Shown in pieces: positions 1-33,776 of a stretch of 33,776 nucleotides of DNA; the stretch's first letter is position 1; each line of letters begins with the position of its first letter. The stretch is from a candidate division WOR-3 bacterium. Lineage in GTDB: Bacteria > Hydrothermota > Tepidihabitantia > SM23-42. Below the pieces are notes generated by a model. It was not told where the DNA came from, ran no database searches, and saw only the letters and a program-made list of their open reading frames with translations. The stretch spans positions 1 to 33,776 of the forward strand of contig JBBIHN010000001.1 of assembly GCA_037446995.1 (NCBI GenBank), in the 5' to 3' direction. The position numbers and the translations under genes were made by a program.

Positions 1-327
1 CTAACTTTTTGTATAAAGATGCTTTTGAATATGCCATCAAGAAAACTAAAAAATTGCAAATTTAAGCATTTTTCACGCAGGATTTAAGTTTAATACTAAT
101 ATCTTATAATATTAGTAACTATACCCATAATTTAAGATTTGTCAAGGGGTATGTGCGATTTTTAACAGGTAAGGATGATTATAAAAATGGTATCCTGATT
201 TTCATCAGGACAAGCTTTGGGTATTGCCAATTGTTTAATTATGATAATAATATATCATAAGAATTTAAAGGATTTTAGGATAGCTAAACTGTTACCGAAC
301 GGGAAAACCGCAGTTAAGTAGGTAGAA

Positions 328-1809
328 ATGATATTCACGAAACAAACATTGTTAATCATCGAGTTAGCAATTTCACTACGTTCTTCTATTGCTAATGGCG
401 ATGATAAAATTTGGTTTTTGGAAGGTGAAGAACTACAAATCAGAATGGACACCAAGGCGGTAATCGCTTGTTCGGCCCAGGTAGCATTTGGGATCCAGTC
501 TTATTATTCCTGGAGTGAAGCCTGGGGTGGTGGTTATTGGATAATAAGGACCAGCAGCTATGCTGAATTTTGTTTTGATCCTTATTGGACTGCGGATTAC
601 CCTAAGCCATATGCTTCTGGCACACTCATATTTTATTCCGTTTACTATGGCCGAGCAGACACGATTAAAATCGTCATGGTGCCTGCGGGAAAGCCTTATA
701 GTGATGGTGCGCAATGCGTGATGGTAGCCGATCCGGTTTTGCCTCAAACCGGGAATTTTCTAAATAGCCAATTTGGCGAAACCGACATTTTATTACCCTC
801 ACGCGGGCTAAATATCGAGTTTAAGCGAATTTATGCAAGCCAGGAAAGAGAAAATCCTGATACCTTAGGTAACTATGCCTGGATGCGACCTATCGGATCA
901 GGCTGGACACATTCTTATAATATTTCCTTAAAGGTAATCAATGACTACTATAATTCTCCCTACGATTGGTCCGTACTTCTCTATGATCACGACGGTAATG
1001 AAAAACTATTGTCTTGGACTGGTAGTGTTTATACTTCAGAAAAGGGTGAGCATCTTTTGTTACAAAGAACCGGCGCCTCACCCAATTTCCAATGGATTCT
1101 ATCCCGGGGCGACGGTTCTAAATGGTATTTCAGACAACGCTCGACACTGATTGGACGATTAGATAGCATCATTGATGCGAATGGTAACAAAATCACTTTA
1201 ACCTACACCGGCAACAACCTGACAAAAATAAAGGAACCGCTGGGCCGCGAAATAAATATTACATACTATCCAGGGAGTTCGTTAATAAAAAGGGTTTACG
1301 AACCACCGAATATGACCGATGGACTATATTGCGAATATTTTTACAAGAAAAACGGTGCTACCTATGATTTAACAAGGGTCGTAAGACACAATCCGGGAAC
1401 CAATGATTCAACCACGCTCAGTCGCTATTTCTACAATAATAAACATAATCTTCATACTTATATCTTTCCCACGGGGGAATACAATGAAAATAACGACACC
1501 TCTTGGCATTATAAAAAAGGTGATCGGGTGAATTGTTGGTATGATGACAAGAACCGGTGTATCTATCAAGAGGTCGTGCAGGCTGATGGCGATACTCTGT
1601 TGACCAATGACAGAGTCGTCTATCGGGCGCGCATGCAATATTTCATTAATGTTACTACTGGTTATCCAGATAGCACGAGAATATACTATTACGAAGATAC
1701 TACATACACTGGTGCTTTGAACCCTTTGACCGATCCTGCGCCAACACCACCAACATCAAATCATATTCGCAAAACGATTAGATTTAGTCAAAATGGAACC
1801 GTGGTCTGA
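328..1809 (+). CDS. Rhs/YD-repeat polymorphic-toxin protein, fragment 1 of 3 (unassigned N-terminal region plus first YD repeats); ends at an in-frame TGA
   Basis: 493-aa ORF. After about 135 unassigned residues comes DPVLPQTGNFLNSQFGETDILLPSRGLNIEFKRIYAS, the usual start of an Rhs repeat shell, then YD-type repeats (DANGNKITLTYTGNNLTKIKEPLGREINITYY). The stop TGA at 1807-1809 is in the same frame (position mod 3 = 1) as the next ORF, and the 11 codons between them are open. Confidence 0.8.
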   Translation: MIFTKQTLLIIELAISLRSSIANGDDKIWFLEGEELQIRMDTKAVIACSAQVAFGIQSYYSWSEAWGGGYWIIRTSSYAEFCFDPYWTADYPKPYASGTLIFYSVYYGRADTIKIVMVPAGKPYSDGAQCVMVADPVLPQTGNFLNSQFGETDILLPSRGLNIEFKRIYASQERENPDTLGNYAWMRPIGSGWTHSYNISLKVINDYYNSPYDWSVLLYDHDGNEKLLSWTGSVYTSEKGEHLLLQRTGASPNFQWILSRGDGSKWYFRQRSTLIGRLDSIIDANGNKITLTYTGNNLTKIKEPLGREINITYYPGSSLIKRVYEPPNMTDGLYCEYFYKKNGATYDLTRVVRHNPGTNDSTTLSRYFYNNKHNLHTYIFPTGEYNENNDTSWHYKKGDRVNCWYDDKNRCIYQEVVQADGDTLLTNDRVVYRARMQYFINVTTGYPDSTRIYYYEDTTYTGALNPLTDPAPTPPTSNHIRKTIRFSQNGTVV

Positions 1810-1842
1810 AAAAAGATTCATCAGAGCCCGAGCGGATTATCC

Positions 1843-2958
1843 ATGACTACCACTTATGGTACATACGACGCAGACTTTAATCCGGCCTCAATAACCGACC
1901 CGGATAATAAGACCACTTATTATACTTATCATTCCTACACCGATGCTAATGGCGGAACCAGATATCTCAATCGTCCTAAAAAGATCAAATATGCAAACGG
2001 GGATAGTCTTTTGTATTACTATTCGCCATACGCCAGTAATGCCCGCTTCTTTTTGGTTGATTCGTCCCGCGATGAATTGAATCGTAAGACCAACTATTTC
2101 TATAATACCCAAGGTAATCTTGATTCCACCCAGTATTACCAGAGAATTTTGGCGGATGGTGGTGCCGGTACGCCCCAGAATGTCAATACGAAATTTACCC
2201 ATAATATTAAAGGTAATCTCACCGAAGTCCGAGACCCGGAATTACACAGGAACTATTTTCATTACATACCCAACGACACCGGTGCTTATCTGACTGAATC
2301 CCGAATTGACATTGGCAACAACGGCGAAGACAATCAAGATCTGGTTACCCAGTATCGTTTTAACGCAAATCGTGGTACCTTAGATACGCTCATCTATTAT
2401 CACGATTTTCCGGCTAACCCCATAAAAGTGAATTATTACTACGACCTCTTAGCCCGGCTTTATAAGATCGCCTATCCAGATAACACTAACGAAGAATATG
2501 TCTATGATAAAAGGGGCAATTTTTTGGAGAAGAAGATTACGAAGACCGGCACCGCTTACTATAAAATTCAGTACGAATACGATGCCCGTAACCATCTGAA
2601 AAAGGTGAAAGAGTTCAAAGATCTTGTGAACTATCCCACAACTTATGACAGCACCTTATATGTTTATAACCTCAATGATGGATTGACCGAGTTTTCCAAT
2701 GCCAATGATGGTGCAACCAATACGACAATTCTCTATGACTATGTTGCGAACCGACTCTACCGCACTCGGTATGCAGATAATAATAAAGATAGTCTTGGTT
2801 ATTATTTTTCTGGTTATCTAAAATTCAAGAAGGATCGCAGGGGTGAAGTAATTGAATACAAATACGATGACCGCTGGCGTTTGACCAAGAAACGGTATTT
2901 TGACGACTGGACAAGTTATCCAAATAGTCCGACCGATTCAGTGGTTTTTCTGGCTTGA
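1843..2958 (+). CDS. Rhs/YD-repeat protein, fragment 2 of 3 (central YD repeats)
   Basis: 371-aa ORF full of YD repeats (YGTYDADFNPASITDPDNKTTYYTY, YFYNTQGNLDST, YVYDKRGNFLEK, YEYDARNHLKKV, YKYDDRWRLTKK). It shares a frame with 328..1809. It overlaps the next fragment, which lies in the +1 frame. Confidence 0.8.
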   Translation: MTTTYGTYDADFNPASITDPDNKTTYYTYHSYTDANGGTRYLNRPKKIKYANGDSLLYYYSPYASNARFFLVDSSRDELNRKTNYFYNTQGNLDSTQYYQRILADGGAGTPQNVNTKFTHNIKGNLTEVRDPELHRNYFHYIPNDTGAYLTESRIDIGNNGEDNQDLVTQYRFNANRGTLDTLIYYHDFPANPIKVNYYYDLLARLYKIAYPDNTNEEYVYDKRGNFLEKKITKTGTAYYKIQYEYDARNHLKKVKEFKDLVNYPTTYDSTLYVYNLNDGLTEFSNANDGATNTTILYDYVANRLYRTRYADNNKDSLGYYFSGYLKFKKDRRGEVIEYKYDDRWRLTKKRYFDDWTSYPNSPTDSVVFLA

Positions 2959-4714
2959 TAAGGTCGGTAATCTCGATTCCCTGCTTGAGAAAAATGGTAA
3001 AATCAAATATGATTATGATGGATTAGACAGGTTGTTTGAACTCAATGCCTTTAATTCAAGGATGGTCAAGTATCTATATGATAAGGTCTCAAATCGTAAG
3101 AAGATGAAGGTCTGTAAGGCAACAGACACGACCACTATATATCTTGAGCAAACCTATCCATCTTATGACGAGGGCAATCGTTTATTAATAACGATTGTTT
3201 CACCGGATACTTTCAACTTTGCTTACTGGGATCCTGGTCCAATAAAAGAGATTGAATATCCATACGACTTGAAAGAGCAGTATTGGTTAACCAATCGGAA
3301 TTTCATTGATTCCATGCGCACCTATAACCCAGCAACACCACCAGCAAGACCAACTGTTCTGTTCAGATTTGCCTATCGTTATAATGCCCTAACTGACCGT
3401 GATAGTATGGCTATAAAGATCACACGGCCTTTGACTGCTCCACTTACCGGCACGATAAGATATTCGCATGACAACCTGAGACGGCTAAGGGATTCAAAGT
3501 CTTACTTTTCAGGCATTGAGAGCATCAATTATACCTATGACCCGGTGGGTAATCGTAAGACAAGAATTAAGGGTGGTACAACGACCAAGTGTACTTATGA
3601 CATTCAAAATAATCGTCTTATGCAGACAGAAGATCCAATCCTCCACACCTATCACTATGATGCAAGTGGCAATATCACCTTTATGGATTCGACATCAAGG
3701 AGTTATCGCCGCTACTACTGGGATTATGAGAATCGTTTGGTTGCGGCCAAGACCTGGGCAATTGAGCCGGGGGATAGTGCTTATCATGTATATTGTGCAT
3801 TAGGTAAACGAATTGCCAAATTTTTCTGGGACAATTCAGCAAGCATTACTGATACCACAAGCTACTGTTACGATGGTATGTTCGTGATTTGTGAGTTTGG
3901 TGGGCATGATAATCTCAAGAATAAATATGTTTATGCAAATGGTTTATTGCTTGAAAAAATTGATTCGCTGGGCAATAAGTATTTTTATCATCACGATGCC
4001 CTGGGTTCGACAATGGGATTGACCGATGTTAACAAGAATGTTGTCCAATCCTATTTCTATGATGATTTTGGTAATTTGAGTGGTAGTTGGGGAACAGTGG
4101 CAAATAACTACCTTTACACCGGGCAGGAATACGACAGTTCGCCGTTGTGGTTGTATAATCTAAGAGCAAGGTATTATGCCACGGACATCGGTAGGTTTAT
4201 TAGTGAGGATCCGGAGATTGGGTTTATCTACATGCCGCAACAACGCAACTTATATCCTTATGTTTGGAATATGCCTATCACCTTTACGGATCCGCTTGGA
4301 TTGTTTACCGGCTGTAAAGTAATCACAAAATATCCTGTTAAAACCGAGAACGGTTTGGTAAGTGAGGAGGAAAAGACACATTGGTGGGAGTTTCGACGAG
4401 CTTATACCACAGGATTTAATCAATATCTCCCTATTCCTTTCTTTTGGGTACACTGTGAGTGGTCAAGAATGGCCGAAATAACCAGAATTTACCGGGAATT
4501 GACTATTTGGTCATATGTTCTGAAATGTTGGGAAGAATGTAATCCTCCGGTTGTTAAGGTTTACGATGTCGTAATTCTCGGTCCATTAAGCACAGAAATT
4601 TTGCGGCGACTTAGCGAAGCAGAAAAAGTACTCGGTCCTTATAATATCATTTCCGAATCACCAGCATTTAAACTCAAATGGGAGATCATATGTTTAGAAG
4701 CTGGTCCACCTTAA
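2900..4714 (+). CDS. Rhs/YD-repeat protein, fragment 3 of 3: last YD repeats, Rhs core end (DPLGL) and a variable C-terminal toxin domain
   Basis: 604-aa ORF (TTG start in the track; the frame is open from 2885). It has YD repeats (YTYDPVGNRKTR, YHYDASGNITF) and the conserved Rhs core end: YFYHHDALGSTMGLTD ... YLYTGQEYD ... YNLRARYYATDIGRFISEDP ... PYVWNMPITFTDPLGL. Confidence 0.85.
   Translation: MTTGQVIQIVRPIQWFFWLDKVGNLDSLLEKNGKIKYDYDGLDRLFELNAFNSRMVKYLYDKVSNRKKMKVCKATDTTTIYLEQTYPSYDEGNRLLITIVSPDTFNFAYWDPGPIKEIEYPYDLKEQYWLTNRNFIDSMRTYNPATPPARPTVLFRFAYRYNALTDRDSMAIKITRPLTAPLTGTIRYSHDNLRRLRDSKSYFSGIESINYTYDPVGNRKTRIKGGTTTKCTYDIQNNRLMQTEDPILHTYHYDASGNITFMDSTSRSYRRYYWDYENRLVAAKTWAIEPGDSAYHVYCALGKRIAKFFWDNSASITDTTSYCYDGMFVICEFGGHDNLKNKYVYANGLLLEKIDSLGNKYFYHHDALGSTMGLTDVNKNVVQSYFYDDFGNLSGSWGTVANNYLYTGQEYDSSPLWLYNLRARYYATDIGRFISEDPEIGFIYMPQQRNLYPYVWNMPITFTDPLGLFTGCKVITKYPVKTENGLVSEEEKTHWWEFRRAYTTGFNQYLPIPFFWVHCEWSRMAEITRIYRELTIWSYVLKCWEECNPPVVKVYDVVILGPLSTEILRRLSEAEKVLGPYNIISESPAFKLKWEIICLEAGPP
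4304..4711 (+). other. Variable C-terminal (putative toxin) domain of the Rhs protein, 136 aa, family not recognised
   Basis: This is the sequence immediately after the DPLGL codons (4289-4303): FTGCKVITKYPVKTENGLVSEEEKTHWWEF...VHCEWSRMAEITRIYRELTIWSYVLKCWEEC...LEAGPP. In Rhs proteins the segment after PxxxxDPxGL is the cleaved toxin. I see no motif of a known toxin family. Confidence 0.6.
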
Positions 4715-5262
4715 TAATTAAGCTGGTTACTATAGCATATATTCGCTGGATTGTTTCATTAAGCATTATAGTTTCATTGAATACTGGATGTCAAAAGTGC
4801 GTATGGACGGCATATTACTATGATAGTCTCAGATTAGATTTGCTATTTGATCCACATCAACGGCTTGTAGAATTTGCATTATTAAAACCCCATAATCTAA
4901 TAGAGATTAAAGGAGACATACAGAAATTCGATAGCTTAGTTGTACCTGGACTTGGCGCACTTGGGTTGACATTCAATATATCTTTAGAACAAGCTAAAAA
5001 ATTACTGGGTTTGCCCAAGGAATATAGCTATCTTAATCTTGATACATGTGTAATTACAATGGCAAGTTGGAAAATTGGTAATTCAGATCATATCGATCTT
5101 TATTTCAAAAATGATTCTCTAGAAAGAATAAAAAGTAATACAAAGAGGGCGAAATTACCTAAAGATATTTTCGTCGGTACTCCAATGAAGACTGTAATTT
5201 TACTCTATGGAAAACCTTCTCTAATTTCTTCAACAAAAGAGCCACCAGTCGGCGTCGAATGA
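4678..5262 (+). CDS. Candidate cognate immunity protein; hydrophobic N-terminus suggests a membrane-anchored or lipoprotein-like product
   Basis: 194-aa ORF that overlaps the rhs stop by 37 nt. An alternative ATG at 4690 has GGAG at 4681-4684 five nt upstream and would overlap by 25 nt. The N-terminus reads STLIIKLVTIAYIRWIVSLSIIVSLNTGC. Its position directly 3' of a polymorphic toxin is the classical immunity slot. It is as AT-rich as the rhs gene. Confidence 0.55.
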   Translation: MGDHMFRSWSTLIIKLVTIAYIRWIVSLSIIVSLNTGCQKCVWTAYYYDSLRLDLLFDPHQRLVEFALLKPHNLIEIKGDIQKFDSLVVPGLGALGLTFNISLEQAKKLLGLPKEYSYLNLDTCVITMASWKIGNSDHIDLYFKNDSLERIKSNTKRAKLPKDIFVGTPMKTVILLYGKPSLISSTKEPPVGVE

Positions 5263-5407
5263 ACTGAAATATTTTTAATTTCTCGTAAATGTGATTTTGA
5301 GATAGAAGGTTTTATAGGAGACACTGTTCTGCTTCAGATGAATCTTGACAAACGGTCATATGGGAATAAGGTGGAAGAAAGGAGTCAGAAATGGATGAGA
5401 AGCGGCG

Positions 5408-6307
5408 GTGTTTCAGCTTGGTGTGAGTGCGGGTAAGTTTTACGATTGGTACCGGCGGTATGGGTATTCGAATCAGCGGAACCGGCAGGTGCCCAGGATC
5501 CATTGGCTTTTGTCCTGGGAGCGGGCGGCGATTGAAGACTATTATCGGCAACACGAGCATGAACGCGAGGGTTATCGCCGGTTGTGTTATCGGATGATTG
5601 ATGAGGATGTGGTGTATGCGAGTCCATCATCAGTGTATCGGGTATTGAAAGCGGCACATCTTCTGAGCCGATTCAAGCCGGGCAAAGAAAGCGCCCGCGG
5701 TGATGGTTATGATCAGCCGACCCGGCCGCATCAGCAGAGGCATATTGATATATCCTACGTCAACGTGCGAGGCAGTTTTCTTTTTCTTATTGCGATTATT
5801 GACGGTTATTCCCGCTATATTGTGGCCTATGATTTGCGGGCAAGCATGGAGGCGACGTATGTCGGGATCGTGTTGCAGCGGGCGCGCGAGCGGTTTCCCA
5901 ATGAGCATGCCCAGGTAATCTCGGATCATGGCCGTCAGTTCATCTCCAAAGAATTCAACAGTTACATCCGGAATATTGGGTTTAGCCATACCTTGATCAC
6001 GGTTGGATATCCTGAAAGCAACGGCAAAATAGAACGTTTTTTTGGGACCGCAAAAAGAGAATGCATTCGACGGAACAGTTTTCTTTCGATCCGCGATGCC
6101 CGAAAGATCATTGATCGGTTCATTGAGCACTATAACAATAAAAGGCTGCACAGTGCGATTGGCTATGTGGCACCATTGGATATATTATTGGGTCGTAGGG
6201 AAGAAATCTTAAAAGATCGTGATGAAAAACTGAGAAAAGCCCGTGAAGAAAGGATCAAATCTTATAATCAAAATTCCACCTTATTGCATGAGGCCAAAGT
6301 GTCATGA
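5408..6307 (+). CDS. DDE (rve, integrase-core) transposase, IS3/IS481-like; possibly frameshifted at its extreme 5' end
   Basis: 299-aa ORF. It starts with an HTH remnant (LGVSAGKFYDWYRRYG). A D-D-E triad is recognisable: HIDISYV ... VISDHGRQF ... PESNGKIERFF. The tail reads YNNKRLHSAIGYVAP. The track start is a GTG without a Shine-Dalgarno. A good GGAG (5381-5384) plus ATG (5391) lies in another frame and runs only 11 codons (MDEKRRCFSLV). Confidence 0.85.
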   Translation: MFQLGVSAGKFYDWYRRYGYSNQRNRQVPRIHWLLSWERAAIEDYYRQHEHEREGYRRLCYRMIDEDVVYASPSSVYRVLKAAHLLSRFKPGKESARGDGYDQPTRPHQQRHIDISYVNVRGSFLFLIAIIDGYSRYIVAYDLRASMEATYVGIVLQRARERFPNEHAQVISDHGRQFISKEFNSYIRNIGFSHTLITVGYPESNGKIERFFGTAKRECIRRNSFLSIRDARKIIDRFIEHYNNKRLHSAIGYVAPLDILLGRREEILKDRDEKLRKAREERIKSYNQNSTLLHEAKVS

Positions 6308-6327
6308 TTCCGCTGAACCAAGACATG

Positions 6328-6424
6328 TTGTCATTGCGAGCCGCCGCTGCGTTTGGCGGTGAAGCAATCTCAGATTTGCTCGCAAAATAAAGAGATTGCC
6401 GCGCCCTTCTGGCTCGCAATGACA
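6328..6424. repeat. Nested inverted-repeat (hairpin-forming) element downstream of the transposase
   Basis: The outer arms are a perfect 14-bp repeat: TGTCATTGCGAGCC (6329-6342) and GGCTCGCAATGACA (6411-6424). The inner arms are 8 bp: GCAATCTC (6364-6371) and GAGATTGC (6392-6399). There is also a CCGCC...GGCGG mini-hairpin at 6341-6359 and a third GCTCGCAA copy at 6378-6385. Confidence 0.6.
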
Positions 6425-6485
6425 GGCGAGGATACTTTTCCCGAGGCCTCGATTACGGAGATGCGAAAAAGATTTCATCTCCCCC

Positions 6486-6513
6486 TTGACAAATATCCGA
6501 TTGCGCATATAAT
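6486..6513 (+). promoter_or_regulatory. Sigma-70-type promoter of the nrdR-nrdD operon
   Basis: TTGACA (6486-6491), a 16-nt spacer, then TATAAT (6508-6513), about 87 nt upstream of the nrdR ATG. Confidence 0.5.
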
Positions 6514-6522
6514 TATATAGTG

Positions 6523-6538
6523 ACGCTATATATAGTGC
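6523..6538 (+). promoter_or_regulatory. NrdR box (operator)
   Basis: ACGCTATATATAGTGC is a 16-bp palindrome that matches the published NrdR-box consensus acaCwAtATaTwGtgt at about 14/16 positions. It lies just downstream of the -10 element. The half-site TATATAGTG also occurs 15 nt upstream (6514-6522). Confidence 0.55.
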
Positions 6539-6599
6539 ATTTTAGAGCATACGAACTAACTATAAGTGACTGTTCGATGGTCAGCCCGGGCGGCGCGGC

Positions 6600-7076
6600 A
6601 TGAAATGCCCGCGCTGCGGCAAGGACGGCGACCGGGTCCTGGAAACCAGAGGTTCGCAGGCCGGCTCCGTGGTTCGACGCCGGCGGCAATGCAATGAATG
6701 CAATTTTCGTTTCACGACTTACGAAACCGTGGAACGCATGCCCCTGGTGGTCATGAAGCGGGACAGCACCCGTGAGCCTTACGACCGCACCAAACTCTTG
6801 AACGGCATCGCCATTGCCTGCCGCAAACGGCCGATCTCGGCCGAAAAGATCGAGGGCATTGTGAACGATATCGAAGATCATCTTTCGGATCATTATCAAA
6901 CCGAAATAAGGTCATCGGATATCGGTCGAATGGTGCTCGAGAGATTGCTGGACATCGATGACGTCAGTTATGTGCGATTTGCGTCGGTTTATCGTAAGTT
7001 CACTAATATTGACAAGTTTGCTCGAGAGCTTTCAAAGATCAAAAAGGAGCGACGATGGAAGAAAGAACAACGGTGA
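6600..7076 (+). CDS. nrdR: Transcriptional repressor NrdR (zinc ribbon + ATP-cone)
   Basis: The N-terminus is MKCPRCGKDGDRVLETR...RRRRQCNECNFRFTTYE (a CxxC...CxxC ribbon). It is followed by an ATP-cone (VMKRDSTREPYDRTKLLNGI...). The protein is 158 aa and sits directly upstream of nrdD. Confidence 0.95.
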   Translation: MKCPRCGKDGDRVLETRGSQAGSVVRRRRQCNECNFRFTTYETVERMPLVVMKRDSTREPYDRTKLLNGIAIACRKRPISAEKIEGIVNDIEDHLSDHYQTEIRSSDIGRMVLERLLDIDDVSYVRFASVYRKFTNIDKFARELSKIKKERRWKKEQR

Positions 7077-9481
7077 AAATAGGGATTGCGGCCGATATCC
7101 CAAAAGAGCGCATTTTTCAAAACGTTAGGAAACGCGATGGGTCACAGGTCGCTTTTGACCGGTCGAAGATATCGAACGCAATCTATCTGGCGGCAAAGGC
7201 GGTCGGCGGCGATGATCGAACTCTTGCCGAGAAACTCGCTGATGAGGTGGTTCTTTTTCTATATACCTTAAAGGGTGATCGGGTTCCCGAAGTCGAGGAG
7301 ATCCAGGATGCCGTGGAAAAGGTTCTGATCGAAAACGGTCATGCCCGTACTGCCAAAGGCTATATTCTCTACCGCAAGCAGCGCGAAATTCTTCGCCGGA
7401 AGCAGCTTCTGGAGAAAGAACCCGAAGAAAGGGATACAACCGACTATGCGCTGTTCGTGCGGACATCTGACGATGACTTCGTTTCCTGGGACCGTTCCCG
7501 TATCATCAAGGCGCTTCAGAACGAAACCGGCCTGGATTTGAACCGCGCCGAAAAAATCGCGGCGGAGACCGAGGAGACCATTTTGAACTCGAATGTTCAT
7601 CTTGTTTCATCGTCGCTGATACGGGAAATCGTCAATGTCAAATTGATCGAACACGGGTTGGAAAGCTCAAGGCTGCGTCATATCCGCCTGGGTATCCCCC
7701 TTTACGATGCCGAAAAAATAATACTTTATGCTAATCGCGAAAACGCCAACATACCGCATAATCCCGAGGCAACCAATATGACAATTGCCGAGACGGTCAA
7801 GAAACAATATATGTTGAGCGAGGTCTTCAGCCGCGAAGTCGCCGATGCCCATATCCGGGGCGACATACATCTGCATGATCTGGGTTTTGGCGACCGCCCC
7901 TATTGCTCCGGTCAATCGCTCGAATATGTGAAGAAATTCGGATTGAATCTGCCTAATGCATTATCAATCGCCCGGCCGGCAAAGCACGCCGATACAATGC
8001 TTGCTCATATGGTCAAATTTTCGGCGGCCCTGCAGGGGCATTTTGCCGGCGCGATCGGCTGGGACGCGGTCAATATCTTTTTTGCTCCTTTCCTGGTCGA
8101 TATGAACGACCGGGAAATCCATCAGCTCGCCCAGATGATGGTCTTTGAATATTCGCAGCAGTCGGTTGCCCGGGGCGGCCAGGCGATTTTTTCGGACCTG
8201 AACCTGTACTGGGAAATCCCCAAGCATTTCCGCAATGTTGATGCGATCGGCCCGGGCGGCGAATACACCGGCAAAAAATACCGCGACTATGCCGGCTACT
8301 CACAGAAATTCGCCTGGGCGCTCTTTGACGTCTACATGGACGGCGACGGCACGGGACGGCCTTTCTTCTTTCCGAAACCGCTGGTTCATATTACCGAAGA
8401 TTTTTTCCGAACTCCGGGTTGGGAGGACTTTCTTAATCACATCGCTGATGTCAGTTCAAAACGCGGCAATACCTACTATGTCTTCGACCGCGGAGAAACC
8501 GCAAAAATATCCGAATGCTGCCGGCTTTCGTTCAAACTCGACGAAAACGATCTGGCCGACGCCAATACACCATGGAAAATGCGCTATTCTGCCCTGCAGA
8601 ACGTAACCCTTAACCTTCCCCGGGCCACCTACGAGGCAGACCATGATGACGAAATCCTTTTCCGGAAGATCGATGAACTCCTCGAGTACGCGGTGAAAGC
8701 GCATATTCAGAAGAAAGCATTTATCGAAAGAATAATATCGCTTAAAGCCGATGGTCCACTCGCTCTGTTGACCATGGAACGGGACGGCGAACCATATTTG
8801 CGATTGCACCGAGCAACTTACCTGATTGGACTGCTGGGGCTGAATGAGCTGGTTCAATATCATACCGGAAAACAGATGCACGAGAGCGAATCAGCGATCC
8901 GATTTGGTTTACGGGTATTGGCTTACCTTTACCTGCGCATCAAAGAACTGTCCCGTAAGTATCATATGCATCTGGTCATGGAACAAACCCCGGCCGAATC
9001 CACCGCATACCGTTTTGCGCGGCTGGACCTCGAACACTATAATCAACAGACGTTACCGATAATCAAGGGCGATATCACAGCCAATTCCGCCTACTATACT
9101 AATTCCACTTATCTTAATGTCGGAATACCGCTTGACCCGATCGAACGGGTAAAAACCGAAGGCAAATTTCATGATATGATCGAAGCCGGCGCTCTGACGC
9201 ATGTCTGGCTTGGCGATGCCCAACCGCCCAAGGAATCGATAGCGAATTTCGTCGTAAAAACCTTCCGTCATACCAGGAATGCCCAGATCGCGTTTTCGCC
9301 AGAATTCACGACTTGCAACGGCTGTTTCCGCACGGGCCGCGGGATAAAGGATAAATGTGAATACTGCGGGAGTAGGGACATCGATCACATTACGCGGGTT
9401 ACCGGCTATTTCACGAAAGTCTCGGGATGGAACAAGGGTAAGAAGGCCGAGCTGAACGACCGGTATCGATCCCCGATGTAG
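7055..9481 (+). CDS. nrdD: Anaerobic ribonucleoside-triphosphate reductase (class III, NrdD) with an N-terminal ATP-cone plus a second degenerate ATP-cone
   Basis: 808 aa. ATP-cone 1 is VRKRDGSQVAFDRSKISNAI...YILYRKQR. A second cone-like segment is FVSWDRSRIIKALQNETGL. The C-terminus has a Cys cluster (CNGCFRTGRGIKDKCEYCGS) and a glycyl-radical loop (ITRVTGYFTKVSGWNKGK). It overlaps the nrdR stop by 22 nt. Confidence 0.95.
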   Translation: MEERTTVKIGIAADIPKERIFQNVRKRDGSQVAFDRSKISNAIYLAAKAVGGDDRTLAEKLADEVVLFLYTLKGDRVPEVEEIQDAVEKVLIENGHARTAKGYILYRKQREILRRKQLLEKEPEERDTTDYALFVRTSDDDFVSWDRSRIIKALQNETGLDLNRAEKIAAETEETILNSNVHLVSSSLIREIVNVKLIEHGLESSRLRHIRLGIPLYDAEKIILYANRENANIPHNPEATNMTIAETVKKQYMLSEVFSREVADAHIRGDIHLHDLGFGDRPYCSGQSLEYVKKFGLNLPNALSIARPAKHADTMLAHMVKFSAALQGHFAGAIGWDAVNIFFAPFLVDMNDREIHQLAQMMVFEYSQQSVARGGQAIFSDLNLYWEIPKHFRNVDAIGPGGEYTGKKYRDYAGYSQKFAWALFDVYMDGDGTGRPFFFPKPLVHITEDFFRTPGWEDFLNHIADVSSKRGNTYYVFDRGETAKISECCRLSFKLDENDLADANTPWKMRYSALQNVTLNLPRATYEADHDDEILFRKIDELLEYAVKAHIQKKAFIERIISLKADGPLALLTMERDGEPYLRLHRATYLIGLLGLNELVQYHTGKQMHESESAIRFGLRVLAYLYLRIKELSRKYHMHLVMEQTPAESTAYRFARLDLEHYNQQTLPIIKGDITANSAYYTNSTYLNVGIPLDPIERVKTEGKFHDMIEAGALTHVWLGDAQPPKESIANFVVKTFRHTRNAQIAFSPEFTTCNGCFRTGRGIKDKCEYCGSRDIDHITRVTGYFTKVSGWNKGKKAELNDRYRSPM

Positions 9482-9567
9482 AAAAGCGCTTTTTCGAAAC
9501 GCTTCGAAATAGAATCCTTCCAAGAATGTCGCTTTCTGTGAATAATCGATTGAATGAAACATCACAA

Positions 9568-9595
9568 TTGACTGCATTTTGAATTTTCGTATAAT
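9568..9595 (+). promoter_or_regulatory. Sigma-70-type promoter upstream of the basic micro-ORF
   Basis: TTGACT (9568-9573), a 16-nt spacer, then TATAAT (9590-9595). Confidence 0.45.
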
Positions 9596-9620
9596 TCAAC
9601 CAGAAAGGAGGTAACATTTT

Positions 9621-9716
9621 ATGCCCTGCGGAAGAAAGCGAAAGCTCAAGAAGATAAAGCGTCACAAATTGAAGAAACGCCGCAAAAGAGATCGCCATAA
9701 GAAGAAATTAAGATAG
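9621..9716 (+). CDS. 31-aa highly basic micro-protein, bS22-like (AURKAIP1/COX24-C-like) candidate small ribosomal protein
   Basis: It is not in the ORF track because it is shorter than 60 aa. The ATG at 9621 is preceded by AAAGGAGG (9604-9611). The translation is MPCGRKRKLKKIKRHKLKKRRKRDRHKKKLR, ending at TAG 9714-9716. From memory, the RKRK-x-KK-x-K-HK-x-KK pattern resembles mycobacterial bS22 (about 33 aa). A near-consensus promoter lies about 25 nt upstream. Confidence 0.55.
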   Translation: MPCGRKRKLKKIKRHKLKKRRKRDRHKKKLR

Positions 9717-10475
9717 TTTTCTCATAAGTACGCCGCGCTTCGTGGTTTTGAAAAAATCAATTATTTCGGCAATCTTCGCCTCATGCGCTTGCTCGCCGAG
9801 TTCAGCAAGCGTTTTTCTTAAGGGACGGACGGAGCTGAATATCCGACGATAAATCGTCTTCAAAGAGACGATCTCGGCGTCGGTCATACGATTTTTTTTC
9901 AACCCTTTCACATTTACGCCCACAATCCGGGCGCGATTGCCCGCCGCGAGCAGAAAAGGTGCAAGATCCTTGTTCAAATACGACTTTGCTCCAAGCATTG
10001 CCATCCGGCCGATACGGCAGAACTGGTGAATGCCGCAAAGTCCTCCGATATTCACGTAATCATCAATTATTACGTGCCCGCCAAGCTGAGAACCGCTGGC
10101 GATGATAACATCATTTCCGATGACTGCATTATGGGCGACATGAACATAGGTCATTATGTAATTGCGATCGCCGATAATGGTTTTCGCGTCGGTACCGGTC
10201 GCACACGAGATCGTCGCGTATTCTCGGATTATATTGTGATTGCCGATTACGCAGAATGATCTTTCCCCCCGATAATGATAATCTTGCGGTTCTATTCCGA
10301 TCTGGACGCCGCCACCAATCAAATTGTGCGATCCTATAATCGAACCGTTGCGGATGATTGTATTATGTCCGATCGTCGTACCCTTGCCGATTTTGACATC
10401 GGCTTCGATTATTGTGAACCGACCGATGCTAACTCCAACATCAATATCGGCTTGTTTGCTGATGCGGGAAAACAC
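9708..10475 (-). CDS. lpxA: Acyl-ACP--UDP-N-acetylglucosamine O-acyltransferase
   Basis: 255 aa. It has left-handed beta-helix hexapeptide repeats and a C-terminal helical domain (NVKGLKKNRMTDAEIVSLKTIYRRIF). It lies immediately downstream of fabZ, the conserved arrangement. Confidence 0.92.
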   Translation of the reverse strand: MFSRISKQADIDVGVSIGRFTIIEADVKIGKGTTIGHNTIIRNGSIIGSHNLIGGGVQIGIEPQDYHYRGERSFCVIGNHNIIREYATISCATGTDAKTIIGDRNYIMTYVHVAHNAVIGNDVIIASGSQLGGHVIIDDYVNIGGLCGIHQFCRIGRMAMLGAKSYLNKDLAPFLLAAGNRARIVGVNVKGLKKNRMTDAEIVSLKTIYRRIFSSVRPLRKTLAELGEQAHEAKIAEIIDFFKTTKRGVLMRKLS

Positions 10476-10483
10476 GGACCGAC

Positions 10484-10903
10484 TTATAGCTTCACCATTG
10501 CCATGACCGTCGCCTCGCAGGCGAGTTCATCGATAACCTTTGCCCGGCCGTTGACTCTGACGATATTACCGCGGTCATGAACGATCTCTGCCTCCAGCAC
10601 AAGCACATCGTCGGGACGCACTACCCGACGAAAACGGGCATGATCTATGCCCATAAACAAAGGTATCGCACCGGGCGCGCGGCGTAAAACCATTATCGCA
10701 CTCAACTGGGCGATCGCCTCGACGATAAGAACACCGGGCATTATTGGTTCCCTGGGAAAATGTCCGGCAAAATAGAATTCATCCGGGCGAACCCGACGCC
10801 GACCGGCAATCCGGTTCTCGCCAATCTCACAGACTTCATCGACAAAAAGAAAGGGCGGACGATGTGGTATGATCCGCATTATCTCTTCGGTATTCATGAT
10901 CAT
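10484..10903 (-). CDS. fabZ: 3-hydroxyacyl-ACP dehydratase FabZ
   Basis: 139 aa with IPHRPPFLFVDEV ... GHFPREPIMPGVLIVEAIAQ, the hot-dog fold signature. Confidence 0.95.
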   Translation of the reverse strand: MIMNTEEIMRIIPHRPPFLFVDEVCEIGENRIAGRRRVRPDEFYFAGHFPREPIMPGVLIVEAIAQLSAIMVLRRAPGAIPLFMGIDHARFRRVVRPDDVLVLEAEIVHDRGNIVRVNGRAKVIDELACEATVMAMVKL

Positions 10904-10907
10904 GCTC

Positions 10908-11792
10908 CTATTCTTCGATGATCTTCGTTACATTACTGGGCTTTAAAAGACTATTACGGCAGTTTCTGAGATCGGAAACATCTTTGACCTGGCAGCCGAT
11001 CGAGCCGATTTGCACGGCACTTCCCCGATAACCGTGGCAGTCTGATCCGCCGGTCATCACTAGTCCGTTCTTGATCGCGAGTTCATAGAACCGCTGGCGG
11101 TCGTGGAGGCTGTGTTCGGGATGCCAGACCTCAATACCGAGGCATCCCTCCATGATCAGCTGATATATTACCGATTCAAAGCGCAGTATCCCGGGGTGGG
11201 CGATCACCGGAACACCTTTGCATTCTTTGATCAACGCGATTACGACGTGCGGGTGCACGTCTTTTTTGGGCTCATAATATGGTCGCCCCTGCCCTAGATA
11301 CCGGGCAAAGGCTTCGTTCGACGATTTTGCATAACCGTTTTCGATCAGCACCTCGGCAATATGAGGACGCCCCAATGAACTTCCCTCGGCATATATCTTT
11401 ATTTGCTCGAATTCGATTTTGATGCCGTCATTATTGAGATGATTCACTATGCGTTTCACCCGCTCCAGACGATGTTGTTTGAAGCCGTCAAGGTATTCAA
11501 GCAAATTACCGTTATCGCAGCTGATGTAATAACCCAGAATATGCACGTCGAGACTACCCAGATTCGAGCTCATCTCCACCGCCGGGATCACCTCGATCGT
11601 ATCGGCGGCAATCGACAAAGCCTCGGGAACACCCGAAATCGTATCATGATCGGTTATTGACACGGTTTTCAACCTGGCCCCTTTGGCCATCTTGATTATC
11701 TCGTCGATCGAGTATGAACCGTCCGAATGATCGGAATGGATATGAAGATCAGCTTCGTGTTGATTCGAGCCTGAATGTAACAACGAGTTCAA
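10908..11792 (-). CDS. PHP-domain metal-dependent phosphoesterase (TrpH/YciV-like)
   Basis: 294 aa with DLHIHSDHSDGSYSIDEII ... VSITDHDTISG ... IAHPG ... GGSDCHG, the PHP histidine/aspartate motifs. Confidence 0.85.
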   Translation of the reverse strand: MNSLLHSGSNQHEADLHIHSDHSDGSYSIDEIIKMAKGARLKTVSITDHDTISGVPEALSIAADTIEVIPAVEMSSNLGSLDVHILGYYISCDNGNLLEYLDGFKQHRLERVKRIVNHLNNDGIKIEFEQIKIYAEGSSLGRPHIAEVLIENGYAKSSNEAFARYLGQGRPYYEPKKDVHPHVVIALIKECKGVPVIAHPGILRFESVIYQLIMEGCLGIEVWHPEHSLHDRQRFYELAIKNGLVMTGGSDCHGYRGSAVQIGSIGCQVKDVSDLRNCRNSLLKPSNVTKIIEE

Positions 11793-11801
11793 AATAGACG
11801 G

Positions 11802-12626
11802 TTACGGCGTTTTGCAACTCAGACCAAGATCATGACCGACATCTTCAATGATCTTCTCGTCGATAAGTTCTTTCTTCAATAAGAACCCCTCGAGCAAGGC
11901 ATTATCGCAGACCGCATTTATAGTTCGTGGTATCCCTCGCGTATAGACGAAGATCCTCTGAAGCGCCTCGCGGCTAAAAAGGGGACGGGTGCAGCCGGCA
12001 ACCTTGAGGCGATGGATGATGTAGTTGGCTGCGGCCTTTTCATCGAGCGCTTCAAGCACGCAGCGCACCGCCACGCGCTGATACAACGGCGGATCAAGCT
12101 TCAGATAATCTTCCATCTCCGGCAATCCGAACAGTATGAAATTCAGGAGTTTTCCCCGTTCGGATTCAAGGTTCAGCAAACCCCTTATCTCTTCCATTAT
12201 CTCCTTGCGTTGCAACATATTTGCTTCGTCGATTAGGATAACCACTTTCTTCTTCTTGCCGGTCAAATCCAGCAGGCGATGATAAACGGCGGTTATGATA
12301 TCGATTTTGTTCTCGGAATCCATCGGCGTCTCGAGCATCAACGCGATCTTTTTCAAAAACCACAGAGAAGTTATTTCCGAATGAATGATCACCAGCAAAG
12401 TCGCCTCAATACCAAGCGCGATAAACTGATCCAGAAGACGCCGCGAAAGAGTAGTCTTTCCGGTGCCGATATCCCCGATCAGAAGGCCAAGTCCTTTTTC
12501 AGTCTCGACCGAATGCAGCATCTTAACGAGCGCTTTGGAGTGTTGTGGTGAATCATACCAGAACTTCTCATCGGTAGTGAAACTGAATGGATGTTCTCTT
12601 AATTTATAGAAAGATTCGTAGCCCAT
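11802..12626 (-). CDS. ExeA/GspA (MshM)-like AAA ATPase, paralog 1
   Basis: 274 aa. The N-terminus FYKLREHPFSFTTDEKFWYDSPQHSKAL matches the ExeA pattern (FFGL..PF......f.y.s..H..AL). Walker A is GDIGTGKTT and Walker B is VVILIDEAN. It starts 4 nt after the upstream TPR gene. Confidence 0.85.
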   Translation of the reverse strand: MGYESFYKLREHPFSFTTDEKFWYDSPQHSKALVKMLHSVETEKGLGLLIGDIGTGKTTLSRRLLDQFIALGIEATLLVIIHSEITSLWFLKKIALMLETPMDSENKIDIITAVYHRLLDLTGKKKKVVILIDEANMLQRKEIMEEIRGLLNLESERGKLLNFILFGLPEMEDYLKLDPPLYQRVAVRCVLEALDEKAAANYIIHRLKVAGCTRPLFSREALQRIFVYTRGIPRTINAVCDNALLEGFLLKKELIDEKIIEDVGHDLGLSCKTP

Positions 12627-12630
12627 TTAT

Positions 12631-14436
12631 CTAAAGGTAAGTTATCTTCGATTTCTTAACCTTCACACTTTCCGCCGGCGGTGCAGGTGACGGAGGCGGC
12701 TTCGATGATTGATCGACTTTGCCCTCCCTTTGAAGTTGCGCAGAGAAACGGTTTTTGATCTCGTTTATTTTTCTGGTCAGCTCGGGAACCGTTTTATCGA
12801 TCTTGTAGGCATTCATATACGATCTCAGGGCTTCCTTGAGATTTCTCTTTTTTTCAAAACAATTGCCGAGCAAAAAATGAATGCCGAAATACTCGCTGGC
12901 CGGCCGGCCCGTTATCCCGAGACCATCGTTGAGAACACGCAGGCCTTCGTCAACCTTGTCTTTTTCGAGAAAACACGAGCCGATCATCTCCATTGCCTTG
13001 AGTCTCAGATCCTGGTCCTTCGCCGCCATCTCGAATTCCTCGATCGCCTCCTGGAACAAGCCCATTCCCTTATAGGCAACTCCGAGATCATAGCGCGACT
13101 TGAAATCGCCCTCGCCGATCGATTCAAATACTTCACGCCGGAACTGCGAGATCAATCCGTCGATGCTTTGCAGGTTCTCCGACTTCTGATCCTGTACGAT
13201 CTCGGTACGTAAGACCTCGCCAAGATCGATGAAATCCTTTGGTTGCTCAAAGGCCGCGATCATCTCCTGGGCAATCTGGTTCGCCGGCTCAATGCTCAAA
13301 ACCTTGCGATAAACTTCACTGGCCTCGCTTTTTGCGTCACGGCGACTAAGCGATTCGGCAAGGTTCAGCAAGGCATCAACCTGCAGGGCATTATCGTCCA
13401 TGGCACCTGCGATCTCAACCATAAGCTGACGTGACTTAAGATCAAAAGGACGAAGATCGGCAATGCGTTTGTTAAGTTCGAGAGACTTTCCGTATTCTCG
13501 GCTCTTAAGTGCTTCGGCGGCCGCGCCCCGGAAGCAGTCGATCGCCTCATCTTCATGACCGAGGTTCAAGTATACATCTCCCAACTCAACTGCCCTATCG
13601 ATTTCTAATTGCGCTTTGGCCACCGGTTCTGCGGCCGGTTCTTCGACCGGCCCGACTTCATCCTTCAGCAACTCGGCAACCTCCGGCGAGACCAGATCGT
13701 CAATCTTTTTGCATTCGGCTTTGTCGCCGACTTCCGGCTCGGCTTCTTCAACCGCCCCGGCCGACGCCTTAGCTTCAACCACTATTTCGGGCTTTACCGA
13801 CACCGGCTCCGGGATGACTTCCTCTTTCTCCTCGACGACTTCCTTCTCAATTTCGACCGTTTCCGGCGTCTTAGAGACCAGGGTTTCGCGGAACTTCTCC
13901 TGTTGGGTTTCTATTTCCTGTGCCTCTTTGCGTAATTCCTTACCTTCTTCTTTCTTGCCAACCTTCTCATAGATCGCCGAGATCGTTTCCAGAATCTTAG
14001 GATTGTTAGGCACCAGTTCTTTGATTATATTGTAAGCGCGCAGGGCGTCTTCCATGGCGTTATCTTTCATCTTACGCTCGGCGTATTCAAGATAGCAGCT
14101 TACCGCTTCGCCTTTTTGGTCGAGTTCTTTGTGGAGATCACCGAGCAGCTCGTAGACATTTGCACGTTCTTTGTTGAGACGCAGGATCTTCTTGCACAAT
14201 GCGACCGCGTTCGGATAATAGGTCTCTTCCCGGAACACGCGGGCGCCTTTCTCATAGACATCAAGCGCCTCTTCTTTTCGGTTGACTTTTATGTAGAGAT
14301 CGCCCAGTTTGTTGAACAGCGAACCATCGGTGGTGAATTCAGCTAAAGATTTTTCTAGTTCTTCGATTGCCTTTCTTAGATCGCCTTTTGCTTCATACTC
14401 GGCGACTTTTCTCTTTACTTCACCGGCTTCCGGCAT
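12631..14436 (-). CDS. Long signal-less TPR protein, paralog 1 (TPR, acidic/Pro-rich linker, TPR, basic tail)
   Basis: 601 aa. It has TPR-like helical repeats at both ends and a Glu/Pro/Val-rich linker at about aa 165-278. There is no N-terminal signal peptide (MPEAGEVKRKVAEYE). Its ATG overlaps the TAA of the upstream ATPase (TAATG at 14434-14438). Confidence 0.8.
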   Translation of the reverse strand: MPEAGEVKRKVAEYEAKGDLRKAIEELEKSLAEFTTDGSLFNKLGDLYIKVNRKEEALDVYEKGARVFREETYYPNAVALCKKILRLNKERANVYELLGDLHKELDQKGEAVSCYLEYAERKMKDNAMEDALRAYNIIKELVPNNPKILETISAIYEKVGKKEEGKELRKEAQEIETQQEKFRETLVSKTPETVEIEKEVVEEKEEVIPEPVSVKPEIVVEAKASAGAVEEAEPEVGDKAECKKIDDLVSPEVAELLKDEVGPVEEPAAEPVAKAQLEIDRAVELGDVYLNLGHEDEAIDCFRGAAAEALKSREYGKSLELNKRIADLRPFDLKSRQLMVEIAGAMDDNALQVDALLNLAESLSRRDAKSEASEVYRKVLSIEPANQIAQEMIAAFEQPKDFIDLGEVLRTEIVQDQKSENLQSIDGLISQFRREVFESIGEGDFKSRYDLGVAYKGMGLFQEAIEEFEMAAKDQDLRLKAMEMIGSCFLEKDKVDEGLRVLNDGLGITGRPASEYFGIHFLLGNCFEKKRNLKEALRSYMNAYKIDKTVPELTRKINEIKNRFSAQLQREGKVDQSSKPPPSPAPPAESVKVKKSKITYL

Positions 14437-15257
14437 TATTCAAATTTCAAACCAAAATTGGATACAACTTTTTCGATTATTGATTCGTCGATATTCTGTT
14501 TACGTTGAAAATAGCCTTCGAGCAAAGCATTGTCGCAGGTTATATTTACGAGCCTGGGCCGGCCGTCGGCATAACGACATACCAAATCGACCGCCCTGGG
14601 AGAGAATAACTCGCGGGCTGCGCCGGCGATCGTCAATCGATGGTTGATATAAGACCTAATCGTATCGCTGCCCATCGGCTTCAACTTAACCTTCACCGCA
14701 ATACGCTGGTATAGAGCGCGATTGGTGGATAAGAAGCTCTCCAGGTCCGGTAAACCGCTGAGCACGAACGAGATCAACCGTGTATCGGCGATTTCGAGAT
14801 TGAGCAATCCCCTCATCTCCTCAAGGATCTCGGGACTTCGGATCTTATTTGCCTCGTCAATGATGATCACCGTTTTCTCATTGCGTCGGTATATCTCATT
14901 GAGCCTCTGCGATATCCGGTTGATAACCTCAGTAGTCGAACTCCCGATATCCCGCGCGCCGATCAGGTTCGCGATTCGCGAAAAAAGCCATCCGGGAGCA
15001 AATTCAGAGTGAGTAAGAACAATCAAACCCACCTGATAGTTTTCGGCGCCATACAGCTCACTTAGTATCTTTCTCACCAATGTCGTCTTACCCGTGCCGA
15101 TTTCACCTAACAGCACGGCCATACCTCTGGTGCCGCGGGCCGCGTGGATCAGATATTCCCTCGCCAGAGCGTGCTGCGGTGAGTTGAAGTAGAATTTCGG
15201 GTCAGGATGATTGGTAAAAGGCTCGAATTTCAAACCATAGAATTCCTGATATCCCAC
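14436..15257 (-). CDS. ExeA/GspA (MshM)-like AAA ATPase, paralog 2
   Basis: 273 aa with FYGLKFEPFTNHPDPKFYFNSPQHALA. Walker A is GEIGTGKTT and Walker B is TVIIIDEAN. It is collinear with paralog 1 over its full length. Confidence 0.85.
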   Translation of the reverse strand: MGYQEFYGLKFEPFTNHPDPKFYFNSPQHALAREYLIHAARGTRGMAVLLGEIGTGKTTLVRKILSELYGAENYQVGLIVLTHSEFAPGWLFSRIANLIGARDIGSSTTEVINRISQRLNEIYRRNEKTVIIIDEANKIRSPEILEEMRGLLNLEIADTRLISFVLSGLPDLESFLSTNRALYQRIAVKVKLKPMGSDTIRSYINHRLTIAGAARELFSPRAVDLVCRYADGRPRLVNITCDNALLEGYFQRKQNIDESIIEKVVSNFGLKFE

Positions 15258-15270
15258 TTAACCTCCCATT

Positions 15271-17211
15271 TTAGAGAAAAGCAATATTTTCATCGCTCTT
15301 GTCTTCAATACCACCGAAATCTTCAGGAATGTTCTCAACTCTTCTTGTTTCGCGACCTACTTTCTCGACCGGCACGGTGAAATCCTCGATCAACGGCGGC
15401 TTGTCATCTGCTTCTGACTGGAATCCGTCAAAAGACGGAACTCGTTCGGGTTGCGGATCCATGTTCGCAGAAACCGCCGGTACTGGCTCGGGCGAAAATT
15501 CCCTGGGCGATTCTAACAATTGAGGTGGCTCACGATGTTTCTCCTCGAATGCCGGCTCCGGTTCGACCGGTGGCGTTTCTTTGTCGACGGTAACTTCAGT
15601 CCTTCTTGCCTCCTCAAGGACCGGCTCTTTACCGCCGAGCAGCGAGTAGATCTCGCGCACGTCCTTGTAATTGGGGTTGAGACTGATGATCCGTTCGATC
15701 TCGCGCATCGCATTGTCAAAATCTCCCATCCCCTCATACGCCGCCGCCAGCAAATAGCGCAGTTCCGTTTTTTTATCTTCGCTCAAATCTTCATATAACA
15801 ATGACGGCGCGATCGCTTTCATCGCTTCATTGTAGCGTCCAAGCCGGATTAGCGATGAACCATATATTTCAAGGGAATGCGGCCATGTATGCTTCAACTG
15901 CTTCAGATCGGCGACATAAGTAAGAGCGGCTTCGTAGAGCTGTGATTCCAGCGCCAGCCTGGCAGCGTGCAGGAGTTTGCCCTGATCCTCTTCACGCCAT
16001 TGAATCTTGCTGCGGAAATCATCAAATTCCTTTGCCAACTCAAAGCTCGGCGCCGGCGCAGTCTCGGCCTGATCGAGCAGGAACTCAATATCTGCGATCT
16101 GACCTTCCAGTTGTGGTATATCCGTTCCTTGATCGGTCGGCGCTTCATCAGGCATCGTGGCATCAGCGGCTGCCTTGAAACCTTCGATATCCTTTCCAAG
16201 ATCTTCAAAGATCTCCATTCCCTGAATATCACTGCCCGGCATAAGATCAGCCGTCGACGGCGGTGAGGCATCCGCAACAACGGGGTCATGTTCAATCACT
16301 GATTCAACATCGTCAGCCGGTTTCCTGTCACCCGCCGGCGGCGCGCTTTCGAGAACCGCACGGTCTTCGACTGGTTTCGGTTCCGGCTTCGGTGCCGCCG
16401 GTACCGGAGCCCCACCCTGCAACTCGTTGATTTTATTGATCGCCTCCAGATTACTGGGGTCAATCTCGGCGATTCGATTGAGAACCTTAATCGCCTCATC
16501 GATCTCGCCGCCAGCGATCAAATCCTGCACCGCCTTATTGAACTCAACAACCGCTTCGTCCTTGGAACCGATCTCATAAAGTAAATTACCCAACTCAATG
16601 CGACTCTTTGGATCAAGCTCTTCGCCGCCATCAGCGTTCGGCATCAAACCATTGACCTCATTGATCAGATTCTCATCCTGCGCTTCTTCGGCCATGTTTT
16701 TCAACCGGACCAGTTCTTCGTAAGCAATGACTCCCTGATTCAAAGAATACAAAATTTTGATGAAGGATAGACGCAGGGCGAGATTATTCGGCTGCATATC
16801 GATCACTTTGCGAAGACCGCCGATAAGAATGCTGTCTTTCTTGTTGTCTAATGCCCAGGAACAGGACTCCAGCATTTTCAATATCGCATGATTGGGCAAC
16901 CCATACAGATGGTAGAGGTCGGCAAGACGCGAGAATACTTCTTCTTTGGTACAATCAATCTTGACAATCTTTTCAAGACACATTATCGCATCGGCGTATT
17001 GGTTCATATCCCCGTACTTCGTGCAGGCGCTTTCATAACGCTGGATCGCCTCAGTATTATTGCCCAGTTTTAGTGCAATGTCGCCGGAAAGCTCAAGCGC
17101 CTTCGCATGATTCGGATTCTCGTTCAAAATGCGTCGCAAAATGATCTGAGCTTTTTCGATCTTGCCTTCGAGAATGTATTCGCGGCTTCTGTCGAGCACG
17201 TCTACTTCCAT
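15271..17211 (-). CDS. Long signal-less TPR protein, paralog 2 (TPR, Pro/Asp/Ala-rich linker, TPR, acidic disordered tail)
   Basis: 646 aa with an N-terminal TPR block, a low-complexity linker at about aa 264-392 (GGAPVPAAPKPEPKPVEDR...), a second TPR block, and a roughly 100-aa Pro/Glu-rich tail ending in ENIAFL. There is no signal peptide. Confidence 0.8.
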   Translation of the reverse strand: MEVDVLDRSREYILEGKIEKAQIILRRILNENPNHAKALELSGDIALKLGNNTEAIQRYESACTKYGDMNQYADAIMCLEKIVKIDCTKEEVFSRLADLYHLYGLPNHAILKMLESCSWALDNKKDSILIGGLRKVIDMQPNNLALRLSFIKILYSLNQGVIAYEELVRLKNMAEEAQDENLINEVNGLMPNADGGEELDPKSRIELGNLLYEIGSKDEAVVEFNKAVQDLIAGGEIDEAIKVLNRIAEIDPSNLEAINKINELQGGAPVPAAPKPEPKPVEDRAVLESAPPAGDRKPADDVESVIEHDPVVADASPPSTADLMPGSDIQGMEIFEDLGKDIEGFKAAADATMPDEAPTDQGTDIPQLEGQIADIEFLLDQAETAPAPSFELAKEFDDFRSKIQWREEDQGKLLHAARLALESQLYEAALTYVADLKQLKHTWPHSLEIYGSSLIRLGRYNEAMKAIAPSLLYEDLSEDKKTELRYLLAAAYEGMGDFDNAMREIERIISLNPNYKDVREIYSLLGGKEPVLEEARRTEVTVDKETPPVEPEPAFEEKHREPPQLLESPREFSPEPVPAVSANMDPQPERVPSFDGFQSEADDKPPLIEDFTVPVEKVGRETRRVENIPEDFGGIEDKSDENIAFL

Positions 17212-17229
17212 TGGAAATTATATACTATT

Positions 17230-18732
17230 TCATAATTTTGTCAAGAAGATATTTTCGATTTCAGCATAGAGGCTTTCTTCTTGTTTTCCGAGAGAATCAA
17301 GCTCGGATTTCATGGTTTTGTTAAACTCGCCGTCAATTATAGAATTTAGGTTAATCAACACATTGACCCGCGCGCCGAAAAAAGCGCTTCGGAACGAGTA
17401 GAGAGCAACGCCGACGTCGGATATTGCGTTCTTCAATCCTTTTTCCGCGACGATCCGGGCGTGTGGATACATGCCGACGACGTTACGGCAAACATCGAAC
17501 GGAACCTGAGCCGCATACTTATAGGCTTTCTGGATCGCGCTTTCCCGTTCTTTCTTCTCGGTCTCATCGTTGTCCGGCAGCTTGAACGCGGCGATCACCT
17601 GATCGAACGCGTTCTTATCTTTGTCGATCAGTTTATAAAAATCGTAGGCCTGGAGTTTTAAAACACCGTGCATCTCGCGCAATTCCTTATCCTTGGTCTT
17701 ATGTTCGGTTATCCCGGTCACCATCGCCAGCAAAGCCGATCCGAGCGCGGCCTGCAGCGCGGCGACACTGCCGCCGCCTGGCGTCGGTTTGGACAAAGCC
17801 AGCTCATGGAGAAAATCCATAATTGACTGTTTGTCCTTACCCCGGAGTTTATATTCAAGGATTTGGTCGGTATTGAAACGGTCGAGCTGTAGGTAATAGA
17901 TCGCCGTGTCGATCAAAGCCTGTTCCGGAACTAAGCCGACAATTTCCGATTCCTTGATGCTGACTCCGTGGCGTGCCGCTTCCCGCCTGGCGGTTTCAAA
18001 TACGCGGGCAAGCGGTGTTTTGGTGTAATTAGTCATATTACATGACACCTGAGCCCGATTTTCGGCTTTCAGTTGAAAACCCAGCGATTTGACAAACTGA
18101 AACCCGCCGCTCTGACTGCGTATTGCGTTGGCTATTTTCTGGGCGATCGCGACATCCGACGTGTTTAAATTCATATTGAACGCGATCAGTGGAAACCGAG
18201 CGCCGACCACGGTCGCGCCCGCGGTCGGGTGTATTTTCGCCGCGCCGAAATCTGGTCTTTTGTCCGGATTTGTTTCGATCTCGGCGCGCAAGCCTTCGAA
18301 TTCGCCCTTACGTATGTCGGCAAGATTCTTGCGGTCAGGCCGCGACGCCGCGTCCTCGTAAAGATACACCGGTATCTTCAATTCCTCGGCGATCCTTTTA
18401 CCCAGCCGCTTGGCAAGCTCCACGCACTCGCGGGTCGTTACGTTGCTGATCGGTACAAAGGGGATGACATCGGTCGCGCCCATACGCGGATGTTCGCCTT
18501 TATGCTTGGTGAGGTCGATCAACTCGGCGGCTTTTTTCACGCCCCGAAAAGCCGCCTCGAGAACCGCCTCAGGCTCGCCGATAAAAGTCACCACTGCCCG
18601 ATTGTGATCGGCATCCATTTCCTTATCAAGTAATTCAACGCCGGCGCTCGTAATATCATTGATGATAAGCTCGAGTCTGGCCGGATCCCGTCCCTCGCTG
18701 AAATTCGGTATGCACTCAACTAATTTTTCCAT
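17230..18732 (-). CDS. ftcD: Bifunctional glutamate formimidoyltransferase / formimidoyltetrahydrofolate cyclodeaminase
   Basis: MEKLVECIPNFSEGRD is the typical formiminotransferase N-terminus. The C-terminal part, LSKPTPGGGSVAALQAALGSALLAMV, is the cyclodeaminase signature. The likely start is the ATG at 18732, preceded by AAGGAAAGG. The 28-codon extension in the track (to 18816) lies inside hutI. Confidence 0.9.
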   Translation of the reverse strand: MEKLVECIPNFSEGRDPARLELIINDITSAGVELLDKEMDADHNRAVVTFIGEPEAVLEAAFRGVKKAAELIDLTKHKGEHPRMGATDVIPFVPISNVTTRECVELAKRLGKRIAEELKIPVYLYEDAASRPDRKNLADIRKGEFEGLRAEIETNPDKRPDFGAAKIHPTAGATVVGARFPLIAFNMNLNTSDVAIAQKIANAIRSQSGGFQFVKSLGFQLKAENRAQVSCNMTNYTKTPLARVFETARREAARHGVSIKESEIVGLVPEQALIDTAIYYLQLDRFNTDQILEYKLRGKDKQSIMDFLHELALSKPTPGGGSVAALQAALGSALLAMVTGITEHKTKDKELREMHGVLKLQAYDFYKLIDKDKNAFDQVIAAFKLPDNDETEKKERESAIQKAYKYAAQVPFDVCRNVVGMYPHARIVAEKGLKNAISDVGVALYSFRSAFFGARVNVLINLNSIIDGEFNKTMKSELDSLGKQEESLYAEIENIFLTKL

Positions 18733-19912
18733 AGATGACCTTTCCTTTTTTGATTGTATAACGGACCATATCCTCGCCGAAATTATACGGAATCTTATAA
18801 TAGTCATCAACATCACAGATCACCAGATCGGCCTGTTTGCCGACTTTGATGCTGCCGACTCTATCGAGCAGACTCAATGCCTGGGCCGCGTTGTAAGTCG
18901 CGCCGATAATTGCGTTCTCAACCGGCAAACGAAAAACGATGCAGGCGATCGCAATAATCTTGAGCATTGAATAGATCATGCATGAACCAGGATTGTAATC
19001 CGAAGCGATCGCGACCGGTGATCTTTCCTTCAAGAAACTCTCGATGTCGGGTTTTTTGTCGATCTGAAGAAAAAATGCCGTGCCGGGTAACAGAGTCGGG
19101 ATCACGCCGGCACGGTTCATTGCTTTGATCGCCGCGCCTGATGTGTATTCCAGATGATCGGCCGACACGCAACCCATTTCCGCGGCCAGGCCGGCCGCGC
19201 CGATATCCGAGAGCTCGTCGGCGTGGATTTTCAGGCCGAATCCTAGATCGCGTGCCCGGCTCAGCACTTTTCTGCTTTCCTCGACATTAAAGGCGATCTC
19301 ATCACAAAAAATATCGCAGAACAATGCCAGTTTATTTTTTGCCACTTCGGGGAGAATTTCCCGGCAGACCCGTTCAATGTATTGGGCGCGCTGCATATTC
19401 CTTGGGATGGCGTGCGCCAGATAGGTCGGGACGATATCAAGTACTGAATCGTTTTTCAATCTACTGATGACCTTAAGCATTTTGATCTCGGTCTCCGTGT
19501 CCAGACCGTATCCGCTCTTGCACTCGACCGTGGTTGTGCCGTGGCAGATGAATTTTTCCAGCCGTCTTTTCCCGTTTGAGTAAAGCTCCGCTTCGCTGGC
19601 TTGCCTGGTCATTGCCACGGAACTTGCAATGCCGCCGCCGGATCTCGCGATCTCTTCATAGCTTTTACCGGCGACGCGCATGGCGAATTCATTTTCGCGC
19701 GAACCCGCGTAGACAAAATGCGTATGGGAATCGATCAAGCCAGGCATAACCACGCAGCCCGAAACATCGATGATCTCGGTTTCATCGCCCGGCTTGATAT
19801 CGCCGATCCCGGATATCAGGTCATTGTCGATCAGTATCGATGCATTTTTGACCATGCCCAGACCATTTTCCATGGTCAGTATTTGCGCCGCGTTCTTATA
19901 TAAGATCGACAT
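18716..19912 (-). CDS. hutI: Imidazolonepropionase
   Basis: 398 aa of the amidohydrolase fold, with VMPGLIDSHTHFVYAGSR ... LKIHADEL ... SADHLEY ... ASDYNPGS. It sits directly upstream of ftcD, which is the next pathway step. Confidence 0.92.
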   Translation of the reverse strand: MSILYKNAAQILTMENGLGMVKNASILIDNDLISGIGDIKPGDETEIIDVSGCVVMPGLIDSHTHFVYAGSRENEFAMRVAGKSYEEIARSGGGIASSVAMTRQASEAELYSNGKRRLEKFICHGTTTVECKSGYGLDTETEIKMLKVISRLKNDSVLDIVPTYLAHAIPRNMQRAQYIERVCREILPEVAKNKLALFCDIFCDEIAFNVEESRKVLSRARDLGFGLKIHADELSDIGAAGLAAEMGCVSADHLEYTSGAAIKAMNRAGVIPTLLPGTAFFLQIDKKPDIESFLKERSPVAIASDYNPGSCMIYSMLKIIAIACIVFRLPVENAIIGATYNAAQALSLLDRVGSIKVGKQADLVICDVDDYYKIPYNFGEDMVRYTIKKGKVIYGKIS

Positions 19913-20078
19913 ATCTGGTATTGTATATCACTATGTACTGTATGTCAACAATTTCACTGTTTACTGATTACCGTCTTCTCCCTTAGCGTTACGCTCTACG
20001 TATTACGCGCTACGGTCTTTTTTCCCTTGACCGGCGTGTCATTCTGCCATATATCAAAAGTGTAGCTCTTCCCGATCC

Positions 20079-20531
20079 ATGAAACCGATAATTGACCTTT
20101 CGGTGCGCGATCTGGTCGAGTTCTGCCTGCGCAGCGGGAATCTGGATATGACAACCTTTGGAGTGATCAGCACTACTGATGGGATCAGGGCTCATCAACA
20201 AATACAATCCCAGCGATCTGATGCATATCAGAACGAGATCTTTATTGACCATGAGATCGAAAGAGAGAATTATGTCCTGCAGATCAACGGCCGAATGGAT
20301 GGTCTTCTTGTCGCCGATCAAGGCGTCACCATTGATGAGATCAAGACCACCAGACAGGACCTCACGCAAGTCGAGTTGTCTGAAGATCCAATACATTGGG
20401 GCCAGGCACAATGCTATGCATTTATGTACGCTCACAAAAACAGCCTGCAAATGATCAATGTGCAGCTCACATATTGCAATGTCGATGATGCCAGCACGAA
20501 TCCCGGATTGGGGTCAAATCTTGACATTTGA
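20079..20531 (+). pseudogene. PD-(D/E)XK (Cas4/RecB-like) nuclease gene, 3'-truncated by a repeat copy
   Basis: The N-terminus is SVRDLVEFCLRSGNLD, carrying a single Cys. The core motif is GRMDG...IDEIKT (D...ExK). QAQCYAFMY is a QxxxY motif. The last 7 codons and the stop lie inside the 24-bp repeat at 20510-20533. The C-terminal Cys cluster expected for Cas4-like proteins is absent. Confidence 0.55.
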
Positions 20532-20533
20532 CA
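20510..20533 (+). repeat. 24-bp repeat, copy A (22/24 match to copies B and C)
   Basis: Copy A is GGGGTCAAATCTTGACATTTGACA and copy B is GGGGTCAAATCTGGACATTGGACA. The two differences are both T for G. Confidence 0.8.
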
Positions 20534-20604
20534 TACAGCTTGGCATAATTGTTCAGGATCAGACCATCGCGACATAATAATCGATTTCTCGCTCGTCTCA
20601 TGAT

Positions 20605-22707
20605 TTATGGGCGTGGCATTAGCCGCGCCTTTGTCTCCGGCGTCACCGGAAAACCCAGTTGCTCGGCGCGGATAAGATCGTCCCGGGCCTTTTGATCTTC
20701 GCCGATCATATGCCGGGCCAGGGCGCGGTTAAAATAGGCATCGGCGTAATCGGGCCGGATCCGCAGGGCTCGATCATAGTCAGCTATCGCTTTTTCGTAC
20801 CGGGCGACGATCATATATAAATTGCCACGATTGTTCAGGGCTTCGGCAAAATCCGGTTTGAGCCTTATCGCGTTATCATAGTCGATCAGGGCGAGTCTAT
20901 TGTCGCCGATCATCCTGTAGGCCATGGCGCGGTTATAATAGGCCGTGTAAAAATAGGGATTGATCTCCAACGCCTGAGAATAGTCGGCGATCGCCCGGCC
21001 GAAGTCGCCGCGCACAAACCATATATCGCCCCGGTTGACATAAGTCTCAGGACAATAGGAATCAAACACCAGCGCGCGTTCATAGTCACTCAGCGCCAGT
21101 TCATGAAAGCCCAGCCGCGCATAAGCAAAACCGCGATCCAGATAGGCAATGTCTAATGATGCGTCCAGGCTTAAGGCATGATCCAGTTCCGCGATTGCCG
21201 CTTCGTAACGGCCCAGACGATTATAGGTCGCGCCCCTTCCCGCATAGGCGATCGCCATATCCATCTTTATGCTCAATGCGCGATCAAAATCCGCCAGTGC
21301 CCGTTCATAGTCCGCCAGTTTCTCATAGGCCATAGCGCGGTTGTAATAAAGCAATTCATATTCAGGATCGACCTCCATGGCGCTCTCATAATCCTGTATC
21401 GCGCGCGCGTACTGCCCCAGCAAACTGTAGACGCGACCCCGATTATTAAGCGCCAGCGAACTCTCGGGATATCGCCGCAAAACATAGTTCCAGAGTGTCA
21501 AACTATCTTTCCAAACGCGGCAAAGACCGCGGGATTGCATTGAAAAAATGGCAAGAACGATAACGACCGTCGCGGCAATCCCGATCTTCACTGCCCGCGC
21601 CCGGCCAATGAATCCGTTCCATAACCGGCGTCCGGCGTGAACGATCAGAAAGGCAATTCCGATCGACGGAATATAGGTGTATCGGTCAGCCGCCATGGCG
21701 TGGCCGGCAATGGGGATCATTTGGCTGACCGGCAAAGCGGTCACCAGATAGAAAAAAGTACCGAAAATCAACGCGCGGCGGTGGTGCATCGGTAACGCGA
21801 ATATCAAAGCCAAACCCGCGGCTAAGATCAGGGGTGCGAAATAGAAAGCGACCGGCATCGAATCTTCAAAACCGGCCGGATACGGGTAAAAAGGCGATAA
21901 CCCCAGAGGCACGACCGTTTTCGCGGCATACACGACAAGATTCCTGGTCCCGAGTATTAAATTACGCAGCAGATCAAATGCCGGCGTGTCGGTCTGCCGT
22001 ATCTGGGTGTGAAAATTTATCGCGACAAAAGGCAAGGCGAGTGCGACCATAATCAAGGCAAGCCGTAGGCTTGCGCGCCGAAGCCGGCCCTCGAGCAGAT
22101 ATTCGGTCAGTAACAGCACGCCGGGAAGCGTCAGCGCGATCGGTTTGGCGAGTATTGCCAGCAAATACAAAGCATTTACCGCGTAAGCAGCAAATCGCCG
22201 TTCCCGAAAACGAATAAAGACGGCCCAGGCGGCGAAGAAAAAAAGGCCGCAAAGCACGTCTTTGCGCTCGGTCACCCAGGCGACCGATTCAACGCGCATG
22301 GGATGCAGTCCGAAGAATAAGGCGATCACCACGGCCGCCCAGAAATCGCGCAGCAGAAGGCGCATCAACGCGAACAACAGAAGCACATTAATGATATGCA
22401 GCAGGACGTTAGCCAGGTGAAAGAAAACCGGATTCAAACCGAACAACCGGTTCTCGACGGAAAATGACAATATAGTCAGGGGCACGTATGGTCCGCTTTG
22501 GGGATTGGTGAAAATCCGCAGAATTGAGGCCGGGTTCAGATCGCGAATGCGCGGGTTGTTGGTGATCAATTCCGAATCGTCCCAATTCGTAAAATCGTTG
22601 GCCAGCGCCGGCATAAAGGCAAAAAACACGGCGAGAACGATCAAAATATTGACGACGATCGCGCGGTAGCACGGCTTCACGATTTCCATTATAACAGGCA
22701 CCGCCAT
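20605..22707 (-). CDS. Polytopic membrane GT-C-type (PMT/TMTC-like) glycosyltransferase-family protein with a C-terminal TPR array
   Basis: 700 aa. The N-terminal roughly 400 aa hold many hydrophobic helices and the motif FTNWDDSELITNNPRIR. The C-terminal roughly 290 aa are regular 34-aa TPRs (AIQDYESAMEVDPEYELLYYNRAMAY and similar). Confidence 0.8.
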   Translation of the reverse strand: MAVPVIMEIVKPCYRAIVVNILIVLAVFFAFMPALANDFTNWDDSELITNNPRIRDLNPASILRIFTNPQSGPYVPLTILSFSVENRLFGLNPVFFHLANVLLHIINVLLLFALMRLLLRDFWAAVVIALFFGLHPMRVESVAWVTERKDVLCGLFFFAAWAVFIRFRERRFAAYAVNALYLLAILAKPIALTLPGVLLLTEYLLEGRLRRASLRLALIMVALALPFVAINFHTQIRQTDTPAFDLLRNLILGTRNLVVYAAKTVVPLGLSPFYPYPAGFEDSMPVAFYFAPLILAAGLALIFALPMHHRRALIFGTFFYLVTALPVSQMIPIAGHAMAADRYTYIPSIGIAFLIVHAGRRLWNGFIGRARAVKIGIAATVVIVLAIFSMQSRGLCRVWKDSLTLWNYVLRRYPESSLALNNRGRVYSLLGQYARAIQDYESAMEVDPEYELLYYNRAMAYEKLADYERALADFDRALSIKMDMAIAYAGRGATYNRLGRYEAAIAELDHALSLDASLDIAYLDRGFAYARLGFHELALSDYERALVFDSYCPETYVNRGDIWFVRGDFGRAIADYSQALEINPYFYTAYYNRAMAYRMIGDNRLALIDYDNAIRLKPDFAEALNNRGNLYMIVARYEKAIADYDRALRIRPDYADAYFNRALARHMIGEDQKARDDLIRAEQLGFPVTPETKARLMPRP

Positions 22708-22724
22708 AAAGTCAACATGAACAT

Positions 22725-22748
22725 GGGGTCAAATCTGGACATTGGACA
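22725..22748 (+). repeat. 24-bp repeat, copy B (perfect inverted partner of copy C)
   Basis: GGGGTCAAATCTGGACATTGGACA. It covers the stop codon of the Y1 transposase-like gene. Confidence 0.9.
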
Positions 22749-23727
22749 AGCACGCCGTGACAGTCTTAACAATCTCAGTATATCGCTGTGATAGCCTTCT
22801 GTCTTTCTTGAGATGCCTCCATAGTCGGCTCCGTAATTTGCTTACAGCATAATAATCGACACCCAGATATTCACCTATCTTGTCTTGTTTCATCTCACAG
22901 TAGCGATATAGAATATCACTTAATATCCCGCGCACAATGCCATTTCCCCGGCGGATCCGAATGTCATCACGGTGAAGACCAAAAGCATCGCCTACACAAG
23001 CTACAACTATTTCAGGATCGACTTTGCTCGCTATCATCCTGCGATACTCGGGTTGCTCGCGTACCGAGCCTTTCTCCAGGAATCTTTTTCTAACAAGATC
23101 TACAAATGCGTCGTTTCCCAAGATGTTCTGATAATGAACTGCTTCAAATGGATTATCGAGATCGTGCTGCAACCCATCCAGAAGGAAATCTCTGTAGCCA
23201 CATCGATCACCTGCCAACCTCAATACTAAATCATAATGAACAAAATCAATTTTCAGTTTTTCTCGCAAATATCCGGGCAGACTGCTCCATTTGAAACGGT
23301 TGAGATATACCACCTTCCTATGGCACGGCAGGTCAGCAAACTCATTTCTACGCACGGGATTCAAATGCACATACCGCGACAGCTCAAGGAGATAGTTGTC
23401 AGCATCAACTAATATGGCTTTGTATCGCCCTTGATACAGATGGCCACATGTCTTATGATGGAAATTAAACCACCCTGTATAGCTGATGTTGAAACGCCGC
23501 ATGAATTCACTAAGATTCGCCTTTACCGTCTGCACACCCAGATGAAAATGATTGTCCATCAGAACGTAGAAGTGCAAAACAACACTGTAAATGCCTAAGG
23601 ACTCACGCAGCACTTTCAGAAACCAATGTCGATCATCATCATCCAAAAAAATTTTTTGACGTCTGTTGCCACGACAGAATACGTGATAGAACGCATCTGG
23701 GAATTGAATTCTCAATGGTCGTGCCAT
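22729..23727 (-). CDS. HUH/Y1 (IS200/RayT-like, PF01797-type) transposase-like protein with a C-terminal DnaA-C-like HTH domain
   Basis: MARPLRIQFPDAFYHVFCRGNRRQKIF ... LMDNHFHLGV (HUH motif) ... GHLYQGRYKAILV (catalytic Tyr motif). The C-terminus IVRGILSDILYRYCEMKQDKIGEYLGVDYYAVSKLRSRL resembles the DnaA domain IV HTH. The start is probably the ATG at 23727; the track's TTG at 23748 lies inside the repeat. Confidence 0.85.
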   Translation of the reverse strand: MARPLRIQFPDAFYHVFCRGNRRQKIFLDDDDRHWFLKVLRESLGIYSVVLHFYVLMDNHFHLGVQTVKANLSEFMRRFNISYTGWFNFHHKTCGHLYQGRYKAILVDADNYLLELSRYVHLNPVRRNEFADLPCHRKVVYLNRFKWSSLPGYLREKLKIDFVHYDLVLRLAGDRCGYRDFLLDGLQHDLDNPFEAVHYQNILGNDAFVDLVRKRFLEKGSVREQPEYRRMIASKVDPEIVVACVGDAFGLHRDDIRIRRGNGIVRGILSDILYRYCEMKQDKIGEYLGVDYYAVSKLRSRLWRHLKKDRRLSQRYTEIVKTVTACLSNVQI

Positions 23728-23741
23728 ATAAATTTCATAAA

Positions 23742-23765
23742 TGTCCAATGTCCAGATTTGACCCC
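23742..23765 (-). repeat. 24-bp repeat, copy C (inverted)
   Basis: TGTCCAATGTCCAGATTTGACCCC is the exact reverse complement of copy B. It ends 1 nt before the comM stop codon. Confidence 0.9.
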
Positions 23766-23766
23766 A

Positions 23767-25308
23767 TCACAGGCGTTGCCAGATATTCTTGTCGAGCGAG
23801 CGGTACTGTATCGCCTCGGCGACATGCTGGACCCGGATATTTTCCAGTCCTTCCAGATCGGCGATCGTGCGGCTCACCTTGAGCACTTTATCATAGGCCC
23901 GCGCCGACAGGCCGAAGCGCTCGATCGCGGTCTTAAGCAGGGATTGCGACCCTTCATCGATAAGGCAGTGTTTCCTTATATCCCTGGAACCAAGATGGGC
24001 ATTGCAGTATATTCGTTTTTTTCCATCAGCATAACGTTTGAGCTGAGTATCGCGTGCTCGATTGACGCGCTCGCGAATCGCGGTTGACAGCTCGCTCGAC
24101 TGCGTTGATTTCAATTCATCATATTTCAATGATGGTACCTCAATATGAATATCGATGCGGTCGAGCAATGGCCCGGATATCTTGGCGTGATATCTTTGAA
24201 TCGCTGTGGGCGTGCACCGGCATTCATGATACGGATCAGTGAAATACCCGCACGGGCACGGGTTAAGCGCCGCGGCGAGCATAAAACGTGCCGGATAGGT
24301 AAGCGTCACTTTTGCCCGGCCGATCGTGACAAAACCGTCCTCAAGCGGCTGTCGCAATACCTCGATCACGTTCTTATGGAACTCGGGTAATTCATCAAGA
24401 AAGAGAACGCCGTTATGGGCAAGCGATACCTCGCCCGGTCTGGGCACATGACCGCCGCCGATTATACCGGCATCAGATATCGTATGATGGGGCGCCCTAA
24501 AGGGACGGGTGCCGAGGATTGAATTATTGCCCAGAATGCCGGCAACCGAATGGATCTTGGTCGTTTCCAGGGATTCATCGAGACTGAGGTTCGGCAATAT
24601 CGTAACCAGACGCCGCGCCAGCATGGTCTTGCCCGTTCCGGGCGGGCCGATCATCAGGATGTTATGACCGCCCGCGGCCGCGATCTCGAGCGCGCGTTTG
24701 GCGTGATGCTGTCCCTTGACTTCGGTGAAATCAACCAGATAATGGGATGCCGTTGCGAAGATCGCGTCACGGTCGATCACGGTCGGCTGAATATCGCTCT
24801 CCCCGTTCAAAAACGCCACGACTTCGATCAAATTATCAAACCCATAAACATCGATCCCGTCTACGATCGCGGCTTCACACGCATTGACCCGCGGTAACAT
24901 AACCCCACTCAATCCATTACTCTTGGCCGCGATCGCGATCGATATCGCTCCCTTGATCGGCCGCAGCGAACCGTCCAATGACAATTCGCCAAGAAGCGCA
25001 AACCGACTCATCTGGGCGCTGCGCACGCTTCCGGACGCGGCCAGTATCCCGATCGCGATCGGCAGATCAAAACTCGAGCCTTCCTTTTTTATGTCGGCGG
25101 GCGCCAGGTTAACCGTGATCTTATGCGACGGAAAATGAAATCCGGCGTTCTTGATCGCCGCGTAAACCCGGTCCTTTGATTCCTTAACCGCGTTGTCCGG
25201 AAGTCCGACCGTGGTAAACGCCGGCAAACCGCCGGCAAGATCCACTTCAACATCGACCAGATAGCCTTCGATACCGAAAGTGGCGCAGGATAGTATTCTT
25301 GCGAGCAT
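23767..25308 (-). CDS. comM: YifB/ComM family Mg-chelatase-like AAA+ ATPase
   Basis: MLARILSCATFGIEGYLVDVEVDL is the typical N-terminus. Walker A is GPPGTGKTM and Walker B is VLFLDELPEF. The C-terminal domain reads SARAYDKVLKVSRTIADLEG. The ATG at 25308 has GGAGG 9 nt upstream; the track's extension to 25335 is unlikely. Confidence 0.93.
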   Translation of the reverse strand: MLARILSCATFGIEGYLVDVEVDLAGGLPAFTTVGLPDNAVKESKDRVYAAIKNAGFHFPSHKITVNLAPADIKKEGSSFDLPIAIGILAASGSVRSAQMSRFALLGELSLDGSLRPIKGAISIAIAAKSNGLSGVMLPRVNACEAAIVDGIDVYGFDNLIEVVAFLNGESDIQPTVIDRDAIFATASHYLVDFTEVKGQHHAKRALEIAAAGGHNILMIGPPGTGKTMLARRLVTILPNLSLDESLETTKIHSVAGILGNNSILGTRPFRAPHHTISDAGIIGGGHVPRPGEVSLAHNGVLFLDELPEFHKNVIEVLRQPLEDGFVTIGRAKVTLTYPARFMLAAALNPCPCGYFTDPYHECRCTPTAIQRYHAKISGPLLDRIDIHIEVPSLKYDELKSTQSSELSTAIRERVNRARDTQLKRYADGKKRIYCNAHLGSRDIRKHCLIDEGSQSLLKTAIERFGLSARAYDKVLKVSRTIADLEGLENIRVQHVAEAIQYRSLDKNIWQRL

Positions 25309-25398
25309 TGTACAAACCTCCTTCGGATCATGCACTGACCCCGAATGATTATATCGATTATATCCGGCGGGTCAAGGGCATTTGTATCATCGCGAGTA

Positions 25399-25427
25399 TT
25401 GACAACTTCAATGAACGACGGTAAGAT
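25399..25427 (+). promoter_or_regulatory. Possible sigma-70 promoter for the antiporter gene
   Basis: TTGACA (25399-25404), a 17-nt spacer, then TAAGAT (25422-25427). Confidence 0.3.
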
Positions 25428-25480
25428 TGCCGGAAATGATGACAACCGTGCCCTGAGGCATGAGGGTAAGGATGGTCTAA

Positions 25481-27019
25481 ATGCTGTCAATTGAACTCCT
25501 CCTTCTGGTCTGTTCGGTTTTGATAGTGCTGTGCATAGTTGTATTCAAGTTCTTTGACTATCTCGGCATACCAGTGCTTCTTCTATTTTTGGGCATTGGC
25601 ATACTCGCCGGTTCCGAAGGAATCGGTGGCATCTATTTCTATGATACTGGATTGGCGCAGTCAATTGGTGTCGTTGCCTTGATTTTCATACTGTTTGCCG
25701 GCGGCCTCGATACGAATTGGACCATGGTGCGTCCGATATTCAAGCACGCAGCCGTTCTTTCGACGCTCGGCGTTCTTCTGACGGCAATACTTACCGGCGT
25801 TGCGGCATCATATATACTGAAAATTCCCACGATTTACGGACTTTTGTTCGGCGCAATCATCTCCTCAACCGATGCCTCGGCGGTTTTTTCAATACTCCGT
25901 TCAAGGTACATCAATTTAAAAGGTTCATTGAAACCAATCCTTGAGATGGAATCCGGAAGCAACGACCCGATGGCGGTTTTTCTCACAATCACCATAATCC
26001 AGCTAATTACATTGCAGCTTAAAGGAGTCGTACCGATTTTTGGTTCATTCGCGCTTCAGATGGGTCTGGGCACGCTGATCGGCCTTCTATGTGGAAAAGG
26101 AATCGTCTTCGTGTTGAATCGGCTCCAGTTTTCCTATGAAGGGCTCTATCCGGTATTTTGTCTGGCCTCAGCATTTCTTATATACAGTGTTACCTATATT
26201 TTGAAAGGCAGCGGATTTCTCGCCGTCTACATTGCCGGCATAATAGTCGGCAATTCGTATATTGTGAAGAAAAAAAGTCTGCTCAGATTCTTTGACGGAC
26301 TTGCCTGGCTCAGCCAGATAGCGATGTTTCTCACCCTGGGTTTGCTCGTTTTCCCGTCCCATCTCGTGCCCGTCATGGGAGCGGGATTGCTGCTATCGAT
26401 TTTATTGATGTTCGTTACGCGGCCAATAAGCGTTTTCCTATCACTGCTGTTCACTAAATATGACTATCGGCAGCGAATATTCATCGCCTGGGTGGGCCTC
26501 CGCGGCGCGGTCCCGATAATCCTGGCAACTTTTCCGTTGCTTGCCAACGTGTCGCATGCCGAACTCATTTTTAACATCGTTTTTTTCACGGTATTGACTT
26601 CAGCATTGCTCCAGGGTTGGTCAATTCCGGTCGTCGCCAAATTTCTCAAGGTCAGCGCACCTTTGGAGAACAAACTTTCTTACCCGATTGAATTCGAACC
26701 CCTGCCCGGCGTGGACGCCGAACTCATAGAATTCATTATACCTTTTGAATCTCAGGTAGCTGGCAGATCGATCGTCGAAATCGGTTTCCCGTCAGATTGT
26801 CTTGTTATTCTAATCGCCCGCGGCGATCATTATATTGTACCGAGCGGCGGCACATTATTGGAAGCCGGCGATGCTTTGCTGTTTTTGGCAAACAAAAATA
26901 ACTTCAAACCGATAAATGATCTTCTATTGAAATGGGAAGGGGACAACGAAACCACTGAGATCAAGAACAATCAGACCGGAAAACTGAACCGCAATAAACC
27001 GGGCGTACGCTTCGTCTAA
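25481..27019 (+). CDS. nhaP2: K+/H+ (CPA1, NhaP2/CvrA-type) antiporter with a C-terminal TrkA-C domain
   Basis: 512 aa. About 12 hydrophobic helices, with LAGSEGIGGI ... ISSTDASAVFSIL ... ESGSNDPMAVFLT. A soluble C-terminal domain follows (AGRSIVEIGFPSDCLVILIARGDHYIVPSGGTLLEAGDALLFL). Confidence 0.9.
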   Translation: MLSIELLLLVCSVLIVLCIVVFKFFDYLGIPVLLLFLGIGILAGSEGIGGIYFYDTGLAQSIGVVALIFILFAGGLDTNWTMVRPIFKHAAVLSTLGVLLTAILTGVAASYILKIPTIYGLLFGAIISSTDASAVFSILRSRYINLKGSLKPILEMESGSNDPMAVFLTITIIQLITLQLKGVVPIFGSFALQMGLGTLIGLLCGKGIVFVLNRLQFSYEGLYPVFCLASAFLIYSVTYILKGSGFLAVYIAGIIVGNSYIVKKKSLLRFFDGLAWLSQIAMFLTLGLLVFPSHLVPVMGAGLLLSILLMFVTRPISVFLSLLFTKYDYRQRIFIAWVGLRGAVPIILATFPLLANVSHAELIFNIVFFTVLTSALLQGWSIPVVAKFLKVSAPLENKLSYPIEFEPLPGVDAELIEFIIPFESQVAGRSIVEIGFPSDCLVILIARGDHYIVPSGGTLLEAGDALLFLANKNNFKPINDLLLKWEGDNETTEIKNNQTGKLNRNKPGVRFV

Positions 27020-27046
27020 ACAGGTAGATATGATCAAAACTACGAA

Positions 27047-29503
27047 ATGAAGGTCATACATATGTTTAGACGCATACTCCCATTCACCGGCTCTTCTGCG
27101 TTAGCTCTCTTGATCGGGCTGCCGGCGATCATCTTTGCCCAGCAAAGCGCGCCGGCCTTCAATGGCATCATAACCGGTCGCGTTGTCTATTCTGAACAAA
27201 ACATTCCGATCGAATATGCGAATATCCTTCTATACTCGCAAAACGACAATGAACAATTATCCGGGACGATAACTGATGCCCGGGGGCATTTCCGGCTGGA
27301 CCGCATACGCCCCGGCATATACTATATCGAGATTTCCTTCATGGGTTTTAGGCCCAAGCAAATCAAGGACATACAGATCGATCTTGCCGCGCCCGAAACC
27401 GCAATCGGCAACATTATGTTGGAAATAACCGTGCTTGATGTCGAAGGAGTAAGCGCGGTTGCCGAACGCCCGGCGCTGGAATATCTTATCGATAAGAAGG
27501 TCATCAATGTCGGTAAACAGATGACCGCGGTCTCCGGCACCGCGGTCGATGTTCTGGAAAACGTTCCCTCGGTGAGTGTCGACATTGAAGGCAATGTCAG
27601 CCTGCGCGGCAGCGGCAATTTCACCGTGCTGATCGATAATCGACCAACGATTCTGGAACCGAGCGACGTTCTACAGCAGATACCGGCGAGCACGATCGAA
27701 ACCATCGAGATTATCACAAACCCGTCGGCCAAATACGACCCGGATGGTATGTCGGGTATCATCAACATCATTCTGAAAAAGAAAAGTCTACAGGGCATAA
27801 GCGGCGTGGCTAATTCGAATATCGGGATCAACGATAAGTACGGCGGCGATTTCCTGATAAACTACCGCCGTTCTTTTTATAATACCTATCTGGCAGTCAA
27901 CTACAACAACTGGTCTTATGTCGGCGAGCGGGAGTCGGAAAACCGCACCTACCGCGGGGATACTACTTTCTACGTTTTGTCGCGCGGCGAATCTATTTTC
28001 AAACGAAATCCCTATGGAGTCCGAGCCGGGATTGATCTTAGTCTCGGAGCCAGAGACAAAATCAGTCTCGGCGGCCAGTACAACAAACGATCCATGAACC
28101 GAAGCAACCTTGCCGATCACGAGCAGTGGGCCGATCCTGATGGCGCGCCGAATATCTGTCTGAGCCAGAACCATAATCAGCACTCACACAGTTTTTATTC
28201 CATGACAGTTGATTATGTTCATCAATTCCTGCCCAGGAATCATGATTTCACCGGGCAGTTGAATATCGATCAAAGACAAAGCACCCAGACATCGTCCTAT
28301 GCGGTTCTGGATACAGCTAACGGCATGATCAGCGGTCAGCGCAGCGTTGAAAAGGGACCGGGCACGAGACTACGGCTGAAAGCGGATTACACTCTGCCTT
28401 TGGATGATCACGGCAAAATCGAGGCCGGTTTTCAGAGCCGCAGCAATCGATCCCACGAAGAAAACGAGCTGTACGAATACGACACAATATCCGGTGCCTA
28501 CGTTCTTAAACCTGAATTCAGCCATGCCGCTTCGCTCAACCGCGCCATTCATTCGTTGTACAGCGTGTACTCCAACCGGTCCGGAAAAATCGGTTATCAG
28601 ATCGGACTGCGCGGCGAATACGAATACCGTAAAATCGAGCTGATCGGCAAAAACCGTTTTTATTCTATGAATCGGTGGGATTATTTTCCTACCGCTCATG
28701 TTTCGCATCAATTCCCGGGCGGGCATCAGTTGATGGCGAGTTACGCGCGCCGTATCGAACGCAGCCGTTGGTGGTGGCTGGAGCCTTTCCTTACCTGGTC
28801 CGACGCCAACAATGTTCACCGGGGGAATCCCGATCTCAAACCGGAATACGTTGATTCATACGAGTTGGGTTTTCAGACCCTGTTTGGCAAGAGTTCGTTT
28901 TCCGCGGAATTGTATCACCGTATCACGCGCGACAAGGTAGAGCAAACCCGTTCGGTCTACGTCGACAACATAATCCTGCACACGGTCGAAAATATCGGCA
29001 CAGATTATTCAACCGGCATTGAACTGATGTTCGATATGAAAACCCTCAAATGGTGGCAGCCGAATCTCATGGTCAACTTGTACGATTACCGGATCGCCGG
29101 CGAACTCTATGGAGAATCCATATCGCGGCAGGATTTCAACTGGAGTGCCCGGATCAATAACGAGTTACAGATACTTCCGGCCACCAGATTGCAGATCAGT
29201 GGACGGTACAATAGCCCCACGATAACCGCCCAGGGCGAGCGTAACGGTTTCTTCACTGCTGATGCCGCAATTAAGCAGGAGTTTTTGAACCGCAGGCTTT
29301 CGGTAACTCTACAGGCGCGGGAATTGCTGAGTTCTTCAGCGCATGAGAACGTAGCGGAAAGCAGTACTTTCTACTCCCGCAGCAGCTTCACGCGCGAGTC
29401 GCCGGTATTCATGCTCAATATCAGCTTTAACTTCAACAATTACAAACCAGAACGCCGACGCGACGATAATCAGATAGATGTTGAAAGCATCGAAGAATAT
29501 TAA
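27047..29503 (+). CDS. TonB-dependent-receptor-like outer-membrane beta-barrel protein with an N-terminal carboxypeptidase-regulatory-like domain
   Basis: 818 aa. The signal peptide is ...ALALLIGLPAIIFAQQ. The CarbopepD_reg-like domain is ITGRVVYSEQNIPIEYANILLY...GHFRLDRIRPGIYYIEISFMGF. A plug-like segment (ENVPSVSVDIEGNVSLRGS) and a long barrel rich in aromatic-x-aromatic strands follow. Confidence 0.85.
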   Translation: MKVIHMFRRILPFTGSSALALLIGLPAIIFAQQSAPAFNGIITGRVVYSEQNIPIEYANILLYSQNDNEQLSGTITDARGHFRLDRIRPGIYYIEISFMGFRPKQIKDIQIDLAAPETAIGNIMLEITVLDVEGVSAVAERPALEYLIDKKVINVGKQMTAVSGTAVDVLENVPSVSVDIEGNVSLRGSGNFTVLIDNRPTILEPSDVLQQIPASTIETIEIITNPSAKYDPDGMSGIINIILKKKSLQGISGVANSNIGINDKYGGDFLINYRRSFYNTYLAVNYNNWSYVGERESENRTYRGDTTFYVLSRGESIFKRNPYGVRAGIDLSLGARDKISLGGQYNKRSMNRSNLADHEQWADPDGAPNICLSQNHNQHSHSFYSMTVDYVHQFLPRNHDFTGQLNIDQRQSTQTSSYAVLDTANGMISGQRSVEKGPGTRLRLKADYTLPLDDHGKIEAGFQSRSNRSHEENELYEYDTISGAYVLKPEFSHAASLNRAIHSLYSVYSNRSGKIGYQIGLRGEYEYRKIELIGKNRFYSMNRWDYFPTAHVSHQFPGGHQLMASYARRIERSRWWWLEPFLTWSDANNVHRGNPDLKPEYVDSYELGFQTLFGKSSFSAELYHRITRDKVEQTRSVYVDNIILHTVENIGTDYSTGIELMFDMKTLKWWQPNLMVNLYDYRIAGELYGESISRQDFNWSARINNELQILPATRLQISGRYNSPTITAQGERNGFFTADAAIKQEFLNRRLSVTLQARELLSSSAHENVAESSTFYSRSSFTRESPVFMLNISFNFNNYKPERRRDDNQIDVESIEEY

Positions 29504-29553
29504 GCAATAGCGCACCCTGCTCCCGTCCAACCGAGGCGATCACCAAGTTTTTC

Positions 29554-29581
29554 TTGACTAATCGGCAGAAAAGACTATAAT
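29554..29581 (+). promoter_or_regulatory. Sigma-70-type promoter for the small lipoprotein gene
   Basis: TTGACT (29554-29559), a 16-nt spacer, then TATAAT (29576-29581). GAGGAGG at 29596-29602 precedes the ATG at 29607. Confidence 0.45.
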
Positions 29582-29606
29582 TCCCCCACGGGTTAGAGGA
29601 GGAAAG

Positions 29607-30014
29607 ATGATGAAGTGTTGCCTTATTTCTTTTGTCGCGCTGTTGATCGGCTGTACGCAGGATCCGATACTCGGACAATGGGAAAGATTCGGCGACGACG
29701 CCGAAGGATCAGTGGTTTTAGTCCAGCCAGCCGGCGGCAGATTCGACGGTAAGCTGATCCGGGTGACCGGGATCCTCAAAGATCTTGGTTTTTATGCAGA
29801 CGACATCAAATGGCGGGATGTTCTCGCGGTCGGTCCGAATCGCTGGCGCGGTAAGGACCTGATCAAAATCGTGGACGTTCACGGCATCATCAAGGAAGTG
29901 GAGTATAAGGACGTCTATTTCACCCTAATGGGTGACGGAACATTGATAATAAGAAAATTCGCCCGCGAAGAAGAGATCGTTGGCACTGAACAGAAATGGC
30001 GTAAAATACATTAA
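29607..30014 (+). CDS. Small lipoprotein of unknown function
   Basis: 135 aa. MMKCCLISFVALLIGCTQDP is a signal peptide with a lipobox (LIGC). It has its own promoter and Shine-Dalgarno. Confidence 0.7.
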   Translation: MMKCCLISFVALLIGCTQDPILGQWERFGDDAEGSVVLVQPAGGRFDGKLIRVTGILKDLGFYADDIKWRDVLAVGPNRWRGKDLIKIVDVHGIIKEVEYKDVYFTLMGDGTLIIRKFAREEEIVGTEQKWRKIH

Positions 30015-30041
30015 GCCGTAATCTGCAGGCCGTATACCGCG

Positions 30042-30061
30042 TAATGAATCTGTATTCATTA
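30042..30061. terminator. Weak AT-rich hairpin between convergent genes (possible bidirectional terminator)
   Basis: TAATGAAT, loop CTGT, then ATTCATTA: an 8-bp stem. No clear U-tract follows. Confidence 0.2.
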
Positions 30062-30129
30062 TTCACCAACTGGAAATAGCCGGGTGTTTTGTTGTTTTTA
30101 ATCAGGGATCTTGAATCCGGTATCGGTTT

Positions 30130-30708
30130 CTACTTTCCTTTGATCAACGAGAAAGCCTCGGCACGCGTCGGCGCCGATCTCATCGCGCCCCGTATTGCCG
30201 AGGTTACGGTCATGGTGCCGGGTTTTTTCACGCCGATCATTGAAAGACAAAGATGCTCGGCTTCGATCACGACAAGAACGCCAAGCGGTTTCAAATACTT
30301 CATGAAAAAATCGGCGATCTCATGGGTCAGCCGCTCCTGGACAAGCGGTCTTTTCGCCATTACATCGAGCACGCGCACCATACTTGAAAAACCGGTGATG
30401 CAGTTGTTCTTAGGTATATACACGATGTGGGCTTTACCGAAAAAAGGCAGTAAATGGTGCTCACAAACCGAATAGAACGGTATGTCTTTTATGATTATCA
30501 TCTCATCTTCATTCTTTGCCCGATATGTCTTGAGTTCGCGCCGGGGATCACGGTTGACACCGGCAAAGATCTCTTCATACATCCGGGCAATGCGGCGGGG
30601 AGTGTCTTTCAGTCCATCCCGGCTCGGATTTTCCCCGATCGCCTCGATGATTGTTCGGATCGCCTTTTCAACTCTTTTTTTGTCTATTTTTTCCGGTGGT
30701 TTTTCCAT
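30130..30708 (-). CDS. folE: GTP cyclohydrolase I
   Basis: 192 aa with DTPRRIARMYEEIF ... IPFYSVCEHHLLPFFGKAHIVYIP ... VVIEAEHLCLSMIGVKKPG. Confidence 0.95.
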   Translation of the reverse strand: MEKPPEKIDKKRVEKAIRTIIEAIGENPSRDGLKDTPRRIARMYEEIFAGVNRDPRRELKTYRAKNEDEMIIIKDIPFYSVCEHHLLPFFGKAHIVYIPKNNCITGFSSMVRVLDVMAKRPLVQERLTHEIADFFMKYLKPLGVLVVIEAEHLCLSMIGVKKPGTMTVTSAIRGAMRSAPTRAEAFSLIKGK

Positions 30709-32533
30709 TGTCCCTCAAGATCAGATCAATTTCATCGCCGCTCAAGATCTCCTTTTCAAGCAGTTTCTGCGCCAGGGCTTTGAGCTTGTTCATGTCTTTA
30801 TTGATTATCGCTTCGGCTTTGGCCGCGGCTTCGTCGACAATTCTCTTTATCTCGTCATCGATATCCCGGGCCGTGTTTTCCGAGTAATCGCGATGCATAC
30901 CGATCTCCCGGCCCAGGAATATTTCTTCCTGCTTTTCGCCGTACGTAAGAGGACCCAGTTTTTCGCTCATTCCCCATTCACACACCATTTTTCGGGCAAG
31001 TTTGGTTGCTTTTTCAATATCATTACCCGCACCGGTCGACAGGTCGCCGAGCACGAGTTTTTCGGCTGCCCGGCCGCCGAGCATAAAAGCAAGCTGGTTG
31101 AAACAGTACGTTCTTGAATAAGTCCGGCGTTCATCGATCGGCAGGGCCTGAGTCAAACCCAATGCCATGCCGCGCGGGATTATCGTCACCTTGTGTATTG
31201 GATCCATTCCCGGCAGGATCCTGGCGACCAAAACATGACCGCATTCGTGATAGGCCGTAAGCTTCTTTTCGTCATCCGATATCAGCAAACTCTTCCGTTC
31301 CACTCCCATCAATATTTTATCCTTTGACTCCTCGAATTCGGTCATCGAAATCTTCAGCTTATTGTTACGGGCCGCCAGCAATGCGGCTTCATTAACCAGA
31401 TTCGAAAGATCGGCACCGGAAAAACCAGGCGTGCCACGCGCCAATACTTCAAGATTGACGCTACTGTCCAGCGGTTTCTTTCGAGTATGCACTTTCATGA
31501 TCCCCAGACGACCGCGCACATCCGGCCGGTCGAGCACGACCACGCGGTCGAATCGACCGGGCCTGAGCAAAGCCGGATCCAGAATATCCGGTCGGTTGGT
31601 CGCGGCCATCAGAATTATGCCTTCATTGGTTTCAAATCCATCCATTTCAACCAGCAGCTGGTTGAGTGTTTGTTCTCGTTCATCATGCCCGCCGCCCAAG
31701 CCGGCGCCGCGCAGCCGGCCGACGGCATCGATCTCGTCGATAAAAATAATGCAGGGCGAGTTGCGCTTGGCTTGATCAAAAAGATCCCGAACCCGCGAAG
31801 CACCGACCCCAACGAACATCTCGACGAAATTCGACCCGCTTATCGAAATAAACGGTACTTTTGCCTCACCGGCGACCGCCCGTGCCATCAGGGTTTTACC
31901 CGTACCGGGCGGTCCGAGCAGCAGCACGCCCTTAGGTATGCGCCCGCCCAACCTCGTGAACTTACGCGGATCGCGCAAGAACTCGATAACCTCCTCTAAT
32001 TCCCGTTTGGCTTCCTCGACACCGGCGACGTCATTAAAGGTCGCCGAAGGTTTGTTCTCAAGTATCACTTTTGCCCGGCTGCGCCCAAAACCCAGGGCAC
32101 GGTTCTGACCGGACTGCATCTGCCGGATGAAAAAAATCCAAACACCGATCAATAATAGCCAGGGAATAACATTGAGCACGATACTGCCCCAGCTTGAGCG
32201 CTGTTTGGCAACAACCTTAACGTCGAACTTAACCAGTTCATTGGCAAGATCAGGGTCTTCAAACGGCATCAAGGTAGTAAAATCAGTAAAATTCTGCTTG
32301 TCTTCGAATGAGATCGAAGTTTTGAATCTACCCCGTATTGACCGGTCGGTCAGCGTCGCTTCGCTGACATTCTTGCCCCTTAACTCACGCAGGAACAGCG
32401 AATACGGTATTTCAACTGATCTCGGGCCGCGGTTGATCAACTGCAGAGCGATTATCACCGCTATTAGTATTGCGGTCCAGACCATGACGGTCTGCAGGGC
32501 GCGGCGGCGCTGAGGTTCCTTACCTACCATCAT
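30668..32533 (-). CDS. ftsH: ATP-dependent zinc metalloprotease FtsH
   Basis: 621 aa. It has two TM segments, Walker [10 protein letters not shown] and Walker [10 protein letters not shown], the SRH region [20 protein letters not shown], and the zinc motif HECGHVL. Confidence 0.96.
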
Positions 32534-33029
32534 ATACTCCTATATAGGGAAGGTTCCGGTAATGATTATTATGATCAAGCCCATATCCGACCGCGTATAC
32601 GGTCGGGATATTGAAACCGACATAGGTCAGCGGAACGTCGACGACCCGGTCGTCCTTCTTATTCAGCAATGTGCAAATCGCAATGCTGCGCGGATGTCTG
32701 GTCTTCAAATTCTCGACAATATAACTCAATGTCCTTCCCGAATCAACAATATCCTCGACAACAATAACATCGCGGCTCTCGATATTGAGCGCCAGATCCT
32801 GGACGATCCGGACCGCGCCGCTTGAGACTTTGCCGTTGTAACTCGATATCGCCAGGAAATCGATCTCGACCGGAATCTTGATCGACCGCAGTAAATCGGA
32901 CAGGAACACAAACGCGCCCTTTAATATGCCGACCAACACCGGATTCTTGTTCGCATAATCATGGTTGATCTGCGCACCCATCTTCTTGACCTTTTCTTTT
33001 ATTGTATTCTCCTCAATCAGTATATTCAA
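32520..33029 (-). CDS. hpt: Hypoxanthine phosphoribosyltransferase
   Basis: 169 aa. The PRPP-binding motif is VIVVEDIVDSGRTL. It lies in the conserved tilS-hpt-ftsH order. Confidence 0.95.
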   Translation of the reverse strand: MNILIEENTIKEKVKKMGAQINHDYANKNPVLVGILKGAFVFLSDLLRSIKIPVEIDFLAISSYNGKVSSGAVRIVQDLALNIESRDVIVVEDIVDSGRTLSYIVENLKTRHPRSIAICTLLNKKDDRVVDVPLTYVGFNIPTVYAVGYGLDHNNHYRNLPYIGVYDGR

Positions 33030-33776
33030 AATTCACCACCAGGACCTTTTTCGTATTCTTGTTGACCAACGCACGATAAGCCCTTTTGATCCCCAGCACC
33101 CACAAAATACCCTTACGGTCGCACAGCAGAATCGGGGCTTCACGTAATGAATAGGGCACCTTCTCCGCCTGAAATACTTTCTTCAACTTAGTTCGACCCG
33201 ACTTTATCACCACGCTATCGCCTTCTTTCCTAGTTCTGATATTCAGCGGCAATGACAGTTCATCCAGATCAAACACTTGCTCATATCTATTCGTTCTAAC
33301 CGGCCCGGGTTTCTTTGATACATCAATGTTCACGCGCAGACCGGCAACTTTGACCGATTTAACACTCAGATCCAGTTTCCGGTCGATGCTGCGCGCTTTC
33401 TCATCCCGGCCGATGATTATGTTACCGTATTCACGATACGCACAAAGATGCTTTGGTAAATCAATTTTTTTGCCTGATCTACTGCTAATTAGACGTAAAA
33501 TCGCGGCAAAATGTTTACTTTCATAACCATCGAGCGTGCCGGCGTATTCTTTTAGTGCCAGGCGCACAACACGGTTCGCTATTGCCGGATTATAGTCAAC
33601 TATGCTTCCAATGTCAAGAATTACATGATTTTCCGCGATCCGGGCAACCTTTGCAAAGGCTTTTTCAGCCAGCCGATCAAGAAATTTGTCTTCTAAGCTC
33701 AAAATGTCGATCTCACGTATGAGTGTGCCGTGCAGGTTCGGATTGATTTTTAGCAATTGAGGTATTATCTTATGCC
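33013..33776 (-). CDS. tilS: tRNA(Ile)-lysidine synthetase, C-terminal part (5' end lies beyond the window)
   Basis: The frame stays open to the window edge. The C-terminal TilS substrate-binding motif is present: RTRKEGDSVVIKSGRTKLKKVFQAEKVPYSLREAPILLCDRKGILWVLGIK. The N-terminal PP-loop (SGGxDS) is not in the window. It sits upstream of hpt-ftsH. Confidence 0.85.
   Translation of the reverse strand, partial: HKIIPQLLKINPNLHGTLIREIDILSLEDKFLDRLAEKAFAKVARIAENHVILDIGSIVDYNPAIANRVVRLALKEYAGTLDGYESKHFAAILRLISSRSGKKIDLPKHLCAYREYGNIIIGRDEKARSIDRKLDLSVKSVKVAGLRVNIDVSKKPGPVRTNRYEQVFDLDELSLPLNIRTRKEGDSVVIKSGRTKLKKVFQAEKVPYSLREAPILLCDRKGILWVLGIKRAYRALVNKNTKKVLVVNFEYTD

Follow-up and report, generated by a model that had tools for sequence, protein, structure and literature searches.

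Rhs and other polymorphic toxins are a main source of new antibacterial activities. Nearly every Rhs tip characterised so far is a nuclease, ADP-ribosyltransferase or deaminase that acts in the cytoplasm and is paired with an immunity protein located there. An Rhs locus in a candidate division WOR-3 bacterium, whose C-terminal domain (CT) is followed by an apparently exported partner, raises the question of what such a toxin might be, where it would act and whether it could still be delivered. We analyzed this locus within the window, the whole stretch of 33,776 nucleotides in which it lies (Table 1). The host is a diderm, with LpxA, FabZ and an outer-membrane beta-barrel encoded in the window.

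Table 1. Coordinates of the Rhs locus and its flanking features in the window
Feature	Position	Strand	Remarks
Rhs, first fragment (493 aa; DUF6531 and RHS repeat)	328..1809	+	Ends at premature in-frame TGA, 1807-1809
Rhs, second fragment (371 aa; same frame as first fragment)	1843..2958	+	Ends after +1 frameshift, T5 run at 2945-2949
Rhs, third fragment (YD repeats; Rhs-associated core TIGR03696, nt ~4058-4303)	2900..4303	+	Ends with DPLGL, 4289-4303
CT (136 aa) and TAA stop	4304..4714 (CT 4304-4711)	+	Directly after DPLGL; outside known families
Shine-Dalgarno-like element, GGAG	4681..4684	+	5 nt upstream of ATG 4690; GGAGG in L001
Candidate immunity gene (190 aa from ATG 4690; 194 aa from ATG 4678)	4690..5262 (4678-5262)	+	Overlaps toxin gene
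N-terminal hydrophobic segment of the partner, aa 12-30, LVTIAYIRWIVSLSIIVSL, then N-T-G-C34	4723..4779	+	Putative signal peptide or signal anchor
rve-family (DDE) transposase ORF	5408..6307	+	Edge of low-GC Rhs island

The Rhs carrier is broken. One Rhs gene of ~1470 aa is replaced by three ORFs (493, 371 and 604 aa), and a single intact ORF for cage and CT is absent. Profile searches matched PF05593 and PF20148 in the Rhs fragments and TIGR03696 at aa 387-468 of the 604-aa ORF (E 2.2e-16). The latter match ends exactly at DPLGL, in agreement with the core boundary proposed in an earlier note on this DNA. The same note placed the CT at residues 469-604 of the ORF at 2900-4714; the ORF exists and holds the third Rhs fragment together with the CT, but it is only the last third of a gene interrupted at 1807-1809 and 2945-2949. 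The disruption of the carrier and the flanking transposase gene had both gone unnoticed. No T6SS, PAAR or SpvB genes occur within the window, at whose edge the Rhs gene sits.

Since the delivery scaffold is interrupted, the toxin module may have lost its deliverability in the source genome. The whole locus could be decaying and non-functional, the carrier being a pseudogene and the toxin no longer delivered, and we give this explanation slightly less than an even chance. It concerns the present activity of the module and not its nature, and is compatible with the periplasmic toxin that we propose below. TGA is an ordinary stop codon in the host genome, and the +1 frameshift recurs in L013, an independent Logan assembly that is 100% identical over 1842-3518. 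The transposase ORF starts 146 nt downstream of the immunity candidate, and the GC profile of the Rhs island lies at 34-41% as compared to ~50%. However, both lesions adjoin homopolymers (A6 after the TGA, T5 at the frameshift) and may be sequencing errors, the identity to L013 covering 1842-3518. The CT and immunity frames are intact and under strong purifying selection when compared to the homologous locus L001, which reflects their history rather than their present state. In addition, Rhs-CT cassettes that have been orphaned or truncated are often retained as a recombination reservoir, and an immunity gene is useful alone; both points argue against decay.

We then asked what the CT is. The earlier note had suggested that it may represent an undescribed family, and indeed it lies outside the described ones: Pfam returned nothing at E<=0.05 (best 0.066, noise), NCBIfam, PHROGs and PADLOC gave no match, and CT profiles recovered noise alone, and no relative, from PDB sequences. 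The domain is not entirely isolated, however, as a sparse set of relatives can be assembled. Its close homologues are P0001, P0002 and L001, and the distant ones are Rhs CTs that share the signature C...W...C-x-W-x-[KR]...C-x3-C...C, with five Cys. The family-conserved residues of the CT in the window are C4 (4313-4315), W28, C51, C75, C79 and C130 (4691-4693); C51 lies inside H-C-E-W-S-R (4451-4468) and C75-W-E-E-C79 spans 4526-4540.

The family core is composed of the window clade, P0006, P0004/P0114 and P0007, with P0057, P0054 and P0015 as possible extras. In leave-one-out HMM comparisons, the five core members scored 20.7-26.4 bits and ~125 other Rhs CTs at most 8.6. The CT of the window reached 22.4 bits, as compared to 4.9 for the best of ~125 unrelated Rhs CTs, and P0007, which was chosen independently of its CT, 22.4 as compared to 6.1; the three possible extras are marginal (7.7-9.5 bits). 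CT-only similarity is modest, since it amounts to 11-26 bits that are not significant on the scale of a whole database, and some relatives entered the set because their alignment extended into the CT. An exhaustive profile search gave 1010 matches, mostly to Rhs cores (the P0001 row added 60 Rhs-core columns), and we used only the alignments that reached the CT. A word-indexed search with the family alignment added zero members, and a scan of genome contigs with the CT gave no match. We discarded L003, the single metagenome match, as fortuitous, because it falls in a frame of a high-GC contig that does not encode a protein. We also dropped a Cys directly after DPxGL as a family marker, because it is present in 44 of 133 Rhs CTs. 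The relatives are located in arrays of orphan CT/immunity cassettes. The family is rare, with a handful of metagenomic sequences, and the present copy lies in a damaged gene, which limits its value.

Structure prediction assigned no fold to the CT. AlphaFold2 returned a CT pLDDT of 45.5 with a 3-sequence MSA and of 60.8 with a 10-sequence family MSA (the other four models ~43), and the topology differed between the two runs. With the better model, the best Foldseek match in the PDB had an E of 0.3 and a TM below 0.3.

The window clade shows an invariant H50-C51-E52 followed, after 22 aa, by C75-x3-C79, and this spacing resembles the zinc and catalytic motifs of deaminases, HxE...PCxxC. The CT could accordingly be a zinc enzyme acting in the cytoplasm, either divergent deaminase-like or a zinc-ribbon nuclease, with C4 or H50, C51, C75 and C79 as the zinc site and a partner tethered to the inner membrane whose domain would face the cytoplasm. 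Many cytoplasmic toxins have Cys4 sites, and three basic residues after the hydrophobic segment of the L001 partner leave its topology ambiguous. We nevertheless regard this explanation as unlikely. Among the relatives, H50 is exchanged for Y, L, D or I and E52 for H, Y, I, V or L, while C51 and W53 are kept. The Cys pair is Cx3C instead of CxxC, a spacing more often seen in disulfides on helices than in zinc knuckles, and the Pro that precedes the pair in deaminases is absent. No deaminase or nuclease profile of Pfam matches the CT even at E<=1. The relatives have exported partners, and the PD40 lipoprotein-like proteins among them are extracytoplasmic by nature. The earlier view that the CT lacks a canonical deaminase HxE...PCxxC therefore holds, the look-alike motif being unconserved in relatives.

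An L,D-peptidase (YkuD) was rejected as well. Among the catalogued Rhs toxins, this is the type whose immunity proteins are secreted or transmembrane, and its catalytic motif is H...[ST]xGC[IV]R; the family studied here has the motif h-C-x-W-x-[KR], with no conserved upstream His, and the CT has no match to PF03734. The CT alignment contains no acid or His residue that is conserved across the whole family. As judged from the alignment, this absence favours a binding or otherwise non-classical mechanism of the putative toxin over that of a standard hydrolase.

The ORF downstream of the CT occupies the classic overlapping position of an immunity gene, and it is on this basis a candidate immunity protein. 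As described earlier, it overlaps the toxin stop by 37 nt from ATG 4678 or by 25 nt from ATG 4690, the latter with GGAG 5 nt upstream. The pair of CT and partner, for which co-occurrence in other genomes had been an issue, is also found in a second, diverged locus, L001, which comes from another sample, shares ~80% nucleotide identity and conserves the 25-nt overlap. When compared to L001, the CT has a dN/dS of 0.07 and the mature partner one of 0.08, which indicates strong purifying selection on both. By these values, both ORFs are real genes. The hydrophobic N-terminus of the partner has a dN/dS of ~1 and keeps its hydrophobicity, and such a fast-evolving yet hydrophobic N-terminus is typical of export signals.

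The long N-terminal hydrophobic segment that had been noticed in the partner is its sole transmembrane-like segment (aa 12-30, mean Kyte-Doolittle 2.03), and the rest of the protein is soluble. We searched for a lipobox with the pattern [LVI][ASTVI][GAS]C after the h-region. The sequence that follows the segment is S-L-N-T-G-C34 in the window, with a non-canonical -3 position, and L-G-V-K-C in L001, with Lys at -1. Two G-x-hydrophobic...LLG-x-P motifs had also been reported for the partner. The motif-like stretches are present (GLTFNISLEQAKKLLGLPKE and VGTPMKTVILLYGKPS), the first followed by a W...hDLYF...L pattern, but they do not form a significant internal repeat (p ~0.2). A BamE/SmpA_OmlA- or DUF3862-like domain was rejected, the sole match being to DUF3862 at E 0.21 and 12 bits as compared to a cut-off of 25 bits. 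Searches against PDB sequences gave noise alone.

Apart from a partial ORF in L001, the partner has no homologue among 5.8 billion proteins. This lack of any homologue of known function would suit an unrelated exported protein, such as an accessory or chaperone factor, rather than an immunity protein. We consider this highly improbable, because the diverged L001 has kept the translationally coupled overlap at the end of the toxin gene and the partner gene is as low in GC as the CT, which in turn is lower than the Rhs core. The arrangement also matches that of Rhs immunity genes (PMC3482391).

To place the target of the toxin, we looked at the partners of the relatives. In all of the distant relatives that could be placed (7/7), the next gene encodes a signal-peptide, lipoprotein or membrane protein, a proportion that may partly reflect how frequent membrane immunity proteins are in these uncultivated lineages in general. 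Three of these partners are PD40 lipoprotein-like beta-propellers (L005, L006 and L007), one is a lipoprotein (L008), one is polytopic (L009) and two have N-terminal transmembrane segments (L004 and L012). Unrelated cassettes on the contigs of the relatives have membrane partners too (L004, PLA2-like; L009, a second CT). Among polymorphic toxins, secreted or transmembrane immunity proteins are the exception and accompany envelope-acting toxins (PMC3482391). The proposal of the earlier note that the target lies in the envelope gains independent support from the exported or membrane partners of all seven relatives, and these sequences suggest that the toxin probably targets the cell envelope rather than the cytoplasm.

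Membrane partners are also what a membrane-damaging, non-enzymatic toxin would have, with a CT that perturbs the inner membrane, like Rhs Tse5-CT, and a partner that blocks it there. The Tse5/Tsi5 pair provides the precedent of an Rhs toxin whose immunity protein resides in the membrane (PMC9637101), the partner of P0054 is polytopic, two relatives have partners with N-terminal transmembrane segments, and catalytic-type residues are unconserved across the family. We find this explanation very unlikely, since the CT has neither a transmembrane-like nor a long amphipathic hydrophobic stretch: its maximum 19-residue Kyte-Doolittle mean is 1.27 (0.2-0.7 in most relatives), and its composition is highly charged, soluble in character and rich in Cys and Trp. 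The CTs of the family are likewise soluble and Trp-rich, each with 5-7 Cys. The soluble, lipoprotein-like propeller partners of three relatives suit a soluble periplasmic toxin better.

Overall, we predict, at slightly better than even chances, that the module is composed of a soluble, probably disulfide-stabilised Rhs toxin acting in the periplasm and a Sec-exported immunity protein. Since the core ends at DPLGL, the aspartyl autoproteolysis site of characterised Rhs proteins, cleavage there would free the 136-aa CT as a separate polypeptide. The CT would then act not in the cytoplasm of the target cell but in its periplasm, where the conserved cysteines of the toxin would form disulfides, with C-x3-C on a helix that would be pinned to a strand Cys and the N-terminal Cys. 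Because these disulfides would form in the target periplasm, the CT would stay inactive in the producer, where it would be reduced and encapsulated. The partner, exported by Sec and either membrane-tethered or lipoprotein-like, would neutralise the incoming toxin by binding it directly in the periplasm. Some observations count against parts of this model: four of the conserved Cys could bind zinc instead of forming disulfides, and neither NTGC nor the GVKC of L001 is a canonical lipobox, with positive charges following the segment in L001.

A broader and quite improbable reading is that the CT founds a superfamily of small, disulfide-locked, non-hydrolytic periplasmic toxins that are delivered through Rhs cages of WOR-3/Caldifarciminota-like uncultivated diderms and bind an envelope component instead of acting by catalysis. 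If so, the unrelated partners of the family (PD40/TolB-like lipoprotein propellers, helical lipoproteins, polytopic membrane proteins and the anchored alpha/beta protein of the window) would be decoys or sequestering partners, and the PD40 propellers among them would be a hint that the toxin targets Tol-Pal.

If the partners are consistently exported and the CT is active in the periplasm once oxidatively folded, the range of targets open to Rhs cargo would be widened. The family would then offer a small scaffold (~90-150 aa) for finding a new vulnerability of the envelope and a means to study how a producer keeps an Rhs-encapsulated toxin inert. Lipoprotein beta-propeller immunity proteins, as found next to three relatives, do not appear in the catalogue of immunity families published in 2012 (PMC3482391).

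In its motif-like stretches and predicted export, the partner resembles small lipoprotein domains of the BamE/SmpA_OmlA and DUF3862 types, which carry a G-x-T...LLG-x-P helix motif. As a whole, the module can be compared to Tse5 of P. aeruginosa, an Rhs protein with a pore-forming CT and the membrane immunity protein Tsi5 (PMC9637101, PMC10684867). Both are Rhs-delivered, with an envelope target and a membrane-located immunity protein that are, for the present module, predicted. Tse5-CT is hydrophobic, with transmembrane and amphipathic helices, whereas the present CT is soluble, acidic/basic and rich in Cys and Trp; Tsi5 has two transmembrane helices, whereas the present partner has one N-terminal segment and a domain of ~155 aa.

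Periplasm-acting T6SS effectors can require the DsbA of the target cell, as in Ssp2 and Ssp4 of Serratia marcescens, which are DsbA-activated and have exported immunity proteins (PMC5792426). The logic that we propose is the same: harmless in the reducing cytoplasm of the producer, oxidised in the target periplasm and countered by periplasmic immunity. The sequences are unrelated, Ssp2 and Ssp4 are stand-alone cargo and not Rhs CTs, and T6SS genes are absent from the window; in contrast to Ssp2 and Ssp4, the disulfide dependence of the CT is deduced from its conserved Cys.

Rhs or YD-repeat toxins are defined by an Rhs cage, aspartyl autoproteolysis at DPxGL, a variable CT and a downstream immunity gene (Zhang et al. 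2012, PMC3482391). The present locus shares with them the DUF6531, the RHS repeats, the TIGR03696 core up to DPLGL, a variable low-GC CT and an overlapping partner gene. It differs from typical Rhs loci in its interrupted carrier, and from the catalogued systems in that CT and partner match no Tox, Ntox or Imm family and in that the partner is predicted to be exported or anchored, whereas catalogued immunity proteins are mostly cytoplasmic (PMC3482391). The CT represents a new putative toxin family within a well-known type of weapon, the Rhs proteins, rather than a new kind of system.

The locus has the architecture of a textbook polymorphic toxin. An N-terminal DUF6531 and RHS repeats lie upstream of the Rhs-associated core (TIGR03696, NCBIfam; E = 2.2e-16), which occupies residues 387-468 of the 604-aa ORF and, as the earlier note had proposed, stops exactly at DPLGL, leaving a core with its autoproteolysis motif. 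The Rhs gene is split into three pieces, which the earlier note had missed. TGA, the codon that closes the first piece, is an ordinary stop in this genome (nrdR, ftsH and others terminate with it), and an independent Logan assembly (L013, run SRR11582151) is 100% identical over 1842-3518, the frameshift included. The copy in the window is probably crippled. The in-frame stop, the frameshift and the adjoining transposase all favor the reading that the locus is dead in this WOR-3 genome, to which we give slightly less than an even chance and which is orthogonal to the nature of the module.

Features of the window and of Logan contigs carrying related cassettes
Feature	Sequence	Coordinates	Remarks
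Rhs piece 1	window	328-1809	closes with in-frame TGA at 1807-1809; A6 run after TGA
Rhs piece 2	window	1843-2958	same frame as piece 1
Rhs piece 3	window	2900-4714	604-aa ORF with Rhs core end and CT; +1 shift at T5 run 2945-2949
DPLGL	window	4289-4303	end of Rhs core
C-terminal candidate toxin domain (CT)	window	4304-4711	136 aa
Candidate immunity ORF (partner)	window	4678-5262	194 aa, overlap with CT gene 37 nt from ATG 4678; 190 aa, overlap 25 nt, if ATG is 4690
GGAG	window	4681-4684	5 nt ahead of ATG 4690
rve-type transposase ORF	window	ends 6307	299 aa, GTG start; starts 146 nt past partner stop
Perfect 14-nt inverted repeat	window	6329-6342 / 6411-6424	TGTCATTGCGAGCC / GGCTCGCAATGACA; spacer 68 nt
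AAA_22 ATPase/TPR pairs	window	11802-17211 (-)	two successive pairs, ATPase (~273 aa) then TPR protein (~600-645 aa)
IS200-like Y1 transposase ORF	window	22729-23748 (-)	339 aa; PF01797 at aa 19-127
In-frame stops	L001	1-20	two, just upstream of ...YFYDDFGNL core tail
Unrelated cassette	L004	315-1557	PLA2-like CT and 153-aa polytopic membrane protein
P0004 and next ORF	L005	41-696	159 aa and 58 aa
Unrelated cassette	L009	457-7526	second, different CT and 183-aa membrane protein; TIR and HEPN_AbiU2 genes upstream

The CT and partner have a GC content of 34-37%, against ~41% for the Rhs body and ~50% for the flanking genome, with a step from ~35% to ~48% at the transposase region (5263-6307). 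The transposase ORF shows no clear N-terminal HTH or start, and a look for the terminal inverted repeats that would bound an IS revealed none. The flank is diderm housekeeping DNA (LpxA, FabZ, an outer-membrane beta-barrel, FtsH, NrdD and NrdR), and no T6SS genes are visible in the window. At NCBI, the window corresponds to assembly GCA_964634725.1. Elsewhere, the 14-nt inverted repeat sits between the transposase gene and nrdR, the AAA_22/TPR pairs look as if a two-gene module had been duplicated in tandem, and the Y1 ORF is possibly RAYT-like or a fusion, a typical IS200 TnpA being much shorter.

The CT, described earlier as unassignable, found no place in any database that we searched. The best Pfam match (E = 0.066) is noise, NCBIfam, PHROGs and PADLOC gave no match, and PDB sequence searches with CT profiles returned noise only. 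AlphaFold2 reached a pLDDT of 45.5 with three sequences and of 60.8 with ten family sequences (~43 for the other four models), and the topologies of the two predictions differed. A Foldseek comparison with PDB structures gave no match (best E = 0.3, TM < 0.3). The low pLDDT, the conflicting topologies and the empty Foldseek search thus leave the CT without an assignable fold. It is a soluble Cys/Trp-rich domain outside known families (maximum 19-residue Kyte-Doolittle mean 1.27). Only two close homologues were found among 5.8 billion proteins: P0001, a partial Rhs protein of a candidate division WOR-3 (Caldifarciminota) MAG with 79% identity, and P0002, an 81-aa fragment on the Logan contig L001.

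L001 has the same order as the window, a CT followed by an overlapping partner ORF, at ~80% nucleotide identity, and keeps the start-codon position and a Shine-Dalgarno-like element (GGAGG); in the window, the overlap lengths and GGAG spacing are exactly those claimed before. When the two sequences are compared (Nei-Gojobori), dN/dS is 0.07 for the CT (dS 1.09), 0.08 for the mature part of the partner and ~1 for its N-terminal stretch, which keeps its hydrophobicity despite an in-frame one-codon indel. Fast change with hydrophobicity retained is the behavior of export signals. Both are real, co-inherited genes under purifying selection, and the partner is translationally coupled to the CT and bears an export or anchor segment. 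We consider it highly probable that they form a toxin/immunity pair, and very unlikely that the partner is not an immunity protein. Given its two in-frame stops, the L001 cassette is probably an orphan outside a full Rhs gene, or else a contig-end artefact.

The long hydrophobic segment that the earlier note saw in the partner is its only TM-like segment (aa 12-30, mean Kyte-Doolittle 2.03), the remainder being soluble. It is followed by NTGC in the window and GVKC in L001, neither a canonical lipobox; we can say that the N-terminus is a signal peptide or signal anchor, and lipoprotein status cannot be claimed. The partner has no homologues beyond the L001 fragment and no family matches. Its 'LLG-x-P' motifs thinly recall BamE/DUF3862-type lipoprotein domains (DUF3862, E = 0.21, the only profile match), and the internal repeat they suggested is not significant.

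In an exhaustive profile search with the CT, Rhs cores made up most of the matches, since the P0001 row had added 60 residues of core sequence to the profile. A small number of matches aligned well into the CT, and their CTs, taken after DPxGL, have a common pattern: a Cys 2-4 residues past the cleavage motif, then a Trp, then h-C-x-W-x-[KR] with C-x3-C ~22 residues on, and a late Cys. We compared CT-only sequences, using ~125 other Rhs CTs of the match list as controls. A profile without the window clade gave the window CT 26 bits, and unrelated CTs at most 6. Leave-one-out scores, modest in absolute terms and from a set partly picked because the alignment extended into the CT, were 22.4 bits for the window (best unrelated CT 4.9), 20.7 for P0006 (8.6), 26.2 for P0004 (6.7), 26.4 for P0114 (7.4) and 22.4 for P0007 (6.1), and marginal for P0057 (9.1 and 7.2), P0054 (7.7 and 7.0) and P0015 (9.5 and 4.7); a sparse family around the window CT is therefore only probable. 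P0007 is the most independent support since it was not picked through its CT. Members have no Pfam matches, contain 5-7 Cys and many Trp, and the relatives are likewise soluble (19-residue maxima mostly < 0.7). The window clade has H50-C51-E52 ... C75-W-E-E-C79, resembling a deaminase zinc site; we rejected this candidate, as the His and Glu are replaced in relatives and just the cysteines, Trp and basic residue persist.

Two further observations concern these matches. A Cys within the first five residues after DPxG[L] occurs in 44 of the 133 Rhs CTs, so that many released Rhs toxins seem to carry an N-terminal Cys, perhaps with a general role. On L005, P0004 and the next ORF resemble a single frameshifted CT, the latter (...LFDKDFCEKQ) matching ...PFDKEWCNNL near the C-terminus of P0114.

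Seven relatives could be placed on contigs, and in each case the next gene encodes an exported or membrane protein. Downstream of P0004, P0114 and P0007 (contigs L005, L006 and L007) lie lipoprotein-like PD40 beta-propellers, mutually related (E = 6e-20 and 8e-10). P0057 (L008) is followed by a 233-aa protein with an ...ALGC lipobox, P0054 (L009) by a 231-aa polytopic membrane protein, and P0006 (L004) and P0015 (L012) by partial proteins with an N-terminal TM segment. Counting the window and L001, the partner is exported or membrane-bound in 9/9 loci and of at least four unrelated types, with the caveat that the unrelated cassettes on L004 and L009 likewise have membrane partners. Several relatives (L004, L009, L011, L008) are housed in arrays of orphan Rhs-CT/immunity cassettes, which are typical of Rhs biology.

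Immunity proteins are overwhelmingly cytoplasmic, and secreted or TM ones were found with an envelope-acting toxin, an L,D-peptidase (Zhang et al. 2012, PMC3482391). We lean, somewhat above even, towards an envelope-acting toxin with an exported immunity protein. The CT would act in the target cell's envelope or periplasm, where its conserved cysteines may form disulfides; the Cx3C spacing suits two cysteines on the same face of a helix. As the disulfides would form at the target envelope, the CT would be inactive in the producer as long as it stays reduced and caged, and the exported partner would neutralize the incoming toxin by binding. Periplasm-acting T6SS effectors can need the target's DsbA (Mariano et al. 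2018, PMC5792426). The four-Cys pattern, and the ambiguity of the charges that follow the anchor in L001, would also suit a zinc enzyme that acts in the cytoplasm and whose immunity protein is tethered to the membrane, but the unconserved His and Glu and the propeller-lipoprotein partners make this unlikely.

Unassigned Rhs tips are common. The novelty lies in the CT family, in the anchored partner with its orphan status, and in the way the family is consistently paired with exported proteins, PD40 propellers among them. The family has very few members, all of them metagenomic, which together with the damage to this copy limits its value; it would gain weight if toxicity proved to be periplasmic and disulfide-dependent, or if the envelope target proved to be a novel one. 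The immunity families listed by Zhang et al. (2012, PMC3482391) include one of lipoproteins and zero of beta-propellers. No acidic or His residue is conserved in the CTs across the whole family, which speaks against a classical hydrolase. A membrane-damaging CT is quite improbable, as the domain has no hydrophobic helices; this argues against a Tse5-like pore and sets the envelope-acting toxin that we favor apart from Tse5, a pore-type Rhs toxin (PMC9637101).

Follow-up and report, generated by a model that had tools for sequence, protein, structure and literature searches.

A doubled gene pair for an SgmX-family scaffold and an ExeA-type ATPase in a candidate division WOR-3 bacterium

Four consecutive genes on the minus strand of contig JBBIHN010000001.1, from a candidate division WOR-3 bacterium, encode in alternation two long TPR proteins and two ATPases of the ExeA type. 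They lie within the 33,776-nucleotide stretch of DNA analysed here (‘the window’), and a preliminary description made from the sequence suggested that they may form an undescribed ATPase–scaffold system without secretion or pilus genes nearby. To which family do these genes belong, why are they doubled, and what might they control? They make up two copies, now diverged, of a two-gene module that is widespread and was duplicated anciently, and this module leads back to a known regulator of type IV pili.

The locus and its transcription

Inspection of the sequence and the list of open reading frames (ORFs) bore out what the preliminary description says of the order and lengths of the genes, their junctions and the motifs of the ATPases, except for the wording of one motif discussed below. 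TPR2 (15271-17211, minus strand, 646 aa) is followed after a 13-nt gap by ATPase2 (14436-15257, minus, 273 aa), the GTG start of which is preceded by the Shine-Dalgarno sequence GGGAGG. ATPase2 and TPR1 (12631-14436, minus, 601 aa) overlap by 1 nt in the sequence TAATG, and a gap of 4 nt separates TPR1 from ATPase1 (11802-12626, minus, 274 aa). Upstream of the module on the same strand is a sigma-70 consensus promoter (TTGACA-16-TATAAT, 17217-17244, minus), which matches the consensus at 12 of 12 positions (~0.004 expected by chance). Its -10 element ends 5 nt ahead of the TPR2 ATG, and the module transcript is therefore probably leaderless or near-leaderless. Both TTGACA and TATAAT are kept 5' of the TPR2 orthologs in two further WOR-3 loci (L007 and L008).

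The surroundings are as previously described, with histidine-catabolism genes upstream and PHP, FabZ and LpxA genes downstream. The PHP-family phosphoesterase gene (10908-11792, minus) begins 9 nt after ATPase1 and is followed by those for FabZ (10484-10903, minus) and LpxA (9708-10475, minus), all on the module strand with gaps of 4-9 nt; no terminator-like site was seen on this strand between the module and the FabZ and LpxA genes. ATPase1 and the PHP gene are probably co-transcribed, and the module probably has its own promoter and is transcribed together with PHP-fabZ-lpxA. The PHP protein, which matches 3',5'-nucleoside bisphosphate phosphatase and RNase RNM with scores below the cutoffs, is a neighbour in 8 of the surveyed loci, and as a downstream neighbour it is conserved only in WOR-3-like lineages. 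The genes for FtcD (17230-18816, minus) and HutI (18716-19912, minus) are syntenic across WOR-3-like genomes, with the conserved consensus promoter between ftcD and TPR2. The link to histidine catabolism drawn earlier looks like lineage synteny. Secretin, pilin, GspB and exosortase genes were found neither in the window, as had been noted, nor in 3 kb of additional contig.

A conserved pair with an SgmX-family scaffold

The view that ATPase and TPR protein form a real two-component module is upheld by a survey of ~90 loci, in which their synteny is kept well beyond this genome. Unbiased clustering of the ORFs within 7.5 kb of the pair returned only two universal members, the ATPase and its TPR partner, the latter in 71 loci, with a median intergenic gap of 15 nt; TPR followed by ATPase is the sole adjacency conserved over at least 12 phylum-level labels. 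The present scaffolds, too, adjoin same-strand downstream ATPase genes, at the gaps of 4 and 13 nt given above. Doubled pairs are found again in relatives from WOR-3 and also in loci L003, L010 and L013.

Neither TPR protein has a signal peptide, as the preliminary description stated, or a transmembrane (TM) segment (maximum Kyte-Doolittle 19-residue means of 0.73 and 1.19), and the common architecture that this description ascribed to them is backed by family hidden Markov models (HMMs) and an AlphaFold model, although their identity of ~25% is confined to the N-terminal block. In the AlphaFold2 model of TPR1, residues 1-188, 271-397 and 425-570 form helical-repeat domains predicted with confidence, 189-270 a disordered linker and 574-601 a disordered tether; TPR2 likewise has TPR blocks at its N- and C-terminal ends, disordered linkers that are acidic and proline-rich, and a long C-terminal tether that is also disordered. 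Scaffold HMMs for the N- and C-terminal blocks were trained exclusively on 49 partners from other phyla. With them, TPR1 reaches 164 bits (residues 10-185) and 157 bits, in a collinear alignment that extends into the tail. TPR2 scores more weakly (114 and 66 bits), and the control, a 700-aa TPR protein that is encoded in the window but is unrelated, reaches 17 and 15 bits.

One partner of such an ATPase is a protein that is already known. In Myxococcus xanthus, the gene for the orthologous ATPase directly follows that for SgmX, which scores 2047 bits against the SgmX model NF052243 (cutoff 1800). This equivalog_domain model is Myxococcus-specific, and TPR1 (64 bits) and TPR2 (22.9 bits) lie far below its cutoff; a Nitrospirae partner scores 303 bits. 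NF052243 nonetheless aligns residues 423-557 of TPR1 with model positions 873-1010, and the C-terminal block of TPR1, which the partner HMM aligns end to end at 157 bits, is homologous to the MglA-binding TPR12-14 region of SgmX, TPR2 being weaker. The middle block of TPR1 (271-397) resembles the N-block repeats in the HMM and gave no specific match to the FrzS-binding region. TPR1 is 54% identical to the partner in WOR-3 locus L001. Judged by sequence homology, both proteins are scaffolds of the SgmX family, TPR1 in shortened form and TPR2 as its diverged paralog.

Hence the module is not as remote from pili as it had appeared, its scaffold in M. xanthus being SgmX itself. [quoted passage not shown] Among the ~90 loci, no pilus, MglA or PilB gene adjoins the pair outside Myxococcota, in 10 loci of which pilQ lies 4-7 kb upstream of sgmX; only there is pilQ within ~7 kb, and a lack of pilus genes near the module is therefore normal for the family. 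Of the claim that the system is undescribed, the scaffold's membership in the SgmX/Bd2492 family removes one half, and the other half stands: the ATPase partner is functionally undescribed. The literature casts it as an interrupting gene without a phenotype. Inactivation of mxan_5765 left S-motility unaffected (PMC7668184) and transposon insertions in MXAN_5765-5761 did not impair development (bioRxiv 10.64898/2026.08.28.747804); the only SgmX function assayed thus does not require the ATPase.

The same neighbourhoods bear on a different reading, in which biogenesis of the outer membrane or envelope, and not pili, is what the module regulates, the pair positioning or controlling machinery of the TamAB type or for lipid A/LPS. 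The putative operon of the pair continues, in Myxococcota, with genes for TamB (14 loci) and an Omp85/POTRA protein (12 loci); in WOR-3 it is followed by PHP-fabZ-lpxA at close spacing; LptF/G lies upstream in locus L178; and ExeA itself acts in the envelope, in secretin assembly. In Bdellovibrio, bd2492 is co-transcribed with tamAB (PMC3983030). However, such neighbours are lineage-specific and are replaced elsewhere by MutL, RadA, MiaA or ScpA, scaffold and ATPase are both cytoplasmic, and the sgmX phenotype is specific to extension of type IV pili (T4P; PMC7519303). Moreover, inactivation of the tamB-like gene mxan_5764 left S-motility unaffected, which separates the two functions. We regard an envelope role of this kind as unlikely.

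The ATPases and their duplication

ATPase1 and ATPase2 are 41% identical and collinear across 270 aa. Both match PF13401 (AAA_22; 69 and 73 bits), and a Pfam search found no further domains in their 273-274 aa; they contain neither a TM segment nor a peptidoglycan-binding domain, the hydropathy maximum of 1.73 falling within the AAA+ core. The Walker A motifs are GDIGTGKTT and GEIGTGKTT, as described previously, whereas the Walker B pattern (I/V)IDEAN holds for ATPase2 (IIDEAN) but not for ATPase1 (LIDEAN). The Walker A and B, arginine-finger and sensor motifs of ATPase2 are all intact, and the catalytic motifs are conserved across the family alignments. In the ExeA-type N-terminal segment of alignment A1, residues Y3, F6, Y7 and F14 never vary, and conservation of P13 is 90% or more. 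ATPase1 is 45-57% identical to the ATPases of 80 species genomes, M. xanthus included; at 48% identity to MXAN_5765, the product of the gene directly 3' of sgmX, it is on this sequence evidence the ortholog of that protein.

Do these ATPases represent a dispersed component of a classical ExeA system—T2SS GspAB, MSHA MshMN or PEP-CTERM/exosortase—encoded elsewhere? JGI annotates them as ExeA/GspA, and TIGR03015, the best-scoring curated model for both, aligns with them from end to end; MshM-MshN likewise combines an ATPase with a TPR protein and is not required for producing pili (PMC4624765), in which it resembles MXAN_5765. Yet the TIGR03015 scores of 182.3 and 180.4 bits lie far below the cutoff of 324.5, identity to bona fide PEP-CTERM ATPases is ~29%, and TM and peptidoglycan-binding domains are lacking. 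In the tree, the reference GspA and PEP-CTERM ATPases are placed outside both clades of module ATPases (‘type 1’ and ‘type 2’), although bootstrap support for the split is only 55%. Exosortase, EPS-export and PEP-CTERM genes, which are present around the reference PEP-CTERM ATPases, are absent from the window. The ~90 loci, which could have lain throughout inside T2SS, T4P/MSHA or PEP-CTERM loci, contain no T2SS, MSHA or exosortase genes: no GspE-type ATPase occurs among them, the only secretin is PilQ of Myxococcota, and no msh operon setting of the MshL/MshE type was found in the window or in related loci. A Photobacterium match considered as a possible MshM sits in a polysaccharide-export locus. 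The sub-cutoff scores, the low identity and the lack of such neighbours speak against a dispersed part of these systems; the reading is largely refuted for T2SS and PEP-CTERM, and overall we rank it as the most improbable of those considered.

The predicted fold points elsewhere. The AlphaFold2 model of ATPase1 (pLDDT 91.9) is nearest to ORC/Cdc6, TnsC and MuB (TM 0.65-0.75), the latter two also being matched by sequence, and ClpX and HslU unfoldases are much poorer matches (TM ~0.47-0.48). By fold, the ATPase is a member of the ORC/TnsC/MuB ‘switch’ (initiator) clade of AAA+ proteins. With DNA-loading AAA+ proteins as the top matches in fold and sequence, the pair might instead be a polar hub for chromosome organisation, or a DNA-loading ATPase (ORC, TnsC, MuB-like) on a HubP/FimV-like scaffold. 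SMC or ScpA does occur <10 kb from the pair in 16 of 90 loci, in varied arrangements (L003, L010, Nitrospirota, Desulfuromonadales, L017 and L177), but these are housekeeping genes and may reflect conserved core synteny. MutL, RadA and ComM are also among the neighbours, and the scaffolds have long acidic disordered linkers; profile searches, on the other hand, detected no DNA-binding domain in either protein, the fold likeness is limited to a generic AAA+ core and lid, and a chromosome phenotype is unreported for sgmX mutants. A role in DNA organisation therefore seems very unlikely to us.

The duplication described earlier is real insofar as there are two paralogous pairs, but it is not a recent tandem event, since a distinct type 2 ATPase clade (bootstrap 77-84%), to which ATPase2 belongs, recurs in other genomes; ATPase1 is of type 1. 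Tree support is moderate overall (55-84% neighbour-joining bootstrap). Positions D/E66, E74, D178 and D266 are acidic in type 1 ATPases (D178 being D in 83 of 83) and neutral in those of type 2 from WOR-3, a charge change that parallels a change of the scaffold tails from basic to acidic. This co-variation represents one or two evolutionary events, and L003a and L010a, with N178 despite their basic tails, depart from it. Taken together, the diverged tails (basic KKSKITYL versus acidic DENIAFL) and the diverged ATPase surface charges suggest two insulated cognate pairs.

A C-terminal hook, a proposed mechanism and known systems

Scaffolds paired with the ATPase end in a short motif, here called the hook. 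The form [KR]-[IV]-[SGT]-[YF]-[LIV]-COOH closes 79 of 82 partner scaffolds, as against 5% of other ORFs; position -4 is I or V and position -2 is Y or F in 79/79, and position -5 is K or R in 74/79. TPR1 fits it with KITYL-COOH (12634-12648, minus), preceded by a basic KKSK cluster, and SgmX ends in RKVGYL. The hook of TPR2, NIAFL-COOH (15274-15288, minus), is of the acidic type 2 variant (...E[ED]NI[TSA]F[LV]), and both module hooks fit the broader [KR/N]-[IV]-x-[YF]-[LIV]-COOH. In the AlphaFold2 monomer, the hook sits on the disordered tether, undocked from the protein's own TPR domains.

An exhaustive search with the TPR1 C-domain, independent of the ATPase, allowed hook and ATPase to be followed separately. 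Its best 150 matches comprised 64 with the hook and 86 without. An ExeA-like ATPase gene lies downstream of the hookless relatives in 0 of 73 loci, and on neither strand in 481 kb around them; the hook-bearing relatives sampled independently of the ATPase all have one (3/3), 24-42 nt or immediately downstream. The scaffold hook thus tracks the neighbouring ExeA-type ATPase gene, with one counterexample, the hook-bearing TPR1-like gene of L092, which has no ATPase directly after it. The conserved TPR-ATPase adjacency, the hook and its tracking of the ATPase are all absent from the literature that we searched.

Such co-occurrence could also arise if the hook were a degron or sorting tag and the ATPase an adaptor for scaffold turnover rather than an activity switch. 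A basic cluster followed by a hydrophobic free C-terminus on a disordered tether does resemble tags of the ClpX C-motif-2 type, of which the C-terminal tag of MuA is an example. No protease gene is conserved beside the pair, however, and the fold belongs with the initiator or switch clade, the ClpX and HslU matches being far weaker; we consider this reading highly improbable.

Our preferred explanation, to which we assign a probability of roughly 55%, is that of a polar scaffold controlled through its C-terminal hook by a cognate AAA+ switch, in two anciently duplicated and probably insulated pairs. It builds on the homology, orthology, synteny, hook conservation and hook-ATPase co-occurrence observed above, from which we infer the docking of the hook on the ATPase, the polar localisation and the machine under control. 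The scaffold would be a cytoplasmic multi-TPR protein of the SgmX/Bd2492 family of polar MglA effectors that license type IVa pilus extension, its folded TPR blocks joined by disordered linkers and its flexible tether presenting the hook. The ATP-bound ATPase would recognise the hook of its own scaffold, and nucleotide cycling might then control the assembly state, localisation or turnover of that scaffold. Such docking is likened to that of the C-terminal peptides of MuA and TnsB, which engage MuB and TnsC. By analogy with SgmX, the controlled machine would most likely be type IVa pili. A bolder version, which we offer tentatively and think rather doubtful, holds that this is an ancient, phylum-spanning ‘hook-and-switch’ polarity module in which a pentapeptide docks on the AAA+ switch, and that the insulated WOR-3 pairs control an additional or non-pilus envelope machine. 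If true, the hook-and-switch module would provide a general mechanism for the enigmatic soluble ATPases of the ExeA/MshM type.

Among known systems, MuB-MuA and TnsC-TnsB offer the nearest solved folds and, as an analogy only, a partner's C-terminal peptide docking on an initiator-clade AAA+ protein and so regulating its nucleotide-dependent assembly; they differ in that the module ATPases are 13-18% identical to theirs and have no transposase genes beside them. ExeA/GspA shares the AAA_22 family and the F-Y-x-L...P-F N-terminal segment with the module ATPase but, unlike this soluble 274-aa protein with its TPR partner, contains a TM segment and, in the periplasm, a domain that binds peptidoglycan, and is partnered by GspB. 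XrtA/PEP-CTERM loci (TIGR03015) also encode a TPR protein, but there the ATPase has 439 aa and lies among exosortase and polysaccharide genes, and PrsT, in contrast to the module scaffold, is a lipoprotein that does not adjoin it. MshM/MshN of the Vibrio MSHA type IVa pilus, compared by its published description, also has a gene for a soluble ExeA-like ATPase adjoining a TPR gene, although the ATPase comes first and the pair lies between the genes for the secretin (MshL) and the extension ATPase (MshE). MshM/MshN are dispensable for making pili, yet they modify pilus-dependent behaviour (PMC4624765), a parallel to the mild MXAN_5765 phenotype.

Bd2492 is polar, binds MglA and RomR and is needed for T4P-dependent prey invasion (PMC3983030). 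Compared by its published description, this short TPR protein is reported to belong to the same synteny group, but it is described without an adjacent or intervening ATPase and in an operon with tamAB (PMC3983030). SgmX, at 1052-1060 aa, is longer than TPR1 and TPR2 (~600-650 aa), in which disordered linkers appear to take the place of the middle TPRs, among which SgmX has its FrzS-binding region, and the sgmX locus differs from the present one, which is doubled, continues with PHP-fabZ-lpxA instead of tamB-tamA and has no pil cluster nearby. SgmX/MXAN_5765 (NF052243) shares with the module a cytoplasmic scaffold without a signal peptide, homologous N- and C-terminal TPR blocks, a hook (RKVGYL compared with KITYL) and a TPR gene directly upstream, on the same strand, of an orthologous ATPase gene (48%).

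Organization and surroundings of the module

The module comprises four open reading frames (ORFs) on the minus strand, in the order TPR2 (15271–17211, 646 aa), ATPase2 (14436–15257, 273 aa, with a GTG start), TPR1 (12631–14436, 601 aa), and ATPase1 (11802–12626, 274 aa). ORF calls returned positions and sizes exactly as in the preliminary description, and direct reading of the sequence bore out its three junctions, namely a 13-nt gap containing a GGGAGG ribosome-binding site (TPR2/ATPase2), a one-base overlap, TAATG (ATPase2/TPR1), and a 4-nt gap (TPR1/ATPase1). The two ATPases, which are of the ExeA-type AAA+ kind, are 41% identical over their full length, and both hit PF13401 (AAA_22). Their alignments with TIGR03015 also run from end to end, although below its cutoff (182 and 180 vs 324.5 bits), and both retain intact Walker A and B motifs, arginine-finger region, and sensor 2. 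The two TPR proteins (the scaffolds) are ~25% identical, with the similarity confined to an N-terminal block, and both lack signal peptides and hydrophobic segments.

A sigma-70 consensus promoter (TTGACA-16-TATAAT; 12/12 matches; chance expectation ~0.004) is located at 17217–17244 on the minus strand, and 5 nt separate the end of its −10 element from the TPR2 ATG. Both hexamers are kept upstream of the TPR2 orthologs in two WOR-3 loci, L007 and L008 (L-numbers denote related genomic loci gathered for comparison), and no terminator-like site was found on the module strand down to lpxA. Therefore, the module probably has its own transcription start, possibly a leaderless or near-leaderless one, and may be co-transcribed with PHP-fabZ-lpxA, separately from hutI-ftcD.

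On the upstream side these genes encode HutI and FtcD (17230–19912), and on the downstream side a PHP phosphoesterase, FabZ, and LpxA; all lie on the minus strand and pass or approach curated cutoffs. An amidohydrolase (HutI in the window) and/or FtcD is also encoded directly upstream of the TPR gene in several WOR-3-like and related genomes (L003, L090, L091, and L092), and in L090 the stop and start codons of the two genes overlap. This synteny reaches beyond the present genome; a functional link to histidine catabolism is doubtful and was set aside because the synteny is limited to WOR-3-like lineages and the conserved promoter lies between the two sets of genes. Mobile or variable elements flank the conserved gene string: at 328–6307, three ORFs without a family match lie between a DUF6531 (RHS-like) protein and an rve integrase (5408–6307), and at 22729–23748, an IS200-like Y1 transposase homolog is found beside a ComM/Mg-chelatase-like gene (23767–25335).

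The absence of secretion and pilus genes nearby, already remarked upon, was confirmed: no secretion, pilus, or exosortase genes were found in the window or in the remainder of the 36.8-kb source contig, of which the 3 kb beyond the window hold no relevant genes. A defence-system reading was rejected, PADLOC having returned only sub-threshold generic AAA matches.

Scaffold family and relation to SgmX

Profile hidden Markov models (HMMs) of the scaffold were trained on 49 full-length partners, one on their first 230 and one on their last 260 residues, with WOR-3-like genomes left out of training. TPR1 scored 164 bits against the N-terminal HMM and 157 bits against the C-terminal HMM, the latter alignment being collinear through the last residue. 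TPR2 scored 114 and 66 bits, and an unrelated 700-aa TPR protein serving as negative control (20605–22707, minus strand) scored 17 and 15 bits. Positions 873–1010 of the NCBI model of SgmX, i.e. the MglA-binding end of that protein, align with TPR1 residues 423–557. The AlphaFold2 model of TPR1 has confident helical-repeat domains at residues 1–188, 271–397, and 425–570, an acidic disordered linker (189–270), and a disordered 28-residue C-terminal tether. On the basis of these scores, this alignment, and these domains, TPR1 is a shortened SgmX-family scaffold and TPR2 is its diverged paralog. The control protein itself has a hydrophobic N-terminus, is probably membrane-anchored, and matches TPR lipoproteins of the PilW, Tgl, and NlpI types below threshold.

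The closest relatives of ATPase1 are from WOR-3 and TA06 (70–92% identity), with others from Cloacimonadota, Nitrospirota, and NC10 at 53–60%. A scan of one genome per species yielded 80 loci at 44–83% identity, labelled, among others, as WOR-3, FCPU426, Nitrospirota, Methylomirabilota, Myxococcota, Desulfuromonadales, Bdellovibrionota, Firestonebacteria, Goldiibacteriota, and Omnitrophota. At the Myxococcus xanthus locus, the ORF immediately upstream of the ATPase1 ortholog is SgmX (MXAN_5766; NF052243, 2047 bits vs a cutoff of 1800) and the gene next after it is TamB-like, which identifies the ortholog as MXAN_5765.

SgmX is a 14-TPR effector of MglA-GTP that resides at the leading pole and is essential to type IVa pilus extension via PilB recruitment (PMC7519303, PMC7668184, PMC9811614, PMC11580455). 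In Bdellovibrio, the related protein Bd2492 has MglA and RomR as binding partners and is required for prey invasion (PMC3983030). The ATPase has received only passing mention in the literature, as ‘a putative Sec system ATPase’ that ‘interrupts’ the TPR-tamAB cluster (PMC3983030), and knock-outs are without a reported phenotype; transposon insertions in the gene caused no developmental defect (bioRxiv 10.64898/2026.08.28.747804). In Myxococcota, and there only, the type IVa pilus secretin gene pilQ (476–502 bits vs a cutoff of 284) precedes sgmX by 4–7 kb in the same orientation, with accC and other genes between (L038, L042, L043, L047, L048, L050, L056, L059, L068, L081), which places sgmX-ATPase-tamB-tamA at the edge of a pil cluster. 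The preliminary description did not recognize the scaffold as a member of this pilus-linked family. Myxococcota ATPase ORFs (L048 9965–10936 and others, e.g. L050, L059, L067, L069) measure 311–440 aa vs ~274 aa elsewhere, which indicates that the protein is extended at its C-terminus in this lineage or that the ORFs are called too long in high-GC DNA; spurious ORFs antisense to the ATPase gene cluster in the same genomes as well.

A conserved pair and its C-terminal hook

Clustering of all ORFs located within 7.5 kb of the ATPase across loci revealed two universal families, the TPR partner (71 loci) and the ATPase, and no others; the median distance between the end of the partner gene and the ATPase gene is 15 nt. 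The remaining neighbours are lineage-specific: TamB and Omp85 in Myxococcota; RadA in Nitrospirota; MutL, MiaA, ScpA, and RluB in Desulfuromonadales; and PHP in WOR-3-like genomes. MutL, RadA, and ComM also recur near the pair. Some of this context would suit a role in the envelope (TamAB, LpxA/FabZ, and LptFG as neighbours). It would likewise lend some support to a chromosome-linked polar hub: SMC or ScpA is encoded within 10 kb of the pair in 16/90 loci, in several arrangements and lineages (smc in L003, L010, L005, L016, L019, and L041; scpA in L017, L058, L070, L072, L077, L078, L082–L084, and L177), although this proximity may be housekeeping synteny. Small genes on the opposite strand directly after the ATPase encode a PilZ-domain protein (L178 7894–8280, minus strand) or a DUF6982 protein (L005 10939–11370, minus strand), and a conserved unannotated ORF of ~231 aa lies just downstream, also on the opposite strand, in 11 Nitrospirota loci (e.g. 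L028 10806–11501); such genes could be a link to c-di-GMP signalling.

Turning from these neighbours to the scaffold–ATPase pair itself, 79/82 partner ORFs share a C-terminal pentapeptide, [KR]-[IV]-[SGT]-[YF]-[LIV]-COOH, here called the hook, which is usually preceded by a basic cluster and which occurs in 5% of other ORFs in the same loci. Position −5 is K/R in 74/79 hooks, −4 is I/V in 79/79, −3 is S/G/T in 75/79, −2 is Y/F in 79/79, and −1 is L/V/I in 78/79. SgmX ends in RKVGYL, TPR1 in KKSKITYL, and TPR2 in DENIAFL; no mention of the motif was found in the SgmX papers (PMC7519303, PMC7668184, PMC9811614, PMC11580455). Scaffold–ATPase adjacency is a conserved core over many phyla, and the hook is a signature of the scaffold family. 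Intramolecular autoinhibition between hook and TPRs found no support in the AlphaFold2 monomer, in which the tail is disordered (pLDDT 33–49).

Independently of the ATPase, the last 200 residues of TPR1 served as query in an exhaustive search, which returned 1,805 cluster representatives at E <= 1e-10. Among the best 150 of these homologues, 64 have the hook and 86 lack it, the latter being related long TPR proteins that end just past the end of the conserved domain (...VD..FRDV..R...L). Hook-less loci offering 250 nt or more of sequence downstream (n = 73) were gathered by a metagenome scan seeded with the tail-less group and by two look-ups. An ExeA-like ATPase was found downstream in 0/73 of them, and none in 481 kb on either strand. 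The sole ATPase match of that scan follows its single hook-bearing protein (L161, ...KKSKVSYL), and two hook-bearing homologues picked without regard to the ATPase (P0380, P0410) are followed, 24–42 nt downstream, by a 271–275-aa AAA_22 ATPase. In this ATPase-independent sample, the ATPase is therefore adjacent in 3/3 hook-plus vs 0/73 hook-minus cases (Fisher exact ~1.4e-5, our calculation). Together with the 79/82 of the ATPase-anchored set, this is strong comparative evidence that hook and ATPase function together.

The hook-less proteins belong to a large sister family (L095–L176, P0364–P0485) of ~700–1200 aa, mostly from soil metagenomes, which have an SgmX-type C-terminal domain, end right after ...VD..FRDV..R...L without a hook, and were never seen with an adjacent ExeA-like ATPase. 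At L092, a scaffold resembling the partners of ATPase1 (8827–10644) retains a basic hook (RDKISYV); after it come ~330 nt of non-coding DNA and then a gene for a C25 peptidase. The sole ATPase at this locus is a copy of the ATPase2 kind upstream, which suggests that the ATPase serving a hook may in some cases be non-adjacent or non-cognate.

The preliminary description called the module tandemly duplicated; two paralogous pairs are indeed present, but a recent duplication was rejected in view of the 41% (ATPase) and ~25% (TPR) identities and of a separate ATPase2 clade. A second ATPase gene is found directly upstream of the pair containing the ATPase1 ortholog in L007 and L008 (WOR-3), and also in L003/L004, L010, and L013. 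In a neighbor-joining tree, ATPase2 groups with these upstream copies, with the ATPases of L090 and L091, which have only this type, and with that of L092, where the following scaffold has no ATPase of its own (type 2 clade; bootstrap 77–84%). ATPase1 belongs to the clade that contains MXAN_5765 (type 1; 72%). Neither clade includes E. coli GspA or two polysaccharide/PEP-CTERM ATPases, a separation with 55% support only. In WOR-3-like genomes, type 2 scaffolds end in ...E[ED]NI[TSA]F[LV] without a basic cluster, and the type 2 ATPases of these genomes are neutral at four sites where type 1 ATPases carry acidic residues (D/E66, E74, D178 [D in 83/83], and D266). These parallel charge changes would fit insulated cognate pairs, weakly so because L003a and L010a keep basic tails. 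In the complete WOR-3 genome CP070795.1 (L001), what can be read of a type 2 ATPase upstream of the type 1 pair is limited to ~85 C-terminal residues (7841–8206), beside a run of N; a second pair may have decayed here, or the sequence may be gapped in assembly or masked, and the fragment was therefore not counted as evidence of decay.

ATPase fold and comparison with known systems

The AlphaFold2 model of ATPase1 (pLDDT 91.9) is nearest to archaeal and eukaryotic ORC/Cdc6, TnsC, and MuB among solved folds (TM 0.65–0.75), whereas the unfoldases ClpX and HslU match far more poorly. A PDB-sequence profile search likewise found TnsC (1e-8) and MuB (1e-3), and no ExeA-type structure among its matches. 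ORC/Cdc6, TnsC, and MuB are nucleotide-dependent assembly switches, and in transposition systems the extreme C-terminal peptide of a partner protein engages the AAA+ switch. By analogy with these relatives, we propose a ‘hook-and-switch’ arrangement in which the C-terminal hook of the scaffold would engage its cognate AAA+ switch ATPase.

What is new here is the universality of the pairing, the C-terminal hook, its strict co-occurrence with the ATPase, and an ancient duplication into two diverged pairs. SgmX is a central type IV pilus activator in a major model organism, and the gene for the ATPase beside it has so far been discounted as a mere interruption that lacks a phenotype. With the results above, an unannotated gene pair yields a sharp hypothesis that is genetically testable in M. 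xanthus. The doubled, diverged pairs of WOR-3 are a natural experiment in partner specificity. More broadly, this hypothesis gives a functional context to the ‘TPR repeat protein / AAA family ATPase’ pairs that uncultured phyla have by the thousands, and it raises the possibility that soluble ExeA/MshM-like ATPases share a general role.

Related loci totalling 1.3 Mb contain no GspE/PilB or MglA homolog (the MglA query served as a search seed only), nor was any statement on WOR-3 type IV pili or MglA found in literature mentioning both. The neighbourhood survey, scores, and context uphold the earlier view of a genuine conserved ATPase–scaffold module that stands apart from the loci of T2SS, MSHA, and PEP-CTERM systems. 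It does not belong to the PEP-CTERM ATPase equivalog (below cutoff, ~29% identity, wrong context) and differs from ExeA/GspA proper in being without a transmembrane or peptidoglycan-binding domain, GspB, and T2SS genes. The only Vibrionaceae match (L088) was rejected as an MshM reference, being located in a Wza/Wzz/tyrosine-kinase polysaccharide locus, and was used as an outgroup only. MshM/MshN, a soluble ATPase beside a TPR protein, would be the nearest functional analogue; both are dispensable in pilus production, yet affect pilus-dependent behaviour (PMC4624765). The closest known system is sgmX-MXAN_5765.

Follow-up and report, generated by a model that had tools for sequence, protein, structure and literature searches.

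The element and its gene

The window analysed here, a stretch of 33,776 nucleotides from the genome of a candidate division WOR-3 bacterium, contains next to comM a unit of 1043 bp (22724..23766, minus strand) that reads T-GGGG ... CCCC-A and at whose ends similarity to other genomes stops. It holds a single intact gene, encoding a protein of 332 aa (22729..23727, minus strand), between the two copies of a perfect inverted repeat, ATGGGGTCAAATCTGGACATTGGACA, at 22723-22748 and 23742-23767. The initial annotation had described such an arrangement with repeats of 24 bp; the arrangement is upheld, since the 24-mer GGGGTCAAATCTGGACATTGGACA is found with 0 mismatches at 22725-22748 (plus strand) and 23742-23765 (minus strand) and in 0 of 100 shuffled controls, and the true length of the repeat is 26 bp. 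The further copy proposed at 20510-20533 (plus strand) was also recovered, with two mismatches (22/24). We refer to this last repeat as copy A. Copy B (22723..22748, plus strand) lies at the 3′ end of the gene and encodes its last six codons and stop (L-S-N-V-Q-I-stop), and copy C (23742..23767, minus strand), which on the gene strand reads AT-GGGGTCAAATCT-GGACA-TT-GGACA, ends 14 nt upstream of the ATG and is separated by 1 nt from the stop codon of comM. In this genome the unit stands as a lone, intact copy. Its G+C content is about 0.44 compared with about 0.53 in the flanks, and a Logan contig from an independent assembly covers the element together with its two junctions.

The protein matches Pfam PF01797 (Y1_Tnp; E 8.2e-11) and contains both the HUH motif, H60-F61-H62, and the tyrosine motif GHLYQGRY. 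In an alignment of 45 homologues, H60-F61-H62 and G95/Q99-G100-R101 are invariant and Y102, by analogy the likely catalytic residue, is at least 90% conserved. In Foldseek searches with the predicted structure (AlphaFold2, pLDDT 77), the putative nuclease core (aa 1-130; 23338..23727, minus strand) matches RayT (4er8_A; E 1.2e-4, TM 0.65, rmsd 2.5) as well as the ISDra2 and IS608 TnpA proteins, in agreement with the earlier assignment to the HUH/Y1 enzymes. The C-terminal third was also correctly recognised as similar to domain IV of DnaA: for this helix-turn-helix domain (aa 233-327; 22747..23031, minus strand), the family profile finds DnaA DNA-binding domains (3pvp, 8btg, and 1j1v) with E values from 3e-3 to 9e-3, and the predicted fold superimposes on 3pvp_A with TM 0.86 and rmsd 1.9 over 96 columns. 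A Pfam search with the C-terminal piece alone gave no match, and Pfam and Foldseek detected no domains other than these two in the protein. As modelled, its architecture is thus a RAYT/IS200-like HUH-Tyr core, a middle domain, and a DnaA-domain-IV-like tail, whose recognition helix begins D291-Y-Y-A-V-S-K297.

Conserved ends and mobility of the unit

The design of the ends becomes clear when the unit is compared with 69 close relatives (44-57% identity; about 70 units in all), which range from 1031 to 1081 bp. In 69 of 69, both ends carry T-GGGGTCAAATCT, a few with one or two tip bases changed, followed by two tandem pentamers of the form NNACA spaced 7 nt apart; the base at position -1 before GGGG is T at 124 of 137 ends. 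The first two bases of both pentamers vary together, and we call them the barcode. The C-terminal peptides of homologues track their own repeat type. More generally, homologues of the protein come from genomes labelled as many phyla, and of 8,000 candidates scored in a single search, more than 7,500 passed a threshold of E 1e-3.

Several observations indicate that the whole unit moves. The exact 24-mer occurs in 15 genomes with unrelated flanks (labelled as Doudnabacteria, Planctomycetia, WOR-3, Elusimicrobiota, Nitrospirae, Flavobacteriales, and others), and similarity across genomes is confined to the repeat-to-repeat unit, stopping exactly at the repeats. None of the inspected ends, of units or of doublets, showed a target-site duplication, which fits HUH chemistry and not that of DDE enzymes. 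At the site of one relative, GGGG...CCCC is absent from the equivalent site of related genomes; we found no clean empty site, the best candidates being blurred by 10-25% divergence and one site having been occupied repeatedly. Relatives also carry two-repeat derivatives, or doublets, of 79-220 bp with matching tip and barcode. Near-identical 79-bp doublets lie at different sites of one genome, and in two genomes the doublets agree with the resident gene in tip variant as well as in barcode. The number of tip copies per genome in the family ranges from 1 to 107, compared with 0-6 for a reversed-pattern control, and in two tabulated genomes the left-end barcode was never common to two paralogues.

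The genome of origin, available as assembled contigs at about 5x depth, presents a quieter picture. At up to three mismatches, the 24-mer has no copies there beyond the three in the window, so within this genome the repeat does not form a dispersed family. A scan of the contigs for tip-like sequences found one copy with another barcode on each of two contigs, C4 and C90, and three copies of the GGGGTCAGCCC tip variant on C19, C31, and C154; we saw no sign of recent activity of the element in this genome.

A rival reading is that the element is a domesticated resident, that is, an immobile, RAYT-like single copy that maintains or regulates its own short repeats, or a DNA-binding regulator for which the repeats serve as operators. 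The copy number in this genome is low, the genomes tabulated have one full-length gene per barcode type, some copies are inherited in place across species, as shown by orthologous sites in sister species (L182 and L201, L040 and L166), and in the genome of origin the left repeat of the paralogue on C4 is gone, with a TTGACA-17-TATAAT promoter where it would have been. Such in-place inheritance and mostly single-copy types are closer to what a resident RAYT would show than to an active insertion sequence. Nevertheless, we consider domestication unlikely, given that different genera carry the full unit at non-orthologous sites, with 91% nucleotide identity over 1063 nt and unrelated flanks, that it is scattered patchily through the phylum (33 of 272 genomes), that many paralogues have in-frame stops, a form of decay typical of selfish elements, and that the G+C content of the unit is below that of its surroundings.

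Covariation of the barcode with the recognition helix

In the recognition helix, residues 293 and 297 are aligned to T435 and H439 of DnaA, both of which contact bases. Using MIp, a background-corrected mutual-information score, we found that the top residue-base pairs beyond the coding overlap joined K297 to position 15, Y293 to position 22, and S296 to position 21. The score also recovered residues 328-331, a built-in positive control in that the repeat itself encodes them. The pairing between residues and bases is strict in some cases, with Lys297 accompanied by G in 19 of 19, Gly293 by C in 11 of 11, and Ser293 by G in 24 of 24, and a similar motif-to-barcode pairing is present in the C-terminal peptides of the 120 homologues listed.

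Shared ancestry can inflate covariation, and the changes were also placed on a tree for which aa 1-232 alone were used. For position 22, 9 of 11 changes fall on branches where residue 293 changes too (hypergeometric p = 7e-8), and among 325 residues, 293 comes first and 297 second for both position 14 and position 22, while 293 ranks first for position 21; the association of position 15 with residue 297 was not significant in this test (p = 0.07). The new finding is that residues 293 and 297 co-change with the barcode bases along the tree. The covariation is possibly indirect, since the C-terminal tail, itself encoded by the right repeat, might lie packed against the helix, and a spacing of 7 bp between two helix-turn-helix sites is unusual. 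On balance, the co-change leads us to lean slightly towards the idea that the helix-turn-helix reads the barcode.

A different possibility is that recognition depends purely on single-stranded hairpins, folded from one repeat or from the pairing of both, as in REP/RayT and IS200/IS605, and that the tail has another purpose. To our knowledge, every Y1 enzyme characterised so far works on single-stranded DNA, and a 7-bp stem (GTCAAAT / ATTTGAC) could form in the commonest repeat variant; in addition, doublets would fold as long REPIN-like hairpins, and one site contains a 19-nt mini-palindrome, GGGGTCAA-ATC-TTGACCCC. As for another role of the tail, it has been suggested that it targets the replication fork (Quentin et al., PMC6006769). 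However, the stem is not conserved, as an invariant outer arm faces at least 20 forms of the inner arm with no compensating change, and it is broken in copies B and C of the window. Moreover, the two barcode positions change as direct repeats and not as complements, and the helix residues that co-change with the barcode are those aligned to the base-contacting residues of DnaA. Recognition by hairpins alone therefore appears improbable to us, about as much as domestication.

A solo repeat of another type

Copy A (20510..20533, plus strand) differs from copies B and C at exactly the two barcode positions (TTGACA/TTGACA compared with TGGACA/TGGACA), which places it in another repeat subfamily rather than among diverged copies of B or C. 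Its variant, TGACA-TT-TGACA, is found in MAGs labelled as many phyla. The repeat provides the last 7 codons and the stop of a 150-aa nuclease ORF (20079..20531, plus strand; Pfam PDDEXK_1, with synteny to a related locus), whereas the homologues of this PD-(D/E)XK protein have open frames of 779-817 aa. In comparison with G015, a genome of the same genus, 2.27 kb of the nuclease gene has been replaced by 117 nt containing copy A; with the solo repeat located at this deletion junction, the ORF is explained as the N-terminal stump of a nuclease gene of about 800 aa cut down to 150 aa. The solo repeat is a relic of another subfamily.

The initial annotation had also suggested that the segment from copy A to copy C could be a composite or rearranged unit. 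On that reading, the two repeats would bound a compound element of 3.26 kb, with which the TPR gene next to the nuclease stump had arrived. These two copies are indeed inverted and enclose both the TPR gene and the Y1 gene. In G015, though, the nuclease and TPR genes lie side by side, ordered and oriented as here, without any element, so the TPR gene has kept its ancestral place and was not brought by an element; in addition, the barcodes of A and C differ, and none of the roughly 70 units examined exceeds 1081 bp. We thus regard a compound element as very improbable. The TPR gene matched none of the Pfam glycosyltransferase families, and its description as GT-C is only putative. Least credible of all is an origin by duplication in place, by chance, or as a DDE insertion sequence of the classical kind with terminal inverted repeats: even if the genome has only three copies, all within 3.3 kb, the 24-mer is present in 15 unrelated genomes and in none of the shuffles, only Y1/HUH and DnaA-like domains were detected, and the ends inspected show no target-site duplication.

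Relation to known systems

The arrangement itself is not new, as Di Nocera, De Gregorio, and Rocco (2013, BMC Genomics 14:522; PMC3733652) already named it TIRtron and its gene TIRYT, with an end motif GGGGWSAS and with repeats that are also present as singles and dimers in moderate numbers. The end of the copy described here, GGGGTCAA, fits this motif at 7 of 8 positions, and the GGGGTCAG subfamilies fit at all 8. With a RAYT-like HUH/Tyr gene between terminal inverted repeats in place of REP hairpins, nothing essential differs, and we consider it very likely that the unit at 22724-23766 is a TIRtron. Compared with that report, our copy comes from a candidate division WOR-3 genome, and the two-module ends (an invariant tip plus a paired barcode) and their link to the helix-turn-helix are not described there. 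Quentin, Siguier, Chandler, and Fichant (2018; PMC6006769) defined a subclass 2.1 of TnpA_Y1 (TnpA_REP) proteins in which a Y1 core is followed by a C-terminal Bac_DnaA_C/HTH-like extension, and to which 20 of the 26 known TIRYTs belong; our protein shares this composition and is assigned here by its domains. Recognition of the repeats by the tail seemed doubtful to these authors, given that the GGGG tip is unlike a DnaA box, but the covariation described above points to the inner pentamers and not to the tip as the target of the helix-turn-helix. We found no biochemical test of any TIRYT in the literature.

The comparison with REPtrons (RayT/REP/REPIN/BIME, in E. coli and Pseudomonas) made in the initial annotation was apt in that genes are mostly one per type, inverted copies of the gene's own short repeat lie on either side, and in relatives the repeat also occurs alone and as doublets, which are likely non-autonomous partners; both systems further have a conserved 4-nt tag at the outer end (GTAG in REPtrons, GGGG here). 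The present system departs from REPtrons in the doubled length of its protein and the DnaA-like tail, in repeats that are not conserved as palindromes, in copy numbers of 1 to 107 instead of hundreds, and in the occurrence of the whole unit at non-orthologous sites. A strict REPtron/RayT assignment was rejected on the score against the NCBIfam RayT model NF047646 (45.8 bits, below the cut-off of 80), the lack of a conserved palindrome, and the presence of three copies in the genome. The IS200/IS605 elements (IS608, ISDra2) share the HUH/Y1 fold and the absence of target-site duplication, but they have subterminal hairpins without terminal inverted repeats and a TnpA of about 130-150 aa without a helix-turn-helix, and are ruled out by a 332-aa protein with extra domains and true inverted-repeat ends. 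A classical DDE insertion sequence was likewise rejected on the domains detected and on the lack of direct repeats flanking the units and doublets inspected. Finally, the tail is predicted to share the fold of DnaA domain IV bound to the DnaA box (1J1V, 3PVP), with its D-x-x-x-V-x-x loop and helix aligning with D433-H439 of DnaA, although its proposed target, two short direct repeats 7 bp apart, is unrelated to TTATCCACA.

Proposed mechanism

The explanation that probably accounts best for these observations is a TIRtron, one TIRYT gene between terminal inverted repeats, which would operate in several steps. First, the covariation suggests that the DnaA-like tail binds, through its helix-turn-helix, the tandem NNACA pentamers in the inner half of each repeat, with residues 293 and 297 of the recognition helix reading the variable NN barcode. 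Second, as the invariance of the tip and the sharp boundary of the unit suggest, the HUH/Tyr core would be placed on the tip T-GGGGTCAAATCT and nick there; that the nick falls exactly at the T|GGGG boundary is a conceivable refinement, to which we give somewhat less than even chances. Third, the sequences compared indicate that the whole unit moves, from repeat to repeat, without target-site duplication. Fourth, in relatives and not in the genome of origin, the doublets of 79-220 bp that match the tip and barcode of the resident gene appear to be mobilised in trans, in a manner that resembles the mobilisation of REPINs by RAYTs. Fifth, different barcodes let several gene-and-repeat sets that do not cross-react coexist, as seen in the sequences of the two genomes tabulated. 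The complete two-part recognition of the ends, with the HUH core on a universal tip and the helix-turn-helix on a two-base barcode through residues 293 and 297, is put forward tentatively, with odds that we judge to be just short of balanced, and within it the code may pair Lys or Arg with G, Met with C, Gly293 with C, and Met293 with A.

Implications

The element is an ordinary member of the TIRtron class, which is very large and extends across genomes labelled as many phyla. For the experimenter, the starting points that it offers are the two-module ends and a barcode that co-changes with two recognition-helix residues aligned to DnaA, and these provide a testable prediction on the question raised by Quentin et al. 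(2018), namely the role of the DnaA-like tail and the coexistence of paralogues without cross-talk. If the proposed reading is true, TIRYTs would constitute a natural set of mutually orthogonal nuclease-and-repeat pairs within one genome, and they would be the first Y1 HUH transposases to be addressed by a re-codable reader of double-stranded DNA.

The element and its class

The element at 22724-23766 on the minus strand is a TIRtron, a member of an already named class. Di Nocera et al. (2013; PMC3733652) gave the name TIRtrons to RAYT-like genes located between terminal inverted repeats and TIRYT to their proteins, described GGGGWSAS as an end motif common to TIRtrons, and found some of the repeats also as singles and dimers. 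Most TIRYTs were placed by Quentin et al. (2018; PMC6006769) in TnpA_Y1 subclass 2.1, with a Bac_DnaA_C/HTH-like tail. Our literature search, newer literature included, found no experimental work on TIRYTs, and these names in no other paper of the collection searched. The interpretation in the initial annotation holds in part: the likeness to a REPtron and the DnaA-like tail stand, but the class had already been named, and the composite unit is rejected.

In the window, the 24-mer GGGGTCAAATCTGGACATTGGACA is found exactly at 22725-22748 on the plus strand (copy B, at the 3′ end of the gene), its exact reverse complement at 23742-23765 (copy C, at the 5′ end), and a solo version matching 22 of 24 positions at 20510-20533 on the plus strand (copy A); none of 100 shuffles contained any match to the 24-mer. 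The inverted repeats reported around a single gene are present, but their perfect arm measures 26 bp rather than 24, beginning two bases further out (ATGGGG..., at 22723-22748 and 23742-23767). They enclose one open reading frame of 332 aa (22729..23727, minus strand), whose last six residues (LSNVQI) and stop codon are encoded by copy B and whose ATG lies 14 nt from the end of copy C. An independently assembled public contig spans the element and both junctions, and the G+C content of the element (about 0.44) is lower than that of its surroundings (0.53). The element starts 1 nt past the comM stop codon, and since synteny with G015, a genome of the same genus, stops at 22693, some 30 nt short of copy B, it lies at a break in gene order. 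An Rfam search gave no match at E up to 1.

The description of the protein as an HUH/Y1 enzyme with a DnaA-like helix-turn-helix tail is correct, because the Pfam, profile, and structural matches agree. Residues 13-121 match Y1_Tnp (Pfam, E 8e-11), and the NCBIfam RayT model also matches, yet at 45.8 bits, under its cut-off of 80. A family profile built from 45 homologues matches three DnaA DNA-binding domains over positions 235-327 (E 3e-3 to 9e-3), while Pfam searches found nothing with the C-terminal piece alone and nothing useful with the middle piece alone. In an AlphaFold2 model (pLDDT 77), the N-terminal domain superposes on RayT 4er8 (TM 0.65, rmsd 2.5) and also on ISDra2 and IS608 TnpA, and the C-terminal domain on the M. 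tuberculosis DnaA DNA-binding domain 3pvp (TM 0.86, rmsd 1.9).

Copy A and the neighboring genes

The initial annotation also suggested that the segment from copy A to copy C, which carries the TPR gene, could be a composite unit, and synteny with G015 rules this out. In G015, a PD-(D/E)XK-domain gene in an 800-aa open frame is followed by a convergent orthologue of the TPR gene (73% identity), and window positions 20077-20488 and 20606-22693 align to positions 5457-5868 and 8139-10229 of this locus (L061). Given that the nuclease and TPR genes adjoin in the same way in both genomes, the TPR gene is in its ancestral place. Where L061 has 2.27 kb between the aligned blocks, the window has 117 nt that include copy A. 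Copy A is a single end sitting at the point of deletion and provides the shortened nuclease frame with its final codons and stop. The barcode of copy A, the variable part of the repeat, is TGACA/TGACA as against GGACA/GGACA in copies B and C, so it comes from another subfamily.

Two promoter-like sites were observed in this region. At 20521-20549 (plus strand), the first TTGACA of copy A is followed after 17 nt by TG-CATAAT, an 11/12 sigma-70-like match that runs antisense to the TPR gene and points into its 3′ end. At 22688-22715 (minus strand), TTGACT-16-TATAAT (11/12) lies over the annotated TPR-gene ATG (22707), and the real start of this gene may be a downstream methionine (MEIVKP...). 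In G015, a tip-like GGGGTCAGGTCTTGCAATCATACA is found at L061 13829 (contig C24), after a 1167-aa open frame upstream of the TPR gene and close to the end of synteny with the window.

Anatomy of the ends

Our comparison of the ends covers 109 homologous units from relatives of the window genome, its phylum, and metagenomes. The 69 closest units (44-57% protein identity) are 1031-1081 bp long, and both of their ends consist of T-GGGGTCAAATCT, from which a few depart at one or two tip bases, and then of two pentamers 7 nt apart. T directly precedes GGGG at 124 of 137 ends, with A before that T at 70. The tip is nearly invariant, whereas over 20 forms of the pentamers occur. The two bases that open a pentamer, the barcode, are often the same in both pentamers of an end: besides GGACA/GGACA in copies B and C, we found TGACA/TGACA, TCACA/TCACA, CAACA/CAACA, CTACA/CTACA, TGAAT/TGAAT, and TTGCA/TTGCA. 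More distant members (32-43% identity) keep to this layout but have different tips, GGGGTCAGGTCT and GGTGTCAGGTCT among them. In some distant members (metagenome loci L112 and L135), a full inverted doublet, forming a hairpin of about 65 nt, takes the place of the single repeat at each gene end.

Two other readings of the repeat were rejected. The TTGACA hexamers are not a general promoter, as other subfamilies have TCACA, CAACA, TGAAT, etc., and in the window the sole -10-like hexamers suitably spaced from the first hexamer overlap the ATG. Nor is the 24-mer a conserved hairpin: a 7-bp stem forms only in TGACA/TGACA, the commonest variant, is broken in copies B and C, and shows no compensating changes elsewhere.

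Distribution and mobility

With up to three mismatches, the 1.87-Mb assembly of the window's own genome (168 contigs) holds only the three window copies, but the 24-mer, with G or T at two variable positions, is found exactly in 15 species-representative genomes, whose labels include Doudnabacteria, Planctomycetia, WOR-3, Elusimicrobiota, Nitrospirae, Flavobacteriales, and Desulfuromonadales. These copies have sharp boundaries and unrelated flanks, and occur as inverted pairs that enclose a homologous gene at a spacing of 1.0-1.06 kb, as inverted doublets 55-175 bp apart, or as solo copies. A search of a plasmid collection returned distant relatives only (at most 38% identity).

Several observations argue for movement of the whole unit. 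Similarity between units of different genomes stops at the repeats; for instance, 1063 nt are 91% identical between L037 and L038, which belong to different genera and have unrelated flanks. Where another unit, L186, is inserted, GGGG...CCCC is entirely missing from the corresponding site of three sister genomes, and therefore the insert is the whole repeat-to-repeat stretch. No direct repeats flank the inspected units or doublets, which fits HUH chemistry. One small genome has two doublets of 79 bp at different sites with nearly identical 31-nt spacers. Doublets match the resident full-length gene in tip variant and barcode: in G025, the one gene and its four doublets all carry GGGGTCAGATCT-CGAAACTTGACA, and in G016, the one gene and its three doublets all carry TCACAATTCACA. 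Genomes of the window genome's family carry 1-107 tip copies each, against 0-6 for a reversed-pattern control.

The close subfamily is found in 33 of the 272 genomes of the phylum, chiefly in the same family, with at most six copies per genome, several of which have in-frame stops. Sister species have inherited some units in place, and in neither of the tabulated genomes (G030 and G031) do two paralogues have the same left-end barcode. Logan contigs (about 5x depth) gave no informative joints for excision or circle forms, and a joined-flank search for a clean empty site in one genus (g3) found candidates that had all diverged or held other inserts.

Other sets were seen in the window's own genome. 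A 49% identical paralogue (L208, C4:5800-6960) keeps a right repeat of the CAACA type, has a TTGACA-17-TATAAT promoter in place of the left repeat, and carries Glu instead of the otherwise invariant Gln99; this copy may be immobilised or in decay. A third gene-and-repeat set (C154:72-1023, C19:19538-19561, and C31:15382-15405), with a 32% identical protein, has three copies of a tip GGGGTCAGCCCT followed by CCACT-TT-CCACA.

Some sites recur. The 3′ end of comM (a gene at 23767-25335 of the window, minus strand) is followed immediately in G023 by a distant-subfamily TIRtron (L025 492-1483; 992 bp, 300-aa gene) with tip GGGACGGTGC and TTGACA-TT-TTGACA, and in G017 by a distant Y1 homologue about 90 nt downstream. 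At one orthologous g3 site (L210 = G162:C152, L211-L215, L182, L201), the inserts differ by species: a full unit in G161 and G163, a 209-221-bp short derivative with ends GGGGTCAAATCTTGATAGGCTGA in G027 and G032, other inserts of 238 and 279 bp in G030 and G160, a 19-nt mini-palindrome (GGGGTCAA-ATC-TTGACCCC) in G162, and just GAGGTCAA in G017. These differences could represent repeated occupation, decay, or a footprint.

What the DnaA-like tail may read

Quentin et al. doubted that the tail reads the repeats, the GGGG tip being unlike a DnaA box (PMC6006769). From covariation, we infer that it would read the barcode bases, a prediction that is new. Numbering the repeat with the flanking T as 1, these bases are 14, 15, 21, and 22, and in 65 intact proteins the top pairs by background-corrected mutual information (MIp), beyond the coding overlap, join them to residues Y293, S296, and K297. 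Residues 328-331, encoded by the right repeat, are likewise recovered and serve as a built-in control. The associations are nearly one-to-one: Lys297 goes with G at position 22 (19/19) and Met297 with C (7/9), Ser293 with G at position 22 (24/24), and Gly293 with C at position 14 (11/11) and Met293 with A (6/6). Because the right repeat is translated, C-terminal peptides report barcodes, and among the 120 homologues listed the same pairing with the helix motif (residues 293, 296, and 297; Y-S-K in the window protein) is seen: T-N-M proteins end in CEL or CDL (10 of the 11 listed, the eleventh in CGL), G-H-Q in LCSK (6/6), T-S-K in LSSFEI (5/5), and G-Y-Q in NVEC or LNVEI (11/13).

Covariation signals can be inflated by shared ancestry. 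On a tree built from residues 1-232 only, position 22 is inferred to change 11 times, and in 9 of these cases residue 293 changes on the same branch (hypergeometric p = 7e-8). For positions 14 and 22, the two top-ranking residues out of 325 are 293 and then 297, and for position 21, residue 293 again comes first. Position 15 showed no significant link to residue 297 (p = 0.07). A further caveat is that the covariation might arise by an indirect route, through the repeat-encoded tail.

In the profile alignment, D291-Y-Y-A-V-S-K297 aligns with D433-H434-T435-T436-V437-L438-H439 of DnaA (E. coli numbering), where D433, H434, T435, and H439 reportedly make base contacts in the major groove, in the work of Fujikawa et al. 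from 2003. Residues 293 and 297 thus correspond to T435 and H439.

The value added to the known class is limited to the two-module anatomy of the ends and this covariation-based prediction for the helix-turn-helix. The resulting picture is intermediate between an insertion sequence and a RAYT/REPIN system.
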